This document shows, piece after piece, positions 1 through 64,000 of a stretch of DNA of 64,000 nucleotides. Position 1 is the stretch's first letter; each line of letters starts with the position of its first letter. Both the position numbers and the translations under genes were made by a program. Source of the DNA: Acidimicrobiales bacterium. Its GTDB lineage: Bacteria > Actinomycetota > Acidimicrobiia > Acidimicrobiales > SHLQ01. The notes under the pieces are model-generated. The model did not search any database and was not told the origin of the DNA. It was given only the letters and a program-made list of their open reading frames with translations. Location: NCBI GenBank assembly GCA_965216815.1, contig OZ244202.1, positions 1,297,762 to 1,361,761 of the forward strand. The letters are read 5' to 3'.

Positions 1-1
1 T

Positions 2-478
2 GTCGACGAGATGTTCACGCGCATCAGCGACATCGATGCTTCCGAGGAGGACAAGATCCTCTACGGACGTCTCATCTTTGACAACGCGAGCGGAGCCGGA
101 GCCTTCAACTGCGCTCGCTGTCACACCCCTGGGTTCTCCTACGGTGCGACGAGCGAGGTGACGACCGAGGAGCTCCTCGAAGAAAACCCAGCGCTCGCCG
201 AGACAGGAATCCTCACCGGCTACTCACCGGGCGGTGGCTATTTCGGCTGGAACCTCACCGGCGGCTCGACGGTCAGGCAATTCCCGAGCACCGCCGATCA
301 CGCCGATTTCATCTCGGCCGGGTCGGAGAACGGCGTTCAGTACGGACAGGCCGGACAGGGCAGTGGACAGATGCCGGGCTTCGGTGGCCGCACCGACGAC
401 GACCTCGGTGTCGAATGGACGGCGTTGCTGGCGCCGGAGCAGATCGAAGCCGTCGTCGCGTACGAAAGAAGCTTGTAG
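2..478 (+). CDS. cytochrome c, C-terminal part (5' end outside window)
   Basis: Frame is open from the window edge. Haem-binding CxxCH (FNCARCH) and a distal Met-type motif (GQMPGFGG). Stop TAG at 476-478. Confidence 0.6.
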   Translation, partial: VDEMFTRISDIDASEEDKILYGRLIFDNASGAGAFNCARCHTPGFSYGATSEVTTEELLEENPALAETGILTGYSPGGGYFGWNLTGGSTVRQFPSTADHADFISAGSENGVQYGQAGQGSGQMPGFGGRTDDDLGVEWTALLAPEQIEAVVAYERSL

Positions 479-1498
479 ATGTTGGCGCTCCTTCCGACTC
501 TCGCAGGTATCGCCTGGGACCCGACCATTCGCGGCCTTCTCACGGTTCTCGTCGGCGTTGCAGTCCTCTTCGGCTCGATCTGGCTGATCATCGCAACCAA
601 CACAGGTGCGCGGGTCGGAACTCTCATAGCCCTTTCGGGCCTGTTCGGCTGGATGGCGATCATGGGCCTGCTTTGGTGGGTCTACGGCATCGGCTGGGCC
701 GGTGATCCTCCGACCTGGGAGACGGTCGACGTCAATCGAAGCCCACTTTCTGAATCGGTCGTCGAGGAAGCGACGATGCTGCCCGACAGACCCGACCTGA
801 TCGCGACCTACGGCACTCCATTCGAGCTCGTCGAGGCATCCGGCAACGAAACCGCCATCGCCGAGTTCGATCCCGAACTTAGCCCCGAGGACACCGAAGG
901 CCTCACCGAAGAAGAGGCCGCGGCAGCGCAGGCCGACTCGAACCTCAAGGCCGAGCTCGTCACCTATTCCGACGTCGCCGCGGTGACGCCCGAGGTCATC
1001 GACGACGCCGGCATGGACTTCGGTGGGTGGGACCTGCTCTCGACCGCCGAGTCGGGCGAGGCCCAAACGCAGGCGTCGGCAGATCTGTTGGAGGTGGGCG
1101 AGTTCGATGGCGCCGAGGAGTTCAAGTTCCTCGAGGCCTACGACATCGGCGGCAAGGAGAGCCTCGACGACGACCCGACCCGATGGGACCGCATCGCGCT
1201 GAGCTTCGAGAACGCCGTGCGGCTCGAGCACCCGACCCGCTATGCGGTGGTTCAAGTTCAACGTGTAATAGAACAGGAGACCGTGCCGGGAGAGGCCCCG
1301 CCCCGTCCCCAGCCCGATGAGGACGAGCCGGTCATCTCGGTCGTCATGGTTCGCAACCTCGGCGACCGGCGACTCCCGCCTGCGCTGTTCACGACTGGAT
1401 CCCTGCTGATCTTCCTCACGCTTTGCTACATGCTCCACACACGCGACAAGGAGCTGATGCGACGCCGCGCAGCGTTCGAAGCCGGCGAGGAGTACTGA
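479..1498 (+). CDS. hypothetical membrane protein with large acidic domain
   Basis: ATG abuts the preceding stop (TAGATG). Three hydrophobic N-terminal helices and one C-terminal helix flank a very Asp/Glu-rich segment. No family recognised. Confidence 0.55.
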   Translation: MLALLPTLAGIAWDPTIRGLLTVLVGVAVLFGSIWLIIATNTGARVGTLIALSGLFGWMAIMGLLWWVYGIGWAGDPPTWETVDVNRSPLSESVVEEATMLPDRPDLIATYGTPFELVEASGNETAIAEFDPELSPEDTEGLTEEEAAAAQADSNLKAELVTYSDVAAVTPEVIDDAGMDFGGWDLLSTAESGEAQTQASADLLEVGEFDGAEEFKFLEAYDIGGKESLDDDPTRWDRIALSFENAVRLEHPTRYAVVQVQRVIEQETVPGEAPPRPQPDEDEPVISVVMVRNLGDRRLPPALFTTGSLLIFLTLCYMLHTRDKELMRRRAAFEAGEEY

Positions 1499-1501
1499 GC
1501 T

Positions 1502-1975
1502 GTGCTCGGGCAGTACCTGCCGGTACTCGGGCTACTCATTCTGGCGGTGATCTTCGGTGTCGGAGGCTACGCGACCGCTGGTCTGCTCGCGCCCCGAAGC
1601 CCAAACGACAAGAAGGCGGCGCCATATGAATGTGGCATCATCCCGGCAAAGGAGACGCCCGAGCGGTTTCCGGTAACGTTCTTCCTCGTCGCGATGATCT
1701 TCATCGTGTTCGACGTCGAGATCATCTTCCTCTATCCCTGGGCGGTCGCCAACGGCTCGCTCGGCGTGTTTGGATTGGTCGCGGTGCTGCTGTTCTCGTT
1801 TCTCGTCTTCGAGTCGTTCGTGTACCTCATCAGCAACGGCGCGCTCGAATGGGGTCCCATATCGAAGGCGCGCCGGCTCCGCACGCCGATGGTGTCGGCA
1901 GACCGCACGGCTTCGACCACTATCCGTCGCGTAGGCCTCGAGGGTCGCAAACCGGCCGATGGCGAGGCCGCCTGA
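1502..1975 (+). CDS. nuoA: NADH-quinone oxidoreductase subunit A
   Basis: NuoA signature YECG..P...PERFPV.FFLVAM.F.VFDVE..FLYPWA. First gene of the nuoA-N order. Confidence 0.9.
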
Positions 1976-2549
1976 GATGGGATTCGACGACGTGCGCGAG
2001 CACGGCCTCGAAGGACTCGACCACAACTTCCTGACCGGCAAGCTCGAGGACCTCGTCAAGTGGAGCCGCACGCGCAGTTGCTGGCCGGCGACGTTCGGGT
2101 TGGCGTGTTGTGCGATCGAGATGATGGCGACCGGCGGCGCACACTACGACCTCGCTCGATACGGCATGGAGGTCTTTCGCGCCTCGCCACGCCAGGCCGA
2201 CCTGATGATCGTTGCAGGCCGGGTCTCCCAGAAGATGGCGCCGGTGCTGCGTCAGGTCTATGACCAGATGGTCGAACCCAAGTGGGTCATCTCGATGGGG
2301 GTCTGCGCATCGAGCGGCGGCATGTTCAACAACTATGCGATCGTCCAGGGCGTCGACCAGGTCGTACCCGTCGACGTCTATGCGCCAGGGTGCCCGCCCG
2401 GTCCCGAGACCCTCATGCACGCGATTCTGACGCTGCACGACCAGATCGAATCGGGCGAGCTGACACGGCGCCGTGAGGAGAACACCCCGACGGTCGTCGA
2501 GCAGCGAGACGGCCAGACCGCCGCAGGCGCGACGCTCGGGAGCCGGTGA
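1959..2549 (+). CDS. nuoB: NADH-quinone oxidoreductase subunit B
   Basis: [20 protein letters not shown] and PGCPP (N2 cluster ligands). Alternative start ATG 1977. Confidence 0.92.
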
Positions 2550-3082
2550 GCGTGAGCGACTCCGCCGACGAGGCGACGCCCGAGGACGACGCGCCCGACA
2601 CCGAGGTCGCCGCCGAATCGCCGCGCAGCTACGGCGCTGTTCATGTCCCCGACGACCCGACCGTCCTGTTCCCGACGCTCGACGAGTACGCGGCGACGGT
2701 CGAGGCACTGCGTGACGACGGGTTCCGCATGGTTATCGACCTCACCGCAGTCGACTACCTCACCCATCCGGGTCGTGCGCTTCCGCCAACGGTCGAAGCG
2801 GCAAGGTTCGAGGTCGTCGCGAGCCTCATCGATCACGCCCACCGCCGGCGGGTACGGATCAGACTGCAGGTCGCGGAGGGCGATGTCGTCCCGAGCCTGT
2901 TCGACCTCTTCCCCGGCACCGAGGCGATGGAACGCGAAGTGTTCGACATGTTCGGCATCGCGTTCAGCGACCACCCCGACCTCACCCGCATCCTCATGCC
3001 CGAGGACTGGAACGGTCACCCGCTGCGCAAGGACTACGCCATCGGTGAGATCCCGGTGCAGTTCAAGGCGGTCGGGAAGTGA
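2546..3082 (+). CDS. nuoC: NADH-quinone oxidoreductase subunit C
   Basis: [35 protein letters not shown] overlap with nuoB stop. Confidence 0.9.
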
Positions 3083-4401
3083 CGGCGCCGATGGTCGACG
3101 CCGAGGAGCACGGCGCCGCCGAGACCGCCGATCGCGTTCGCCTGCGCGAGGGATCTGCGGTGTTGCGGATGTCCGAATCGGAGATGGCTGCGGGCGGGTT
3201 CGCCGACGAGGAGGAACACGACGATCACGCGCTCGGCGAGGAGACCATGTTGATGAACATGGGTCCCTCCCATCCGTCCACACACGGTGTGTTGCGCCTC
3301 ATGCTCGAGATGCGCGGCGAGACGATCCTCAGGTCGAAGCCGGTCATCGGCTACCTGCACACCGGCATGGAGAAGACCGGCGAGGAGCTCACCTACCTCC
3401 AGGGAGCCACAAACGTCACCCGCATGGACTACGCGTCGCCGCTGTTCAGCGAGCTTGCGTTCTCGCTGGCGGTCGAACAACTGCTCGAACTCGAGATACC
3501 CGAACGTGCGACGTGGATCCGCATGCTCATGTCCGAGCTTAACCGCATGTCGTCGCACCTGTTGTTCATGGCCACCAACGGCATGGATCTCGGAGCCGTG
3601 TCGATGATGCTCTACGGGTGGCGCGAGCGCGAAGAGGTGCTGCGCTTCTTCGAGATGACCAGCGGCCTGCGGATGAACCACAACTACATTCGGCCCGGCG
3701 GCGTCGCGGCCGATCTGCCCGACGGGTGGCAGGGCGAGGTGCAGCGCCTGTTGGACCTCATCGAGCCCCGCATGGCGGAGTACGACACCCTCATGACTGG
3801 GCAGCCGATATGGCGCGATCGGCTCCAGGGGGTCGGTGTGCTCAACGCCGAGGAGGCGCTGGCACTCTCGACGACCGGGCCGCTGCTACGCTCCACCGGC
3901 TATGCGTGGGATCTTCGTCGCGACATGCCGTACCTCGCGTACGACCAGGTCGAATTCGACGTAATCGTCGGAACCTACGGCGACAGCTTCGACCGTTACG
4001 CGATTCGGCTCAACGAGATCCGCGAGTCGATGCGCATCATCTCCCAGATCCTCGACCGCATGCCGAGCGGCGACTACCGGGTGCAGGACAAGAAGGTCAC
4101 GCCCCCGCCACGTGGCCGCATCGACGAGTCGATGGAGGCCCTCATCCATCATTTCAAGATCTTCACCGAGGGCTTCAAGGTCCCGGTCGGCGAGTCCTAC
4201 GCCGCCGTCGAGTCGCCTCGCGGCGAGCTCGGCTGCTACATCGTGTCCGACGGCACGTCGAAGCCGTATCGCCTGCGCGTCCGTCCCCCGAGCTTCATCA
4301 ACCTCCAGACCCTGCCCCACCTTCTCGCCGACGGAGTGGTCGCCGACGCCGTCGCCGTTATCAGCAGCGTCGACCCGATCATGGGAGAGGTCGACCGATG
4401 A
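3079..4401 (+). CDS. nuoD: NADH-quinone oxidoreductase subunit D
   Basis: NMGPSHPSTHGVLRL, GYLHTGMEK, TRMDY and C-terminal DPIMGEVDR. About 55 aa acidic N-terminal extension. Confidence 0.93.
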   Translation: MTAPMVDAEEHGAAETADRVRLREGSAVLRMSESEMAAGGFADEEEHDDHALGEETMLMNMGPSHPSTHGVLRLMLEMRGETILRSKPVIGYLHTGMEKTGEELTYLQGATNVTRMDYASPLFSELAFSLAVEQLLELEIPERATWIRMLMSELNRMSSHLLFMATNGMDLGAVSMMLYGWREREEVLRFFEMTSGLRMNHNYIRPGGVAADLPDGWQGEVQRLLDLIEPRMAEYDTLMTGQPIWRDRLQGVGVLNAEEALALSTTGPLLRSTGYAWDLRRDMPYLAYDQVEFDVIVGTYGDSFDRYAIRLNEIRESMRIISQILDRMPSGDYRVQDKKVTPPPRGRIDESMEALIHHFKIFTEGFKVPVGESYAAVESPRGELGCYIVSDGTSKPYRLRVRPPSFINLQTLPHLLADGVVADAVAVISSVDPIMGEVDR

Positions 4402-5027
4402 GCAGGCTCACCGGGGAGGCGCTCGATACCGCGCACGAGATCATCGGTCGATACCCGAGATCCAAATCGGCGCTCATCCCGCTCTTGCATCTCGCGCAGG
4501 AGCTCGACGGCTACGTCGCCGACGACGCGATGGAACAGCTCGCCGAGCTCGTCGGCTGCACACCAGCTGAGGTGATCGGAACGGCGAGCTTCTACGAGAT
4601 GTTCAAGTTCCACCCGACGGGCACCTACCTGGTCAACGTGTGCACGAACATCTCATGCCAGCTGCTGGGAGGCGAAGAGCTCTACGAACATGCCTCCGAG
4701 ACACTCGGCGTGCGCAGCGGCGGAACTACCGAAGACGGCAAGTTCACGCTCGAGGATGTCGAATGCGTTGCTGCTTGCACCGAGGCACCCTGTTTCCAGG
4801 TCAACTATCGCTACGTGCACCGCGCCGACACCGAGGTGTTCGACCAGGTAATCGACGACCTCAAGGCGGGTCGACGACCTGCCGCGCTCGCCGACGATGG
4901 TCACGACGACGTCGCGCCCCACGGAACTGTCGCGAGAGTCCGCCAACACATTCCCGAAGACCGTGGCGCCGGCATAGTCCCTCCCGAACAGGCACCGACC
5001 GCTCCCCACTGGTTGGAGGAGTCGTGA
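4398..5027 (+). CDS. nuoE: NADH-quinone oxidoreductase subunit E
   Basis: Real start is the ATGA overlap with nuoD, inside the longer track ORF 3618-5027. SALIPLLHLAQE and four Cys typical of the 2Fe-2S site (CTNISC...CVAAC). Confidence 0.9.
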   Translation: MSRLTGEALDTAHEIIGRYPRSKSALIPLLHLAQELDGYVADDAMEQLAELVGCTPAEVIGTASFYEMFKFHPTGTYLVNVCTNISCQLLGGEELYEHASETLGVRSGGTTEDGKFTLEDVECVAACTEAPCFQVNYRYVHRADTEVFDQVIDDLKAGRRPAALADDGHDDVAPHGTVARVRQHIPEDRGAGIVPPEQAPTAPHWLEES

Positions 5028-5034
5028 ACCGACG

Positions 5035-6441
5035 ATGAGCGGATACGTGCCGCACGCTCCCGGGTATGTCGACAACGACGGGCCGAAAATCGTCACGCAG
5101 CGATTCGGATACGACGACTCGTACACGCTCGACCGCGCCCGGGCCACCGGCGCCTACGAAGGGCTGAAGGCGGCGCTGGCGATGAAGCCCAGCGATGTTC
5201 ACACCGAGGTGCGCGAGGCGGTGCTTCTCGGTCGGGGCGGCGCCGGGTTCCCGGCCGGCGTGAAATGGGGGTTCCCACCCGAAGGTGTGTGGCCGCGCTA
5301 TTTGGTTGTCAACGGAGACGAGAGCGAGCCGGGCACGTACAAGGACCGTCTGCTCATGGAGCGCGATCCTCATCAGCTCATCGAAGGGTGCCTCATCACC
5401 TGCTATGCGCTCGGACTCTCGCAGTGCTTCCTCTACGTGCGAGGAGAGATGGCGCTCGCCCAGGAACGCATAGCGACCGCGCTCAATGAGGCCTATGCCG
5501 CCAGCCTCGTCGGACGCGACATCCTCGGCAGCGACTTCTCGGTCGACATAACTCTCCACTGGGGTGCAGGCGCCTACATCGTCGGTGAGGAGACAGCGCT
5601 CATCGAGAGCCTCGAGGGGAACCGGGGCATGCCCCGCCTCAAGCCTCCTTACTTCCCTGCGGCCATCGGCCTCTACGGCAAACCGACGATCGTCAACAAC
5701 GTCGAGACCCTCTCGAATCTCGGCTGGATCGTCGCCAACGGCGCCGACGCCTACAAGTCGTTCGGAAGCGAGGCGTCGCCCGGCACCCGGCTGTTTGCCG
5801 TGTCGGGACATGTCAAGCGCCCGGGCGTGTACGAGGTCGAACACGGGGTCACGACCTTTCGCGAGCTCATCTACGACGACAACTACTGCCAGGGCATCCG
5901 CGAAGGGCACGCGCTCAAGATGTTCATCCCCGGCGGCGGATCGGCGCCGTGGTTCTTCCCCGAGCACGTCGACCTGCCGCTCGAGAGCCGCGAGGTCGGG
6001 ACGGCCGGGTCGATGCTCGGGTCGGGTGCGATCGTGATCATGGACGACTCCACCGACGCCGTGCGTGCATGTCTTCGCGTCGTGCGGTTCTTCGCCCGCG
6101 AGTCGTGTGGCAAGTGCACTCCGTGTCGCGAAGGCACGACCTGGGAGGAGCGCATCCTCCAGCGGATCCTCGACGGACACGGGCGGCCGAGCGACATCGC
6201 CATGCTCCTCGATGTCGCCGACAACATCAGCCCGGGCCCTTATCCGGTCGCCTCGTTCGAGGAACGGTCACTCGACGCGGTGCCGTTCCCACCGAAACAG
6301 ACCACTATCTGTCCGCTCGGGCCCTCGTCGGTCGCCCCGATCGTCTCCGCGATCCGCCGATTCCGCCACGAGTTCGAAGACAAGATCACTCGCACCGAAT
6401 CGCTCACCCTCACCCCCGACCCAGCGGGGGCAGGCTCATGA
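5035..6441 (+). CDS. nuoF: NADH-quinone oxidoreductase subunit F
   Basis: GRGGAGFP.G.KW, NGDESEPGT.KDR and ESCGKCTPCREG (FMN/NADH site and N3 cluster). Confidence 0.95.
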   Translation: MSGYVPHAPGYVDNDGPKIVTQRFGYDDSYTLDRARATGAYEGLKAALAMKPSDVHTEVREAVLLGRGGAGFPAGVKWGFPPEGVWPRYLVVNGDESEPGTYKDRLLMERDPHQLIEGCLITCYALGLSQCFLYVRGEMALAQERIATALNEAYAASLVGRDILGSDFSVDITLHWGAGAYIVGEETALIESLEGNRGMPRLKPPYFPAAIGLYGKPTIVNNVETLSNLGWIVANGADAYKSFGSEASPGTRLFAVSGHVKRPGVYEVEHGVTTFRELIYDDNYCQGIREGHALKMFIPGGGSAPWFFPEHVDLPLESREVGTAGSMLGSGAIVIMDDSTDAVRACLRVVRFFARESCGKCTPCREGTTWEERILQRILDGHGRPSDIAMLLDVADNISPGPYPVASFEERSLDAVPFPPKQTTICPLGPSSVAPIVSAIRRFRHEFEDKITRTESLTLTPDPAGAGS

Positions 6442-6473
6442 GTAGGACACGGGGACAGACCCCCTGTCCTACT
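6441..6473. repeat. 33-nt near-palindromic element (copy 1), nuoF/nuoG spacer
   Basis: agtaggacacggggacagaccccctgtcctact. 9-bp outer and 4-bp inner stem. It starts on the last base of the nuoF TGA. Confidence 0.65.
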
Positions 6474-6487
6474 CGGACGGCCGCGTC

Positions 6488-8941
6488 ATGAGCGACACCG
6501 CTGAGTCAGAGATGCCAGAGCCGACGGGCATCGTCGTGAACGGCACCGAGGTGCCGTTCGACGACGGAGAACTGCTCATCGACGCCTGCGAGCGGCACGG
6601 CGTACACATCCCACGGTTCTGCTATCACCCGCGCATGGAACCGGTCGGCATGTGTCGCATGTGTCTCGTCGAGGTCGACACCGGGCGCGGCGCCGCCCTC
6701 CAACCGTCGTGCATGCTCTCCTGCAGCCCCGGAATGATCGTCGAGACCGAGTCGGACGCGACGAAGAAGGCACAAGACGGGGTGCTCGAGTTCCTCCTCA
6801 TCAACCATCCGCTCGACTGCCCCGTCTGCGACAAGGGCGGCGAATGCCCGCTTCAGGACAACGCCTTCGCATACGGCCCCGGCGAAAGTCGGTTCGTCGA
6901 GGAGAAACGGCACTACGAAAAGCCGATCGCGATCAGCGATACGGTCTTCCTCGACCGTGAACGCTGCATCCTGTGTGATCGATGCACCCGTTTCGCTGCC
7001 GACGTGGCCGGCGATGCCCTCATCCATTTCCAAGACCGCGGTGCACAGACCGAGGTCAACACATTTCCCGACCATCCGTTCGCCTCCTACTTCAGCGGCA
7101 ACACGGTGCAGATCTGTCCGGTCGGAGCGCTCACGGCGAAGCCCTACAGGTTCAAGGCTCGGCCCTGGGATCTCGACGAGGTCGAATCGACGAGTTCGCT
7201 CGACTCGGTCGGTGCCCGCATAGCGGTCCAGTCGTCGCGCAACCAGGTGTTGCGCTACCAGGGTGTCGACTCCGACGCTGTCAACTGGGGCTGGCTCAGC
7301 GACAAGGAGCGCTTCAGCTTCGAGGCGTGGAACAGCGACGAGCGTCTGACCGAACCGAAGATCCAGGTCGGCACGAACCTCGAGGATGCTTCTTGGTCCG
7401 ACGCGCTCGCCGCCGCAGCCGACGTTTTGAGCGTCGTCGATCCCCAGCGTGTCGCGGTACTCGGCGGAGCCCGGCTCACAAACGAAGCCCAGTTCGTGTG
7501 GACCAAGCTGGCAAAGGGATTCGTCGGGACCGACAACGTCGACGCTCAACTCGACGACGGCCTGTCTCCGGAGTTCTTGTTCGCCACACCGCGCGTCACC
7601 ATCGACCAGGCTTGCGAAGAGGGTGGCACCATTGTCCTGCTGGGCCCCGACCCGCGCGAGGACCTCGGGAGCCTGTATCTACGGCTCCGTCGCGCCGTGG
7701 TCGACGACGGTGCCCGACTCGTCGAGCTGACCCCTCGAGCGACGGGGCTCACCGAGCATGCGGTGGCGTCGTTGCGGGTCAGGCCCGGCGATGCCGTCGA
7801 TGTTGCCCGTGCGCTGGTCGATGGTGCGACCACCGAAGTCGGAGGTGTCGCGCTGGGCGACCTCGACGCAGCGCGCCGCGTGCTCGAAGGCCCGGTGACG
7901 ATCGTCGCCGGACGTCCCAACCTCGCTGAACAGGCAGTGGTCACCGAGGCGGCCATCGCCGAGCTGCTTCGCCTTGACGGTGCGCGCCTTCTCTCCACGC
8001 TCCGCCGAGGCAACGTGCACGGTGCTCTGGACATGGGCATGTCGCCGGGTTGGCTGCCCGGACGTCAGCCGCTGGGAACCGCGTTCGATTGGCCGTCGAC
8101 GCCGTCCAATCGCGGTCTCGACTGCGCCGGCATGCTGGCGGCAGCAGCCCGTGGAGACATCGACGTATTGGTCCTCCTCGGCGCAGATCCCATGGTCGAT
8201 GTTCCCGACCTCGCGCTGGCCCGCAAAGGTGTGGCCGGCGCCAAGACCGTGATTGCTATCGACACCTTCATCACGGCGTCGGTTGGCGAGGCCAACATCG
8301 TCCTGCCTGCGGCCGCGCCCGACGAACGCGAAGGTACGTTCACCAACCTCGAGGGTCGCCTGAGCGTGCTCGCGCAGAAGGTGACCCCCAAGGGGTCGGC
8401 CCGGGCCGATTGGGTGATCGCGGTCGAGCTCGCGGATCGGCTCGGTTTCGATCTGGGCATCGAGTCGCTCGACGATGTCTGGACTGAGCTCGCGTCGCGT
8501 ACCACTTCGTACGCGGGGCTCGACCTCGAACAACTCGCCGCGGCCCAGCGCGAGGGAGTGGTCGCAGAGCATCCGGCGAGCGGTAGCAACGGCGATGTCG
8601 ATTTCGACGCACCCTCGAACGACGCCTACTCGCTGCGACTGATCGCCACCCGCAAGATGTACGACGGTGGTGCCATCGTGTCCCGTTGCCCGTCGGGCGC
8701 ATCCAACACGATCGACGCCCACGTGGAGGTTCACCCGCTCGACCTCGAAAAGCTCGGCGTGACATCGGGTGACCGGATGAAGGTCTCATCGCCGGCAGGG
8801 TCGGTATTCGCAGCCGTTACCGCGACAGACGACGTGCCCCGCGGCGCGGCCGCGGTCGTAGTCAATCAACCCGACCTCGACATACGCGGGCTGATCGTCG
8901 GTGACGGCGCGGTCACCGACGTTCGGATCGAGCAGCCATGA
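6488..8941 (+). CDS. nuoG: NADH-quinone oxidoreductase subunit G
   Basis: N-terminal 2Fe-2S and 4Fe-4S Cys motifs (CRMCLVEV, HPLDCPVCDKGGECPLQ, CILCDRCTRF), then a molybdopterin-oxidoreductase-like domain. Confidence 0.93.
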   Translation: MSDTAESEMPEPTGIVVNGTEVPFDDGELLIDACERHGVHIPRFCYHPRMEPVGMCRMCLVEVDTGRGAALQPSCMLSCSPGMIVETESDATKKAQDGVLEFLLINHPLDCPVCDKGGECPLQDNAFAYGPGESRFVEEKRHYEKPIAISDTVFLDRERCILCDRCTRFAADVAGDALIHFQDRGAQTEVNTFPDHPFASYFSGNTVQICPVGALTAKPYRFKARPWDLDEVESTSSLDSVGARIAVQSSRNQVLRYQGVDSDAVNWGWLSDKERFSFEAWNSDERLTEPKIQVGTNLEDASWSDALAAAADVLSVVDPQRVAVLGGARLTNEAQFVWTKLAKGFVGTDNVDAQLDDGLSPEFLFATPRVTIDQACEEGGTIVLLGPDPREDLGSLYLRLRRAVVDDGARLVELTPRATGLTEHAVASLRVRPGDAVDVARALVDGATTEVGGVALGDLDAARRVLEGPVTIVAGRPNLAEQAVVTEAAIAELLRLDGARLLSTLRRGNVHGALDMGMSPGWLPGRQPLGTAFDWPSTPSNRGLDCAGMLAAAARGDIDVLVLLGADPMVDVPDLALARKGVAGAKTVIAIDTFITASVGEANIVLPAAAPDEREGTFTNLEGRLSVLAQKVTPKGSARADWVIAVELADRLGFDLGIESLDDVWTELASRTTSYAGLDLEQLAAAQREGVVAEHPASGSNGDVDFDAPSNDAYSLRLIATRKMYDGGAIVSRCPSGASNTIDAHVEVHPLDLEKLGVTSGDRMKVSSPAGSVFAAVTATDDVPRGAAAVVVNQPDLDIRGLIVGDGAVTDVRIEQP

Positions 8942-10143
8942 TCACATTGGGCCTGTTCGCCGCGGACCCGCTCCTGTCGGGCGACGTCGATCTCGGCGTC
9001 GTGGCCATCGTGTTGGTCAAGGTCGTGTTTGTTTTCGTGTTGTTGATCGTGTCGGTCATGTTGATGATCTGGGCCGAACGCAAAGTCGTCAGCGACATGC
9101 AGAACCGCATCGGTCCGACCCGTGCCGGACCCTGGGGAATCCTCCAGACGCTCGCCGACGGCCTGAAGCTGATCTTCAAGGAAGACCTCATTCCCGACAA
9201 GGCCGACGCCACCATTTTCAAGCTGGCGCCCTTCTTGGCGCTGGTCCCGGCATTCGTAACGTTCTCGATCGTCCCTATCGGCGGGAACTTCGAGGACAGG
9301 GGTGGCGTCGTCCGCCTGTTCGGCCAGGACACGTTCCTTCAACTCGCCGATCCCCCGATCGGCCTTCTGCTGTTCCTGGCGATGTCGTCGATCGCGGTAT
9401 ACGGCATCATGCTCGCCGGCTGGTCGTCGGGGTCGAAATACCCGTTGCTCGGTTCGGTCAGGGCTTCGTCGCAGATGATCTCCTATGAGGCGGCGCTCGG
9501 TCTGGCCATCGCAGCGGTGTTCCTCCAGGCCGAGTCACTGTCGACCCACACGATCGTCATCGAGCAGACGACCTGGCGCTGGAACCTCTGGTTCACCGGG
9601 TTCGTCCCCGCGGTGGTGTTCCTCATCGCAGCCACCGCCGAGCTCAATCGGCCGCCGTTCGACCTCGTCGAAGCCGAACAGGAGCTGGTCGGGGGCTTTC
9701 ACACCGAGTACACGTCGATTCGCTTCGCGCTGTTCTACCTCGCCGAGTTCATGAACACGATCACGATCTCGGCGATCATCGTCACGATCTTCCTCGGAGG
9801 CCCGAACGGGCCGATTCTCGTCGACTCGGTCGACTGGCTGTGGCCGATCCTGTGGTTCGTGCTCAAGCTCTTCGTATTGCTGTTCACGTTCATCTGGGTG
9901 AGGGCGACGCTGCCGCGGTTCCGCTACGACCAGCTGATGGATCTCGGCTGGAAGCTGCTGATTCCGGTCGGTCTCGGATGGCTGCTGTTCCTGGGGGCTC
10001 GCAACATCGCCGACGACCGCGGTTGGAACCCGATCGCCGTCGTGGCAGCGGCCATAGTGGCCTTCGTCGTGTTCGGACTGCTGCTCGTCAAGGCCATACA
10101 AGCGGGGCGTGAGTCCCGCGATCTCGAAGAGATCGGAGGCTGA
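8938..10143 (+). CDS. nuoH: NADH-quinone oxidoreductase subunit H
   Basis: [12 protein letters not shown] and AELNR.PFDL.EAE.ELV.GFHTEY. ATGA overlap with nuoG. Confidence 0.95.
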
Positions 10144-10145
10144 TC

Positions 10146-10805
10146 ATGGGATACCTCGACGGGTTCCGCGTGACGTTCGCCAAGCTTTTCGAGGAGCGCG
10201 TCACGACCGAGTACCCCGACGAAAAGCGGCCCAAACCCGACCGGATGCACGGTCGGCACGTCCTCAACCGATACGAGGACGGCATGGAGAAGTGCATCGG
10301 GTGTGAATTGTGCGCCGGCGTGTGCCCTGCGAACTGCATCTATGTCCGTGGCGCCGACAATCCTCAGGACGACCCGGTGTCGCCCGGTGAGCGTTACGGA
10401 TTCGTCTATGAGATCAACTACCTGCGGTGCATCCATTGCGACCTCTGTGTAGAGGCCTGCCCAACGGAGGCGATCACCGAGTCGAAGCTGTTCGAGTTCA
10501 GTTTCTCGAACCGCAGCGACGCCATCTACACGAAGGACGAGCTCGTCGTCGACGATGACGGCCGACCCCAGCAGATGCCGTGGGAGGACTGGCGGCCGGG
10601 CGACGACCTCGCGACCTCCGGCTGGATGCGCGCGACGTCGCCATCGGGCGATGCCGGCTACGAGGGCAAGGTCGCGTGGTCGGGCGAGCTCGGCTACGGC
10701 GTCCGCGCCCCCGAGACCGGCCAGGCCTCCGAGCACTCCGGGGGTGGCGGTACCGGTGATCGGGACGGTGCCGACGTGTCTGGGTCCACCGGAGGTGGCG
10801 AGTAA
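10146..10805 (+). CDS. nuoI: NADH-quinone oxidoreductase subunit I
   Basis: Two 4Fe-4S ferredoxin motifs ([24 protein letters not shown]). Gly/Asp-rich C-terminal tail. Confidence 0.93.
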
Positions 10806-11449
10806 TGGAGATGGCGGTGTTCTTGGCGAGCGCTGCGATCGTGCTCACCGGCGCGCTCGGCGTGGTGCTGTCGCGTTATCCGGTGCACTCGGCGTTGTTT
10901 CTCGTACAGACCCTGTTCGGAGTCGCGGCGTTGTTCGTGTTGCAGGATGCCCACTTCCTCGCGGCGGTTCAGGTGATCGTGTACGCGGGGGCAATCGTCA
11001 TCCTGTTCCTGTTCGTCATCATGCTGTTGGGCGTCGACACGGCCGAGGACCTCGACGTGGAACCGTTGGCCGGCCAGCGGCCCTTGGCGGTAGTCGTCGG
11101 CGCAGCCGCGGTCGGTCTACTGCTGACGGTGCTCATGGTGGCCGTCGACGCCATCTCGGGTGCGCCGAAGCGCACGGGCCCGATCGGCGAGAAAGCCAAC
11201 GTGAACGAGGTCGCCGAGACGCTGTTCAGCGACTACGTGTTCGCGTTCGAGGTCACCGGCGTCCTGTTGACCATCGCGGTCGTCGGAGCCGTCGTCATGG
11301 CCAGGCGACCGAGCGGCGACCCCGACGACATCCCGGCAACCGCACTCGACGAGCTCGTCGAGGCTCGCGCCGCTGCGTCGGCCGAGTCCGACGGGGAGGC
11401 CGACGATTCGTTCGAGGCGGGGGACGAGTCGGGGGAGGGTGCGTCGTGA
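10805..11449 (+). CDS. nuoJ: NADH-quinone oxidoreductase subunit J
   Basis: Position in operon, hydrophobic NuoJ-like N-terminal 2/3 (VIVYAGAIVILFLFVIMLL). TAATG overlap. Confidence 0.85.
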   Translation: MEMAVFLASAAIVLTGALGVVLSRYPVHSALFLVQTLFGVAALFVLQDAHFLAAVQVIVYAGAIVILFLFVIMLLGVDTAEDLDVEPLAGQRPLAVVVGAAAVGLLLTVLMVAVDAISGAPKRTGPIGEKANVNEVAETLFSDYVFAFEVTGVLLTIAVVGAVVMARRPSGDPDDIPATALDELVEARAAASAESDGEADDSFEAGDESGEGAS

Positions 11450-11748
11450 TCTCCCAGAACTGGCATTTGGTGCTCGGTGCGCTGCTGTTCACCATTGGCA
11501 TGGTCGGGCTTCTCGTGCGACGCAACCCGCTGGTCATGTTCATGTGTGTGGAACTGATGCTGAACGCGGTCAACATCACGTTCGTCGCGTTCGGCAACGA
11601 GCTCGGCGACATCGGTGGTCAGACCGCGGTGTTCTTCGTCCTGGTCGTCGCGGCTGCCGAGGTAGTTGTCGGCCTGGCCATCGTCGTCGCCATCATGCGC
11701 CGTCGACCCGATGCGACCGCCGACGACGTCTCGGTGCTGAGGGGATGA
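11446..11748 (+). CDS. nuoK: NADH-quinone oxidoreductase subunit K
   Basis: GTG start overlapping the nuoJ stop. LMCVELMLNAVN and AAAEVVVGLAIV. Only the last 100 codons of track ORF 10555-11748 are used. Confidence 0.9.
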   Translation: MISQNWHLVLGALLFTIGMVGLLVRRNPLVMFMCVELMLNAVNITFVAFGNELGDIGGQTAVFFVLVVAAAEVVVGLAIVVAIMRRRPDATADDVSVLRG

Positions 11749-11752
11749 GCTG

Positions 11753-13750
11753 ATGGTCGAAGCCGTTTGGCTCATTCCCGCGCTGCCCCTCGCCGGGTTC
11801 GTATTCCTGGTCTTGTTCGGTCGGCGCCTCGGCGAACCGGTATCGGGCTGGGTCGCAACCGCGGCGATCACCGGGTCGTTCGCAGCCACCGTGGCCGTGT
11901 TCGTCGACCTGATCGGGCGCGACGAGCACGATCGGGTCTTCAACCAGGTGCTGTTCGAATGGGTTCCGGTCGGTGGGTTCTCGGTCGACTTCGGCTTCCT
12001 GGTCGACCCGCTGGCGATCTCGATGTGCTTCTTCATCACAGGCGTCGGCGCGGTGATTCACCTGTATTCGATCGGCTACATGCACGGCGACGCACACTTC
12101 TCGAAGTTCTTCGTGTACCTCAACCTCTTCGCCTTCTCGATGCTCATGCTCGTGCTCGGCGACAACATGCTGTTGACCTTCCTCGGTTGGGAGGGAGTCG
12201 GCGCCTGCTCGTACTTCCTCATCTCGTTCTGGTTCAGCGACGAAGCCAACGCCACGGCGGGCAAGAAGGCGTTCGTGACCAACCGGGTTGGCGACTGGGG
12301 CTTCATGGTCGCGATGTTCCTGATCTTCGCAACGATCGGGTCGCTCCAGTACGTCGACGTGCTCGCGGCCGCGCCCGGTCTCGCCGAGTCGACCGCGACC
12401 GGCATCACCGTGTTGCTGTTGGTCGCCGCGGCCGGCAAGTCGGCGCAGCTCCCGCTCTATCTGTGGTTGCCCGACGCAATGGCTGGTCCGACACCGGTCT
12501 CGGCACTCATCCACGCCGCCACGATGGTCACCTCCGGTGTCTATCTGCTCACGCGCATGAACCCGGTGCTCGATGCGAGCGCCGATTGGGCTCCGATGAC
12601 GATCGCGTGGGTGGGCGCGCTCACAGCGCTGTTCGCCGCGACCGTCGCGGTCGCCCAAACCGACATCAAGAAGGTGCTCGCCTACTCGACGGTGTCACAG
12701 CTCGGCTACATGTTCCTCGCGGTCGGCCTCGGCGGCTACGTGGCCGCGGTGTTCCACATGATCACACATGCCTGCTTCAAAGCCTTGCTGTTCCTCGGGT
12801 CGGGCTCGGTCATACACGGGATGGAAGACGACCAGGACATGCGCCACTACGGCGGGCTCGCCAGGTTCATGCCGATCACGGCGATCACGTTCATAATCGG
12901 CTGGCTGGCGATCGCCGGTGTCCCGCCCTTCTCAGGGTTCTGGTCGAAGGACGAAGTGCTGCTGATCGCGTTCGACCACGGTGGGGCCGGCATCGTGCTC
13001 TGGGTCATCGCGGTGCTCGTCGCGTTGCTCACAGCGGTCTACATGACCCGCCAGGTCGTACTCACCTTCTTCGGCCGCCACCGATACGGCGACCCGCGGC
13101 CCGATGAACTCCCCGATGACGCTGCGCCGATCGAATATCCGGCCCTCTATCAACCCCCGAAGGTCGCGGCCGATGCCGAGCTGGCCGAAACGGTCGCCGC
13201 GCGCCGCGAGCACCATCCACACGAATCGGGCTGGTTGATGACCGGGCCCCTCGTGTTGCTCGCTGGCTTGGCGGCGGTAGCTGGATTGTTGAACCTGCCC
13301 TTCGGTGGCTGGCATCAACTCGAGAGCTTCCTCGAACCGTCCTTGTTCGGCAACGAAGCCCACATCGATGCCGGTGGGTGGACCAAGGTCGCGCTGGCCG
13401 CGGTAGCCACGATCACCGCGCTGGTCGGCATAGCGATCGGCGCAGCCGCCTATCTACGAAACCGCATTCCCTACAAGCCGTTCGAACAACCCGTGCTGGC
13501 CCGGGGCTGGTACTACGACGAGACGGTGAGCTCATTCATGGGCGGACCCGGTCGCCGTGCGTTCGAGGCGATCGCCTGGTTCGACGCCACCATCGTCGAC
13601 GGTGCTGTCAACGGAGCGGGTCGCCTCGTCCAGGCCGCCTCGACCGGTGTGAGGCGTGTCCAGAACGGGTTCGTCCGCTCCTACGCCGCTCTCATGGCCG
13701 GCGGCGCCGTCGTGTTGATGGCCTACTTCGTGTTGAGGTCATCGCTGTGA
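11753..13750 (+). CDS. nuoL: NADH-quinone oxidoreductase subunit L
   Basis: Antiporter-like subunit: GWEGVG.CSY.LI.FW, KSAQLPLY.WLPDAMAGPTPVSALIHAATMV. Confidence 0.93.
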   Translation: MVEAVWLIPALPLAGFVFLVLFGRRLGEPVSGWVATAAITGSFAATVAVFVDLIGRDEHDRVFNQVLFEWVPVGGFSVDFGFLVDPLAISMCFFITGVGAVIHLYSIGYMHGDAHFSKFFVYLNLFAFSMLMLVLGDNMLLTFLGWEGVGACSYFLISFWFSDEANATAGKKAFVTNRVGDWGFMVAMFLIFATIGSLQYVDVLAAAPGLAESTATGITVLLLVAAAGKSAQLPLYLWLPDAMAGPTPVSALIHAATMVTSGVYLLTRMNPVLDASADWAPMTIAWVGALTALFAATVAVAQTDIKKVLAYSTVSQLGYMFLAVGLGGYVAAVFHMITHACFKALLFLGSGSVIHGMEDDQDMRHYGGLARFMPITAITFIIGWLAIAGVPPFSGFWSKDEVLLIAFDHGGAGIVLWVIAVLVALLTAVYMTRQVVLTFFGRHRYGDPRPDELPDDAAPIEYPALYQPPKVAADAELAETVAARREHHPHESGWLMTGPLVLLAGLAAVAGLLNLPFGGWHQLESFLEPSLFGNEAHIDAGGWTKVALAAVATITALVGIAIGAAAYLRNRIPYKPFEQPVLARGWYYDETVSSFMGGPGRRAFEAIAWFDATIVDGAVNGAGRLVQAASTGVRRVQNGFVRSYAALMAGGAVVLMAYFVLRSSL

Positions 13751-15360
13751 TCGCGTTCGCCTCCACGGTTCTCGCCAGCTCGGGCACGGTCGACTTCCCA
13801 CTCCTGAGCGCCCTCATCCTCATCCCCGCGGCCGGTGCGATCCTGCTCGCAGTGTTGCCCAGGTCGCGACCGGAGGTCTTCAGGCCCGTCGCGCTTTCCG
13901 TGAGCGGCGTCGCTGGGGCGGTATCGATCTGGTTGCTCGCCGCGTTCGACAAAGGCACCACCGAGTTCCAGTTCCGGTCCGAACAGAGCTGGATCAGCGA
14001 GCTGGGGATCTCATGGCTCCTCGGCGTCGACGGCATCTCGCTCTTCTTGGTCGTGCTAACCGGAGTGCTGTTCCCGATCGCCATCGTCGCCGTCACCCCG
14101 GAGTGCGACCCGAAGCAGTACTACGCGTGGATTCTCATGCTCGAGGCCGGATGCATGGGGGTGTTCCTAGCGCTCGACCTCGTGTTGTTCTTCGTGTTCT
14201 TCGAGATCGTGCTCGTTCCCATGTATTTCCTGATCGGTCGCTGGGGCCACGGGAACCGCGTGTACGCGGCCACGAAGTTCTTCCTCTACACGATGCTCGG
14301 TTCTGCATTGATGCTGGTCGGCATCGTGTTCCTCGCCGTGCTCGACGCGTCGCGAGGAGGTCACGATCTGACCTTCAGCATCGAGGTGCTCGCCAACTCC
14401 CAGGCGCTCGCCGAGTCCTCCACGTGGGCTGCTCGTTTCGTGTTCTTGAGCTTCGCTGTTGCCTTCGCGGTAAAGGTCCCGATCTTCCCCCTTCACACAT
14501 GGCTTCCCGACGCACACACCGAGGCGCCCACGGCTGGTTCGGTCATCCTCGCCGGCGTGATGTTGAAGCTCGGCACCTACGGGTTCATCAGGTTGGGCCT
14601 CTACCTCTTCCCCGACGCCACGGTGTACTTCGCACCGGTCTTCGTGACTCTCGGCGTCGTCGGCATCATCTACGGAGCCGTGGTCGCCACGATGCAGAAG
14701 GACCTCAAACGGCTCGTCGCCTATTCATCCGTCGCCCACCTCGGCTTCATCGTCATGGGCATCTTCGCGCTCAACGTCGAGGGCATCACCGGCGGCATCC
14801 TCCAGATGGTCAACCACGGCATTTCGACCGGAGCGCTGTTCCTCCTCGTCGGCATGATCTATGAGCGGCGCCACACGAGGGAGATCAGCGAGCTCGGCGG
14901 CCTCCAGTCGGCGGCGCCGATACTGGCCGGCGTCTTCACCCTCGTGATGCTCAGTTCGATCGGCCTGCCAGGCCTCAACGGGTTCGTCGGCGAGTACCTG
15001 ACACTGCTCGGTGCGTTCATGGCGCATCGTTGGTGGGCGGTTGTCGCGACCGCAGGTGTCATCCTCGCCGCGCTGTATCTCCTGTGGGCCTACCAGCGGG
15101 TGTTCCACGGACCCGCAGAGGGCCACAACGCCGAGATGCCCGACCTGCGGTTCAGCGAGGGTCTTGTCATGTTGCCGCTCATCGCCCTCATCGTGTTCAT
15201 GGGCATCTATCCCAAACCGGTGCTCGAACGAATGGAGCCGTCGGTCGAAGAGCTGATCGACCACATCGAAGCGGAGGTCGAGGACTTCACCGCTCCGACC
15301 AACGAGGTGCTCGTGGCACCTGAGCCGGCCGACGAAGCCGAAGGTGAGGGGCACGGATGA
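13747..15360 (+). CDS. nuoM: NADH-quinone oxidoreductase subunit M
   Basis: GTGA overlap with nuoL. FAVKVPIFPLHTWLPDAHTEAPTAGSVILAGV.LKLG.YG. N-terminal part of track ORF 13378-15360 discarded. Confidence 0.92.
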   Translation: MIAFASTVLASSGTVDFPLLSALILIPAAGAILLAVLPRSRPEVFRPVALSVSGVAGAVSIWLLAAFDKGTTEFQFRSEQSWISELGISWLLGVDGISLFLVVLTGVLFPIAIVAVTPECDPKQYYAWILMLEAGCMGVFLALDLVLFFVFFEIVLVPMYFLIGRWGHGNRVYAATKFFLYTMLGSALMLVGIVFLAVLDASRGGHDLTFSIEVLANSQALAESSTWAARFVFLSFAVAFAVKVPIFPLHTWLPDAHTEAPTAGSVILAGVMLKLGTYGFIRLGLYLFPDATVYFAPVFVTLGVVGIIYGAVVATMQKDLKRLVAYSSVAHLGFIVMGIFALNVEGITGGILQMVNHGISTGALFLLVGMIYERRHTREISELGGLQSAAPILAGVFTLVMLSSIGLPGLNGFVGEYLTLLGAFMAHRWWAVVATAGVILAALYLLWAYQRVFHGPAEGHNAEMPDLRFSEGLVMLPLIALIVFMGIYPKPVLERMEPSVEELIDHIEAEVEDFTAPTNEVLVAPEPADEAEGEGHG

Positions 15361-16898
15361 TTTTCGCGCAGGTCCCCCCGACACCGGAACCGATCGACAT
15401 CGGCGTTGTCGAAGACTTCGCGACGCCCGACGTCGACGGTTGGCTGATGCTCCCGCTGTTGGTCCTGGTCGGCGGGGCGATCGTGCTGTTGATGATCGTC
15501 TCGCTGGCAAAGAGGCTGCGTGAGGGCCGCTTTGTCGCGTATGCGACGTTCGTGATCGCATCTGCCGCAGCGATCTGTGTGATCCCACTGTGGACCAAGT
15601 TCCAAGAGGATGGAGCGTCCTCCACGCTCGACGGGGCAGTCGGTTTCGACGGGTTCTCCCTGTTCGTCACGGCGGTGATCTGTATCTGTGTGGCGCTCAC
15701 GTCGCTGTTGGCTGCCCAGTACCTGGTCGACGCGGACTTCGGGGGCGCCGAGTTCTATGTGCTGATGCTGCTCTCGGCCTCGGGCGGGGTCGTGATGGCA
15801 TCGGCCAACGACCTGATCGTCTTGTTCCTCGGCCTCGAGGTGCTCTCGATAGCGGTCTATGTTCTCGCCGCACTTCAGCGTCGTCGAACGCAATCGGCCG
15901 AGGCCGGGCTCAAGTACTTCGTACTCGGCGCGTTTTCCTCGGCCTTTCTTCTCTACGGCATCGCCATGATCTACGGCTCAACCGGTTCGACGAACCTGTC
16001 GACCATCCGCGACTTCCTGGCGACCAACCTCGTCACCGACGACGCGATTCTGCTGGCGGGTTTCGGTCTGATGCTCGTCGGCCTCGGCTTCAAGGTGGCG
16101 GCCGTGCCGTTCCACGCCTGGACCCCGGACGTCTACCAGGGAGCTCCGAGCCCGGTGGTGGCGTTCATGGCATCGGCGGTGAAAGCCGCAGGGTTCGCTG
16201 CGCTCATCCGCGTGTTCATCGTCACGTTCGACTCCTTCGTGGCCGACTGGGGCCCGGCGGTGTACGCGCTGGCGGTGCTTTCTCTGCTCGGTGGCGCGAT
16301 CGGTGCCGTGGTGCAGACCGATGTGAAGCGGATGCTCGCCTACTCGTCGATCAGCCACGCGGGGTTCATACTCGTCGGCGTACAGGTCGCCACCGACGAG
16401 GGAGTGAGGGCGTCGTTGTTCTACATCGCCGCGTACGCGGTGATGATCGTCGGGACGTTCGGTGTGGTGAGCCTGATGGGAGGCCCGGCCGACTCGGCCC
16501 ACATGCTCGACGACTACAAGGGGTTGGGTCGTTCCCGACCCATGCTCGCCGGTGCTCTGACCATCTTGTTGTTGTCACAGGCGGGCGTTCCGTTCACGAT
16601 CGGGTTCTTCGCGAAGTTCGAGATCATCACAGCCGCGGTCGACGGAGGCTCTCAGTGGCTCGGCGTGATGGCCATGGTGTCGGCGGTCATCGCCGCATAC
16701 CTCTACCTGCGCATCGTCGTGGCGATGTTCCTGTCGGACGCCGAGGAAGGCTCCGAGGCGGATGCCCCGGCGGGCGTCGCCGACGCTGCTGGGGCCGCCA
16801 TCCTCATCGCTGTCGCGGTTGTGTTGTTCTTCGGCATCGTCCCCGGCCCCCTCGACGAGGTCGCCCGCGACGCCATCCCCGTGCTGGTCACCAGGTAG
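15357..16898 (+). CDS. nuoN: NADH-quinone oxidoreductase subunit N
   Basis: ATGA overlap with nuoM. GFKVAAVPFHAWTPDVYQGAPSPV.AFM. Confidence 0.9.
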   Translation: MIFAQVPPTPEPIDIGVVEDFATPDVDGWLMLPLLVLVGGAIVLLMIVSLAKRLREGRFVAYATFVIASAAAICVIPLWTKFQEDGASSTLDGAVGFDGFSLFVTAVICICVALTSLLAAQYLVDADFGGAEFYVLMLLSASGGVVMASANDLIVLFLGLEVLSIAVYVLAALQRRRTQSAEAGLKYFVLGAFSSAFLLYGIAMIYGSTGSTNLSTIRDFLATNLVTDDAILLAGFGLMLVGLGFKVAAVPFHAWTPDVYQGAPSPVVAFMASAVKAAGFAALIRVFIVTFDSFVADWGPAVYALAVLSLLGGAIGAVVQTDVKRMLAYSSISHAGFILVGVQVATDEGVRASLFYIAAYAVMIVGTFGVVSLMGGPADSAHMLDDYKGLGRSRPMLAGALTILLLSQAGVPFTIGFFAKFEIITAAVDGGSQWLGVMAMVSAVIAAYLYLRIVVAMFLSDAEEGSEADAPAGVADAAGAAILIAVAVVLFFGIVPGPLDEVARDAIPVLVTR

Positions 16899-16908
16899 AG
16901 GCGTCGTC

Positions 16909-17619
16909 CTACAGCCGCCGGATGGCGACCTGAAACATCGGCTCCCTGAACAGCTTGATGGTTACCTCGAACCGGTCAGCGCCGAGGTCGTCGAGGACGT
17001 CGATCGTCTGTTCACGATTCGTCAGCAAGAAGCGGTCGCCCTCGGACCGCAGATTCCACTTGTGGAGTCCCTTGTACGACTGGCGCTCGGCTTCGTCTCT
17101 GGCGTGGTACAGGACAACGAAGCAGCCCTCTCGAACCACCTTGCACATCTCTCGTATGCCCTGCATCGGGTTAGCTGCGTGGTCAAGGCAGTTCTGAGCA
17201 TGGACGAGATGGAAACTCCCATCCGGCCACACGTCGGAGAGCGTTTCCACTTCCACGGCGACGGGAGCGACAGGTGGGACGATGCTGTGTCTTGCCATTA
17301 GTTCGTTGTAGGCGTCAGCCAACGGATCTGTGGCCACGATCTCCAGTGTGCGTCCGGGCGTCTTCTTCCCGATGACTGTCAGTGGTCCGGAGCCCACATC
17401 GAGTATTCGAACCGTGTCCGATCCCTCCGGCAGAAACGGCACGAGACGCTCGTCGAGGCGAGTGTCCGGATCGAGCTTGGCCTGGAATTGCGCTGGGTGA
17501 ACGCCTCCGCTGGCCAGAACCCGGTCCCAGTAACGCACCTCGGACTTCAGACCGCGTTCTCTATCGTCTCCCACCACGCGCAGGAATATAGCAGGGCGGG
17601 TGATCGGCGAAGTCGGCAA
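16909..17619 (-). CDS. class I SAM-dependent methyltransferase
   Basis: SAM-binding motif I ILDVGSGP plus downstream acidic loop. The TTG start abuts the upstream stop; the true start may lie further downstream. Confidence 0.65.
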   Translation of the reverse strand: MPTSPITRPAIFLRVVGDDRERGLKSEVRYWDRVLASGGVHPAQFQAKLDPDTRLDERLVPFLPEGSDTVRILDVGSGPLTVIGKKTPGRTLEIVATDPLADAYNELMARHSIVPPVAPVAVEVETLSDVWPDGSFHLVHAQNCLDHAANPMQGIREMCKVVREGCFVVLYHARDEAERQSYKGLHKWNLRSEGDRFLLTNREQTIDVLDDLGADRFEVTIKLFREPMFQVAIRRL

Positions 17620-18390
17620 CTACCAAGCCTTCAGCCACTCGATCGTCCGTAGGCTGGCGGCTTCGTAGCCGGCGTCGACGAGCGCTGCGAAGCCTGGCTC
17701 ACCCGCCTGAGCCCGTTCGAGCACGACCGAACGGGCGACATCGACATAGGCCCGCACCATGACGATCAGCCGATGCCGCGCGGAGCGATCGAGTTCGAAC
17801 ACGTCGGCCCAGGCGTCGACCCTGGCACGCTGGTCGATGTCCGCGTAGGGCTCTGCGAGATCGCTCGGATTCCAAAGTGGCACCCAGTGCCTGAGAGCTA
17901 CCGCGATGTCGAAGAGTGGATCGACGGGCGCCGCGTAGTCCCAGTCGATGACACCGACCGGTACGGCATGTTCGCCGTCGGTGGAAAACACGACGTTCGA
18001 CACGCCGAGATCGTTGTGGCACACGAGGTCACCACGGCCGATCTCGGGAAGGTACGGCACCGAGAAGCCGGCATTGGATGGTGGCTCGTAGCTCACCGCG
18101 GCTTCGTGTAGGCGGCGCTGGAGCTCGGCCACGGCCAACAGCGTCTCGTCGGCAGCGACCCAGGCCGGCCGTTCGTCACCATCGCCGACCACGGTCCCTT
18201 CGACGAAATCAAGGGTCTGGCGGCCGTCTTCGATGCCGTGGGGAACGGGAACGAAGTCGCAACCGCGGGCGATGAGATGGCGCTGGAAGTCGTGAATCGC
18301 CGCGGTCGCCGGGCCGGCCGGTTTGGTGACCCGGTCGCCGTGACGAACGACCGCCCCAGGGTTCGCCGTCCCCCCGTCCAAGACCTCCAT
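17620..18390 (-). CDS. aminoglycoside/choline-kinase-type phosphotransferase family protein
   Basis: Catalytic loop [13 protein letters not shown] and metal-binding IDWDYA. Confidence 0.7.
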
Positions 18391-18459
18391 CCAACCTCCG
18401 AAATTTGGCGCCTATCCCACCTGTGAGGTGGGTTTTCCTCCCTAGAATGGCGCCCCGCG

Positions 18460-18879
18460 TTGCCCCTGCGCCGTATTGGCGACCCCTATGCCCCATCGTT
18501 AGGCTCTCACGCCGTGTCGGACTTCCTCCGCAGCTACCTCACAGTCTTCATCTTCGCCGGATTCGCCGTCGTTCTCGTCGGCGTCATCTTGTCGTTGGGG
18601 CGGCTCATCCGACCCGATCGGGCTACCGCGCAGAAGTACATCACCTACGAGAGCGGCGTCGACCCCACCGGCGACATGTGGTCTCAGTCGAACATTCGCT
18701 ACTACGTCTTTGCGCTGCTCTTCGTCATGTTCGACGTCGAAGCCGTGTTCATCTTCCCATGGGCCACCCGCCTCGAGGCCTACGGCCTCTTCGGGCTGAT
18801 CGAGATGGGCATCTTCATCGTCATTCTGCTGCTCGGGCTCATCTATGCGTGGCGCAAGGGGATGCTGCGATGGGTCTAG
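18460..18879 (+). CDS. nuoA: complex-I-like subunit A (second copy)
   Basis: YESG.DP.G......IRYY.FALLFV.FDVEAVF.FPWA. A likelier start is GTG 18514. Confidence 0.85.
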
Positions 18880-19373
18880 TCGAGAACGGCAAGCTGCCGA
18901 AACCGCTCACCAGCCTGCTCAACATCTCGCGCAAGTACTCGCTGTGGGTCTATCAGTGGGGGCTCGCCTGCTGCGCGATCGAGATGGGTGCCGCTTTCGT
19001 CGCACCCCGCTACGACGTGATGCGTCTCGGTGTGATCCCGCTGCCCGCGAGTCCTCGCCAAGCCGACCTGGTGGTCATCTCGGGCACCGTCACCGACAAG
19101 ATGGCGCCTGCGGTGCGTCGCCTCTACGAGCAGATGCCCGACCCGAAGTACGTCATCTCCATGGGTTCGTGTGCCAACTGCGGCGGCCCCTACTGGGACA
19201 GCTACTCGGTCACCAAGGGCGTTGACCAGGTCATTCCCGTCGACGTCTACGTGCCGGGGTGCCCGCCTCGACCCGAGGCTCTCCTCGAAGGCATCGTGAT
19301 GCTCCAGGAGAAGATCCTCAACGAGGATCCTGCCGAGCGATGGAAGGGAGAGCCCCTTGTCGTCGACGGCTGA
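18870..19373 (+). CDS. nuoB: complex-I-like subunit B (second copy)
   Basis: Internal ATG of track ORF 18405-19373. [23 protein letters not shown] and VPGCPPRPE. Confidence 0.9.
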
Positions 19374-20040
19374 AGCCACCGAATCAGACGAAGCCTCAGA
19401 AGACGTCGTCGAGACCGACGAGGCTCGCGAGGCTCTCGTCGAGCGCATCGGCGCCGAGCTGGGCGACGCCTTGCTCGATAGTCACATAGTCCCCGGAAAG
19501 GACGCCTGGATACGCGTCACCCGCGACAGCTGGGTCGACACAGGCATGTTCCTACGCGACGGCATCGGTTGTCGCTACTTCAACTTCCTCTCGGTGATCG
19601 ACTGGCTGCCGTCGCCGTACGGCCGCGAGATGGAGGCCGAGGTCGACCTCGATCCGGACGCTGAAAATGAACCTGAGCCGATCGAGCAAGGGTTTGCCGG
19701 CGGCGATACCCGCTTCCAGATCTTCGCCAGGGTGCACAACGTGGTCGATCACCTCGGCATCACGATCAAGACCGACCTCGACGACGACAACCCCGCGATC
19801 GACACCTGGATCCCGGTGTATGCCGGGGCGAACTGGCACGAACGCGAGGCCTGGGAGATGTACGGCGTCGATTTCGTGGGCCACCCGAACCTGGTCCACC
19901 TCTACCTGCCGACGGGGTTCGAAGGACACCCGCTGCGCAAGGACTTCCCGCTGCTGGCACGGCGTATGAAGCCGTGGCCGGGCATCGTCGATGTCGAGCA
20001 GATGCCGGGCGAGGATGACGACGAGGAGGCGGCATCGTGA
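19357..20040 (+). CDS. nuoC: complex-I-like subunit C (second copy)
   Basis: [39 protein letters not shown] start with GGAAGGGAG upstream. Confidence 0.85.
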
Positions 20041-21206
20041 GCGTCACCGAGTCCGAGCAACTCTCCTACATCGCGGCCCAGGCCGCCGATGCCCGACTGA
20101 ACGTGGAGATCGAGACCGAGGGCATGACCCTCAACATCGGCCCCCAGCATCCGGCAACACACGGCACGCTGCGCATCGTCGCCAAACTCGATGGCGAACA
20201 GGTGCTGGCCGCCGAACCGATCGCCGGGTACATGCACCGTGGCTACGAGAAGCTGACCGAGGTACGCACGTACCCGCAGGTGACCACGCTCATCAACCGC
20301 ATCGACTGGTTGGGCAGTTTCGCAAACGAGGTCCCGTTCATTCTCGCCGCAGAACAGCTCATGGAGGTCGAGGCGCCACCACGAGCTCAGTGGATCCGGA
20401 CCGTCCTGTTCGAGCTGTCCCGCATCTCGAACCTCACCTTGTTCCTCGGCGACATGGGCATCCAACTCGGTGCGATGACCCCGGTGTTCTACGCATTCCG
20501 AGACCGCGAGCACGTGGTCAACCAGATCGAGGCAGTTACCGGCGGCAGGTTCCATCCGAACTTCGACCGGATCGGTGGGCTCAAGGACGATCTCCCGGCC
20601 GGCTGGATCGACGGTACTCGGAGCGCGATGGATCGCATCGAGGACTTCTGCGACCAGATGGAGACGCTCCTGCTGGGCAACGAGATCTTCGAGAGCCGGA
20701 CACGCGGTATCGGTGTCATCCCGGCCGACGTGGGACTCGCCTACGGCCTCTCCGGAGCCAACATTCGTGCCAGTGGCGTCGACTGGGATCTGCGCCGAGA
20801 CGGCAGCGAGGGCCTGGTCTACAACGAGCTCGACTGGAAGGTCTGGACCCATCCCGACGGCGACTCCTTCGCCCGGTTCTGGGTGCGGCTCCAGGAGATC
20901 CGCGAGGGCGCCAAGATCGTCAGGCAGCTCCTCGACGGCATCCCGTCCGGACCGGTCATGGCCAAGGTGCCGCGCATCATCAAAGTGCCGGCAGGTGAAG
21001 CATTCGTCGAGACCGACAACCCGCTCGGCGCGATGGGCTACTACGTCGTGTCCAAAGGCGACCTCAACCCGTTCCGTGTGAAGATCCGCTCGGCATCGTT
21101 CAACAACATCTCGATCTGTCCGTGGGTGCTCAGGGGCGTCTACGTGCCCGACATCATCACGATCCTCGCCAGCCTGTACTTCATCTTGGGGGACATCGAC
21201 CGGTGA
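20037..21206 (+). CDS. nuoD: complex-I-like subunit D (second copy)
   Basis: NIGPQHPATHGTLRI, GYMHRGYEKL and C-terminal FILGDIDR. GTGA overlap with nuoC2. Confidence 0.92.
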   Translation: MSVTESEQLSYIAAQAADARLNVEIETEGMTLNIGPQHPATHGTLRIVAKLDGEQVLAAEPIAGYMHRGYEKLTEVRTYPQVTTLINRIDWLGSFANEVPFILAAEQLMEVEAPPRAQWIRTVLFELSRISNLTLFLGDMGIQLGAMTPVFYAFRDREHVVNQIEAVTGGRFHPNFDRIGGLKDDLPAGWIDGTRSAMDRIEDFCDQMETLLLGNEIFESRTRGIGVIPADVGLAYGLSGANIRASGVDWDLRRDGSEGLVYNELDWKVWTHPDGDSFARFWVRLQEIREGAKIVRQLLDGIPSGPVMAKVPRIIKVPAGEAFVETDNPLGAMGYYVVSKGDLNPFRVKIRSASFNNISICPWVLRGVYVPDIITILASLYFILGDIDR

Positions 21207-22231
21207 GCGTTCTCGCAGAGCTGTCTTACTGGCAGCAGACCTCCATCCGGGTCGTCGCCGGGCTCGCCGCGGTGCTCATCCCCGCGGGCACGCTCGTCTA
21301 CCTGTTCCTGTTCAAGATGATGAGCTTCATGCAGAGCCGACTCGGCCCCATGGAAGCTGGCCCATTCGGCTCGATGCAGCTCTTCGCCGAGGTCGGCAAG
21401 TGGCTCCAGAAGGAAGACATCTTCCCATCGCGCGCCGATCGCTGGGTGTTCGCCGGCGCGCCTTTCGTCGTGTTGATGAGCACGTTCCTTCTCGTGCTCG
21501 TCCTGCCGTTCGGTCCCGACGCGTGGTTCGTCAACCTTCCGACCGGCATCTACTTTGCGCTCGCCGTCGGATCGGTTTCGGTCATCGGCGTGCTGATGGC
21601 GGGCTGGGCGTCGGCCAACAAGTACTCGCTGCTCGGAGGCTTGCGCGCCGCGGGCCAGCTGATCGCATACGAGCTGCCCATGGTGCTCGCCGTTGTCGGC
21701 GTCGTCATCCAGGCAGGCACGCTCAACATGCAAGGCATCGTCCTCGCTCAGGCCGACGGCGAGATCTTCGGATGGGGTGCGATCGGAAACCCCTTCATCC
21801 TCACGCAGTTCATCGGTTTCGCAATATTCCTCATAGCCGTACAGGCCGAATTGACCCAAACGCCCTTCGACATGCCGATCGCCGAGTCAGAGCTCGTCAG
21901 CGGCTACTTGACCGAGTACTCGGGCATGCGGTTCCTGTTGTTCTTCATCGGCGAGTATGCGACCGCCGGTGTGTTCTCGGCGATCGTGGCGGTGTTGTTC
22001 CTCGGCGGCTGGTACATCCCGGGCATCGACATCGACGACAACATCTTCAACGTGATCGGACCGATCGTGATGATGGTCAAGATCGTGCTCGTCAGCTTCG
22101 TCATCTTCTGGTTCCGTTTCACGATGCCGCGCTTCCGTGAGGACCAACTCCAGAAGCTCGCCTGGAAGGTCCTGATCCCGTTGTCGCTCGCGAACATCGC
22201 AGCGACCGCCGTGTTGAAGGTGGCGTTCTAG
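21203..22231 (+). CDS. nuoH: complex-I-like subunit H (second copy)
   Basis: GTGA overlap directly with the nuoD2 stop. AEL.QTPFDMPIAESELVSGY.TEYSGMRF. Confidence 0.9.
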   Translation: MSVLAELSYWQQTSIRVVAGLAAVLIPAGTLVYLFLFKMMSFMQSRLGPMEAGPFGSMQLFAEVGKWLQKEDIFPSRADRWVFAGAPFVVLMSTFLLVLVLPFGPDAWFVNLPTGIYFALAVGSVSVIGVLMAGWASANKYSLLGGLRAAGQLIAYELPMVLAVVGVVIQAGTLNMQGIVLAQADGEIFGWGAIGNPFILTQFIGFAIFLIAVQAELTQTPFDMPIAESELVSGYLTEYSGMRFLLFFIGEYATAGVFSAIVAVLFLGGWYIPGIDIDDNIFNVIGPIVMMVKIVLVSFVIFWFRFTMPRFREDQLQKLAWKVLIPLSLANIAATAVLKVAF

Positions 22232-22768
22232 ATGCCGAAGATCCCCGGAGTCATCAAGGGTCTGGGCGTGACGCTCAAGACGTTCACCGAGACGGTCTTT
22301 CCCGACGGCTTGCGCAAGCCGATCCCGCAACCGTCCAAGGGCGCGGTGACAGTTCAGTACCCGCGCGAGAAGGAAGCGCCGCCCGATCGCGCACGCGGTG
22401 TCATCGCCCTTCACGAAGAGAACTGCACGGCGTGCATGCTGTGCGCGCGCGAATGCCCCGATTGGTGCATCTACATCGAGGGTCACAAGACCAAGGCCCC
22501 GCCGCGGCGCGCGGGTGGCAAGCCCCGTCAGGTCAACGCTCTCGATCGGTTCGACATCGACTACGCCCTGTGCATGTACTGCGGCATCTGCGTCGAGGTC
22601 TGCCCGTTCGAGGCGCTGTTCTGGAGCCCGGAGTACGAGTTCTCCGAGGCGAAGATCGCCGACCTGCTCCACGACAAGGATCGCCTCGGCGAGTGGATGC
22701 ACACCGTGCCCGAGTTCGAACCCTATGAGGCGGGCTCGGAGGCCAAGGTGAAGAAGGTGCCGCGATGA
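22232..22768 (+). CDS. nuoI: complex-I-like subunit I (second copy)
   Basis: [12 protein letters not shown] and [18 protein letters not shown] junction. Confidence 0.9.
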
Positions 22769-23310
22769 CTCTCGCAGCCTTCCTCGCTCAGTCCGAAGGC
22801 GGTGACCTCGTCGTCGCGCAGAACATCGCCTTCGGCATCATCGCCGCAACCATGCTGTTCTGCGCCTGGAGGGTGGTGACGACCAGCAATGTCGTTCACG
22901 CCGCCCTCTACCTCGTGATAGTCCTCGCCGGGGTCGCGGCCAACTTCATACTGCTCGGCGCCGAATTCGTCGGCGTCACCCAGGTCCTCGTCTACATCGG
23001 CGCTGTAGTCGTGCTGTTCCTGTTCGGCATCATGTTGACACGCGCGAAGCTGGGCGACGACGAGTCCGTCGACCACGAAAACCGACTCATGGCGGCGCTC
23101 ACCGGCCTGTTGTTGTTCGTCGTCATGGGCTACGCACTCATCGACACCTACGACGACACCCGCGTAGACCTCGAGTCGCCCTCGACGACCGAACAGGTCA
23201 GCGATTCGATATTCGCCGACTACCTGATTCCTTTCGAGGCCGTGTCGGTGTTGCTGCTCGCTGCGCTGATCGGTGCCATCGTGATCGCAAGGAGAGAAGA
23301 TGGTTCTTAA
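22765..23310 (+). CDS. nuoJ: complex-I-like subunit J (second copy)
   Basis: Position and NuoJ-like helices ([19 protein letters not shown]). ATGA overlap. Confidence 0.85.
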
Positions 23311-23599
23311 CCAATTCCTCCTGCTGGCAGCCGCTCTGTTCTGCCTCGGCGTCTACGGCGTGCTCGCCCGCCGCAACGGCGTGATGGTGCTGATGTCGAT
23401 CGAGCTGATCCTCAACGCGGTCAACATCAATCTCGTCGCTTTCGCTGCGTTCACCAATTCCATCGCCGGCGAGGTGTTCGCCCTCTTTGTGATCGCCATC
23501 GCAGCAGCCGAGGTTGGCGTCGGACTGGCGATAGTCCTGTTGATCTACCGCAACCGCAAGAGCATCGACCTCACCGAGGCCGATCTCCTGAAGGGCTGA
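23300..23599 (+). CDS. nuoK: complex-I-like subunit K (second copy)
   Basis: [12 protein letters not shown] and [12 protein letters not shown]. Confidence 0.9.
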
Positions 23600-23601
23600 G
23601 C

Positions 23602-25899
23602 GTGACGATGATGAACGCCCTTCTTCTCGCTGCCGAGGCCGGTTCTTCGGTTACGACCGCCGGTGGCTTCTTCCTGCGCAACGCCTGGATCATCCCGGTC
23701 CTGCCGTTCGCTTCGTTCGTTCTGATCCTCTTCTTTGGCAAGCGCATGCCCAAAGGTGGCTCTGAAATCGGCGTCGCCGCAGTCGGGTTGGCGTTCGTGC
23801 TCGCGTTGTTGGTCGGAGTTCAGTGGATCGATCACCGGGACAACTACGAGGGGACAGCCCACGCCGCCGAGGCCGACCATGGCGAGGGTGAAGAAGCCGC
23901 CGCCGAGGCCGACCACGGCGAGGGTGAAGAAGCCGCCGCCGAAGGCGGCGAGCATGGAGCCGAAGAGGGCGGCCACGAGGCGGCGCATCCGAGTGTCGCC
24001 GTCGGCAACAACGTCGACTGGCTCCAGAGCGGCGGCGAGGTCTTCTCGGTCGGGTTCCTCGTCGACGGGCTCGCAGCGATGATGCTCTTCGTCGTCACGC
24101 TGATCTCGTTGCTCGTGCACGTCTACTCGACCGACTACGTGTCGGGCGATCGGCGGTACACGCACTTCTTCGCGTTCCTCTCCTTGTTCACCGCCGCCAT
24201 GCTGTTTCTGGTCATCGCCGAGAACACGCTGCAACTCATCGTCGCCTGGGAGCTAGTCGGTGTGTGCTCGTTCGCCCTCATCGGCCACTGGTGGGAGGAA
24301 AAGCCCAACAGTGACGCAGCTCTCAAAGCCTTTCTCACCAACCGCGTCGGCGATATCGGCCTGTTGGTCGGTGTCAGCGTGCTGTTCTTCGCCGCTGGCG
24401 GCACCTTCAACATCGTCGAGATCAACACGCTCGCGAACGAGGGTCTCATTTCGCACACGGCGCTGCTGGTCGCGTCGTTGTGCCTGCTCGCCGCCGTCAT
24501 GTCGAAGTCGGGTCAGTTCGTGCTGCACACCTGGTTGCCCGACGCCATGGCCGGTCCGACCCCGGTGTCGGCGCTAATACACGCAGCGACGATGGTCGTC
24601 GCCGGCGTCTACATGGTCGCCCGTCTCTACGGCGTGTTCTGGGAAGGGTTCTCGATCGGAGGATCGAGCATCAACCCGTTGTCCTTGGTCGGAGCGGTCA
24701 CGCTGTTCTTCGGTGGTCTCCTCGCGTTCGTGCAGCGCGACATCAAGAAAGTCTTGGCGTACTCCACCGTTTCCCAGCTCGGCTACATGGTCATGGCGCT
24801 CGGAGTCGGCGCATGGACCGCCGCGGTGTTCCACCTGTTCACCCACGCCTTCTTCAAGGCGGGCCTGTTCCTCGGTTCGGGCTCGGTATCCCACGCGGTC
24901 CACAGCTTCGACATGAAGTCCGACATGGGCGGTCTGCGCAAGTACATGCCCAAGACCTTCGCCACCTTCATGATCTGTTCTGTCGCCCTCATGGGCCTGC
25001 CGCCGCTGGCCGGTTTCTGGTCCAAAGACGAGATCCTCGCCGGCACCGGTGGATGGGGACTCTTCGGTGGCACCGGCGGCAACGGTTCGTACACGCTCAT
25101 GCTGGTCATGGGCATGGCGGGCGCAGCGCTCACCGCCGCGTACATGACCCGCGCCATCTACCTCACGTTCTTCGGCGAGTTCCGCGGTCATGGTGAGCCT
25201 CACGAGTCCGGTCCTCGCATCACCGTGCCGCTCATGATCCTCAGCTTCTTCGCCATCACAGCGGGCTGGCTCAACCTGCCGAAGGGATTCCAGCTCGTGC
25301 CCGAGAGCTGGACCGAGAGGTTCGGCCATTTCGTCGAACCGGTCGCTGCGTATTTCCCGTCCGAGGAGATCGGATTTGGCCACGCTACGCCTAGCTGGAC
25401 GCTGGCGATCGTGTCGACGCTGATCGCGCTCGGTGGTCTCGCGGTGGCCTACGTGTACTACTTCGTCATGGTCGACCGACGCTCGAAGGCGGTCGACGAG
25501 TCGCTCACCGAGCTGCCAAACGGTCCGACCTCGGTTCCCGGACCCGCCGCGGCCGGCTACACGGTCCTGGCGAACAAGTACTACCTCGATCACCTCTATA
25601 CCGACATCATCGCCGGAGGCACCAAGGGACCGGTCGCCGACGGTGTCAACTGGGTCAACAAGCACGTGCTCGACGGTGTGGTCGACGGGGCGGCAACCTC
25701 AGCGGTCAAGGCCGGCAACTTCGTTTACAACACCGTCGATCAGGAGATCGTCGACGGGGTCGTAAACGCCTCGGGTTCCGCATCCAACCTGGGCGGCGAT
25801 CAGCTCCGCAAAGTGCAGAACGGCCGGGTGCAGCGCTATGCGGCCATCTTGTTCCTGGGCGCTGCGGCGCTCGCCGGTGTGTTCATCGTTCTTTTGTAG
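23602..25899 (+). CDS. nuoL: complex-I-like subunit L (second copy) with His/Glu-rich insert
   Basis: WELVGVCSF.LIGHWW and KSGQF.LHTWLPDAMAGPTPVSALIHAATMV. 765 aa against 665 aa for copy 1. Start could also be ATG 23608 or 23611. Confidence 0.9.
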   Translation: MTMMNALLLAAEAGSSVTTAGGFFLRNAWIIPVLPFASFVLILFFGKRMPKGGSEIGVAAVGLAFVLALLVGVQWIDHRDNYEGTAHAAEADHGEGEEAAAEADHGEGEEAAAEGGEHGAEEGGHEAAHPSVAVGNNVDWLQSGGEVFSVGFLVDGLAAMMLFVVTLISLLVHVYSTDYVSGDRRYTHFFAFLSLFTAAMLFLVIAENTLQLIVAWELVGVCSFALIGHWWEEKPNSDAALKAFLTNRVGDIGLLVGVSVLFFAAGGTFNIVEINTLANEGLISHTALLVASLCLLAAVMSKSGQFVLHTWLPDAMAGPTPVSALIHAATMVVAGVYMVARLYGVFWEGFSIGGSSINPLSLVGAVTLFFGGLLAFVQRDIKKVLAYSTVSQLGYMVMALGVGAWTAAVFHLFTHAFFKAGLFLGSGSVSHAVHSFDMKSDMGGLRKYMPKTFATFMICSVALMGLPPLAGFWSKDEILAGTGGWGLFGGTGGNGSYTLMLVMGMAGAALTAAYMTRAIYLTFFGEFRGHGEPHESGPRITVPLMILSFFAITAGWLNLPKGFQLVPESWTERFGHFVEPVAAYFPSEEIGFGHATPSWTLAIVSTLIALGGLAVAYVYYFVMVDRRSKAVDESLTELPNGPTSVPGPAAAGYTVLANKYYLDHLYTDIIAGGTKGPVADGVNWVNKHVLDGVVDGAATSAVKAGNFVYNTVDQEIVDGVVNASGSASNLGGDQLRKVQNGRVQRYAAILFLGAAALAGVFIVLL

Positions 25900-25914
25900 T
25901 CACGAGGATTCGAC

Positions 25915-27540
25915 ATGGAAACGTTTGACGATTGGTCACTGACACTGGTGACATTCCTGCCGTTGGTCGCGGCGCTGGTCATGATGGCCATCCCCAAGAC
26001 ATCCGAGGAGACGCACAAGCTCCTGGCGCTGGGTACGTCGGTGGCGGTCGCCGTGCTCGGGGTCATCATCCTCGTCCGCTTCGACTTCGACCTCTCCGGT
26101 GAGCTCCAGTTCGTCGCCGACGAGACCTGGATCGAGATCATTAACAGCCGCTACATCGTCGGCCTCGACGGGATCTCGCTGCCGCTGGTGTTGCTGACGA
26201 TGCTCGTGGTGCCGTTGTGCATCGTCTACAGCTGGAATCACTTCCCCGAGCCGCACAATCCGAAGGCGTTCCTGATCCTCATCCTCATTCTCGAGACGGG
26301 GATGATCGGCACGTTCGTCGCCCAGGACCTGATTCTGTTCTTCGTGTTCTTCGAGGTTGTGCTGTTGCCGATGTTCTTCATGATCGCGGTCTGGGGTGGT
26401 CCCGAGCGCAAGTACGCGTCGCTCAAGTTCTTCCTGTTCACGTTGTTCGGCTCGGCGCTGATGATCCTGTCGTTTCTCGCCCTGTTCTTCCTCGCCGAGG
26501 ACGCGGCCGGCGATGCGCTGCGTACGTTCGACATGCGCGAGCTGACCGAGTGGGGCGGAGCGGGTCTGGCGCGCACGACCGGGCTGTTGATCTTCGGAGG
26601 CATGTTCATGGGGTTCGGCATCAAGGTGCCGATGTTCCCGTTCCACACCTGGTTGCCCGACGCTCACACCCAAGCACCCACGGTGGGCTCGGTGATCCTG
26701 GCCGCTGTGCTGCTGAAGCTCGGCACCTACGGGTTCGTTCGGATCGCCATCCCGATATTGCCCGAACCGGCGGTCGAGTGGGCGCCGTGGATCGGCGCGC
26801 TGGCCGTCGTAGGCATCATCTATGGCGCGCTCGGATGCCTCGCACAAACCGACATGAAACGACTCATCGCGTTCTCGTCGGTGGCCCACATGGGCTTCGT
26901 CATGCTCGGCATCGCCACGCTCACCGACTTCGGCATCAATGCTGCGATCTTCGGCATGGTCGCTCACGGTCTCATCACCGGCATGCTGTTCTTCCTGGCG
27001 GGGTCGGTGAAGGAGCGGTACCACACGCTCGAGATCAAGCGGCTCGGCGGTCTGCTCGTGCAGGCGCCGCGGATGGGCTGGATCCTCGGGTTCTGTGCGA
27101 TGGCTTCGCTCGGCCTGCCCGGTCTCGCCGGGTTCTGGGGTGAGTTCCCCGCAATCCTGGCTTCGTACAACCCGGCCAATGGCGTGCCGGTAGAGACCTT
27201 CCGCACCTACATGGTCATAGCTGCGCTCGGCACGGTACTCGCCGCCGGATACCTTCTGTGGCTTCTACAGCGGACCGCGTTCGGGACGCCGTCGGACGAG
27301 TTCGCTGAGGATCCCGCCATCACGGACACGACGCCGACCGAGTGGGTCGCTTGGGCGCCTTTGCTCGCACTCATCGTCGTACTCGGCATCTACCCGAACC
27401 TGCTGTTCAAGACCACCGACGACGCGGTCGTGAATTCCCTCGACGAGTGCCTGCAGGTCGACGAGTCTGACGCAGCTGACCTCGGTTGCGGCGAGGTCTA
27501 CGATTTGGGCACCGTCGAGGTCGCGGCGGAAGGCGGCTGA
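25915..27540 (+). CDS. nuoM: complex-I-like subunit M (second copy)
   Basis: FGIKVPMFPFHTWLPDAHTQAPTVGSVILAAVLLKLGTYG. Confidence 0.9.
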   Translation: METFDDWSLTLVTFLPLVAALVMMAIPKTSEETHKLLALGTSVAVAVLGVIILVRFDFDLSGELQFVADETWIEIINSRYIVGLDGISLPLVLLTMLVVPLCIVYSWNHFPEPHNPKAFLILILILETGMIGTFVAQDLILFFVFFEVVLLPMFFMIAVWGGPERKYASLKFFLFTLFGSALMILSFLALFFLAEDAAGDALRTFDMRELTEWGGAGLARTTGLLIFGGMFMGFGIKVPMFPFHTWLPDAHTQAPTVGSVILAAVLLKLGTYGFVRIAIPILPEPAVEWAPWIGALAVVGIIYGALGCLAQTDMKRLIAFSSVAHMGFVMLGIATLTDFGINAAIFGMVAHGLITGMLFFLAGSVKERYHTLEIKRLGGLLVQAPRMGWILGFCAMASLGLPGLAGFWGEFPAILASYNPANGVPVETFRTYMVIAALGTVLAAGYLLWLLQRTAFGTPSDEFAEDPAITDTTPTEWVAWAPLLALIVVLGIYPNLLFKTTDDAVVNSLDECLQVDESDAADLGCGEVYDLGTVEVAAEGG

Positions 27541-27541
27541 G

Positions 27542-29044
27542 GTGATCGCCCAGGTGCTGGCCCAGGCGTTCGAGTCGCCGAACCTCGACTATCACGCGCT
27601 CGCACCCGAGATCGTGTTGGTCAGCTTTGCCGCGGTGTTGATTCTGCTCGACGTCGTCCTGCTCGAGAAGGCCAGGCCGTTCATTTCCGCGCTGGCGGGA
27701 ATCGGTCTGTTGGCGACAATGGTGCCGATCCTAACTCTCGCCATCGACGGCACCGATCGCGTGCTGTTCGGCGGCGCCTACGTGGTCGACGATTTCGCGC
27801 TCGTCATGAAGGCGCTCTTCGTGCTGAGCGGTTACGTCGTCGTGTTGTTGTCGACCAACTACATCGCCGAGGGCGACTACTGGGAGAACGAGTTCTACGG
27901 CCTGCTACTCGCGTCGATCGGCGGCATGGTCGTCATGGCTTCGTCGCGCGACCTGATCACGATCTTCGTTGCTCTCGAGTTGTTGTCCATCCCCGCCTAC
28001 ATCATGGCGACGTGGCGCAAACGCGACCTGCGCAGCAACGAGGCCGGCCTGAAGTACTACCTGATGGGCGTCTTCGCATCGTCGATCATGCTCTACGGAA
28101 TGTCGCTGCTCTACGGCGCGAGCGGTTCGACACTTCTGACAGGGATCAATGAGGCGGTGAGCAATGCCGCCGACAGTCCGACCACGGTCACGTTGGCGGT
28201 GATCTTCGTCATCGTCGGGTTCGCCTTCAAGGTCTCCGCGGTTCCATTCCACTACTGGGCGCCCGACACCTACGAGGGAGCTCCGACCCCGGTCACGGCA
28301 TATCTCGCTGTCGCGTCGAAAGCTGCGGGATTCGTCGCTCTGCTCCAGCTCGTGTTCGTCGGCTTCTACGGTCGCGACGACGTCTATGAGCCGGTCATCT
28401 GGATCCTTGCAGCGGCATCGATGACGATCGGCAACCTGTTGGCGCTGCGCCAGGACAACATCGTGCGCATGATGGCCTACTCGGGCGTCGCCCAGGCCGG
28501 CTTCATGATCGCCCCTCTGGCTGTCGCTTCTGAGACCGGCGACAGCGCGGTGACGACCACGGTCACCTACCTCCTGATCTATGCCGCGATGAACCTCGGC
28601 GCGTTCGCCGTGATCATCGCCCTCGCCCGCAAGACCGGCTCGGCGCAGCTCGACTCATACGACGGCGCCTTCCACTACGCCCCGGCGCTGACCGTCGCCA
28701 TGACGATCTTTCTCTTCAGCCTCGCGGGCATCCCACCGCTCGGCGGGTGGTTCGCGAAATTCGCTGTCATGAGCACCCTCATCGACGCGAACAACGCGTC
28801 CGGTGTTGTTCTCGCGATCGTTGTCGCCGTCAACTCGGTCATCGCCCTCTACTACTACGGCAGCGTCGCCCGCCGCATGTGGGTCGAGGACGCGCCCGAC
28901 GGCGACCTTTCGCCCGTGCAGGTCCCCGTTTCGCTCATCGCCGCCCTCGGCATCACCGCTGCCCTGACTCTGTTGTTCGGCGTGTTCCCACAGGCGGTCA
29001 CCGAGATCTCCGAGGTCGGGTTGCTCTCGGCGATGGGTGGGTGA
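27542..29044 (+). CDS. nuoN: complex-I-like subunit N (second copy)
   Basis: FAFKVSAVPFHYWAPDTYEGAPTPVTAY. Confidence 0.9.
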   Translation: MIAQVLAQAFESPNLDYHALAPEIVLVSFAAVLILLDVVLLEKARPFISALAGIGLLATMVPILTLAIDGTDRVLFGGAYVVDDFALVMKALFVLSGYVVVLLSTNYIAEGDYWENEFYGLLLASIGGMVVMASSRDLITIFVALELLSIPAYIMATWRKRDLRSNEAGLKYYLMGVFASSIMLYGMSLLYGASGSTLLTGINEAVSNAADSPTTVTLAVIFVIVGFAFKVSAVPFHYWAPDTYEGAPTPVTAYLAVASKAAGFVALLQLVFVGFYGRDDVYEPVIWILAAASMTIGNLLALRQDNIVRMMAYSGVAQAGFMIAPLAVASETGDSAVTTTVTYLLIYAAMNLGAFAVIIALARKTGSAQLDSYDGAFHYAPALTVAMTIFLFSLAGIPPLGGWFAKFAVMSTLIDANNASGVVLAIVVAVNSVIALYYYGSVARRMWVEDAPDGDLSPVQVPVSLIAALGITAALTLLFGVFPQAVTEISEVGLLSAMGG

Positions 29045-30012
29045 GCGGTCTCTCCTCCCGCCTGATCGAGCGCGTTGAGCAAGAGGGGCCGATTCGCTTC
29101 TCGGACTACATGACCACGGCGCTCTACGACCCGGACGTTGGGTTCTACTCGGTCGATGGTCGGGCCGGTCGACGGGGCGACTTCATCACCAGTCCCGAGG
29201 TGGGACCGCTCTTCGGCGCGCTGATCGGCCGCTGGATCGATGGTCGCTGGGAGGCGGTCGGCAGACCCGATCGCTTCACTGTGGCTGAAGTCGGAGCCGG
29301 GCCCGGCACGCTTGCCCGATCGGTGCTGGAATCGGTCCCGTCGTGTTCGGATGCTCTCAGCTACGTCGCTGTCGAGACGTCGGCCACCCAGCGGAGGCTG
29401 CACCCCGAATCGGTCGTGTCTGTGACAGAACTCCCGGCTGGCGCGATCGACGTCGTCCTCGCGAACGAACTGCTCGACAACCTGCCGTTCGACATCACCG
29501 ACGGATCACAGGACATGCTGGTCGGAGTCGACGGCGACCGCTTCGTGGAAGTCTGGCCGGATGGCGTTCCCGATCGTCGGTATCCACGCCAGGATGCCGC
29601 GCGCCGATTCGTCGAGGTCGCGATGCGTCGGGTCGGCGCGGGAGCCGTGCTGGTCATCGACTACATGCGCTCAGGCCACGCGGCGTTCGACGATGCCGAT
29701 TGGCTCCGGACGTACCGGGGTCACGAACGGGGCGGCGACCCGCTCGTAGACCCTGGGGAGTGGGACGTCACCGCCGACGTGGCGCTCGAACCGCTCATCG
29801 CCGGGTTGCGAACGCCTCGGATATCGACGCAGGCCGAGTTTCTCGCGGACCTGGGCATCGACGAGCTGGTTGCGGAGGGCAGAGCGGCGTGGGAGGCCGG
29901 CGCTGCACGCGGTGATCTAGCTGCGCTGAAGGGTCGTAGCCGCGTGCGCGAGGCCGAGGCGCTGACCGACCCAGCCGGCCTCGGCGGCTTCACCGTGTTG
30001 GAGTGGGGCTGA
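29041..30012 (+). CDS. MidA/NDUFAF7-family (DUF185) SAM-dependent methyltransferase
   Basis: GTGA overlap with the nuoN2 stop. DFITSPEVGPLFGALIGRW, EVGAGPGTLA, VETSATQRRL, ANELLDNLPF and VIDYM match the MidA/NDUFAF7 pattern recalled from memory. Confidence 0.75.
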   Translation: MSGLSSRLIERVEQEGPIRFSDYMTTALYDPDVGFYSVDGRAGRRGDFITSPEVGPLFGALIGRWIDGRWEAVGRPDRFTVAEVGAGPGTLARSVLESVPSCSDALSYVAVETSATQRRLHPESVVSVTELPAGAIDVVLANELLDNLPFDITDGSQDMLVGVDGDRFVEVWPDGVPDRRYPRQDAARRFVEVAMRRVGAGAVLVIDYMRSGHAAFDDADWLRTYRGHERGGDPLVDPGEWDVTADVALEPLIAGLRTPRISTQAEFLADLGIDELVAEGRAAWEAGAARGDLAALKGRSRVREAEALTDPAGLGGFTVLEWG

Positions 30013-30050
30013 GCGGGCCGGGCGAGGTGTCTGGAGGCCGCGAAACCACC

Positions 30051-30220
30051 GGTGTCAGGAGACCGCGCGGATTACCCCTGCGGGTCCAAACGGCATGGTG
30101 TCAGGCACCCGGCGCAGGACGAACTTGGCCCAGGATTGCAGGGCGCCGGGTGCCTGACACCGTTGCATTGGAACCCCGCGAACCGCAGGTCTTGAGCAAT
30201 CCGCTGAGTCTCCTGACACC
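30051..30220. repeat. 170-bp nested imperfect palindrome (MITE-like or structured element)
   Basis: Outer IR ggtgtcaggagac (30051-30063) / gtctcctgacacc (30208-30220). Inner perfect 19-bp IR 30097-30115 / 30143-30161. The arms are homologous, with indels. Confidence 0.7.
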
Positions 30221-30255
30221 TCTGCGTTGGCGAGTGATTCGACCAACTCGCGGCA

Positions 30256-30564
30256 ATGGGTAACACGACCCATGAGAATTCTCGGTGGGTGTGCCAAGAT
30301 GGCCAGGTGGCAGAGCGGAGCACACTCATCGTCGACACCCACAGCGTGTCGACCGGGGCCGAATCGGTAGGACTCCCCGGTGCATGCACGACCGACGTGT
30401 TGCTCGAACGCTACGTCGATCTGATCCGACTCGCCCGAACCGGTTCGCTCTCCGATCCGGTCCAGCTGCGCACGGACGATCTCGACGTGTTGGCACGGGC
30501 GACCGGTATGGCTCCAGACGCTGTCCAGCGCCGCCTCGAGTTCATGCTCGAACCAGCGGTCTGA
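30256..30564 (+). CDS. hypothetical protein
   Basis: The only ORF in this gap with plausible composition. No motif recognised and the start is uncertain. Confidence 0.3.
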   Translation: MGNTTHENSRWVCQDGQVAERSTLIVDTHSVSTGAESVGLPGACTTDVLLERYVDLIRLARTGSLSDPVQLRTDDLDVLARATGMAPDAVQRRLEFMLEPAV

Positions 30565-30570
30565 GACGCC

Positions 30571-31024
30571 CTACGACCCCAGGCCCACATCGGCGATAGC
30601 TATGAAGCCGTTGTTGAACGCGTCGATGTCCTCGGGGACGTCGGTGACGGTCGAGGTGCAATCGGCGGGCCCGTAGGGTCGTCCGTTGAAGGCGGTGGCT
30701 GTCACGGTCTCGACTGTGCCCCGGATCTCGGATGGTGGCGCACACGTTGGAATGTTGATGTTGGCCACGACCTGGTCCGCCAGCCCGAGACGCCAATCGT
30801 CGAGCCAGTCGAGCGTTGCGTCGACTCCCGACTCATAGTCGGGTTCGACCCCGGTCTGGATGCCTTGACTCGTTGCCACCGCAGGAATGAAGTGTCGCCC
30901 ACCGGTTCGGGCCGCACCGACCGTGCCCGACAGCGCGATGACCGGGCCCCATGTTCTGTCCCTCGTTGATGCCGGACACGACGAGGTCGGGGTTCTCACC
31001 CATCACGTTGATCGCGTGCAGCAC
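30571..31024 (-). pseudogene. surE: surE (5'/3'-nucleotidase) remnant, frameshifted and N-terminally truncated
   Basis: PDLVVSGINEGQNMGP in one frame (30833-31024). It continues as SGTVGAAR...IPAVATS...VANINIP...GFIAIADVG in another frame (30571-30999). The N-terminal NDDG region is absent. Confidence 0.6.
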
Positions 31025-31204
31025 CTAGTCTGCGGGGAATCAGCAGCCGGACGACGACGAGAGCGAGCAAGGTCGCAACCAGTACGAGTCGCCGCCTACG
31101 GATGGTTTCGGATGTGCTGAACATGATCCCCCTCGAAACGCGGAAAGCTATCGAAGTTGCCGTGAGTTGTCGACATGCTGCGTTGCATCTGGCGTCCAGG
31201 GGAG

Positions 31205-32674
31205 TCACGTCCCACAGAACGTTCGGTAGCCGCGGTCGAACTCCTTGGGTGCTGGTCGTTCGTACCGCTCGCCGCCCGGGCGCGGGGAATAGGGGTTGGT
31301 CAGGTGTCGACGAAGCGCCGCGAGCGGCGCCAGATCCCCGTCGGTCGCCGCATCGAGGGCTTCTTCTATGAGGTGGTTGCGAGGGATGTACAGCGGGTTC
31401 ACCCGGTCGATCTCGGCTGCCACATCGTGTCGCTCGGCCTGCTCGTCGCCCACTCGATCGAGCCAACGAGATACCCACCGCTCGGCGTCGCTGCCGGCGA
31501 GCGATGCTGTATCGCCACGCAGTATCTCGCCCAATTTGCGGAAGCTCGAGGTGTAGTCGAGGCGTTGGTCCTGCAGCAGCGCAACGAAATCGTCGCACAG
31601 CGCCGCATCGGCGTTGCCGTCGGAGCGGAGACCGAGCTTGGAGCGCATGCCCCGCAGCCAGTGCTCGCGGTAGCGGTCGGGAAACGACTCCAGAACATCG
31701 ATCGCCGCCGCCTTTGCTTTGTCGACATCGTCGTCGATGAGGGGCAACAGCGTCTCGGCGAGTCGACTCAGGTTCCACAGCGAAATGCGTGGCTGATTGC
31801 CGTACGCATAGCGTCCCGCATGGTCGATCGAGCTGTAGACGGTGCTCGGGTCGTAGCGGTCCATGAACGCGCACGGGCCGTAGTCGATTCCTTCGCCCGA
31901 GATCGTCGTGTTGTCGGTGTTCATCACGCCGTGGATGAAGCCCAGGAGCATCCAGTGAGCCACGAGCTCCGCCTGGACCTCGACCACCGATTCGAGCAGT
32001 GCGAGGTTTGGGCTCGGCGAGCCCGCGGCTGCGGGGTGGTGGCGGGCGATCGCATGGTCGGCGAGGCGCCGGAGGACGTCTTGGTCGCCGAGGCGTGCCG
32101 CGTACTCGAAGGTGCCGACGCGCAGGTGGCTCGCAGCAACGCGCACGAGCAAAGCGCCGGGGACCGCACCATCTCGCATGATGTCCTCGCCGGTCGTGAG
32201 CACCGCCAGGGCACGGGTGGTCGGAACTCCGAGTGCGTGGAGCGCTTCGGCTATGAGGAACTCGCGCAGCATCGGGCCGAGCGCAGCCTTGCCGTCGCCG
32301 CCGCGGGCGAACGGGGTGCGTCCCGAGCCCTTGAGGTGGACGTCGCGTCGGGTTCCTCCGTCGTCGAGGACCTCACCGATCAGCAGCGCTCGCCCATCGC
32401 CGAGGCGAGGTGAGTACCCACCGAATTGGTGTCCCGCGTAGGCCATGGCGACTGGCGTGATCCCGGTCGAGGCCGTGTCGCCCGTGAGCAGGGCGAGGGC
32501 ATTGCTCGACTCGAGTTCTTCCGGTTGAATGCCGAGATCGCAGGCGACTCGGTCGTCGACGACGACGATGCGTGGGTCGGCGGGTCGATCGGCCTCCCAC
32601 TCGACGCACAGCTCCGGCAACTCGCGGGCGAAGGTGTTGTCGAAGTCGAACACCGGAACTCGCACCGTCGCCAT
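31205..32674 (-). CDS. selO: protein adenylyltransferase SelO/YdiU (UPF0061)
   Basis: FDNTFARELP, AMAYAGHQFGGYSPRLGDGRALLIGEV, HLKGSG.TPF.R.GDG.A, and REFL..EA.HALG.PTTRAL. Confidence 0.9.
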   Translation of the reverse strand: MATVRVPVFDFDNTFARELPELCVEWEADRPADPRIVVVDDRVACDLGIQPEELESSNALALLTGDTASTGITPVAMAYAGHQFGGYSPRLGDGRALLIGEVLDDGGTRRDVHLKGSGRTPFARGGDGKAALGPMLREFLIAEALHALGVPTTRALAVLTTGEDIMRDGAVPGALLVRVAASHLRVGTFEYAARLGDQDVLRRLADHAIARHHPAAAGSPSPNLALLESVVEVQAELVAHWMLLGFIHGVMNTDNTTISGEGIDYGPCAFMDRYDPSTVYSSIDHAGRYAYGNQPRISLWNLSRLAETLLPLIDDDVDKAKAAAIDVLESFPDRYREHWLRGMRSKLGLRSDGNADAALCDDFVALLQDQRLDYTSSFRKLGEILRGDTASLAGSDAERWVSRWLDRVGDEQAERHDVAAEIDRVNPLYIPRNHLIEEALDAATDGDLAPLAALRRHLTNPYSPRPGGERYERPAPKEFDRGYRTFCGT

Positions 32675-32714
32675 GTGGTCTCCGACGATACCGGCCCGGC
32701 GGTTCGGAAGAGCG

Positions 32715-33587
32715 TCAGATGTCGACCGTCGGGGTGATCACACGTTCGCCGAACTCCGCGAGCGCTTTCTCGGGGTCAGCGAGGAACATGAACGCGGGCA
32801 CGGCGATCCGGTCGATTCCTCTCGCTCGCGCCTCCTCGGCACCGGCGACCGGGTCGTCGCCGTAGATGCCGGCCGCGTCGCCGCTCGTCACCTCGATCTC
32901 GTCGGGGTCTCGACCATGGCGCTCGGCTGACTCGCGCATGGTGACCAGTAGGTCGTCGAGCGATCCTGCGCCGGGGAAGAAGCCGTCGCCGAGTCGACCC
33001 GCACGCCTCGCCGCTGCGTGGGAGTGTCCGCCGACGACTATCGGGATCGACCCTTGGGCGGGCTTCGGGTTGCTCGACACGTTCTCGAAGTCGACGAACT
33101 CGCCGTGATAGTCGACGTTGTCTTCCGACCACAGGGCGCGCATTGCGGCGACGTAGTCGTCGGTTCGGGCGCCGCGTCGCTCCCATGGGATTCCCAAAGC
33201 GTGGAATTCCTCTTCTAGCCACCCGACCCCGATGCCGAGCTCGAGACGGCCGCCGGTGAACGAATCGATGGTGCCGAGGACCTTTGCGAGCACCAGAGGG
33301 TTGCGTTCGGGGAGGATGAGGATGCCGGTGGCGAGGCGGATCGTCTCGGTAGCGGCTCCCAGCCAGGTCAGCCATACGAGCGGATCGGGTAGGGGTGTGT
33401 CGGGCGTCATCGGCATCTTGCCGCTGGCGTCGTATGGGTAGGTCGACTCGTAGGACTCGGGGTAGATGACGTGTTCGACCGTCCACACCGACTCGAACCG
33501 CGCTGCTTCCGCAGCCCGACCGAGCTGTACAGCGCCTTCACCGGATGAGAACTGCATCGTGTTCGCAAAGGCGATTCCGTACTTCAT
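32715..33587 (-). CDS. luciferase-like (LLM class, probably F420-dependent) oxidoreductase
   Basis: FESVWTVEH, ILILPERNP...AK...TID..SGGRLELGIGVGW..EEF and IPIVVGGHS pattern. Confidence 0.8.
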   Translation of the reverse strand: MKYGIAFANTMQFSSGEGAVQLGRAAEAARFESVWTVEHVIYPESYESTYPYDASGKMPMTPDTPLPDPLVWLTWLGAATETIRLATGILILPERNPLVLAKVLGTIDSFTGGRLELGIGVGWLEEEFHALGIPWERRGARTDDYVAAMRALWSEDNVDYHGEFVDFENVSSNPKPAQGSIPIVVGGHSHAAARRAGRLGDGFFPGAGSLDDLLVTMRESAERHGRDPDEIEVTSGDAAGIYGDDPVAGAEEARARGIDRIAVPAFMFLADPEKALAEFGERVITPTVDI

Positions 33588-33608
33588 GCCATCGACCTCC
33601 GTCGGGCT

Positions 33609-33730
33609 CTGGGATTTCTGAACCTTCCGGTGCGGTATATGACTCCGCAGGGTTCAGAAAACACGAACTGGGGGATTTCTGAACCTTCCGGTGCGGTATA
33701 TGACTCCGCAGGGTTCAGAAAACACGAACT
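33609..33730. repeat. tandem direct repeat, 2 x ~61 bp, each unit an internal palindrome
   Basis: gggatttctgaaccttccggtgcggtatatgactccgcagggttcagaaaacacgaact occurs twice back to back (33611-33669 and 33672-33730), in the divergent LLM/acs intergenic region. Confidence 0.9.
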
Positions 33731-33866
33731 GAACCCTGAAAAGCGTTGGGGGGTTCGGTCTAGTCGACCCCGACGGGTCGAAGCGAACGAATCCGCGGCA
33801 CTAGTGTGCCCGACGGGTCCGTCGCCGGGCCCGCGAGAACTGGGACGAGACCGCAGGGGGAGACCC

Positions 33867-35858
33867 GTGAGCGAACCGACCATCGAGGACTACTACGACG
33901 AGGACCGGACCTTCCCGCCCTCGACCGAGTTCACCGCCGCGGCCCTGATCTCCGACCGCTCGCTCTACGACGAGGCCGAAGCCGACTACGAGGCGTTCTG
34001 GGCCAGCCAGGCACGCGAGCTGCTCACCTGGGACCGCGACTTCACCGAGGTTCTCGAATGGGACCTTCCGTTCGCGAAGTGGTTTGCCGACGGGCAGCTC
34101 AACGTCTCGTACAACTGCCTCGACCGCCACGTCGAGGCAGGTCGCGGCGACAAGGTCGCATTCCACTGGGAAGGTGAACCAGGCGACACCCGGTCGATCA
34201 CCTACGCCGAGCTGCTCACCGAGGTGAGCAAGTTCGCGAACGTCCTCAAAGACCTCGGCCTCGAGAAGGGCGACCGCATCGCGATCTATATGCCGATGGT
34301 CCTCGAGCTGCCCATCGCCATGCTCGCGTGTACCCGAATCGGCGTTGCGCACAGCGTCATCTTCGGCGGGTTCTCGCCCGACGCGATCACCGATCGTTGT
34401 GAGGACGCCGATGCTCGACTCATCATCACCGCCGACGCAGGATTCAGACGCGGCGCCCCCGGTCCACTCAAGCCCAACGTCGACGCCGCTCTCGCCGACG
34501 GCGCCAAGTCGGTCGAACACGTCGTGGTGGTCGACAGGTGCGACACCGACGTGGAGATGGTCGAGGGACGTGACCTCTGGTGGCACGATCTCATGGCCGA
34601 CGCCTCGCCCGATTGTCCCGCAGAGCCGATGGACGCCGAGCAGCTCCTCTACCTGCTCTACACGTCGGGAACCACTGCGAAGCCCAAGGGCATCATGCAT
34701 ACCACCGGCGGCTACCTCACCCAGGTCGCGTTCACCCACAAGTACGTTTTCGACCTGAAGCCCGAGACCGACGTGTACTGGTGTGCGGCCGACATCGGTT
34801 GGGTCACCGGGCACAGCTACATCGTCTACGGCCCACTGGCGAACGGGTGCACCGGCGTGATGTACGAGGGGACGCCCGACACCCCCAGGCCCGAGTTTCG
34901 CGACGGTGACCGCGCAGCGTGGCCCAAGGACCGTTTGTGGGACATCATCGAACGCTACGGAGTGACCCAGCTCTACACGGCCCCTACAGCGATCCGCACC
35001 TTCATGAAGTGGGGCGCCGAAGAGGTAGCGCGGCACGACCTCTCGTCGCTGCGAGTCATCGGCACGGTCGGTGAACCGATCAATCCCGAGGCGTGGATGT
35101 GGTACCACGAGCACATCGGCGGCGGATCGTGTCCGATCGTTGACACCTGGTGGCAGACCGAGACCGGTGGACACATGATCACGCCGCTTCCCGGCGTGAC
35201 GACGACCAAGCCGGGATCGGCGACCCACACCATCCCCGGCGTCTTCACTGAAGTTGTCGACGACAGCGGCAACGCGGTCGACGTCGGAGGTGGCTACCTG
35301 ACGATCACACGGCCATGGCCGTCGATGCTGCGCGGCATCTGGGGTGACCCCGAGCGCTATCGCGAGACCTACTGGTCGCGGTTCGAGGGACGCTATTTCG
35401 CCGGCGACGGCGCGAAACTCGACGACGACGGCTACCTGTGGCTGCTGGGGCGTGTGGACGATGTCATGAACATCTCCGGTCACCGCATCTCGACGGCCGA
35501 GGTCGAGTCGGCTCTCGTCGATCATCCTGCTGTTGCCGAGGCAGCGGTCGTCGGAGCGGCAGACGACACGACCGGCCAGGCGATCATCGGTTATGTGATT
35601 CTCGTCGGGGGCCATGATGCGACCGACGAACTCGGCGAAGAGGTGCGTCAGCACGTCGCGACCAGGCTGGGTCCGATCGCGCGGCCCAAGTCGGTCGTGA
35701 TCGTGCCCGACCTACCGAAGACCCGGTCGGGCAAGATCATGCGTCGGCTGCTCCAAGACGTCGCCGAGGGCCGCAACCTCGGTGACACGACCACCCTGGC
35801 CGACCCAGCGGTCGTCGCGGAGATCGCCTCACGCGCGGCCGGTTCGCCCGAGGAGTGA
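33867..35858 (+). CDS. acs: acetyl-CoA synthetase
   Basis: GTG start with GGGGGAG upstream. YTSGTTAKPKG, WCAADIGWVTGHSY and PKTRSGKIMRR. The first 79 codons of track ORF 33630-35858 cover the repeat and are discarded. Confidence 0.95.
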   Translation: MSEPTIEDYYDEDRTFPPSTEFTAAALISDRSLYDEAEADYEAFWASQARELLTWDRDFTEVLEWDLPFAKWFADGQLNVSYNCLDRHVEAGRGDKVAFHWEGEPGDTRSITYAELLTEVSKFANVLKDLGLEKGDRIAIYMPMVLELPIAMLACTRIGVAHSVIFGGFSPDAITDRCEDADARLIITADAGFRRGAPGPLKPNVDAALADGAKSVEHVVVVDRCDTDVEMVEGRDLWWHDLMADASPDCPAEPMDAEQLLYLLYTSGTTAKPKGIMHTTGGYLTQVAFTHKYVFDLKPETDVYWCAADIGWVTGHSYIVYGPLANGCTGVMYEGTPDTPRPEFRDGDRAAWPKDRLWDIIERYGVTQLYTAPTAIRTFMKWGAEEVARHDLSSLRVIGTVGEPINPEAWMWYHEHIGGGSCPIVDTWWQTETGGHMITPLPGVTTTKPGSATHTIPGVFTEVVDDSGNAVDVGGGYLTITRPWPSMLRGIWGDPERYRETYWSRFEGRYFAGDGAKLDDDGYLWLLGRVDDVMNISGHRISTAEVESALVDHPAVAEAAVVGAADDTTGQAIIGYVILVGGHDATDELGEEVRQHVATRLGPIARPKSVVIVPDLPKTRSGKIMRRLLQDVAEGRNLGDTTTLADPAVVAEIASRAAGSPEE

Positions 35859-35865
35859 GCGCCGT

Positions 35866-35918
35866 CGGAAATTGAGAGGATGAGCACCGGTATGCGCGGC
35901 TGATCCTCTCAATTTCGG
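35866..35918 (+). terminator. hairpin after acs (possible terminator or htpX regulatory site)
   Basis: 14-bp perfect stem gaaattgagaggat (35868-35881) / atcctctcaatttc (35903-35916). No T-tract. Confidence 0.35.
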
Positions 35919-35963
35919 CGCGATAGGCTGGTTTCACGGCGCTTTAGGAGGCGTCGCACAACG

Positions 35964-36833
35964 ATGAAAAACACCTTCAAGACCTTCACCCTTCTGGCCC
36001 TTCTCGGAGGGCTCTTCGTGGTCGTCGGTGGGGCGATATTCGGCCGTGGCGGCTTGGTCATCGGTCTCATCCTCGGCCTGGTCATGGTCGGCGGCTCGTA
36101 CTGGTTCTCCGACAAGCTGGCGATCAAGTCGGCACGTGCGGTGCCGGTGACGCGTGAACAGGCCCCGCAGTACTACGAGATCATGGAGGACCTGACCCGG
36201 CGCGCCGAGATGCCGATGCCGAAGCTCTACATCACGCCTGCTCAGCAGCCGAACGCCTTCGCGACCGGGAGGAATCCCGATCACGCTGCGGTCGCTGTCA
36301 CCCAGGGCTTGTTGGAGGCGATGAACTGGGACCAGGTGCGGGGAGTGCTCGCGCACGAACTGGCTCACGTCCGCAACCGAGACATTCTCATAGGTAGCGT
36401 CGCTGCCGCGGTCGGCATGGCAATAACCTTCGTGGCCCGAATGGCGATGTGGGGGGCGATGTTCGGTGGCCGTCGGCGTGACGGCAACGTGTTCGCCTCG
36501 CTCGCGTTCGCGCTGCTCGCCCCGATCGCAGCGGCGATCATTCAAGCGGCGGTGAGCCGTAGCCGTGAGTTCGAGGCCGATGCCTCGGCTGCCAGATTGT
36601 TGGGAACCGGTGAGCCGTTGGCGCAGGCCCTCGAACGCCTCGAAGTGGCGGCTGGTCGCATACCGGCCAACGTCGATCCCAACCAGGCCTCGGCCTACAT
36701 CATCGATCCGTTGAAGGCGCAGGCGCATACCCAGTCGAATGCGAGGGGCGGCGGTTTCGGGAAGATGTTCTCCACCCACCCGCCGACCGAAGAACGCATC
36801 TCACGGCTCCGCGACAACTCCTGGAGCAGCTAG
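35964..36833 (+). CDS. htpX: M48 family protease HtpX
   Basis: Two N-terminal TM helices, QPNAFATG, zinc motif HELAHV.NRD, and C-terminal [11 protein letters not shown]. Confidence 0.9.
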
Positions 36834-36908
36834 CGCGCGGCGCGATCTCCTCCGACCACTTCACGTGGGCATTGTTCAGGTTGCGGCCCGGTTGGCCGAT
36901 GGGAATGG

Positions 36909-37667
36909 ATGCGCACCGTCGGCAGATTTCTGTTGATAGCCGCGATCAGCGTCGGGTGCGGGTCCGGTGACGAGACGGCAAACTACGAGGTTCCTGTCAC
37001 CCTCGAGGATCCCAACCCGCCGCCCGAACTCGCCTTTGCCGGGCTGCCCGACGATCTGACCGTCGACGAGAGCGTGTGTCCGTCGCTGAGTGAGCTCGTC
37101 GAGCCGTTACCGCTCGAGTCGACACCCGAGAGGGTCCTGGAGATCGCCGATCGTTACGAGTCCGTCGGCGAAGCCGACGAACGTCTCGAGGTCGCGGGAG
37201 CCGCTGCCGCAAATGGTCTTCGGGCAGCCGCTGCGGGCGGCGCCGACCTCGCGGCGATGTTCGCCATCTGGGACGACACGCCGACGCGCAGCGCGCTTTG
37301 GGATCTCGCCATGCTCGCATTCGACACTTGTGATGTGCCCCTTCCCGACCTGCCGCTCGGCCCGCCGGACCGGCTCGTCGACGTCGCTCAGCACCTCTTC
37401 CCCGACGCCGATCTGATCGACCCGATCAAGAGCTGGTCGATGTCTATAACCGGCGATCCACCGACCATCTACTGGAGCTATGGCTACCTCGGCGATGATC
37501 CGATCGGTACGTGTGGCCTGCTCGAGCAAACCCTGGTGGCACTCGGCTACTCGGGCACGTTCCTGACGGTCCACGACGGTGGCACTGGCGATACCGGCGA
37601 AATCATCGACCTCGCCGAGGCCAAAGCCGGCGACGGGTGTTTTCGTTCACGAACCGAAGGTTCGTGA
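36909..37667 (+). CDS. secreted protein, possible lipoprotein
   Basis: N-terminal signal-like MRTVGRFLLIAAISVGC with Cys17 (imperfect lipobox). Acidic mature part. No family recognised. Confidence 0.5.
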   Translation: MRTVGRFLLIAAISVGCGSGDETANYEVPVTLEDPNPPPELAFAGLPDDLTVDESVCPSLSELVEPLPLESTPERVLEIADRYESVGEADERLEVAGAAAANGLRAAAAGGADLAAMFAIWDDTPTRSALWDLAMLAFDTCDVPLPDLPLGPPDRLVDVAQHLFPDADLIDPIKSWSMSITGDPPTIYWSYGYLGDDPIGTCGLLEQTLVALGYSGTFLTVHDGGTGDTGEIIDLAEAKAGDGCFRSRTEGS

Positions 37668-37670
37668 ACG
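37644..37670. terminator. 12-bp stem / 3-nt loop hairpin overlapping stop codon
   Basis: cgttcacgaacc-gaa-ggttcgtgaacg, between convergent genes. No T-tract. Confidence 0.45.
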
Positions 37671-37716
37671 AGTTTCTGGATACCGCGGGGTTAGGTGCCT
37701 GACACCGATCGCCGAG

Positions 37717-38205
37717 CTACTCGCGGAAGTTCGTGTACTGGAGCGGGAGGCCGAAGTCGCCTTCCTTGAGCTTCGCGATGACCTCTTGCAAGTGGTCGCG
37801 CTTCTTGCCGCTGACTCGGAGCTGATCGCCCTGTGTGGACGACTGGACCCCCTTGAGTCCGAGCCCCTTGATGAACTTGTTGAGCTCGCGGGCCTTGTCC
37901 GACGAGATCCCTTGACTGAGCGTCACCTGCTGGCGTGCGCTCCCGCCCGAGGCTTCATCGACCGGGCCGTAGTCGAGCGCTCTGAGCGACACCTTTCGCT
38001 TGACCAGCTTCTCCTCGAGGACCGTACGCATCGCCGCCAGCCGATCTTCGGTTGCCGAGGCAAGGTCGACGACACCGTCGCCGAGCTCGATCGTGGAGTT
38101 TGTGTTCTTGAAGTCGAAGCGGTTCGCGACTTCTCGGGCGGCCTGGTCGACCGCGTTTCGGACCTCCTGGAGGTCGACTTCCGACACGACATCGAAGCTG
38201 GGCAT
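37717..38205 (-). CDS. yajQ: YajQ-family nucleotide-binding protein (UPF0234)
   Basis: MPSFDVVSEVD.QEV.NAVDQA.REV..RFDFK. Only the last 162 codons of track ORF 37717-38835 are used. Confidence 0.85.
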   Translation of the reverse strand: MPSFDVVSEVDLQEVRNAVDQAAREVANRFDFKNTNSTIELGDGVVDLASATEDRLAAMRTVLEEKLVKRKVSLRALDYGPVDEASGGSARQQVTLSQGISSDKARELNKFIKGLGLKGVQSSTQGDQLRVSGKKRDHLQEVIAKLKEGDFGLPLQYTNFRE

Positions 38206-38260
38206 GGGCGATTCTCCTTGGCGGAAACAACGAGTCGATGCCCTAAAGTATCGGGAGTCC

Positions 38261-38342
38261 GGGTCGGTGCCCGAGTGGCCAAAGGGAACGGGCTGTAAAC
38301 CCGCTGGCTTCGCCTTCGGAGGTTCGAATCCTCCCCGGCCCA
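38261..38342 (+). tRNA. tRNA-Tyr (GTA)
   Basis: Cloverleaf folded by hand: acceptor GGGTCGG/CCGGCCC, anticodon loop CTGTAAA, long variable arm, T-arm GGAGG-TTCGAAT-CCTCC. Closely resembles E. coli tRNA-Tyr as recalled. Confidence 0.88.
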
Positions 38343-38518
38343 CGGCTCCTCGGGTGACCCCCCCTAGGGTCACCCGAGGAGCTTGGAGTTTCTCGCTCCG
38401 CTCGAAACATCCCCACCTACAGGCGCAACTGGGTGTGATAGCCGTCCTCCCCGGCCCGATGGCTCCTCGGGTGACCCTCTCGGGGTCCCCCGACGAGCTT
38501 GGAGTTTCTCGCTCCGCT
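38329..38518 (+). repeat. direct duplication of tRNA-Tyr 3' end plus downstream hairpin
   Basis: tcctccccggccc...ggctcctcgggtgaccc...gagcttggagtttctcgctccgct at 38329-38402, and again (diverged hairpin) at 38445-38518. Confidence 0.75.
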
Positions 38519-38687
38519 ATCCCTGCCTTGCAGGCGGCCCGTTCTAGCGCTACGGAGGCACTTTCATCGACGGTCACGAGACGTGATGGTTGCCAAGAGC
38601 CTCCGTGGCTCGAACGGCCTTCCGGAGGGGTGACGAAAACGGCTAGAAACGGTGGATGCAGGTTCGGACGACGACGAGGGAGACAAC

Positions 38688-39191
38688 ATGGCCGACGACG
38701 AGGCGATCGAACAAGAGGCGAGAGAGACCTGGGCGCGCTATCTGGCTCAGCGACAGCTGATCGAGGCGGGTGAGGCCCAGTGGTCGTCGCTCGCTGACTT
38801 CTTCGTCGACGACGCTGTCTACTCCGATCCTGCATGGGGCCGCACCGAGGGAGCCGGCGAGATCGCTGAGTTCATGCGCGAGTCGATGTCCGCACTCGGC
38901 GACTGGCGCTTCCCCGAGGCTTGGACGATGTTCGACGGCAGACGGGTCGTGTCGGCATTCGACCAGATCTTCCCGGGTGCCGACGGCACCGAGTACCGCC
39001 AGATGGGCATCTCGGTTCTCTACTACGCCGGCGACGGCAAGTTCTGCTACCAGATGGACCTGATGAACATGGCCCACATCAACGACGACCTCGCGGCATC
39101 CGGGTGGAAGCCGACCGGCGAGCTCAACCTCCCGCCCCGAGAGCCCGATCGTGACTACTCGCTGGGTCACGTCGCCCGGTACCTCGATTGA
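38688..39191 (+). CDS. SnoaL-like / NTF2-fold family protein
   Basis: ATG 38688 with GAGGGA upstream. Size and pattern (FF.DDAVY.DP..G...G..EI..F) fit the NTF2-like fold. Weak assignment. Confidence 0.5.
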   Translation: MADDEAIEQEARETWARYLAQRQLIEAGEAQWSSLADFFVDDAVYSDPAWGRTEGAGEIAEFMRESMSALGDWRFPEAWTMFDGRRVVSAFDQIFPGADGTEYRQMGISVLYYAGDGKFCYQMDLMNMAHINDDLAASGWKPTGELNLPPREPDRDYSLGHVARYLD

Positions 39192-39198
39192 CCAGCCG

Positions 39199-39975
39199 AT
39201 GATCGACAGCGAACGACTCGACTCGATGTTCGATCTGAGTGGCCGGGTCGCCATCGTCACCGGCGGAAGCCGCGGCATCGGCAAGTCGATCTCGCAGGCT
39301 TTCGCCGCCAAGGGTGCTTCCGTCGTCGTCTCGAGCCGCAAGGCCGATCGATGCGAGGAGACCGCCGGTGAGATAACCGTCACCGGCGGAAGCGCGCTGT
39401 CGGTGCCGGCGCACATGGGAGACCTAGACGCGGTGCGGAACCTCGTGGAGACCACCGCTACCGAGTTCGGTGGGATCGACATCGTGGTCAACAACGCCGC
39501 CAATCCCCTCATGCAGGGCATCGGCGAGATCACCGAGGAGGCCTGGTCGAAGGCGCTGGCGACGAACCTTCAGGGGCCGGTGTTCCTCGTACAGGAAGCA
39601 CTCGGCTACCTCCGCGCCTGCGGTCGAGGCTCGGTCATCAACGTGTCGAGCGCTGGCGCCCACATGTTCAGCTCCGGGCACTTGCTCTATCCGGTGGCCA
39701 AAGCAGGGCTCGAGGCAGCTACGCGTTCCATGGCGGGGTCGCTTGCGGTCGACAACGTGCGGGTCAACGCAATCGTGCCGGGCACGATCGACACCGACAT
39801 GGTCAGGGCGATGCCGCAGTCGTTCCAGGACGGTGCGGCGAAGTCGTCGCTTCTCGGCCGCGCAGCCCATCCCGACGAGCTCGCCGGACTGGCGCTCCTC
39901 CTTGCGAGCGACGCGGGGAGTTTCATGACCGGCCATTGCTACTTCTGCGACGGCGGGATCACCACGGGCGCGTGA
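39199..39975 (+). CDS. short-chain dehydrogenase/reductase (SDR)
   Basis: TGGSRGIGK cofactor motif, NNAA, and catalytic S...YxxxK (YPVAK). Confidence 0.85.
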   Translation: MIDSERLDSMFDLSGRVAIVTGGSRGIGKSISQAFAAKGASVVVSSRKADRCEETAGEITVTGGSALSVPAHMGDLDAVRNLVETTATEFGGIDIVVNNAANPLMQGIGEITEEAWSKALATNLQGPVFLVQEALGYLRACGRGSVINVSSAGAHMFSSGHLLYPVAKAGLEAATRSMAGSLAVDNVRVNAIVPGTIDTDMVRAMPQSFQDGAAKSSLLGRAAHPDELAGLALLLASDAGSFMTGHCYFCDGGITTGA

Positions 39976-39991
39976 CGCCGGCGCCGTCTGG

Positions 39992-40543
39992 TCAGGGCCG
40001 GCGGCCTGTGTAGGCGACGAGGCGATCGACCGGCGATGCGTCGTCGCCGACGGGCACCGCTGCGTCGAAACCGTCGCCGGTGCGACCCTCGGCCGGGACC
40101 ACCGCCTGCCAGGTCTCGAGGGCCCAAGAAGCGAGATCGTCTCCTATTTCGGGAACCTGGCCGCTCGCCTGCGCGATGTCCCATGCGTGAACGAGGTGGT
40201 CGGCGACGATCACCGACAGCGCAACCTCGCCCGGCACTTCGCCGAACGGCATCTGGTGTGTGTCCGCCAATGCCTCGGGTGTGGCCGCCTCGCGCAGGTG
40301 CTCGATCGTCTCGTCCCAACCCTTCGCAGGTCCGTCGGCGAGGAAGTCGGGGGCACTCTCGGGTGGCGCCTGCCCCTGCAGTCCTCCGGCGATCATGTGA
40401 CCTCCCTGGCACATGTGCTCGATCACGTCGTGCACCGTCCACTCGCGACACGGGGTCTGTGCTTCGCGGTGTTGGGAGCTGAGACCGCCGATCGTGGTCT
40501 TCACGATGCGATCGGTCTGGTCCATTGCTGTTGTTGCATCCAT
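39992..40543 (-). CDS. DinB/MDMPI-like (mycothiol maleylpyruvate isomerase N-terminal domain) family protein
   Basis: PC.EWTV.DV..H and DH.VH.WD.A pattern, C-terminal VDRLVAYTGR. Start taken at MDATTAM. Confidence 0.65.
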   Translation of the reverse strand: MDATTAMDQTDRIVKTTIGGLSSQHREAQTPCREWTVHDVIEHMCQGGHMIAGGLQGQAPPESAPDFLADGPAKGWDETIEHLREAATPEALADTHQMPFGEVPGEVALSVIVADHLVHAWDIAQASGQVPEIGDDLASWALETWQAVVPAEGRTGDGFDAAVPVGDDASPVDRLVAYTGRRP

Positions 40544-40569
40544 TTTGGTTCTCCGGTTCGGTTGTTCGG

Positions 40570-41187
40570 TCACGATCGATCGGGTGGCATCCAGTCGCTT
40601 CGCCCCTGGCGCGTAAGGTCGAAGAAGTGCCAAACGGGGGACAGCAGATCGACGCCCCGCCAGTGCTCGTCTCGGAGTTGAGCGCCGCCGGAGTAGGTCA
40701 GCCTGGGCACGTCGCCATCGAGTTCGTAGGCGCTGATGAACGGCCACTGATTGCCGTCGTCAGCCTCACCACCGATGTCGGTTTTGAATGTCGTGTTCGC
40801 TGCGCTCAGCCAGACCAGATTGCTCCACCCCCGCTCGGCCGCCAGGCGCGCGTTGTCGGCGGGGCTGGCGGCGGTCACGACCGCGAAGTCGACCCGCGTT
40901 GCCAGGTGTTCGGCCACGGCATTCCAGCCATCGGTCCACATCGAGCACATGGGGCAGGCCGTGACCTGCGCCTTGCCGTACATGAAGTGGTAGAGCACGA
41001 GCGGCCGATCGGGAGCGGTGAACAGCTCGGTAAGTGAAACCGTTCCCGCGCTGTCCTCAAAGGTGTAGTTCTCGACGACCGGGCCCGGCGGAAGGTTCCG
41101 GCGCATCTCTGCGACGCGTTCGCGCTGCAACATGAGCTCAACTTCGGCATCGAGCAGCTCTTGACGGGCAGCCTCGAAGGTGGTCAT
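40570..41187 (-). CDS. DUF899 thioredoxin-like family protein
   Basis: RR.LP...V...Y.F......V.L.ELF......L..YHFM......CP.CS.W.D pattern. Confidence 0.7.
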   Translation of the reverse strand: MTTFEAARQELLDAEVELMLQRERVAEMRRNLPPGPVVENYTFEDSAGTVSLTELFTAPDRPLVLYHFMYGKAQVTACPMCSMWTDGWNAVAEHLATRVDFAVVTAASPADNARLAAERGWSNLVWLSAANTTFKTDIGGEADDGNQWPFISAYELDGDVPRLTYSGGAQLRDEHWRGVDLLSPVWHFFDLTRQGRSDWMPPDRS

Positions 41188-41630
41188 CCGTGGTCCTCCA
41201 TGTTCTGTGGCGGCAGGTCTTCGCCGCTCGCGATGGCGAGGAGACGCGGAAAGAAGTAGGCCCAGCCTTTGCCGTGCTCGTCGTCCGCACCTCTGGGGAG
41301 GCCGGCGTGGATGAGCTCGACGATTGTGTGGTCGCCGTCGGCCGTGAGATTGAATGTGACGGTTGTCGATCCCGTTGGCACCTCGGTGTGGTCTTCCCAT
41401 CCCCAGGTGAACACGACCCGGTTCGGCCGATCGACGGTCAGGTAGGTGCCCGACGCCGCGTCACTTCCGGTGACGTTGAGCCAGAACTTGCCCCCAGGCG
41501 TAGGTTCGATTTCCGCCTCGACCCCCATCCACCGCGTCAGCTTCATAGGATCGGTCAGGAAGTCGAACACCTCGTCGGGAGTTGCGCGGATCCGCTCGGT
41601 CAAGACCAATGCGCCTGGGTCTGCGTTCAC
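41184..41630 (-). CDS. SRPBCC / Aha1-domain (activator of Hsp90 ATPase homologue-like) protein
   Basis: A.PE.VF..LTDP..L.RW and V.F.W.W pattern. GTGA overlap with arsR-like stop, ATGA overlap with DUF899 start. Confidence 0.7.
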   Translation of the reverse strand: MNADPGALVLTERIRATPDEVFDFLTDPMKLTRWMGVEAEIEPTPGGKFWLNVTGSDAASGTYLTVDRPNRVVFTWGWEDHTEVPTGSTTVTFNLTADGDHTIVELIHAGLPRGADDEHGKGWAYFFPRLLAIASGEDLPPQNMEDHG

Positions 41631-41995
41631 GGTTGGCCCCTTTCGTCGAGGTTCTGTTTGCGCTCGTTCCAGCGATCTCGTTCCACCTCGACCTTGAGGT
41701 TTCGAAGCGAGCTTCGCCAGAACGAGTCGAGCCAATCCCGCAGATCGGCCAGTCCTTCAGGCCTCGCGCGGTAGTAGTTGCGGTTGCCCTCCGGTCGAAT
41801 ACTGACCAGATCGGCATCGGCGAGAACCCGGAGGTGCTGGCTGATCGCCGGTCGCGTCACCGGAAAGTGAGAAGCGATGTCACCGACGGTGCGTTCTTCG
41901 TCGCGTACGAGTCGCAGAATCTCACGTCGGGTCGGTTCGGCCAGTGCATGGGCCGCGGCATCCATGGCCGAGACTCTATCCAAGTTGGTAAGCAA
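41627..41995 (-). CDS. ArsR/SmtB-family transcriptional regulator
   Basis: ALAEPTRREILRLV...E.TVGDIA..F.V.RPAISQHLRVL..A.LV. The start may be the internal Met (MDAAAH). Confidence 0.85.
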   Translation of the reverse strand: MLTNLDRVSAMDAAAHALAEPTRREILRLVRDEERTVGDIASHFPVTRPAISQHLRVLADADLVSIRPEGNRNYYRARPEGLADLRDWLDSFWRSSLRNLKVEVERDRWNERKQNLDERGQP

Positions 41996-42017
41996 AGACT
42001 AACGAAGATTCCCCAGC

Positions 42018-42503
42018 TCAGAGGATGCGTTGCATGAGCACGACGTCGAGCCATCGGTTGAACTTGCGGCCGACCTCTCGTTCGGTACCGATGACGGTGA
42101 ACCCGAGCCGCTCGTGGAGATGTATCGAGGCGTCGTGGCCGCCGACGATCCTTGCCATCAGCGCATGAAACCCGTGTCGCTCTGCTGTGTCGACGAGCTC
42201 GGCGAGCAGCGCCCGACCCACCCCAGACCCGCGCGCCTCACGGTCGACATACACGCTGTCTTCGACCGTGGTGTTGTACGCCGGACGGTCCCGATAGGGA
42301 GATAGTGAACCGAACCCGGCGACGGCGTCGTCCGCCTCGGCGACGAGAACGGCGTGAGCCCCCGAGCGGTCGTGCAGCCATTGCCGTTGATCTTCGAGTG
42401 TTCGTTCGACCAGGTCGAAGGTGACCGTCGACGTCGTGACCTCGTGGTTGTAGATGCGACGGATCGCCTCGAGGTCGCCGTCGTGCGCGTTGCGTATGAG
42501 CAT
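42018..42503 (-). CDS. GNAT N-acetyltransferase, phosphinothricin-acetyltransferase-like
   Basis: IR.A...D...I..IYNH.V..ST.TF and R..GVG..LL..L pattern. Start at MLIRNAH. Confidence 0.78.
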   Translation of the reverse strand: MLIRNAHDGDLEAIRRIYNHEVTTSTVTFDLVERTLEDQRQWLHDRSGAHAVLVAEADDAVAGFGSLSPYRDRPAYNTTVEDSVYVDREARGSGVGRALLAELVDTAERHGFHALMARIVGGHDASIHLHERLGFTVIGTEREVGRKFNRWLDVVLMQRIL

Positions 42504-42550
42504 CGCCGAGAAAGCTAGCGGGGTAGGAGTACGCCCGTTTCTTCGGGCGC

Positions 42551-43945
42551 CTAGTTGACGAGGACGTCCGGGGAATGGAGAACGCGCAGGGCTCTCACCC
42601 GATCTTCGAACTGGGCTTCGTCGAACATGGCCGGCGCCGGCTCGATGGAGCCGGAGGTCGCCGTTACGTTGACGAGCGACAGTGTGCCCGTCAGTGCTTC
42701 GAGCTCGGCCCATGCGACGACATCGGCGTCGTTGGTTATCAGCACCGTCTGGCGCTGTTCGGTTGAGCGGGTCAACGACTCGAGCAGCGTCGGTTTCAAC
42801 TCCGGCGGTATTTCATCGAAGGGCTCGCAGAGAATCGCGGGCAGCGTCGTGCGCCCGATCGAGCTCGACTGCATCCACCTCAAGACCGCGGTCGACAGTG
42901 GAAGCGATGCGATCTCCGAGCGCGTGCTCGTTGCCGCCGAGCCGTCGCCGGTCTCGGCGACGTCGTAGAGCCGTGCTACCGCCTCGATGTCGCGGCGTCG
43001 CCGCCGCACCCAGGTCGGCGTGATGTCGCCGAAGACCGCCGACCAACGCTCGGCGACGATGCGGTGGTGCTCGGTCGCATCCATGTAAGCGCGTCGTTGG
43101 TCGTCGCCGGCGAGCAGGCCGTTGCCACGGTTGATCTGATAGTCGGCGTAAGTGTCTGCCTCGGCCTTCAGCAGCACTCGCTGCTCGAGCTCCATCGCGT
43201 GCGCGTGTCGCCGCTGTGCGTCGAATGCACCCAACACGGCGACGAGCGCAACCCCGAGCAACGGGAGCGCGGCGAGCGCGAATCCGATGTGCGTCGCGAC
43301 ATACGAGGCGAGGAGCGTCGTCGGCGCGACAGTCGACGCCGCCCAACGCCAGCGGAACATGTTGTCCTCGCAGCGGAGTCGATCGTTTCTGCGCGACTCG
43401 ACGATCTCGGCCATCTCGTCGTCGAGCCCAGCCGGTCCGGCCGCATCGGCTTGGACCCGAACCGCCGCCTCGGCTTCGTCGAGCTCGTCGAGCAGACCCC
43501 ACAGCTCGTCCTGGTCGAGACGGGCGAGCGCGTCGACGAGGAGATCCTCCTCTGAACGGGAAGCGAGTTCTGCTGCGTCGAGGACGCAGTAACGCTCCGC
43601 CTCGCGTCGGGAGAGATATCCGACCGAGCGGAGCACGTCGATGCGGCCCGATTCGTCGACATAGTCGGCGGTGACGTCGTCGCCGGTATCGCTCGAAACC
43701 ACGATCTGGGTGCCGTCGTCTCCGCGGAAGGCCACGCGACGACGTCCGTCGGCGTCGGTGAACTCGGCGTGGGTGCCGCTCTCCGCGACCCCTAGCGAGG
43801 TCAGCACGCTTCTGGCGAGTGTGCGGTGCGCCTCACGATCGAGCCCGGCCACGATCGTGAGGCGCGGGTGGAAGTCGAGTACCGCAGCAGCTTCGCTGTC
43901 CCCCAGGACGACCCTATCGATCCGCACACCGCCGTATCGGCACAT
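42551..43945 (-). CDS. hypothetical membrane protein with degenerate SMC/RecF/ABC-type ATPase ends
   Basis: N-terminus resembles the RecF/SMC head (IDRVVLG....VLDFHPRLTIVAG) but lacks Walker A. Central TM hairpin. C-terminus has LPAILCEPFDEI....QTVLITND (Walker B / D-loop-like, Asp replaced by Cys). Alternative start at 44011. Confidence 0.55.
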   Translation of the reverse strand: MCRYGGVRIDRVVLGDSEAAAVLDFHPRLTIVAGLDREAHRTLARSVLTSLGVAESGTHAEFTDADGRRRVAFRGDDGTQIVVSSDTGDDVTADYVDESGRIDVLRSVGYLSRREAERYCVLDAAELASRSEEDLLVDALARLDQDELWGLLDELDEAEAAVRVQADAAGPAGLDDEMAEIVESRRNDRLRCEDNMFRWRWAASTVAPTTLLASYVATHIGFALAALPLLGVALVAVLGAFDAQRRHAHAMELEQRVLLKAEADTYADYQINRGNGLLAGDDQRRAYMDATEHHRIVAERWSAVFGDITPTWVRRRRRDIEAVARLYDVAETGDGSAATSTRSEIASLPLSTAVLRWMQSSSIGRTTLPAILCEPFDEIPPELKPTLLESLTRSTEQRQTVLITNDADVVAWAELEALTGTLSLVNVTATSGSIEPAPAMFDEAQFEDRVRALRVLHSPDVLVN

Positions 43946-44076
43946 AGGCCGTCCGACTTGAGAGATTTTGCCCCGTCCGGTGGGCCTTAAGGCGCAGCCG
44001 ACCCGGCGCATATACGTTGGAGCGAGGTGCGCGCCGTGGCATCCTTGGGTGCCGGTGGCGGTGCGTTTCCGTCCAT

Positions 44077-44149
44077 GCTCCCTTAGCTCAGTCGGTAGAG
44101 CGTTTCCATGGTAAGGAAAAGGTCGACAGTTCGATTCTGTCAGGGAGCT
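44077..44149 (+). tRNA. tRNA-Thr (GGT)
   Basis: Hand-folded cloverleaf: GCTCCCT/AGGGAGC acceptor, anticodon loop ATGGTAA, T-loop TTCGATT. Confidence 0.9.
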
Positions 44150-44160
44150 CGCCGGTCAGG

Positions 44161-44234
44161 GGCGACGTAGCTCAGTTGGTAAGAGCGCTCGACTCATAAT
44201 CGAGAGGTCGACAGTTCAAGTCTGTCCGTCGCTA
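44161..44234 (+). tRNA. tRNA-Met (CAT), elongator type (or tRNA-Ile2 if lysidine-modified)
   Basis: Anticodon loop CTCATAA. The anticodon stem CTCGA/TCGAG lacks the three G-C pairs of initiator tRNA. Confidence 0.85.
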
Positions 44235-44268
44235 CACAACAACGATCCGCCGCAACCTTGGAGAGAAC

Positions 44269-44430
44269 GTGGCTTCCGACAAGCGAGTTCAAGTGACGCT
44301 GGAGTGCCAGGAGTGCAAGCGCCGCAACTACATAACGACCAAATCGAAGGTCAACAACCGCGAGCGCATCGAGCTCAAGAAGTACTGCCGCTGGGACCAG
44401 CGCCACACCACTCACAAAGAAACCCGCTGA
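44269..44430 (+). CDS. rpmG: 50S ribosomal protein L33
   Basis: Not in the ORF track (54 codons). GTG start. [53 protein letters not shown], with the CxxC...C L33 pattern. Confidence 0.85.
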
Positions 44431-44462
44431 GTAGGACAGGGGGTCTGTCCCCGGTGTCGTCC
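44430..44462. repeat. 33-nt near-palindromic element (copy 2, inverted, 3' half diverged), after rpmG
   Basis: agtaggacagggggtctgtccccg is identical to the reverse complement of copy 1 over 24 nt. It starts on the last base of the rpmG TGA. Confidence 0.6.
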
Positions 44463-45083
44463 CCGGTGTCCCCCGAGCTTCGACTCGTCGCAGACAGCGA
44501 CCTCGACGAGCTGGTCGAGCGAGCGCAGGCCGACGATCGCTTCGCGTTCGAGGAGATCGTGCGACGCACTCATGGCGATACATATTCGTTGGCTCTGCGG
44601 CTAACGAGCAACGCGCACGACGCACGCGACGTCACCCAGGATGCCTACTTGCGCGTGTTCCGCAGCATCAAGAAGTTCCGTGCAGAGTCAGCATTCTCGA
44701 CCTGGATATATCGCATCACGGCCAACTGTGCGTCCGACCACCTGAGGCGCCGGCGCCGGCATCGCCACGAGAACCTCGATGACGCCGAGGACGGCGAGGA
44801 CGCCGACCCCGAGGTCGACCCCGTATCTAGGGTCGATCGAAGCGGGCTACGGGGCGACATCGAAGCGGCCGTGCGACGGCTTCCCGCGAAGCTGCGATCG
44901 GTCGTCGTGCTGCGTGACATCTACGACCTTCCACATGCCGACATCGCCGACGAGCTCGGAATCCCCGTCGCGACGGCCAAGGTCAGGCTCCACCGGGCTC
45001 GCCGCCAGCTTCAATCGGCCTTGTTCGATGCAGGTCATGCGCCGCGAGGCCGAGACACGTCGATCGGACGCGAGGCCTCATGA
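44454..45083 (+). CDS. ECF-type RNA polymerase sigma-70 family factor
   Basis: Region 2 (DVTQDAYLRVF....F...S.FSTWIYRI..N) and region 4 (LP...R.VVVLRDIYDL....IADELG.P..T.K.RLHRAR). The start could also be GTG 44466. Confidence 0.85.
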   Translation: MSSPVSPELRLVADSDLDELVERAQADDRFAFEEIVRRTHGDTYSLALRLTSNAHDARDVTQDAYLRVFRSIKKFRAESAFSTWIYRITANCASDHLRRRRRHRHENLDDAEDGEDADPEVDPVSRVDRSGLRGDIEAAVRRLPAKLRSVVVLRDIYDLPHADIADELGIPVATAKVRLHRARRQLQSALFDAGHAPRGRDTSIGREAS

Positions 45084-45418
45084 GCGCCCGTTGCGCGGTC
45101 GTGGCGCCACTTCTGGCCGGATCGATCGACGATCCGCATGCGCTCCACGGAGCTGCCGCTCGACACGTCGCCAAGTGCTTGAGGTGCCAGGCAGACCTGG
45201 CGCAGCTCCGAAAAGTCCAGGCGCTTCTTGCGACGCTCGCCGACGAGCCGGTCGAGACGATCCCACCCTGGACCGATGTAATCGACGCGCTCGACGCCAG
45301 GCTCGCCCGCACGAGTCGGCGCGCTGCAGCGGCGCGGGCATGTGCGGCCGCGGCGGCCGCGGGTGCGGTTGCGGGAGCGGTCGTCTATGCGCGAGCGCAC
45401 CGCCCCGTTTTCGGTTGA
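45080..45418 (+). CDS. anti-sigma factor, zinc-finger (ZAS HxxxCxxC) with C-terminal anchor
   Basis: ATGA overlap with the sigma gene. HVAKCLRC motif. Ala-rich hydrophobic C-terminal segment. Confidence 0.65.
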   Translation: MSARCAVVAPLLAGSIDDPHALHGAAARHVAKCLRCQADLAQLRKVQALLATLADEPVETIPPWTDVIDALDARLARTSRRAAAARACAAAAAAGAVAGAVVYARAHRPVFG

Positions 45419-45511
45419 ACCCACGACTCGGAATCGATGTCGAAGCGGCGGGGCCTGCTGCTATCGTTGCGGTGCACCTCGCGTGGCCAATCGTCGCGCG
45501 TAGCCAACCGG

Positions 45512-45584
45512 AGGGCAGTGGCTCAACTGGTAGAGCACCGGTCTCCAAAACCGGCGGTTGGGGGTTCGAGTCCCTCCTGCCCTG
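45512..45584 (+). tRNA. tRNA-Trp (CCA)
   Basis: AGGGCAG/CTGCCCT acceptor, anticodon loop CTCCAAA, T-loop TTCGAGT. Confidence 0.9.
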
Positions 45585-45614
45585 CAAATCCTCGACAATG
45601 AATCGGATCGACCG

Positions 45615-45914
45615 ATGGCAATGAACCGTGAACAGAAGCGCCTGCTGAGGCGGCAGGGCGAGATCGGCGAGGACGGCTCGCCGACGCCCGGTCGACGCCA
45701 GCAGCCGAGTTCGCGCCCGCCCGAGGAACGAACGAGCCCAGCGCAGTTCGCGCGAGAGGTTCGCTCGGAGCTGCGCAAGGTCGCGTGGCCGACGCGATCC
45801 GAGACGATCAACTTCTCGATCATCGTGTTGGTGACCGTCGTTGTGCTCACCGCGTTCATCGCGGGCCTCGACTGGGTATTCTCCAAGTTCGTTTTGACCC
45901 TCTTCGACGTATGA
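45615..45914 (+). CDS. secE: preprotein translocase subunit SecE
   Basis: F..EV..ELRKV.WPTR.E plus a single C-terminal TM. Located between tRNA-Trp and nusG. Confidence 0.85.
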   Translation: MAMNREQKRLLRRQGEIGEDGSPTPGRRQQPSSRPPEERTSPAQFAREVRSELRKVAWPTRSETINFSIIVLVTVVVLTAFIAGLDWVFSKFVLTLFDV

Positions 45915-46726
45915 GCTCCGACGACATGACCCCCACCTCCGACGACGCCGACGCACCTGGTGCGCTCGACACCGCTGTCGCTGGCGAACCGGACGCGGTC
46001 GATGCTGCACCGGGTGAATCAGACGCCGTCGCTGACGAACCGGACGCCGTCGACGCTGCACCTGGCGGAGCAGACACCGTCGATCCCGATACCGGCGGAG
46101 CCGTCGAAGCCGACGCCGAGCCCCTCGACGAAGACGAGTTGCTCGAGGCCGAGGCACCCAAGCCGCGCCCGCCAAGCCCCTATGACCGCCCGGGCAAGTG
46201 GTTTGTGGTGCACACCCAATCGGGTTACGAGAAGAAGGTGCAACAGAACCTCGAGTCGCGCATTGCGTCGATGGCCATGGACGACCGCATCTTCGAAGTG
46301 GTCATTCCCATGGAGGATGTGGCCGAGTTCCGCAACGGCAAGAAGGTGATAGTCCCGAAGAAGATGTTCCCGGGCTATCTGCTGGTTCGCTGTGCGCTCG
46401 ACGACGAGGCGTGGCACGTCATCAAGAACACGCCGAACATCGTCAACTTCGTCGGGGCCGCGGGCAAGCCGTCGCCGCTGAGCCGTCGCGAAGTCGAGCG
46501 ATTTCTCGGCACACCCGTCGACGACGAAGAGCAGCCGAAACGCACAAAGGCCAGGCTGGAGTACGAGCTCGGCGAGACCGTGCGGGTCAAGGAGGGTCCG
46601 TTCGCCGACTTCTCCGGCGAGGTCATCGAGATCAATGAGGATCAGCTCAAGGTCAAGGTGCTCGTCAACATCTTCGGCCGAGAGACTCCCGTCGAGCTCG
46701 AATTCGCCCAGGTGGCGAAGCTGTAG
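45911..46726 (+). CDS. nusG: transcription termination/antitermination factor NusG
   Basis: ATGA overlap with secE. KWFVVHT.SGYEKKV...L and KOW motif GE.VRV.EGPFADF.GEV.EI. About 90 aa acidic N-terminal extension. Confidence 0.92.
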   Translation: MSSDDMTPTSDDADAPGALDTAVAGEPDAVDAAPGESDAVADEPDAVDAAPGGADTVDPDTGGAVEADAEPLDEDELLEAEAPKPRPPSPYDRPGKWFVVHTQSGYEKKVQQNLESRIASMAMDDRIFEVVIPMEDVAEFRNGKKVIVPKKMFPGYLLVRCALDDEAWHVIKNTPNIVNFVGAAGKPSPLSRREVERFLGTPVDDEEQPKRTKARLEYELGETVRVKEGPFADFSGEVIEINEDQLKVKVLVNIFGRETPVELEFAQVAKL

Positions 46727-46780
46727 CCGCTACGGCACCAATACTCACCAACGCACACGAAGAAGAAGAGCAGATACATC

Positions 46781-47206
46781 ATGGCCAAAAAGAAGGTCGC
46801 AGCGGTCGTCAAGATCCAGATCCCGGCCGGCCAGGCATCGCCGGCGCCGCCGGTGGGAACCGCGCTCGGTCCCCACGGTGTGGCGATCATGGACTTCTGC
46901 AAGGACTACAACGCCCAGACCGAATCTCAGCGCGGCAACATCGTTCCCGTCGAGATCACGATCTACGAGGATCGTTCGTTCACGTTCATCACGAAGACGC
47001 CGCCGACCTCGTTCCTCGTGCTCCAAGCAGCCGGGCTCGACAAGGCGTCGGAGAACCCCGGTCGTGACGAGGCCGGCACGATCACCGACGCACAGGTGGC
47101 CGAGATCGCCGAGACGAAGCTTCCCGATCTCAACACCGACAGCATCGATCAGGCCAAGCTGCAGGTCGCCGGCACCGCGCGCAGCATGGGTATCCGCGTC
47201 GTCTGA
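46781..47206 (+). CDS. rplK: 50S ribosomal protein L11
   Basis: MAKKKV...[31 protein letters not shown]. Confidence 0.95.
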
Positions 47207-47306
47207 GAACAACACCGATCGAGCGGGAGGACCTCGCCCGCCGTCGGAGGTCACCGTCCGGTGACCGCAGAGCATCGAGGGACCGAACACTCGGGAGTTG
47301 ATCCAC

Positions 47307-48008
47307 ATGGCACATGGCAAGAGATACTCGGACGCGGCACGGCGCTATGACCGGGAGCGGTTTCATCCGCTCGACGAGGCGGTCGATCTCGTCAAGTCGC
47401 TCGCAAGCGCAGGCTTCGACGAGACGGTCGAACTGGTTGTCAGGTTGGGGGTCGACCCTCGTAAGGCCGATCAGGTAGTCCGCGGCACCGTGGCTCTACC
47501 TGCGGGCACCGGTAGGGCGGTTCGGATAGCGGTGTTCGCGCAAGGCGAGGCGGCGACCGCCGCCACCGAAGCGGGCGCGGACATAGTCGGCGCCGAGGAT
47601 CTCGCCGAGCAGGTCGAGGGCGGCATGATGGATTTCGATCTGGCGATCGCAACACCGGACATGATGCCGACGGTCGGCAAGCTGGGTCGTGCGCTGGGAC
47701 CACGCGGTCTGATGCCCAACCCCAAGAGCGGGACGGTCACCGACGATGTGGCCACGGCGGTCGGCGAGTTCAAGGGCGGCAAGGTCGAGTATCGCACTGA
47801 CAAGGACGGCAACGTTCACGTGCCGATCGGCAAGGCAAGCTTCAGTGCGGCCGACCTGGTCGCCAACGCCACGGCGATTCTCGGTGAGCTCGAGCGGGTG
47901 AAACCCACCAGCGCCAAGGGCAGGTACATGAAGAAGGTCGTGCTGTCGTCGACGATGGGTCCGGGTGTCGGGGTCGACGCGTCGAGCGTGGGCGAGGACG
48001 ACGACTAG
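47307..48008 (+). CDS. rplA: 50S ribosomal protein L1
   Basis: MAHGKRY start with GGGAG 9 nt upstream. FDETVE...LG.DP.K.DQ.VRG.V.LP.G.G. Confidence 0.93.
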
Positions 48009-48235
48009 CAGTCTGGGTTTCAAACCGATGGTTGGCCGCTTAGCCTGACCGGACAATCGATTCAGTTGCCGAAGACATCCGGTGCGGTTCGCCCGCTTAA
48101 ACGAGCCAAGGCTTTGTATGGAGCCAACGCTCGGCCCGACGAGGTGGACACCCAACCGGCTCGACCGGTCTTGCGTTCGCTTCGACGTTCGGGGCGTGGT
48201 TTTGCACTGCGCCTACCAGACCAGGAAGTGACCAA
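48009..48235 (+). promoter_or_regulatory. long 5' leader of rplJ (possible L10 autoregulatory leader)
   Basis: 227-nt non-coding gap before rplJ, where L10(L12)n-binding leaders are known in other bacteria. No motif match could be made by eye. Confidence 0.25.
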
Positions 48236-49072
48236 ATGGGTGAACCACACCCCGACAAGGTGGCGGTCGTCGCCGAGGTGAAATCCAAGCTCGAGTCGGC
48301 CGATTCGGTGCTCATCACCGAGTACCGCGGCCTCGACGTGCCAGCCATGGCCGAGCTTCGCAAGGCGATCGGCGAAGCCGGCGGCGAGTACCGCATCTAC
48401 AAGAACACCCTCGTGCGTTTCGCCACGCGCGAGTTGGGCCTCGAGCTGGACGAGCTGCTCGTCGGGCCGACGGCGATCGCGTTCGTCGGCGAGCGTGCCG
48501 ACGGGTCGAAGGGTGATCCGGTCGGCGTCGCCAAGGCGGTAGTCGACTTCTCGAAGGAAAACGAGGCTCTCGTCATCAAGGGCGGTCTCCTCGAGTCGGA
48601 CGCCATGAGCGTCGACCAGATCAAGGCGCTGTCGAAGATCGCCCCGCGCGAGGAGCTTCTCTCCCGGCTGGCAGGTGGCCTGGCGGCGCCGATGCAGCGT
48701 TTCGCCGGCCTGTTGCAGGCGCTACCACGCGATTTCGCCTACGCACTCCAGGCCTTGATCGCCGAAGGGGGCGCATCCCCGGGCGGCGATGCCGAGGCTG
48801 CTGATGCTGCTGGTGAGGCAGATGGGTCCGCCGAAGGCGGCGATGATGCCGCTGGGTCTGCCGATGGCGGCGATGATGCCGCTGGGTCTGCCGATGGCGG
48901 CGATGCCGATGCTGCTGAGGCAGATGGGTCCGCCGATGGCGCTGACGGCGATGCCGAGGCTGCGGATAGGTCTGATGGGTCCGCCGAAGGCGGCGACGAT
49001 ATCGAAGGGTCCGCCGAAGGCGGCGACGATATCGAAGGGTCCGCCGAAGGCGGCGAAAGCAAGGAAGATTGA
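48236..49072 (+). CDS. rplJ: 50S ribosomal protein L10 with ~100 aa acidic repeat tail
   Basis: V.E....L..S......EYRGL.V..M.ELR and the L10 core to about residue 178, then a Gly/Asp/Ala/Glu repeat to the stop at 49070-49072. Confidence 0.9.
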
Positions 49073-49074
49073 TC

Positions 49075-49461
49075 ATGGCAACCAAAGAAGAGATTCTCGA
49101 CGCGATCGCCGAGATGAGCGTCCTCGACCTGAGCGAGCTGCTCAAGGAGTTCGAGGAGCGCTTCGGTGTCACCGCCGCGGCTCCTGTGGCTGCGGTGGCC
49201 GCTGCCCCCGGCGCTGGTGGAGGCGAGGGAGATGCCGGAGCCGAGGACAAGGACGAGTTCGACGTCATCCTCACGAGCGCGGGCGAAAAGAAGATCAACG
49301 TCATCAAGGAGGTGCGCGGCCTCACGAGTCTCGGGCTGAAGGAAGCCAAAGAGCTCGTCGACGGTGCACCCCAGCCCGTGCTCGAGAATGCCTCGAAGGA
49401 AGATGCGGAGAAGGCGAAGGAAGCCCTCGAGGCCGCCGGCGCCGACGTCGAATTGAAGTAG
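49075..49461 (+). CDS. rplL: 50S ribosomal protein L7/L12
   Basis: [19 protein letters not shown]...FEE.FGV and C-terminal KEAKELV...P..V.E..SKE.AE..K..LE.AGA.VELK. AAGGAAG lies 7 nt upstream of ATG 49075. Confidence 0.95.
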
Positions 49462-49818
49462 GGTTTCGGTCCCGAACCAAAGGTTCGGGACCGAGTCTCG
49501 GTATGTGCGGCTAACGCCGCGCGGCCTTCGGTGCTACGGGCGGCGAAGCCGCCCTTCGCACGTCGGGGGGCTCCGGCAGGAGCCTCCGCCCCCCGAACCC
49601 CCCGCCGGCACCCACGCCGCCGGGCGAGCGAAGCGTCGCCCGGGAGGGGGATTGGAAGGGGGACGATTCCACTCGTCCCCCTTCCCCAGTCCCGGGACCG
49701 GCTTTGCCGGCCCGGACTGCGATAAAACGACCGGCCGACAGGCCGGGCCCTCCAGAAACTCGATTCGGAACCTCTGGTTCCGAATCGAAACTCCGAAACC
49801 TATGGTTCGGAAGCGAAA
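49462..49818. repeat. array of consecutive GC-rich hairpins between convergent genes
   Basis: Clean stems at 49467-49493, 49538-49554, 49569-49584, 49621-49642, 49654-49685, 49761-49787 and 49792-49812. Confidence 0.65.
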
Positions 49819-51105
49819 TCAGTGTCTGATCCAGGGGCCTGGGGGGCCGATGTCCAGGAACTTCGTGGTGCAGCCGATGTTGGTGTTGGTGCCGGCGCCG
49901 CGGTTGATCGCGTATGCGCAGATCGTGTGCTCTCCGTCGACATCGGGGGCGTCGACCGGGCCTGCGAAGCCGGTGAGGCCGGTTATGCCGAGCGCTCGAG
50001 CCACGTCGGGTCGTGGATGGTGGGTGTCGACGTGCCCGAGCATGCGGTTGCGAACGTAGACGTGGACCTGGGTGGGTTCACCCTCATCGGGATCGTGGGC
50101 CCACCCGCGCACGATCAACTCGTCGCCGTCCACTTCGACGCGGTCGAGAGCACCCACCGGTGAGCTCTCGACGCCGAAGCTGCGGCATCCGAGCGCGCTG
50201 TTCGGTCGACGATCACCGGAGTTGATCGCGTAGGTGCAGAGCGTGTGGTCGCCATCGCGCGCTGGTCGGTCGATCTGTGAGCGGTAGCCGTGGTTCGGTC
50301 CCACCGCGTGCGCGGCCGCGACGTCGGGGCGGGGCCGGTCGGCACGAACGGCCTGCACGAACCGCCCGTCGACGTAGACGTGCACGGCGATCGGGCCTGT
50401 CGTGTCCCTGTCGAATGCCCAGCCTCCGACCGTGATGGTCGACCCGACCGTGACCGAATCGAGCGTACCGATCGGTGCTCGATCGACGCCGTCGATTTCG
50501 CGCACGTGGCCGGCGATCAGTTCGGCCATGGCGATCTGGCCGGCCTTGCGCAGGTGCACCCCGTCGTTTTCGAGGTGCTCGGGCCGTGCCGTCGAAGCCC
50601 AATCTGCGATCGTGATCTCGGGCCAGCGGGTGGCCGCCGCCCGGATGTCAGCGTTGATCGATCTCATCGACGGGTGCCAGAGGTGAGCGTTGACCCACAC
50701 GACGTTGGACACGCCGAGCGACCTGAGCTGCGCCATCAGCGCATCGAGCTCCCGGGCGTAGGTCGACGGTGTGAAGAAGTGGTTGTTCGTGAGGGACACG
50801 ACGACCGTGTCGCCGATCTGGTCGCGATATTTGCCGATTTCGTTGGTGACTATCGGCAGCCGAAGTCCCGGAAAGGCGAGGAATCCGAGTGCGTGGTCGG
50901 GCAGTGCGGCATCGAGCTCTTCGAGTGCTCCCTGGGCAACCGAATCCGACGCCATGAACAGTGGAATCGGCGCCAGACCGGCCAGAGCAGCGGCTCGTTC
51001 CGCGTTGGCGTCTGGGGCCGCGTGCGCGCCCAGAAGAACCGCGGCACCCAACACGAAGAGAACGCCGATGGAACCCCGACGGTGGCTACGCATCGGCGAG
51101 ATCAT
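49819..51105 (-). CDS. secreted SGNH/GDSL-like hydrolase with two tandem C-terminal repeat domains
   Basis: Signal-like N-terminus. ASDSV (block I-like) and NDGVHL (block V DxxH). Two ~100 aa repeats of pattern P.G.LD.V.V.......GWA.D.D.......VHVYV......V....PRPDVA...C.YAIN......N..GC. Confidence 0.7.
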   Translation of the reverse strand: MISPMRSHRRGSIGVLFVLGAAVLLGAHAAPDANAERAAALAGLAPIPLFMASDSVAQGALEELDAALPDHALGFLAFPGLRLPIVTNEIGKYRDQIGDTVVVSLTNNHFFTPSTYARELDALMAQLRSLGVSNVVWVNAHLWHPSMRSINADIRAAATRWPEITIADWASTARPEHLENDGVHLRKAGQIAMAELIAGHVREIDGVDRAPIGTLDSVTVGSTITVGGWAFDRDTTGPIAVHVYVDGRFVQAVRADRPRPDVAAAHAVGPNHGYRSQIDRPARDGDHTLCTYAINSGDRRPNSALGCRSFGVESSPVGALDRVEVDGDELIVRGWAHDPDEGEPTQVHVYVRNRMLGHVDTHHPRPDVARALGITGLTGFAGPVDAPDVDGEHTICAYAINRGAGTNTNIGCTTKFLDIGPPGPWIRH

Positions 51106-51129
51106 ACTCACCGTGGGAGTCCTGGAGCC

Positions 51130-51158
51130 TTGACCACCGGAAACGGTCGGTTTACCCT
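51130..51158 (+). promoter_or_regulatory. candidate sigma-70-type promoter upstream of rpoB
   Basis: TTGACC - 17 nt - TACCCT, about 195 nt upstream of the rpoB GTG. Consensus match only. Confidence 0.25.
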
Positions 51159-51352
51159 TTCTTGAAGCGAATAGCGACGTACACGCCCAATGGGGTTGTG
51201 GCCGCTGTGCCGCGCGCTCTAGCATGTGAAGTTGCCGTGGTCGTCAGCTCGTCATGTCGTGGTTTTCACTGCGTCATTCGCGCGCGCACACCCGTCATAT
51301 CGTGCCCGTCGATTTCGTGAGCGGTTCGCACCGCGCACAACAGGAGTCGTAA

Positions 51353-54300
51353 GTGTCTGCTCTCGCAGTTGTCCGCGACCGCTATTCCTTCGGCAACATC
51401 GCCGAAGCTCTCGATCTGCCCGATCTCATCGCTGTTCAGCATGAGTCGTTCACCTGGCTGCTCGATCAAGGTCTCGCCGAGACCTTCAGCGACATAAGTC
51501 CCATCAAGGACTTCCAGGAGCGACTTCAGCTCGAGCTCGAGTTCGACCCGACCGACGAGGACCTGCGCCCGCCGCCGAAGTTCACGGTCGAGGAGTGCAA
51601 AGAAAAGGACATGACCTACAGCGCGCCGATCTTCGTGCGCGCTCGTTTCATGAACTCCGACACGGGCGAGATCAAAGAGCAGACCGTGTTCATGGGCGAC
51701 TTCCCGATGATGACCGACAAGGGCACGTTCGTCATCAACGGCACCGAGCGAGTCGTCGTATCCCAGCTCGTCCGCTCGCCCGGCGTCATCTTCCAGCCCG
51801 GCGAGCGGTACAGGCTTCGCAACCTGGCGAAGCATCAGCTCGTCACGGGCACGATTCATCCATACCGCGGCGAATGGGTCGAGTTCGATGTCGAACAGAA
51901 GCCGGGCAAGGACGTCACCGCGGGGTGTCGCGTCGCCCGCAAGCGGCGGCTCAGCCTCTTCGTGCTGCTGCGTGCCCTCGGCTACGACGAGGAGAACGCG
52001 CCCGGTTTCCTCGACCGGTTCGTCAACCACTTCGACTTCCTAGAGGGTCAGTGGGAAAAGGACCGAGAGCTGGCACCGACCCAGGACGAGGCGCTCGTCG
52101 AGATCTACAAGCGTGCCCGTCCGGGGGAACCGCCGACAGTCGAGTCAGCACGCAACTACTTCCGCAACGCGTTCTTCGAGTCCCGCCGCTACGACCTTTC
52201 GCGCGTCGGTCGCTACAAGCTGAATCGCAAGCTCGGTCCCGAGATCGAGCACATAGAGAAGCTATTCGGCCTCGACCTCGAGCGACCCGACCCAGAACAG
52301 CCGGTGCTGTCCCAGAGCGAAGTGCTCGCCGCGTGCACCTATCTGTTGCATCTCGCCAAGGGTGAACCCGGGTACCGGCTCGACGACCAGGACCACTTCG
52401 CGAACCGTCGCATCCGTTCGGTCGGTGAGCTCATCCAGAACCAGGTGCGCATCGGTCTGTCACGCATGGAGCGGGTGGTGCGCGAACGCATGACCACCCA
52501 GGATGTTGAAGCGATCACGCCTCAGACACTCATCAACATCCGGCCGGTCGTCGCCGCGATCAAGGAGTTCTTCGGAACCTCCCAGCTGAGTCAGTTCATG
52601 GACCAGGTCAACCCGTTGTCCGGTCTCACTCACCGTCGCCGACTGTCGGCGCTCGGACCCGGCGGGCTGTCGCGCGAGCGCGCCGGCTTCGAGGTGCGAG
52701 ACGTGCACTTCAGCCACTACGGCCGCATGTGCCCCATCGAGACGCCCGAGGGTCCGAACATCGGTCTCATCGGCGCGCTGGCGACTTTCGGACGGGTCAA
52801 CCCGTTCGGTTTCATCGAGTCGCCGTACCGGGTTGTCAAGAAGGGCAAGGTCACCGACGAGATCGTTTTCCTCGCCGCTGACGAGGAGGAGGAGTACGTC
52901 GTCGCGCAGGCGAACGCGCCCATCGACGACAAGGGTAAGTTCGTCAACGAGCGGGTGCTCGTCCGCCGCTCACCGCAGGCGGCGTCGCTCCAAGATCTCC
53001 GGCTCCAGCTCGAACAAGACGTCTTCTTCGGTGCGACGACCGAGATCTCCTACGTCCCGCCCGAAGAGGTCCAGCTCATGGACGTCTCTCCGAAGCAGAT
53101 CGTCTCGGTCGCCACGGCGTTGATCCCGTTCCTCGAACACGACGACGCCAACCGTGCGCTCATGGGTGCGAACATGCAGCGCCAGGCCGTGCCACTGCTC
53201 ACAGCCGAGGCCCCATACATCGGTACCGGCATCGAGGACCGGGCGGCGCGCGACGCAGCCGACATGGTCATCGCCGAGGAAGACGGGGTTGTCACCGAGC
53301 TCGACGGCCGTCTCATCACAGTCGAGTACAAGAACAAGGGCAAGCAGTCCTACCGGTTGTTGAAGTTCGAGCGGTCCAACCAGGACAGCTGCATCAACCA
53401 GAAGCCCCGCGTCAGCGAGGGCGATCGCATCAAGAAGGGCCAGATCCTCGCCGACGGTCCCTCGACCGACAACGGCGAGCTCGCGCTCGGTAAGAACCTG
53501 CTGGTCGCGTTCATGCCGTGGGAGGGCTACAACTTCGAGGACGCGATCATCCTCTCCGAGCGGCTGGTGCGAGACGACGTTCTCACCTCGATCCACATCC
53601 ACGAGCACGAGGTGGATGCCCGCGACACCAAACTCGGCCCCGAGGACATCACCCGAGACATACCGAATCTCTCCGACGACATCCTCGCCGACCTCGACGA
53701 GCGCGGGATCATTCGCGTCGGCGCCGAGGTCGGACCAGGCGATGTGCTCGTCGGCAAGGTCACGCCCAAGGGTGAAACCGAGCTGACCCCTGAGGAACGT
53801 CTGCTTCGGGCGATCTTCGGCGAGAAGGCCCGGGAGGTGCGCGACACCTCTCTCAAGGTGCCTCACGGCGAGTCCGGCAAGGTCATCGATGTAAAGGTGT
53901 TCAGTCGCGACGAAGAGCACGAGCTTCCGCCAGGCGTCAATCAGCTGGTTCGTGTCTATGTCGCCCAGAAGCGCAAGATCAGCGTGGGTGACAAGCTCGC
54001 GGGCCGCCACGGCAACAAGGGGGTCATCTCCAAGATCCTTCCGGTCGAGGACATGCCCCACCTCGCCGACGGAACAGCAGTCGACATCATCCTCAACCCG
54101 CTCGGCGTTCCGAGCCGTATGAATGTCGGGCAGGTACTCGAGGCTCACCTCGGCTATTGCGCCCGCTGGGGCTGGGATATCGACGGTGACGAGGTCGGTG
54201 AGACGCCGGTGCGCGGCACCGAGTTCAAGACCCGGCCGAACACACCGCCAGCGACGCTCGTCGCCACCCCCGTGTTCGACGGAGCGACCTGGGACGTCGA

Positions 54301-54937
54301 AGAGCTTGCAGGCTCGCATCCGACGATCCAGCAGATCCTCGGCGGTATCCGACCCGAGTCGGTCGACGGTGAACGTATGGTCGGAACCGACGGCAAGGCC
54401 CGCTTGTTCAACGGGCGCACCGGTGAGCCCTATGACAACCCGGTGATGGTCGGCTACATGTACATCCTGAAGCTGGCCCATCTCGTCGACGACAAGATCC
54501 ACGCACGCTCGACCGGGCCCTACTCGATGATCACCCAGCAGCCGTTGGGTGGCAAGGCGCAGTTCGGCGGGCAGCGGTTCGGCGAGATGGAGGTGTGGGC
54601 ACTCGAGGCCTACGGCGCCTCCTACTGCCTACAGGAGCTGCTCACGATCAAGTCCGACGACGTGCTCGGCCGAGTCAAGGTCTACGAAGCGATCGTCAAG
54701 GGCGAGAACATCCCCGAACCCGGCATCCCCGAGTCCTTCAAGGTGCTCATCAAGGAGATGCAGGCGCTGTGCCTCAATGTCGAGGTGCTGTCGCATGCCG
54801 GCCAGGAGATCGAGATGCGTGAACTGGACGAGGACATCTTCCGCACCGCCGAGGAGCTGGGCATCGACCTGTCCCGGCCCGAGCGAGGTTCGGACGAAGA
54901 AGACGCGAAGCGTGCCGCCGAGCGCGCCAGCCGCTGA
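51353..54937 (+). CDS. rpoB: DNA-directed RNA polymerase subunit beta
   Basis: GTG start with AGGAG upstream. Full-length RpoB motifs ([37 protein letters not shown]). Confidence 0.97.
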
Positions 54938-54954
54938 GCGCGAGGGGAACGAAC

Positions 54955-57900
54955 ATGTTGGACGTCAACGACTTCAGTCAGCTTCGAATCGGGCTCGCCA
55001 CCGCGGACAGCATCCGCATGTGGTCGAACGGCGAGGTGAAGAAGCCCGAAACCATCAACTACCGCACGCTCAAGCCTGAAAAGGACGGCCTCTTCTGCGA
55101 GAAGATCTTCGGTCCGACCAAGGACTGGGAGTGCTACTGCGGCAAGTACAAGAGGGTGCGCTTCAAGGGCATCATCTGTGAGCGCTGTGGTGTCGAGGTG
55201 ACCCGATCGAAGGTGCGCCGTGAGCGCATGGGCCACATCGAGCTCGCCGCGCCGGTCGTACACATCTGGTATCTCCGTGGCACGCGTTCGTGGCTGGCCT
55301 ATCTGCTCATGGGCACCGAGCCGCGCGAGGAACTGAAGGCCAAGCAGCTCGAGAAGGTCATCTACTTCGCTGCCAACCTCGTCACCTGGGTCGACGAGGA
55401 CAAGCGCGACGAAGACATGCCGAGCATCGAGGCCGAGGTGCTCGCCGAGCGCGACGAGATCGTGTCCGAGCGCGAAGTGACCCTCGCCGAGCGGCAGAAG
55501 CAGCTCGAGGACGAGCTCGAAACGCTCGAAAAGGACGGAGCGAAGGACTCCGAGCTCAAGGCGCTCCAGAAGGCGGCCGAGAAGGACCTCGAGGCGATCC
55601 GCGAACGCTACGAGGAGGAGCTCGAGACCCTCGAGCGCGCCCTCGAGGAGTTCAAGGCTCTGTTCGGTCGCCAGATTCTCGAAGACGAGATGCTGTGGCG
55701 TGAACTGGTCGATCGCTGGGGCGAGTATTTCGAGGGTGGCATGGGTGCCGACGCGATCGCGCAGCTCATCGCCCGCATCGACTTCGACTCCGAGGAGGAA
55801 CGGCTGCGCGAGCAGATCGATCCTCCAGAAGGCCAGAAGCCGCTGTCCGCACAGCGCAAGCAGAAGGCGATCAAGCGACTGAAGATCGTCGCTGCGTTCA
55901 ACCGTCGCAACGACCAGGGCCGCCGCGTCAACGACCCGCGCGCCATGATCCTCGACGTCGTGCCGGTCATCCCGCCCGAGCTGCGTCCCATGGTGCAGCT
56001 CGACGGTGGCCGCTTCGCGACATCCGACCTCAACGACCTGTACCGGCGGGTCATCAACCGCAACAACCGGCTCAAGCGACTCCTCGATCTCGGCGCACCC
56101 GAGATCATCGTCAACAACGAGAAGCGCATGTTGCAGGAGGCCGTCGACGCGCTGTTCGACAACGGCCGACGCGGTCGGCCGGTGACCGGCCCGGGCAACC
56201 GACCTCTCAAGTCGCTCTCCGACATGTTGAAGGGCAAGCAGGGTCGGTTCCGCCAGAACCTGCTCGGCAAACGTGTCGACTACTCGGGCCGTTCGGTCAT
56301 CGTCGTCGGCCCGACGCTAGAGCTTCACCAATGCGGGTTGCCCAAGATCATGGCGCTCGAGCTGTTCAAACCCTTCGTCATGAAGAGGCTCGTCGACAGC
56401 GAGTTGGCTCAGAACATCAAGTCGGCCAAGCGCATGGTCGAGCGTCGCAAGCCACAGGTTTGGGACGTGCTCGACGACGTGATCAAGGAACACCCGGTCA
56501 TGTTGAATCGCGCCCCGACTCTGCATCGTCTCGGTATCCAGGCGTTCGAGCCGGTGCTCGTCGAGGGCAAGGCGATTCAGATCCATCCGCTCGTGTGCAC
56601 CGCTTTCAACGCGGACTTCGACGGCGACCAGATGGCGGTTCACCTGCCGCTGTCGGCAGAAGCGCAGGCCGAGGCACGCGTGCTGATGCTGTCGGCGAAC
56701 AATGTCTTGAGCCCGGCGCATGGTCGACCACTCGTCACCCCGACCCAGGACATGATCATCGGTGCGGCCTACCTCACCGCTGAGATCGAGGGTGGCGTAG
56801 GCGAGGGGCGGGTTTTCCGCGACATCCGTGAGCTCGAGACCGCCTACGAGGCGGGCGACGTCGCGCTTCACGCGAATATCCAGTTCCGCACACCGAAGCT
56901 CATCGAGACACCGGCGAACGGTTCGGCGGCGACGTACCACCCGACCACCGTCGGCCGCGTGTTCTTCAACAACGCGCTTCCCGACGAGTTCGACTTCGTG
57001 AACGAGCCGGTCGACAAGAGGGTCATGGGCGTTCTGGTCGACACCCTGGCTCACGGCTACCCCAAGGCCGTCGTGGCCGAGAGCCTCGATGCGGTCAAGA
57101 ACCTCTGCTATCGCTACGCGACCCAGTCGGGTCTGACCATCTCGGTCGACGATGTCCGGACGCCGCCCGACAAGCAGGAGATCCTCGATTCCTACGAAGC
57201 CGACGCCGACAAGGTCGAGCAGCAGTTCAGGCGCGGCATCATCACCGACGGCGAGCGCCGCCAGAAGGAAGTCGAGATCTGGAGCGAGGCGACCGACCAG
57301 ATCAAGGACCGCATGGAGGTCGAGCTGCGCTCGCAGGACTTCAACCCGGTGATGCTCATGGTCGGATCGGGTGCCCGGGGCAACATGATGCAGGTGCGTC
57401 AGATCGCCGGCATGCGCGGTCTGGTCGCCAACCCGCGCGGCGACATGATTCCGCGCCCGATCAAGTCCAACTTCCGCGAGGGTCTCGCGATGCTCGAGTA
57501 CTTCATCGCGACACCGGGTGCGAGGAAGGGTCTCGTCGACACAGCGTTGCGCACCGCCGACTCCGGCTACCTCACACGCCGTCTCGTCGACGTCGCGCAG
57601 GAGTTGATAGTCAACGACGAGGATCCGTTCGACACCGACGGTGCAGTGCGTGGAATCTGGATCGAGGACGTCGAGCCTGATACGCCCGAGAAGCGCACGT
57701 ACCTCGAGACCCGGCTGTTCAGCCGGACGCTCGCCGACGATGTGAAGACCTCCGACGACACGACCTTCGAGAAGGGCACGATCGTCACCGAGTCGATGAT
57801 GGAGAAGTTGCGCGACGACCCGGATGTCACGAGGGTGCGGGTGCTCTCTCCGCTCACCGACAACTCCGACTTCGGTCTGTCGGGCGCTTCCTATGGCATG

Positions 57901-58890
57901 TCGCTCGCGACCGGAGGCCCGATCGAGACCGGCGAGGCCGTCGGTGTCATCGCAGCTCAGTCGATCGGCGAGCCGGGAACGCAGCTGACCATGCGTACCT
58001 TCCACACCGGAGGTGTGGCCGGATCCCAGGACATCGCCGGTGGTTTGCCTCGCGTCGTCGAGCTGTTCGAGGCTCGTAGCCCCAAGGGCAAGGCGGTGCT
58101 TGCACGAACATCGGGAGCGGTCCGCATCGGCGAGGACGAGGGCAAGGGTCGTGTCATCACGATCGTCGACGACGAGGGCGAAGAGGACACCTACATCGTG
58201 CCGGTGCAGGCTCGCCTCGAGTACTCCGATGGCGACGAGATCGCTGCAGGAGACGCACTCGTCGAGGGTGCCCGCGACCCCAAGGAGCTCCTCGAGATCA
58301 AGGGCGTTCGCGAGACACAGCAGTACCTCGTCAACGAGGTGCAGAAGGTGTATCGGGATCAGGGCGTGTCGATCCACGACAAGCACATCGAGCTCATCGT
58401 CAGGCAGATGACGCGGCGGGTGGCGATCCACGAACCCGGCGAGAGCGAGTTCCTGCCCGGCGAGCGAGTCGACCAGAAGGTGTTCGCCGACGCGAACCGA
58501 CGCCTCGTCGAGGAAGGAAAGACGCCTGCGGAGGGACGGCCCGAGCTGATGGGCATCACCAAGGCATCGCTCGCAACCGACTCGTGGCTGTCGGCGGCAT
58601 CGTTCCAGGAGACGACCCGAGTGCTCACCGAGGCGGCGATCGAGTCCAAGAGCGATGGTCTGCTCGGTCTCAAGGAGAACATCATCATCGGCAAGTTGAT
58701 CCCGGCCGGTACCGGGCTGAAGCGGTACCGCAACATCGACGCACATGCACCGGACTACGAGCCGATGGAGTTCTACTCCTCCGACGAGGACGACGACGCC
58801 GACCTGGCCGAATGGCTGGCCGACAAGGCCGAAGGCGAAGGTGCACCATTGGCCGACGTCATCGACCTCGCCACCGACTCGAAAGCCTGA
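54955..58890 (+). CDS. rpoC: DNA-directed RNA polymerase subunit beta'
   Basis: Zinc-binding CYCGKYK...C..CGVEV, catalytic [12 protein letters not shown], and other RpoC motifs. Confidence 0.97.
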
Positions 58891-58902
58891 GGCGGTTGCG
58901 GA

Positions 58903-59247
58903 TTAGGTGACGATCGCGGCACCCGCTGCGAGCGACACCGTTGCGATCAAGAACGCGCCGACACCGACCACCCTCGTGAGGCCGACCTGAGGAACCGCCG
59001 ACGGTGGTGAGCTCGGGTCGTGTAGGAGATTGTCGTTGGCGGCCGCCCACCACAACAGGCTGCCGCCTCCGGCGACGCTCATGACGCCGATCAGCCCCCA
59101 CCAAGGATGACCGGCAGTCGAGACGACGCGCGTGAACACGACACCGGCGACCATGAAGGCGATCGACGTACGCTCCCATGCCAGCGCGGTGCGCTCGTGC
59201 TGGAGCCCGGGCACCTCTTCACTGGTCTGGTCGGCTTCGCTTTCCAT
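58903..59247 (-). CDS. DUF202 (YidH-like) membrane protein
   Basis: ERTALAWERTS motif followed by TM helices. Confidence 0.7.
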   Translation of the reverse strand: MESEADQTSEEVPGLQHERTALAWERTSIAFMVAGVVFTRVVSTAGHPWWGLIGVMSVAGGGSLLWWAAANDNLLHDPSSPPSAVPQVGLTRVVGVGAFLIATVSLAAGAAIVT

Positions 59248-59606
59248 CAGGCCAGCTCGTCGATGAGCAGCAGCGCTGCGGCGACGAGAGCGACGAGCGC
59301 TGTGCCGACGGCCATCAGGCGTGGAAGATGAGATGCAGGGAGTGCTTCACCGAGTCGCATCGCTCGCTCGTTCGCTGCCCAACGACGATAAGCCGTGCCC
59401 GCCGTTGCGACGCTCAACACCAACAACAGGATGCCGAGGGCATCCGACCCTCTGAAGTCGAGGAGGCTGATCGAGCCGAGACCTCCGGCGGTTAGGGCGA
59501 GAGCGGTGCGAACCCAGGCGAGAAACGTGCGCTCGTTGGCGAGGGTGAAGCGGTAATCAGGCTCCTCCCCGACGGAACGAGGGTCTTCCGGCAGAAGGCG
59601 GGCCAT
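59247..59606 (-). CDS. DUF202 (YidH-like) membrane protein
   Basis: LANERTFLAWVRTAL motif followed by TM helices. TGATG junction with the downstream paralogue. Confidence 0.7.
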   Translation of the reverse strand: MARLLPEDPRSVGEEPDYRFTLANERTFLAWVRTALALTAGGLGSISLLDFRGSDALGILLLVLSVATAGTAYRRWAANERAMRLGEALPASHLPRLMAVGTALVALVAAALLLIDELA

Positions 59607-59627
59607 TGCGGCACCGTAGCCGCTTCC

Positions 59628-62102
59628 CTATCCTCCGAGCAGCACTTCACCATACTGCTCTGAAAACCACAGCGATGACTCCGGTGTGAGGTGAACGCCG
59701 TCCGGGCGTAGCTCGGGACTTCCCGGGGCGCGGTCGACCGAGTCCCCCTCAGTGCAGAGGTGCTCGTCGATGGGAAACACATCGACGCCGCTGCGCGTCG
59801 AGGCGATCTCGTGGACGATCGAACGAAGCGCGCTGATCGATTCGAACGGAACTCCGAGCACCGGGTTGGGGCCTGTACATGGAGGCGCGAGCCAGACGAC
59901 CTGTGCCCCGGCTGCAGTAAGTTCGTCGGCGAAGCGGGCGTAGCTCTGCCGCAGGTATTGGTCGAAGTCCTTGTCGCCGAGCTCGCGTGGTTCATCCCAT
60001 TGTTCGATTCGACGGGGCCGCACATCCCAGACCGACGACCAGATGATCACGACTTCGGGCTTCAACCGCTCGACTCGATCGATGTAGCGCTCGTCGACCC
60101 CCTCGCATTCGTTGGTCAACTCGCTCGTAAAGGCGGAAACCGTCTCGCCGTCGCCTAGGACCCCGCACCCGCCAACAGCGGCATTGTCGACCCACGCCAG
60201 GTTGTGCGCGAGCGCCCAGCGCTCTAGTCCGTAGGCGAGGGAGCTGGCCTGTGAATCTCCGATCACAGCGACCCGGCCGAGCGCTTCGGGTTCGCCGCGA
60301 TGGTGTAGGTGAACCGTGTCGAGAAGGATCCGGGCGTTCTCTGACGGCGCCGAGTCATCGGTCTCGAACGGCAAGCGTGCCTCCGTGACGGTGTCGGAGT
60401 TCGCGGCATGGCTTGCTAGTGCTTGAGTTGCCGGATGAAGGAACGCCAAGGCCTCTTCGTCATCTGCGGCTTGCGACGTCGCCCACACGATTTCTGCGCC
60501 CCCGTCGGTCAAGGCGTCCACCGCTTGTCCGATTGCGACGTCCGAGAACTGGGTGTCGCTGATGGCGTCGGCGGGTGGTCCGAGAGCGGCGAGCAGGACC
60601 GCATCGGGGTCGTGTGTTTCGACCAGTCGCGACCAGGTTTCCCGTAGGCCGCGGCATCCCTGATCAGGCGACTTCCCACACGTAAGGGGTTCGACCGCAT
60701 CAACTTGTACTCGAGGGTCTCCTTCTGTGAGCTCGGCGAAATCGGCGACGAGGTCTCCGTTCCGCTCGTTGTGGATCACAATGATGTTCAGCGTGCCGTC
60801 GGGCGCCCAGACGGGGAGTTCCAGAGACGAATCATCAGCGAATGCGGTCGGCGCGGCGTTGTATCGGTTGCCGACCGCGAGGCCTACGACACCGAGAAGG
60901 GCGACCAGAACCAGCCCGATGGGCAACAGGCTTCGCTTACGTCGAGGGCCGAGTACCGCGAAACGCGACGTCCATCCCTCGCGAATCGGTGCCTCGATGT
61001 ACCGGAACGACAGGACTGCGACCGCGGCGGTCACTGCGCAGCGGATCGCAAAGAGCAGGACTCCATCGGTGCCGACCCGATTCTCGTCGAGATAGAGAAA
61101 GATCGGCCAGTGGTAGACGTACACGCCGTAGCTGACGCGACCGAGAGCTACGAGGGGGGCCGCCGAGAGGACTGTGCTAAGAGCGGGTGCACGCAATGCG
61201 AGCGAAACGACCAGGAGAGCGGCGGCGATCGCATGAACCGGCAGCACCCACGTGAAGAGTTGTTCGTCGAGAAGGTCGATCTTCGCCCAGGTCGCTCCGA
61301 TCGCCACGCCGGCGAGCGCGCCGGCGACCGCGGTGACCAGCCGTGCGGTTCTTGACCAGGTCTGTGCCTTGCGCACGGTTCGGTGCCAATTGACTAGTGC
61401 GGCGGCCGATGCCCCGATCAGGATCTCGGCCGAGCGCACGTCGGTGCCTAGATACAGCCGGTCGAAGCTCGCCCCGGATCGCAGAAGCGCTCCTAGGACC
61501 AGCGAGGCGGTGGCTGCGAGTGTTATCGCTGCGGCGATCAGAGCGTCCCGTCGTCGATACCTCCGTAGTGCGGCCACGAGTGCAGAGACGAGGAGCGGCA
61601 TCACCAGATAGAACTGTTCTTCGATCGCGAGCGACCAGTAGTGCTCGAGCGGCGACGGTGTCTCGAAGAGATCGGCATATGACCGCTCACCTGCGATGAA
61701 CACCCAATTGACTACGTAAGCGAGCGCGCCGAGGACCTGTGAGCCGAACCCCTCCGGCGATTCTCCGACGGCAGCGACGTAGACGAGGGCGAGCGCGATA
61801 CCGGCGAGCGATGCTGGTAGCAGTCGACGAAACCGTCTATTCCAGAACCGCTCGAGATGGATTCCGCCTGTGGTCCCGGCTTCGCCGAGTAGCAAGGCGG
61901 TGATGAGATAGCCAGAGAGCGTGAAAAAGAGGGAGACGCCGAGGTATCCGCCCGGCAGCCACGTCCAGCCCTGATGGAAGATCAGAACAGCGACAACCGC
62001 GAAGGCGCGTAGCCCATCGAGCGCCGGCAGGTACCCGCCGATCGCGCGCGCGTCTGGGTTGCGACCCATCTTCCGATCTGCCACTTGACCAGGATGGGGC
62101 AT
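59628..62102 (-). CDS. acyltransferase-3 (OafA-like) membrane domain fused to SGNH domain(s)
   Basis: LDGLRAFAVVAVLIFH and about 10 TM helices. The C-terminal ~440 aa carry VIGDSQA (block I) and PDGVHLT (block V), preceded by a second, degenerate SGNH-like segment. Confidence 0.85.
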   Translation of the reverse strand: MPHPGQVADRKMGRNPDARAIGGYLPALDGLRAFAVVAVLIFHQGWTWLPGGYLGVSLFFTLSGYLITALLLGEAGTTGGIHLERFWNRRFRRLLPASLAGIALALVYVAAVGESPEGFGSQVLGALAYVVNWVFIAGERSYADLFETPSPLEHYWSLAIEEQFYLVMPLLVSALVAALRRYRRRDALIAAAITLAATASLVLGALLRSGASFDRLYLGTDVRSAEILIGASAAALVNWHRTVRKAQTWSRTARLVTAVAGALAGVAIGATWAKIDLLDEQLFTWVLPVHAIAAALLVVSLALRAPALSTVLSAAPLVALGRVSYGVYVYHWPIFLYLDENRVGTDGVLLFAIRCAVTAAVAVLSFRYIEAPIREGWTSRFAVLGPRRKRSLLPIGLVLVALLGVVGLAVGNRYNAAPTAFADDSSLELPVWAPDGTLNIIVIHNERNGDLVADFAELTEGDPRVQVDAVEPLTCGKSPDQGCRGLRETWSRLVETHDPDAVLLAALGPPADAISDTQFSDVAIGQAVDALTDGGAEIVWATSQAADDEEALAFLHPATQALASHAANSDTVTEARLPFETDDSAPSENARILLDTVHLHHRGEPEALGRVAVIGDSQASSLAYGLERWALAHNLAWVDNAAVGGCGVLGDGETVSAFTSELTNECEGVDERYIDRVERLKPEVVIIWSSVWDVRPRRIEQWDEPRELGDKDFDQYLRQSYARFADELTAAGAQVVWLAPPCTGPNPVLGVPFESISALRSIVHEIASTRSGVDVFPIDEHLCTEGDSVDRAPGSPELRPDGVHLTPESSLWFSEQYGEVLLGG

Positions 62103-62259
62103 CGCTCACCCCATCGGAAATCGGACCGGGCTTCGTCGCTGGCCGTTCGCGACGCTCTGTATTTGTCCGCGACGAGAAAAGATAGGCCTTTTGACCTAAG
62201 TCGAACGCAGTATCCGCCGATCGGTAGTCACGCGCATGTGATGCACGGAGGACAGGGCT

Positions 62260-62565
62260 GTGAGATACAGGTCGATCGCCGATGTCGATCTTCAGGATAG
62301 TGACCTGGAGGTCGTGAGGTCTGATGAGCCGAGGGTGTTCGAGTCGCCTGTCGACGATCGAGTGGGACAGCTCGCGGGCGAGATCGACCACCTCGGCGCA
62401 TGCTTTGAACAGCTGCTCGACATTGTCGGAGATCAGGAGGGTGTCGACGAGGCCATCGCGCCGATCAGAGAACGCATCGGCTTCTTCGAGCGCCGAATTC
62501 TGAGAATCGAAGATGCCATGGCCGAGGTGTCCCGGCTCATGAACCGCGACTTCATGGAGCGCTGA
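62260..62565 (+). CDS. hypothetical small protein upstream of GT2
   Basis: GTG start with GGAGGA upstream. Acidic, predicted helical, no motif recognised. The stop is 3 nt before the GT2 ATG, in the same frame. Confidence 0.35.
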   Translation: MRYRSIADVDLQDSDLEVVRSDEPRVFESPVDDRVGQLAGEIDHLGACFEQLLDIVGDQEGVDEAIAPIRERIGFFERRILRIEDAMAEVSRLMNRDFMER

Positions 62566-62568
62566 GTC

Positions 62569-64000
62569 ATGGCATGGCGTCTCCGGATTCCGGGGCTACG
62601 CGCGGTACGCGACAGCTCGGCGGATGTGCTCGTCCGTACAGACGATCTTCCGCGCCATCCTCTGGCTCCGCCACCGGTCGAACAACACGATGTCCCCTGG
62701 CGGGACTTCCAACAAATCACCCGTTTCGGGGTACTTGCGGGATTGTTGAGTGCTGCGTGGTATCTCACGTTCGTATACGACCGCTCGCACGAAAACGTCC
62801 CGATCCTGTGGATCGCGACACTTATCGCAGAATCGATCGTCGTGCTCCACACAATCGGAATCTGGACGACTTTGATCGGATACCGCTCCGATATCCCGGA
62901 ACCCGAAGAGCTCGCGGTCATTCGCCGGGCTCTTGTGACCGGTGAAATAGAGACTCCAACGGTCGACGTTTACGTGTGCTGCGCGGGCGAACCGATCCAC
63001 GTCATCTTGAAGACCGTCATTGCAGCCCAGGAGATGCTCCTTCCTCACAACACCTGGATACTCGACGACGGTCGCGACCCCGAGCTGCGAGCTGCAGCGG
63101 ACCGGCTCGGAGTCGGATACCTGCGTCGGCAGACAAACGCACACGCGAAGGCCGGCAACGTCAACGCTGCGTTCCAGCGGACCGAAGGTCGATTCGTGGC
63201 CATCCTCGACGCCGACCATGTGCCGCGGCCCGACCTCTTGACTCAGACGGTGCCGCACCTCATAGCCAACCCCTCGGTCGCGATGGTCCAGACACCGCAG
63301 ACCTACGACACCGAAGGGCGCGGCATGATCTCGGAGGGCGCCGCGATCAGCCAGGAGTTGTTCTACGAGGCGATCATGCCGGCCAAGAACGCGTCGAACG
63401 CGGCGTTCTGCGTGGGGACCAACGTGATCTTTCGGCGGTCGGCGCTCGAATCGCTCACGAAGCGCGAACTCCGTGGACGCGAACTAGCGGCATACCAACG
63501 CGAAGGCATCGACCGCGTGTTCAAGCTCACCCAGCTCGGCAAGGAATATCCGAAGGGTGGGATCTGGGTCGGTTCCAACAGTGAGGACATCTGGACGTCG
63601 CTCGAGCTGGCCCGCCGTGGCTGGCGAACCGTCTTTGTGCCGAAGGTGCTGACCCAGGGTCTGACGCCCGACCGTCTGGGACCCTTCCTCAAACAGCAAT
63701 TCCGATGGGCCTGCGGTGGCTGGGAAGTCTTGTTGCGATCGGGGCTGCTGAAGGAGCACCGTCTGACACTCAGCCAGAAGGCCCAATACCTGCTCGTTCC
63801 AAGTCACTACGCGTTGTCGATCGCCACGGCGATCTTTGCTTTCATGGCGCCGATCTACCTGATCGCGGACAAGAGTCCCATCAACGCACCTTTCTGGGAC
63901 TGGTTTCTGCACTACGTCCCGTTCTACGCGTGCACGATCGCAGTTCCGTTCCTTCAAGCGGGCAAGGTTCGGCTGTCGGCGATCGTGGTGTCCCTCGCGG
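62569..64000 (+). CDS. processive family-2 glycosyltransferase, cellulose-synthase-like (3' end outside window)
   Basis: Not in the ORF track (no stop in the window); translated by hand. VDVYVCCAGEP, ILDDGRD, KAGNVN, ILDADHVP, QTPQ, GTNVIFRRSAL, SEDIWTS (TED-like), QQFRWACGG (QxxRW). The start could also be ATG 62623. Confidence 0.8.
   Translation, partial: MAWRLRIPGLRAVRDSSADVLVRTDDLPRHPLAPPPVEQHDVPWRDFQQITRFGVLAGLLSAAWYLTFVYDRSHENVPILWIATLIAESIVVLHTIGIWTTLIGYRSDIPEPEELAVIRRALVTGEIETPTVDVYVCCAGEPIHVILKTVIAAQEMLLPHNTWILDDGRDPELRAAADRLGVGYLRRQTNAHAKAGNVNAAFQRTEGRFVAILDADHVPRPDLLTQTVPHLIANPSVAMVQTPQTYDTEGRGMISEGAAISQELFYEAIMPAKNASNAAFCVGTNVIFRRSALESLTKRELRGRELAAYQREGIDRVFKLTQLGKEYPKGGIWVGSNSEDIWTSLELARRGWRTVFVPKVLTQGLTPDRLGPFLKQQFRWACGGWEVLLRSGLLKEHRLTLSQKAQYLLVPSHYALSIATAIFAFMAPIYLIADKSPINAPFWDWFLHYVPFYACTIAVPFLQAGKVRLSAIVVSLA

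Follow-up and report, generated by a model that had tools for sequence, protein, structure and literature searches.

A second complex I operon in an Acidimicrobiales genome encodes a NuoD with tryptophan at the position of the quinone-ligand tyrosine

The window (the whole stretch of DNA analysed, 64 000 nt of contig OZ244202.1 from an Acidimicrobiales bacterium, assembly GCA_965216815.1) carries two sets of genes for respiratory complex I: a canonical 14-gene operon, nuo1, and an 11-gene operon, nuo2 (Table 1). The nuoEFG genes, which nuo2 lacks, are present in this genome inside nuo1. Gene nuoD2 runs directly into nuoH2, the GTG start codon at 21203 overlapping the nuoD2 stop. The feature of main interest is codon 91 of nuoD2, which reads TGG (locally aac cgc atc gac tgg ttg); it places a tryptophan where the canonical site has Tyr87, the residue that hydrogen-bonds the quinone carbonyl beside cluster N2. 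Residue numbers below follow Thermus Nqo4, except where NuoD2 residues are named as in Table 1; the products of the two operons are called Nuo1 and Nuo2.

Table 1. Genes and residues of the nuo2 locus, with nuoD1 as control (window coordinates)
Feature	Position	Strand	Evidence or conservation
nuoD1 of the canonical 14-gene operon, internal control	3079..4401	+	retains Tyr (TAC 3430-3432), Asp and the Asp-Pro pair
nuo2 operon, nuoA2-B2-C2-D2-H2-I2-J2-K2-L2-M2-N2, without nuoE, nuoF, nuoG	18460..29044	+	Pfam
nuoB2, cluster N2 cysteines kept (CC...C...C)	18870..19373	+	Pfam, alignment
nuoD2, 389-aa 49-kDa/NuoD-family subunit of EFG-less complex	20037..21206	+	PF00346 2e-75; Nqo4 1.9e-95
His42 (CAC), Nqo4 His38, retained quinone ligand	20160..20162	+	invariant, 84/84
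Arg46 (HGTLR), retained; counterpart of the NDUFS2 arginine methylated by NDUFAF7 in mitochondria	20172..20174	+	alignment
Trp91 (TGG), quinone-ligand Tyr position (Thermus Nqo4 Tyr87)	20307..20309	+	Trp in 84/84 clade members
Asp139, at Nqo4 Thr135 position; new carboxylate, one helical turn ahead of the Asp that is lost	20451..20453	+	alignment
Gln143, at Nqo4 Asp139 position (partner of His38)	20463..20465	+	alignment
Leu330, at Nqo4 Arg350 position, Q chamber	21024..21026	+	alignment
Tyr381-Phe382, at Nqo4 Asp401-Pro402 positions; SLDPVMG to SLYFILG	21177..21182	+	Phe402 in 84/84
nuoH2; loop LFK where the canonical sequence is ERK	21203..22231	+	Nqo8 Glu35 and Arg36 equivalents lost
nuoI2, both CxxCxxCxxxCP motifs kept (N6a/N6b)	22232..22768	+	Pfam, alignment
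nuoL2, nuoM2, nuoN2; TM5 Glu, TM7 Lys, TM8 His, TM12 Lys/Glu/Lys kept	23602..29044	+	six-way alignment with L1, M1, N1
MidA/NDUFAF7-family methyltransferase gene (PF02636), overlaps nuoN2 stop	29041..30012	+	Pfam

NuoD2 matches PF00346 with 253.8 bits, the curated cut-off being 24. In a phmmer comparison with PDB sequences its residues 23-318 align with residues 19-313 of Thermus Nqo4 (2fug_4/4hea; E 1.9e-95), and the block in question is gapless: NRIDW of NuoD2 stands opposite PRMDY of Nqo4, and the aligned Tyr, counted from the HMMER alignment coordinates, is Tyr87. Cyanobacterial and chloroplast NdhH fall into the same register, with SRWDY and TRWDY opposite NRIDW, and MAFFT alignments place Trp91 in the same column as phmmer does. 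We considered a shift of the alignment that would bring another Tyr to the ligand position and discarded it, given the gapless, highly identical block around R-x-D-(Y/W) in comparisons with Thermus, cyanobacterial and plastid proteins. With Nqo4 (4HEA chain 4) NuoD2 has in common the Pfam domain and the fold, at 42% identity over 385 columns and TM 0.83. As the AlphaFold2 model of NuoD2 (pLDDT 81.6) superposes on 49-kDa subunits, 4hea_4 included, at TM 0.83-0.86, the fold is unchanged. It is the fold of the [NiFe]-hydrogenase large-subunit type; the Cys pairs of that type, with the four Ni-Fe cysteines, are absent from NuoD2, and the N-terminal and C-terminal motifs read GPQHPATHG and SLYFILGDIDR.

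Residue counts were made on 84 clade members from named genomes, aligned with MAFFT L-INS-i; all of them have Trp at the ligand position. Among 121 close NuoD2 homologues from independent assemblies 113 match the pattern NRIDW (the remaining eight gave no pattern match, their residue being left unread). These two counts rule out a sequencing error at TGG 20307-20309. NuoD1, encoded in the same window, has the motif TRMDY.

In the canonical site His38 is located on the beta1-beta2 loop and Asp139 is paired with it. NuoD2 possesses the His of this site (His42) and neither the Tyr nor the Asp, having Trp91 and Gln143 in their places; Arg42, Arg84 and Asp86 are kept. Across the clade, position 139 is Glu in 71 of the 84 sequences and Gln in 13, while position 135 is Asp in exactly those 13 sequences and Ser or Ala in the other 71. 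Since Asp135 was gained in exactly the sequences with Gln139, a carboxylate beside His38 is conserved. Pro402 is replaced by Phe in the whole clade (84/84); at position 401 the subclades have Tyr, Asp or Phe, and at position 350 they have Leu or Lys. In comparison with Nqo4, therefore, NuoD2 differs by Tyr87Trp, Asp139Gln with Asp at 135, Arg350Leu, Asp401Tyr and Pro402Phe. The clade has a signature, (N/S)RxDW plus Phe at the Pro402 position, and NuoD2 carries both parts (NRIDW, SLYFILG). Changes are seen in the adjoining subunit too: Arg36 is absent from NuoH2 in all 35 operons read. The best solved relative of NuoH2 is cyanobacterial NdhA.

The first-pass annotation of this DNA had compared the two NuoD paralogues and proposed a natural Trp at the Tyr position, a retained partner His and a remodelled acceptor pocket. 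All of this stands: NRIDW is opposite PRMDY of Nqo4 while NuoD1 keeps its Tyr, the Trp recurs in every clade member and in the pattern matches counted above, the His is present in 84/84, and the remodelling includes clade-wide changes at positions 139, 135, 350, 401 and 402 of NuoD2 and at Glu35/Arg36 of NuoH2.

As in canonical complex I, NuoD2 adjoins a NuoB with the N2 ligands (the NuoB2 motifs include GCPP) in a nuoABCD-HIJKLMN context; unlike canonical complex I, Nuo2 has a NuoH without Glu35/Arg36, and NuoEFG are absent from the operon. The pump residues of NuoL2/NuoM2/NuoN2 (TM5 E217/E147/E146, TM7 K302/K237/K230 and TM12 K475/E410/K406) are aligned with those of NuoL1, NuoM1 and NuoN1. 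Identity within the order is 77-82% for NuoD2 versus 66-81% for NuoD1. The nuo2 gene order recurs in Acidimicrobiia loci, in family f68 and in genome G360, and in Streptomyces nuo2 was found to be transcribed as an operon (PMC3765725). The only observation in favour of an artefact, or of a decaying paralogue with a dead active site, is that a residue commonly described as invariant is missing. All independent assemblies examined by alignment have Trp, NuoD2 is conserved at least as well as NuoD1, the frames are open, all cofactor and pump motifs are kept, and in some genomes this is the only complex I; we thus rejected the pseudogene explanation and see hardly any chance that it is correct.

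A Trp-type gene was present in 170 of 401 sampled Actinomycetota genomes (about 42%). In the NuoD tree the actinobacterial Trp clade is a single branch (SH-aLRT 100; Trp in 24 of 24 rows) with NuoD2 inside; among the other 82 rows 74 have Tyr. In marine Actinomarinales and throughout Acidimicrobiia the Trp is fixed, and a few independent cases were seen in archaea, in NuoC/D of Methanofastidiosia and Methanonatronarchaeales. Most Trp-type genomes also have a Tyr-type NuoD. In three f68 genomes and in G360 (91-96% complete) the sole NuoD and the sole NuoH belong to a Trp-type 11-gene operon, and PF01512 (NuoF) has no match in these four genomes. As they possess only the Trp-type operon and no NuoF match, NuoEFG appears not to be required; obligatory sharing of NuoEFG is thereby ruled out as a general rule, while in Streptomyces such sharing could still take place.

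Two expectations of the first-pass annotation had to be given up. Trp does not track EFG-less operons generally, because the EFG-less cyanobacterial and chloroplast NdhH keep Tyr; what it tracks is one actinobacterial paralogue clade, plus the few archaeal cases. Neither is it a rare oddity, given its frequency among the 401 genomes. The proposed link with midA fared better: a PF02636 gene follows nuoN2 here, and of 49 Actinomycetes loci with an orphan nuoD2 about 37 have one adjacent to it or close by.

The orphan NuoD2 of Streptomyces is of the same clade (46-51% identity) and shares with the protein described here Trp87, Phe402, a changed position 401 and a MidA-like gene nearby. In Streptomyces and other Actinomycetes, however, the gene is isolated from the nuo2 operon, which has no nuoC or nuoD there, and its product has Glu139, Phe401 and His85; here nuoD2 is part of a complete 11-gene operon and encodes Gln139 with Asp135, and Tyr401. 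Candidatus Actinomarinales have an 11-gene nuo paralogue arranged in the same order, with an NDUFAF7/MidA gene after it and a 14-gene nuo operon beside it. The passages searched in two sources on this group (Lopez-Perez et al. 2020, PMC7771536; Bulzu et al., preprint 10.1101/2021.02.01.429150) describe the operon, suggest F420 as the donor and make no mention of a quinone-site change. NuoD of Actinomarinales forms a sister subclade with 53-58% identity to NuoD2; it has Trp87 and Phe402 too, but differs in keeping Asp401 and NuoH Glu35 and in having Glu139 and Lys350.

The same exchange at the same position has been engineered in 49-kDa subunits (Tyr to Trp or Phe; Yarrowia Tyr144, E. coli NuoCD) (PMC4758237). 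Mutants of Tyr87 lost activity with decylubiquinone, kept activity with Q1 and Q2 and gained inhibitor resistance; the exchange cripples activity with long-chain analogues (PMC4758237). Whereas the pocket of these mutants is canonical but for the one exchange, in NuoD2 selection has fixed the exchange along with at least five further changes in the pocket. Absence of NuoEFG is common to nuo2, to cyanobacterial and chloroplast NDH-1 and to archaeal Fpo. NdhH of NDH-1, in contrast to NuoD2, keeps both Tyr and Asp; FpoD keeps Tyr87, with His38 and Asp139 absent (PMC4758237).

On balance we lean towards the interpretation that Nuo2 is an intact, proton-pumping, NuoEFG-independent reductase of menaquinone with an aromatic pocket devoid of the Tyr proton donor. 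NuoD2 would then be part of an old, vertically inherited actinobacterial complex I paralogue, intact and under selection. Electrons would enter without NuoEFG and travel via both clusters of NuoI2 and cluster N2 of NuoB2 to a membrane quinone, presumably menaquinone; that Nuo2 reduces quinone is an assumption. The rebuilt pocket would retain the His and carboxylate half of the canonical site. Trp occupies the place of the Tyr proton and hydrogen-bond donor, and its indole may contribute an NH hydrogen bond or stacking, with no proton donation. The chamber charges Asp401, Arg350 and NuoH Arg36 are exchanged for aromatic or aliphatic residues, and turnover would power proton pumping by NuoL2, NuoM2 and NuoN2, which are unchanged. 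By comparison with the Tyr-to-Trp mutants, one would expect classical Q-site inhibitors to have little effect on a pocket of this kind. The same organisms reduce menaquinone with the Tyr-type Nuo1, so the use of menaquinone does not in itself explain the Trp. In the literature searched we found no biochemical data on any Nuo2. Another point against the interpretation is the Gln at the Asp139 position in the Acidimicrobiales subclade, which could point to another chemistry altogether and not just to a modified form of the usual one; also, the Streptomyces nuo2 operon has no nuoC or nuoD (PMC8388888), which is easier to reconcile with subunits shared with Nuo1 than with an enzyme complete in itself.

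The donor of Nuo2 is most likely a low-potential carrier. By its gene content the source genome is predicted to make F420, and it encodes, at C1:4008276-4009511, an FpoF-like protein composed of two [4Fe-4S] domains, FrhB_N and FrhB_C. Of the 170 Trp-type genomes 127 have relatives of this protein, versus 16 of the 231 other genomes, an association inflated by shared ancestry. The gene was not found in 43 of the 170 Trp-type genomes, among them all 10 Streptomyces-like ones and the six group-B Acidimicrobiia sampled, and none was seen adjoining nuo2 in the genome coordinates of sampled genomes. The FpoF-like gene of the source genome stands alone, as does fpoF of Methanosarcina mazei, which is outside its operon. 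A second FrhB-like gene of the source genome was set aside as an input module; it lies beside a polysaccharide pyruvyl transferase gene. The stand-alone FpoF-like protein, putatively oxidising F420H2, is the best candidate for the donor in the source genome, and its co-occurrence with the Trp-type family gives a concrete candidate for the missing electron-input module. One could go further and speculate that Nuo2, complete in itself, pumps protons while passing electrons from F420H2 or ferredoxin to menaquinone, and that it docks the FpoF-like module where present. It would reduce quinone without the Tyr donor by means of the His, a relocatable carboxylate and a Trp/Phe cage, and would therefore be intrinsically insensitive to classical Q-site inhibitors. 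We regard this elaboration as tentative and rather doubtful; if true, quinone reduction would do without the Tyr proton donor, which is regarded as essential in current mechanisms of complex I.

Tyr87Trp is already published for NuoD of Streptomyces, where Degli Esposti in 2015 read it as a rare self-resistance to piericidin (PMC4758237). Along this line Nuo2, or NuoD2, could be a swap-in quinone module resistant to piericidin-type inhibitors, with NuoEFG, and in Streptomyces also NuoC, borrowed from Nuo1. NuoD of piericidin-producing Streptomyces combines Tyr87Trp with a change at position 401 (PMC4758237), the orphan NuoD2 of Streptomyces and relatives has Trp87 with Phe401 in 49/49, and a Tyr-type NuoD exists alongside in most Trp-type genomes. 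Moreover, some sharing of subunits is needed in Actinomycetes, as nuoD2 is an orphan there and the nuo2 operon has no C, D, E, F or G genes (PMC8388888). Yet the trait is limited neither to producers nor to soil; being fixed in Actinomarinales and across Acidimicrobiia, it is older than any one producer lineage, and four genomes carry a Trp-type operon only, with no NuoF. The published description of the change as 'unique or very rare' among Actinomycetes is contradicted by 170 of 401 genomes, and the apparent rarity most likely came from comparing the paralogue with orthologues of NuoD1. Resistance as a rare, producer-specific trait does not fit the distribution seen in the genomes sampled, and our data correct the published reading in this respect; the swap-in module itself we consider quite improbable.

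The rebuilt and more hydrophobic pocket may also have ceased to serve menaquinone reduction at the deep site. Nuo2 would then use another acceptor, membrane-soluble or protein-bound, or run in reverse, with proton-motive force and menaquinol giving reduced ferredoxin or F420H2. Both canonical proton donors are altered in the window's subclade (Tyr87Trp, Asp139Gln), three chamber charges are neutralised, and a co-occurring FpoF-like F420 module could work either way. Trp also arose independently in NuoC/D of the two archaeal groups mentioned above; for the Fpo-like complexes of those methyl-reducing methanogens electron transfer to partners other than free quinone has been proposed. Still, His38 and a neighbouring carboxylate, Arg84, Asp86, NuoA, NuoH, NuoJ and NuoK and the whole pump are as in quinone-reducing enzymes, and at the loci examined (Pfam, gene neighbourhoods) no gene of an alternative acceptor is linked to the nuo2 operon. 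Trp mutants, for their part, still reduce short-chain quinones and stay coupled (PMC4758237). We thus consider a change of acceptor or of direction unlikely, and continue to favour coupled reduction of menaquinone.

Trp at this position is a fixed hallmark of an intact, uncharacterised family in about 42% of the sampled Actinomycetota genomes. Models of complex I coupling start from the triad of Tyr87, His38 and Asp139; in this evidently functional family the Tyr is replaced everywhere and the Asp is moved or changed, with the His, N2 and the pumps kept. The family thus presents a natural experiment: it can show how much of the triad coupled quinone reduction really requires, and what a Trp does where single mutants are crippled. 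The donor, the acceptor and the inhibitor sensitivity matter for actinobacterial energy metabolism, since the family occurs in some 40% of the genomes, including Streptomyces and the abundant marine Actinomarinales, and some lineages have no other complex I.

In Actinomycetes we saw open frames of 735 and 1049 aa that could be mistaken for a fused MidA-NuoD protein. With NuoD as the only Pfam domain found in them, these are a product of high GC content, which leaves the frame open across the upstream gene.

Two complex I gene sets lie in the window: the canonical nuo1 of 14 genes and a paralogous nuo2 of 11 genes. Codon 91 of nuoD2 is TGG and encodes Trp91. Among all PDB chains, the best phmmer match of NuoD2 was Thermus thermophilus Nqo4 (E 1.9e-95), a gapless block at the site placing 'YTPRMDYLHSF' of Nqo4 opposite 'LINRIDWLGSF' of NuoD2; the Tyr facing Trp91, counted from the printed alignment coordinates, is residue 87. 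NuoD1 keeps Tyr (TRMDY opposite NRIDW), and the partner His is kept as well, His42 of NuoD2 corresponding to Nqo4 His38. The first-pass annotation, which had reported this replacement of the quinone-ligand Tyr next to a retained His, was right in all details open to checking; its interpretation, taken as a whole, is partly supported.

Genes and codons discussed in the text (window positions unless a contig is named)
Feature	Position	Remark
nuo1 (nuoA-N)	~1502-16898	canonical operon, 14 genes; nuoE, nuoF, nuoG included
nuoD1	3079-4401	TRMDY motif read in this ORF
nuoH1	8938-10143	compared with nuoH2
nuo2 (nuoA2-B2-C2-D2-H2-I2-J2-K2-L2-M2-N2)	18460-29044	11 genes; Pfam
nuoD2	20037-21206	ORF, 389 aa
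NuoD2 Trp91	20307-20309	TGG; Tyr87 position
NuoD2 Asp139 (own numbering)	20451-20453	GAC; Thr135 position
NuoD2 Gln143 (own numbering)	20463-20465	CAA; Asp139 position
nuoH2	21203-22231	
nuoL2	23602-25899	product 765 aa
MidA/NDUFAF7-family methyltransferase gene	29041-30012	PF02636; 3' of nuo2 set
FpoF-like gene	G000:C1:4008276-4009511 (L103:3777-5015)	window's own genome, outside the window; 412 aa

Could Trp91 be an artefact or a sign of decay? In an L-INS-i alignment of sequences from named genomes, Trp occupied the column in 84 of 84 relatives. Among 121 homologues from independent assemblies, mostly Acidimicrobiales MAGs, with at least 82% identity, the pattern NRIDW was matched by 113 and LYFILGDIDR by 120 (the remainder being mismatches to the search patterns). 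NuoD2 orthologues from the same order share 77-82% identity with the query, against 66-81% for NuoD1 orthologues; the Trp paralogue is thus constrained at least as much as the canonical one. The invariant column, the independent assemblies and the NuoD2 identity rule out sequencing error and decay for Trp91; the probability left to artefact or decay is negligible.

After a search of 1.84 billion 50%-identity cluster representatives, a quick IQ-TREE tree of 106 full-length rows was built. Every actinobacterial Trp sequence fell on a single branch (SH-aLRT 100; Trp in 24/24); the other 82 rows comprised 74 with Tyr, 3 with Phe, and one each with Ile and His; the last 3 had Trp, and two of these are archaeal NuoC/D of Methanofastidiosia and Methanonatronarchaeales. 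These Fpo/Nuo-like archaeal proteins (P0155 and P0170) read DRMDW, an independent Trp, and otherwise keep Asp139 and Asp401.

Subclades of the actinobacterial Trp branch track taxonomy: A, Acidimicrobiales, with the window's NuoD2; B, other Acidimicrobiia, Ca. Actinomarinales included; C, family f68 of the sampled genomes; D/E, Actinomycetes (Streptomyces, Kribbella, Actinomadura, Nonomuraea, Janibacter and others). Trp is thus ancestral to, and fixed in, a single widespread family of paralogues. A Trp-type match, defined by E <= 1e-105, was present in 170 of 401 sampled Actinomycetota genomes; the threshold was calibrated on five Tyr-type genomes (41-43% identity, DRxDY) versus Trp-type loci (at least 44% identity). 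The first-pass annotation had proposed a broad alignment to gauge how rare Trp is; within Actinomycetota it is not rare. Nor is Trp, as had been considered, a general feature of EFG-less complexes: cyanobacterial and plastid NdhH keep Tyr in the same register as Trp91 (phmmer, PDB chains).

A sole Trp-type NuoD2 (G284:C498:341-1504) appeared among 31 otherwise Tyr-only genomes of family f25. It shares 81% identity with NuoD2 of the window; the contig that carries it, a short one in an assembly of 640 contigs, is probably Acidimicrobiales contamination.

In the 84-sequence table of the Trp clade (Thermus numbering, from the phmmer alignment), His34, His38, Arg42, Arg84 and Asp86 were invariant (84/84); just as constant were Trp at the Tyr87 position and Phe at the Pro402 position. 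The Asp401 position has Tyr in A, Asp in B and Phe in C, D and E; the Arg350 position has Leu in A, C, D and E and Lys in B. At the Asp139 position we saw Glu in 71 sequences and Gln in 13 Acidimicrobiales sequences, and exactly these 13 had Asp at the Thr135 position, with Ser or Ala in the other 71. As either Glu139 or Gln139 with Asp135 covers all 84 relatives in this perfect covariation, a carboxylate beside His38 is always present; it looks to have been shifted by one helical turn in Acidimicrobiales. A NuoH loop that is ERK in solved NuoH/NdhA structures, as in NuoH1, is replaced in NuoH2 by LFK (A) or E(M/L)K (B); Nqo8 Arg36 was absent in 35 of 35 operons read and Glu35 also absent in A. 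NuoD1 of the same genome keeps all canonical pocket residues. The net result is a quinone chamber poorer in charges and richer in aromatic side chains. The remodelled acceptor pocket of the first-pass annotation is borne out, Trp87 being joined by coordinated changes at 135, 139, 350, 401 and 402 and in the NuoH2 loop.

The remaining machinery is in place. Cluster N2 ligands are conserved in NuoB2 (the tandem Cys and two more Cys), both CxxCxxCxxxCP motifs in NuoI2, and TM5 Glu, TM7 Lys, TM8 His and TM12 Lys/Glu/Lys in NuoL2, NuoM2 and NuoN2, as aligned with their nuo1 counterparts. The structure predicted for NuoD2 by AlphaFold2 (27-row alignment; pLDDT 81.6, pTM 0.83) matched 49-kDa subunits with TM 0.83-0.86, among them 4hea_4 (42% identity, 385 columns).

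In the window's genome nuoEFG exists within nuo1, and Nuo2 may share it. In three f68 genomes (G252, G336, G380; 91-96% complete) and in G360 (96% complete) the Trp-type 11-gene operon (L094-L097) is the sole complex I: it holds the only NuoD match and the only NuoH match, and PF01512 (NuoF) had no match anywhere in these four genomes. The enzyme can thus probably work without the N-module.

A MidA-like gene lies 3' of nuoN2 in the window and in many Acidimicrobiia loci. In the Actinomycetes loci (L035-L083; Streptomyces, Kribbella, Actinomadura and others) no other nuo gene was found within 10 kb of nuoD2, an orphan gene there; a MidA-like gene adjoins it or lies within a few kb in ~37 of 49 loci (e.g. 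upstream at L060:8901-9815; downstream, on the other strand, at L083:11144-12055). Thus, the methyltransferase gene goes with the Trp-type NuoD2 subunit rather than with the operon, and the suspected link between Trp and midA holds. In mitochondria, NDUFAF7 methylates an arginine of NDUFS2 beside cluster N2; the equivalent Arg46 of NuoD2 was invariant in the 84-sequence table.

Drawing on the parallel with Fpo, Lopez-Perez et al. (PMC7771536) suggested that F420 is the electron donor of the paralogue in Actinomarinales. An FbiC-type CofH, scoring above the curated cut-off, and a homologue of CofE indicate that the window's genome makes F420. Beside argS, a stand-alone gene encodes an FpoF-like protein: an N-terminal two-[4Fe-4S] ferredoxin domain, then FrhB_FdhB_N and FrhB_FdhB_C, which we take to be the architecture of FpoF. 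Among solved structures, the protein is closest to FrhB, an F420-binding subunit (3zfs_C, 1.4e-40). In counts over related, non-independent genomes, such a protein was present in 127 and absent in 43 of the 170 genomes with Trp-type NuoD2, and present in 16 and absent in 215 of the 231 genomes without; the 16 are mainly incomplete genomes from families otherwise Trp-type. Across the 401 genomes, it was found in no family without Trp-type Nuo2 (e.g. 0/31, 0/28, 0/13, 0/7), and its gene was never adjacent to nuo2. Among the 43 are the 6 group-B Acidimicrobiia and all 10 Streptomyces-like genomes. In Methanosarcina mazei fpoF lies outside the fpo operon. The FpoF-like protein is a lead: it fits as a candidate facultative F420H2 input for Nuo2 in many lineages, the window's included.

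With slightly better than even confidence, we propose that NuoI2 would accept electrons from a donor that is not NuoEFG (the FpoF-like F420H2-oxidising subunit where present; otherwise ferredoxin-type, as in NDH-1) and that these would pass via N2 to menaquinone bound between His42 and Trp91, with pumping retained. The Trp indole NH could hydrogen-bond a carbonyl, or the side chain stack on the naphthoquinone ring; it cannot donate a proton, so that the second proton must arrive in some other way. With the His-carboxylate pair conserved and the antiporter-like subunits intact, redox-linked proton pumping is probably retained. A non-quinone acceptor, or reverse operation, is unlikely; the altered chamber might be read that way, and against it stand the invariant His38, Arg84 and Asp86 and the kept pump residues.

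Low sensitivity to Q-site inhibitors would be predicted from single-mutant data: as summarised in PMC4758237 (Kashani-Poor 2001; Tocilescu 2010; Sinha 2015), Tyr87 mutants, Trp included, lost most decylubiquinone activity; Tyr87 mutants were strongly resistant to rotenone and quinazolines and kept Q1 and Q2 activity. One could speculate that NuoD2 belongs to an inhibitor-resistant quinone module swapped in, with subunits shared with Nuo1; we hold this to be quite unlikely. Degli Esposti (2015) reported 'substitution of Y87 with Trp' and a position-401 change in NuoD of piericidin-producing Streptomyces (PMC4758237, section 8), termed both 'unique or very rare' among Actinomycetes and took them to confer natural resistance to piericidin. 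The published pair is exactly the signature of the orphan NuoD2, Trp87 with Phe401, present in 49 of 49 Actinomycetes loci. The distribution found here contradicts that reading; most likely, NuoD2 of those strains was compared with NuoD1 of others. The Streptomyces nuo2 operon, without nuoC and nuoD, is transcribed (PMC8388888, PMC3765725).

Y87W in Streptomyces NuoD was thus known before, and the 11-gene operon with NDUFAF7 behind it had been described in Ca. Actinomarina (PMC7771536; preprint 10.1101/2021.02.01.429150), where the accounts of the operon, at least, make no mention of the quinone site. No biochemical work on any Nuo2 turned up in the literature search. Against the literature found, apparently new are the clade-wide fixation of Trp, the covarying pocket set with its relocated carboxylate, genomes with Nuo2 as sole complex I and no NuoF, and the FpoF-like co-occurrence.

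The membrane arms of Nuo1 and Nuo2 differ in affinities. The nearest solved relative of NuoH2 is cyanobacterial NdhA (1.1e-63), that of NuoH1 Mycobacterium smegmatis NuoH (7.5e-98). NuoL2 exceeds NuoL1 (665 aa) in length by ~100 aa; the additional stretch precedes the Proton_antipo_N domain, whose start is at residue 140 in NuoL2 versus 70 in NuoL1.

Follow-up and report, generated by a model that had tools for sequence, protein, structure and literature searches.

A MidA-type methyltransferase gene closing the operon of an 11-subunit complex I in Acidimicrobiia, and its probable role in NuoD2 maturation

Arg85 of the complex I subunit NDUFS2 is dimethylated in the bovine enzyme (peptide KCDPHIGLLHRGTEK), in human and Pichia, and in Nqo4 of the bacterium Paracoccus denitrificans; Escherichia coli NuoCD has an arginine at this column, which is unmodified (PMC3750175). 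The E. coli residue can thus stay unmodified, and there is no methyltransferase linked to it. We know of no MidA homologue in E. coli. Thermus thermophilus has a threonine in Nqo4 (NuoD) and an arginine in Nqo6 (NuoB), again with no linked methyltransferase, and this alternative placement of the arginine on NuoD or NuoB has been treated as an inter-subunit switch (PMC8042128). In mitochondria the symmetric dimethylation of Arg85 is carried out by NDUFAF7 (MidA), a complex I assembly factor. Work on mitochondria does not allow the effect of these methyl groups, next to cluster N2, to be parted from that of the arginine, or assembly from catalysis (PMC8042128). For prokaryotic MidA proteins, function has so far been inferred in silico only, and one preliminary account has a Wolbachia MidA methylating DNA in E. 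coli (PMC12455994).

Among bacteria, P. denitrificans Nqo4 offers the precedent for methylation of the homologous arginine. In the alpha-proteobacteria, however, midA belongs to a ubiK-lgt-midA-pgeF arrangement far from nuo, and their complex I is the canonical 14-subunit form. We found the lgt-midA-pgeF order, not near nuo, in the four alpha-proteobacterial midA loci sampled, and midA of Paenibacillus was likewise not near nuo. A matching arrangement is described for Ca. Actinomarina, of the same class as our organism, where a preprint reports a cluster of heliorhodopsin, an 11-subunit nuo operon, NDUFAF7, htpX and pspE, and calls NDUFAF7 an accessory component of that complex (Bulzu et al. 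2021, 10.1101/2021.02.01.429150). In five loci (L101 and L161-L164) we confirmed that a PF02636 gene comes after nuoA-D,H-N. With this preprint the arrangement has one earlier mention, and the original statement that no bacterial case was known in which MidA is tied to a specific complex I does not hold; the passages of the preprint consulted make no mention of the arginine/threonine logic, the NuoB switch or the breadth of the linkage. Our locus differs from that of Ca. Actinomarina in belonging to a separate high-G+C clade, with a MidA only 25% identical, in having no heliorhodopsin gene upstream, and in placing htpX about 6 kb away.

The window analysed here, a stretch of 64,000 nucleotides from an Acidimicrobiales bacterium, contains two nuo operons (all features given below are on the plus strand unless stated otherwise). 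The first, nuo1, is a canonical 14-subunit operon with nuoE, nuoF and nuoG. The second, nuo2, has the gene order A2-B2-C2-D2-H2-I2-J2-K2-L2-M2-N2 and, as had been proposed, is without E, F and G, leaving 11 subunits; related loci also have nuo2 operons of this type. It begins with nuoA2 (open reading frame limits 18460-18879, likely start GTG 18515; PF00507, E = 2e-35), nuoB2 (18870-19373; PF01058), nuoC2 (19357-20040; PF00329) and nuoD2 (20037-21206), which encodes a short-type NuoD of 389 aa (PF00346, and alignment with NDUFS2 and Nqo4). These are followed by nuoH2 (21122-22231, true start probably near 21203; PF00146, E = 9e-98), nuoI2 (22232-22768; Fer4 domains), nuoJ2 (22765-23310) and nuoK2 (23300-23599), the last two conserved in related loci. 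The remaining subunit genes are nuoL2 (23602-25899) and nuoM2 (25915-27540), both taken from the open reading frame list, the former conserved in related loci and the latter with homologues there that are 54-79% identical, and nuoN2 (27542-29044; PF00361 and TIGR01770, NDH_I_N). NuoB2 keeps the cysteine ligands of cluster N2, including the motif PGCPP.

The final gene of nuo2 is midA (29041-30012), which encodes a SAM-dependent methyltransferase of the MidA/NDUFAF7 family of 323 aa. Its GTG start at 29041 shares bases with the TGA stop of nuoN2 (positions 29040-29044 read G GTG A), giving a GTGA overlap at 29041-29044 that can be read directly in the sequence and bears out the earlier reading. 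Similar overlaps occur inside the operon, of 4 nt between nuoC2 and nuoD2 and between nuoI2 and nuoJ2, and of 10 nt between nuoA2 and nuoB2. From this shared start and stop we infer that translation of midA is coupled to that of nuoN2. Since the N-terminal 20 residues of the product are conserved among homologues and form a confident helix in the predicted fold, the start lies at 29041 or close to it. On the 3' side, a nested imperfect inverted repeat (30039-30232, no strand assigned) lies directly beyond the midA stop, where it may signal that the operon ends or may represent a repeat element; our search around this end returned no sigma-70 promoter, no canonical intrinsic terminator and no Rfam family.

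The predicted identity of the gene was confirmed at the level of sequence and fold. The product matches Pfam PF02636 (Methyltransf_28) with E = 2e-23 and 83.6 bits (cut-off 23.3) over profile positions 1-231 of 249, while no NCBIfam model matched the open reading frame. Sequence matches in the PDB included 1zkd (1e-20) and Dictyostelium MidA (5ztz, 6e-18). In the AlphaFold2 model, which was confident (pLDDT 91.9), the class I methyltransferase core is present together with the extra elements of the family; Foldseek placed it with 5ztz (E = 5e-24, TMq 0.80) and with two bacterial COG1565 structures, 4g67 (TMq 0.81) and 1zkd (TMq 0.76), and the next fold family followed only at E = 5e-8 and TMq 0.39. 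All the motifs originally listed were found: DFITSPEVGPLFG (29179-29217), EVGAGPGTL (29287-29313), VETS (29371-29382) and ANELLDNLPF (29461-29490). SAM motif I (acidic-x-G-x-G-x-G) thus reads EVGAGPGT, and the family motifs read GDFITSPE and ANELLDNLP. An alignment with Actinomarinales, Sinorhizobium, Paenibacillus and Bradyrhizobiaceae-like homologues showed that the family-invariant GDFxT(S/A)P, GxGxG and NExxDxxP are kept, the catalytic residues being judged from family-wide conservation only. The protein therefore shares Pfam family and fold with mitochondrial NDUFAF7 and Dictyostelium MidA, although it is only about 23% identical to them and 60-100 residues shorter; identity to characterised MidA proteins is 23-28% overall, and the Sinorhizobium homologue is about 31% identical.

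The reading we consider probable, on the combined pattern of sequence and gene order, is that MidA acts as a SAM-dependent protein arginine methyltransferase and dedicated maturation factor of the 11-subunit complex, which would dimethylate Arg68 of NuoD2. In the alignment with NDUFS2 and Nqo4, Arg68 (CGT, 20238-20240), within GYMHRGYEKL, falls under the dimethylated Arg85 of NDUFS2, so that the column had been chosen correctly. In NuoD1 of the canonical operon (nuoD1, 3079-4401), the same column is occupied by Thr95 (ACC, 3361-3363) within GYLHTGMEK, also as originally stated. The NuoB subunits are reciprocal to this. Arg88 of NuoB1 (CGG, 2220-2222; nuoB1, 1959-2549) aligns with Thermus Nqo6 Arg83, a position held in NuoB2 by Thr73 (ACC, 19086-19088). 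NuoD2 and NuoB2 thus form an Arg/Thr pair of the mitochondrial type, with the homologous arginine in an HRGxEK motif and the mitochondrial-type threonine, and NuoD1 and NuoB1 a Thr/Arg pair of the Thermus type. The NuoD2 peptide around Arg68 that we propose as a putative MidA substrate is EPIAGYMHRGYEKLTE.

The predicted linkage of midA to arginine-type NuoD was upheld, and no check open to computation went against the original interpretation. We always found midA beside an arginine-type NuoD2 and never beside a threonine-type NuoD, but arginine predominates in this column, and six EFG-less operons that lack midA also carry it, so the column gives no covariation signal. Given these operons and the unmodified arginine of E. 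coli, an arginine at this position is necessary but not diagnostic, and constitutes weak evidence.

What sets the linked NuoD2 clade apart lies elsewhere in the protein. In place of the quinone-site triad Tyr87/His38/Asp139 (Thermus Nqo4 numbering), NuoD2 has Trp91 (20307-20309), His42 and Gln143 (20463-20465), and the clade also differs from other NuoD proteins by a 25-aa deletion. The tryptophan was present in 45 of 45 NuoD2-type proteins, which bear the signature RIDW, with Gln, Glu or His replacing the aspartate. That midA tracks this one clade, without the usual Tyr/Asp, suggests that the nuo2 complex may be something other than a typical quinone reductase. It also leaves room for MidA to serve the nuo2 complex in another way, by modifying a different residue of NuoD2 or a different subunit, or by acting mainly as a binding chaperone in assembly: synteny ties the gene to the operon and not to a target, and the need for MidA could reside in the very features by which the clade deviates. 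We regard this as unlikely, because the sole known substrate of the MidA family is the homologous arginine, which is invariant in NuoD2 (43 of 43 assessable NuoD2-type proteins) and followed by a glycine as at the known methylation site, and because intact SAM-binding and family motifs speak against a purely non-catalytic role.

The association between gene and operon was assessed in two surveys. In a MidA-anchored survey of 80 GTDB species genomes, all of them Acidimicrobiia, 76 had midA downstream of the nuoN2 gene in an EFG-less operon, with a gap of at most about 200 nt in 65 of these; the contigs of the other four were uninformative, as they extend no more than 3.2 kb upstream of midA and showed no nuo match there. 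In a NuoN2-anchored survey of metagenome contigs, midA followed 14 of 15 assessable NuoD2-type operons and none of the 59 nuo operons of other types; at L082, a NuoD2-type operon, there was no midA within 7.4 kb downstream. A collection of plasmids yielded no actinobacterial MidA, only controls from other phyla. We had also considered a co-loss of substrate and enzyme in two nuo2 operons that have neither nuoD nor midA (L097 and L099), and withdrew it, as streptomycete nuoD2 is reported to lie at a separate site in the genome (PMC8388888).

Part of this pattern would also be expected if midA were a housekeeping methyltransferase, acting on an unrelated protein or nucleic acid, whose place after nuoN2 is merely inherited gene order. 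The linked cases all come from one class and are not independent events, other MidA clades occur in unrelated contexts, and the Wolbachia report points to a nucleic acid substrate. Moreover, in 11 genomes unrelated genes lie between nuoN2 and midA, which by eye resemble aminotransferases, sulfatases, short-chain dehydrogenases, kinases and enzymes of that sort and have no common theme. We nevertheless see little chance for this explanation, since the adjacency persists in the Actinomarinales, where MidA and NuoD2 are 25% and 54% identical to the window proteins and G+C shifts from 64% to 34%, since genes that overlap or lie so close together typically form one transcription unit, and since midA followed none of the other nuo operons sampled. 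That midA is a decaying or non-functional remnant is almost certainly wrong: its third-position G+C is lower than that of the nuo genes (0.78 versus 0.86-0.87) and its product shorter than the crystallised homologues (323 versus 387-432 aa), but the frame is full length, hundreds of homologues match it in length and share 50 invariant columns, and a confident model with every motif intact adds to a conservation pattern that effectively refutes decay. The pairing of the genes, conserved across Acidimicrobiia, indicates that MidA very probably matures the nuo2 complex specifically. To the arrangement noted in the preprint we thus add linkage in 76 of 80 genomes, the difference between 14 of 15 and 0 of 59 operons, and the reciprocal NuoD/NuoB arginine.

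If MidA is the dedicated methyltransferase of NuoD2, as we favour, the methyltransferase and the 11-subunit complex would be made from one mRNA. By analogy with mitochondria and Paracoccus, MidA would bind free NuoD2 before it docks onto NuoB2, and would then dimethylate Arg68 of the HRGxE motif, a residue expected to pack against Fe-S cluster N2. At this column the canonical complex would not be modifiable, as NuoB1 would supply the N2-facing arginine and NuoD1 has a threonine. The enzymatic activity of MidA, its target residue and its part in assembly are in this scheme all inferred from homology and context. Compared with the mitochondrial system, midA here shares an operon with the gene for its presumed substrate, and the complex has no NADH module and carries Trp/Gln at the quinone site.

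With the methyltransferase and the protein it presumably modifies encoded in one operon, in a cell with a second complex I predicted not to be modifiable at the Arg85 column, the effect of the modification could be tested in a simple way. We further raise, tentatively and as something we would not expect on balance, the possibility that the quinone site of the nuo2 enzyme has been rebuilt, with Trp/Gln replacing the Tyr/Asp proton donors and an N2-adjacent methyl-arginine as part of the rebuilding. If this were true, the partnership of MidA and NuoD would be old and would extend beyond the proteobacteria and mitochondria, and these Acidimicrobiia would be the first case of a cell that has two complex I isoforms and modifies only one of them.

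The window carries two tandem nuo operons, the canonical 14-subunit nuo1 (~1500 to 16898), in which NuoE, NuoF and NuoG are present, and the 11-subunit nuo2 (18460 to 29044). The gene order of the latter, nuoA2-B2-C2-D2-H2-I2-J2-K2-L2-M2-N2, bears out its description as an EFG-less operon. Two minus-strand genes separate the operons (16909-18390), encoding a class I methyltransferase (Methyltransf_11; 16909-17619) and an APH/choline-kinase-like phosphotransferase (17620-18390). As claimed in the original prediction, the GTG start codon of midA (29041-30012, plus strand), the last gene of nuo2, shares bases with the nuoN2 stop codon (GTGA), an overlap style also found at several further junctions within nuo2.

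The assignment of this ORF to the MidA/DUF185 family held in profile and structure searches. Its 323-aa product matches Pfam Methyltransf_28 (PF02636; 83.6 bits, E 2e-23), and sequence search retrieved the three solved members of the family: the R. palustris DUF185 protein (1zkd), Dictyostelium MidA (5ztz) and a Burkholderia COG1565 protein. Using a structure model computed with 38 homologues as input (pLDDT 91.9, pTM 0.90), Foldseek ranked Dictyostelium MidA first (E 5e-24, TM 0.80), followed by the two bacterial structures, whereas the nearest other methyltransferase family reached only E 5e-8 and TM 0.39. All four motifs quoted originally are present (29179-29490). GDFxT(S/A)P, GxGxG and NExxDxxP are among the invariant positions of an alignment covering Acidimicrobiia, Actinomarinales, Sinorhizobium, Paenibacillus and one Bradyrhizobiaceae-like homologue, and SAM site and family signature are therefore intact; the protein shows every family feature open to testing in silico. 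At E <= 1e-3 it matched 9296 proteins of a library of 1.84 billion representatives, a number that fell to only 248 at E <= 1e-30, so the window MidA is part of a compact subclade within a large family. Model confidence is low (pLDDT < 50) in a single stretch, the RGDFIT loop (residues 45-50, 29173-29190) at the start of the invariant DFxTSPE motif; the GRRGD run begins at residue 43. This loop may be mobile and gate substrate access.

To establish how midA is linked to nuo2-type operons, we scanned one genome per GTDB species with a MidA alignment and obtained 80 loci, every one in Acidimicrobiia. In 76 loci midA is preceded by nuoN2, at a distance of ~200 nt or less in 65 and with 0.85-6.3 kb of unrelated genes between in 11; the other four contigs extend at most 3.2 kb upstream of midA and gave no nuo hit there. 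Every locus extending to nuoD2 (36/36) has a B-C-D-H...N operon without EFG and a NuoD2 with GYMHRGYEK. In the reverse test, a graded sample from a metagenome scan anchored on NuoN2, midA was present in 14 of 15 NuoN2/NuoD2-type operons with downstream sequence and in none of 59 other nuo operons of either the canonical or the EFG-less kind. The lone NuoD2-type operon without midA (L082, 11558-18744; GYMHRGYEK, RIDW) has 7.4 kb of downstream coverage, with genes for YhhN, acetyl-CoA synthetase, a P450 and a lipase instead.

midA is also absent from four related operons (L097-L100), in which the gene immediately after nuoN2 encodes a peptidase M48. These nuo2-like loci have high G+C, and the distance from nuoN2 to the peptidase gene is 270-555 nt. 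In the two that reach the region (L097 and L099), nuoC is followed by nuoH with no nuoD between (nuoA-B-C-H-I-J-K-L-M-N); L099 has nuoN1 and a polyprenyl synthase gene upstream. We considered co-loss of enzyme and substrate in these nuoD-less operons, a reading that we withdrew because in streptomycetes, whose nuo2 operon they resemble, nuoD2 reportedly lies at a separate genomic location (PMC8388888). L101 and the Actinomarinales loci L161-L164 share the order nuoA-N, midA, htpX. This order is kept at only 25% identity to the window protein in MidA, 54% in NuoD2 and a G+C of 34%; the association of midA with nuo2 is therefore an ancient feature of the class.

Whereas peptidase M48 directly follows midA in Actinomarinales, ~6 kb of other genes intervene in the window. 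In the stretch 30996-36833, which ends with the htpX-like peptidase M48 gene (35964-36833), the intervening genes are an ORF without Pfam hits and genes for SelO (31205-32674, minus strand), a luciferase-like monooxygenase (32715-33587, minus) and acetyl-CoA synthetase (33630-35858, plus). Immediately 3' of the midA stop is a nested imperfect inverted repeat (30039-30232; arms 30039-30073/30198-30232 and 30082-30115/30143-30176, core GGTGTCAGGCACC), whose 13-mer GGTGTCAGGCACC recurs at 37694-37706 on the minus strand. Neither an Rfam family nor a T-tract terminator was found for this repeat, which may be a genome-specific element.

Outside Acidimicrobiia, the sampled midA genes (Bradyrhizobiaceae-like, Sinorhizobium, Paenibacillus) lie away from nuo. 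The order lgt-midA-pgeF occurs in three Bradyrhizobiaceae-like contigs and in Sinorhizobium, and the Paenibacillus gene is solitary. In L165-L168, alpha-proteobacterial midA sits inside a conserved BMFP/ubiK-lgt-midA-pgeF block, the first member being the UbiK accessory factor according to the Sinorhizobium record annotation.

NuoD1 and NuoD2 were compared in an alignment that included human NDUFS2 and the Thermus Nqo4 (identical in sequence to PDB 2fug_4). GYMHRGYEKL of NuoD2 pairs with GLLHRGTEKL of NDUFS2, and GYLHTGMEK of NuoD1 with GYLHTGFEK of Nqo4; the predicted Arg column was thus correct, with NuoD2 Arg68 (CGT, 20238-20240) at the NDUFS2 Arg85 site and NuoD1 Thr95 (ACC, 3361-3363) opposite. 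The dimethylation named in the original prediction agrees with Carroll et al (PMC3750175), in whose bovine peptide KCDPHIGLLHRGTEK Arg-85 is symmetrically dimethylated. The modification is common to human, Pichia and Paracoccus denitrificans, E. coli NuoCD has the equivalent arginine without it, and Thermus has threonine (PMC3750175). In Thermus, this NuoD threonine goes with an N2-facing arginine from NuoB (Nqo6 Arg83), whereas Yarrowia has the arginine in NuoD and a threonine in NuoB (Hameedi et al, PMC8042128). Comparison with a verified Nqo6 reference showed an exact reciprocal switch between the two complexes of this one genome: NuoB1 Arg88 (VAGRVS, 2220-2222) accompanies NuoD1 Thr, and NuoB2 Thr73 (ISGTVT, 19086-19088), in a subunit that keeps all N2 cysteines, accompanies NuoD2 Arg. 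The arrangement of nuo2 is therefore mitochondrial-type, the one in which the arginine is methylated, and that of nuo1 is Thermus-type, with no substrate at this column.

The proposed tie of midA to an Arg-bearing NuoD held, although the arginine alone is not diagnostic of it. All 36 midA-linked NuoD2 proteins reached in the GTDB scan have the arginine, but so do all six EFG-less operons without midA (HRG[ILST]EK, one HRS); the only sampled canonical operon reaching nuoD has threonine. Given these six operons and E. coli, arginine is the common state and no predictor of the methyltransferase. Instead, midA co-varies with one NuoD2 clade that has a distinctive quinone site. The position of Thermus Tyr87 is Trp in 45/45 clade proteins and that of Asp139 is Gln in 41, Glu in three and His in one, while His38 is retained in all 43 assessable; all other NuoD in the sample have Tyr and Asp. 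In the window nuoD2 (20037-21206) these are Trp91 (20307-20309) and Gln143 (20463-20465), and ~25 residues corresponding to Thermus 313-338 are missing.

According to a 2025 paper, prokaryotic MidA function has so far been inferred only in silico (PMC12455994). The original prediction was aware of no described bacterial case of MidA wired to a specific complex I isoform; however, a 2021 heliorhodopsin preprint (10.1101/2021.02.01.429150) already lists NDUFAF7 (K18164/PF02636), htpX and pspE after the 11-subunit operon of Ca. Actinomarina, as accessory components of that complex, with a 14-subunit complex nearby. Our literature search found no mention of the arrangement beyond this preprint. 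Within that search, which did not extend to the 2018 MidA structure paper, we met no earlier mention of three aspects: the class-wide breadth of the linkage, the isoform logic of NuoD Arg/Thr mirrored by NuoB Thr/Arg, and the association of midA with a NuoD2 clade whose quinone site is altered.

A functional tie of some kind between MidA and nuo2 is highly probable. As to its activity, target and effect, we infer, with somewhat less assurance, that MidA would be a maturation factor co-expressed with the nuo2 complex, probably dimethylating NuoD2 Arg68 before NuoD2 joins NuoB2, the same sequence of events as for NDUFS2 and NDUFS7 in mitochondria; this is the reading our analysis supports best. 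Quinone protonation and the triggering of pumping are ascribed to the Tyr, His and Asp residues (PMC11627005). NuoD2 lacks two of these three, and the nuo2 complex may not follow the canonical route of quinone reduction.
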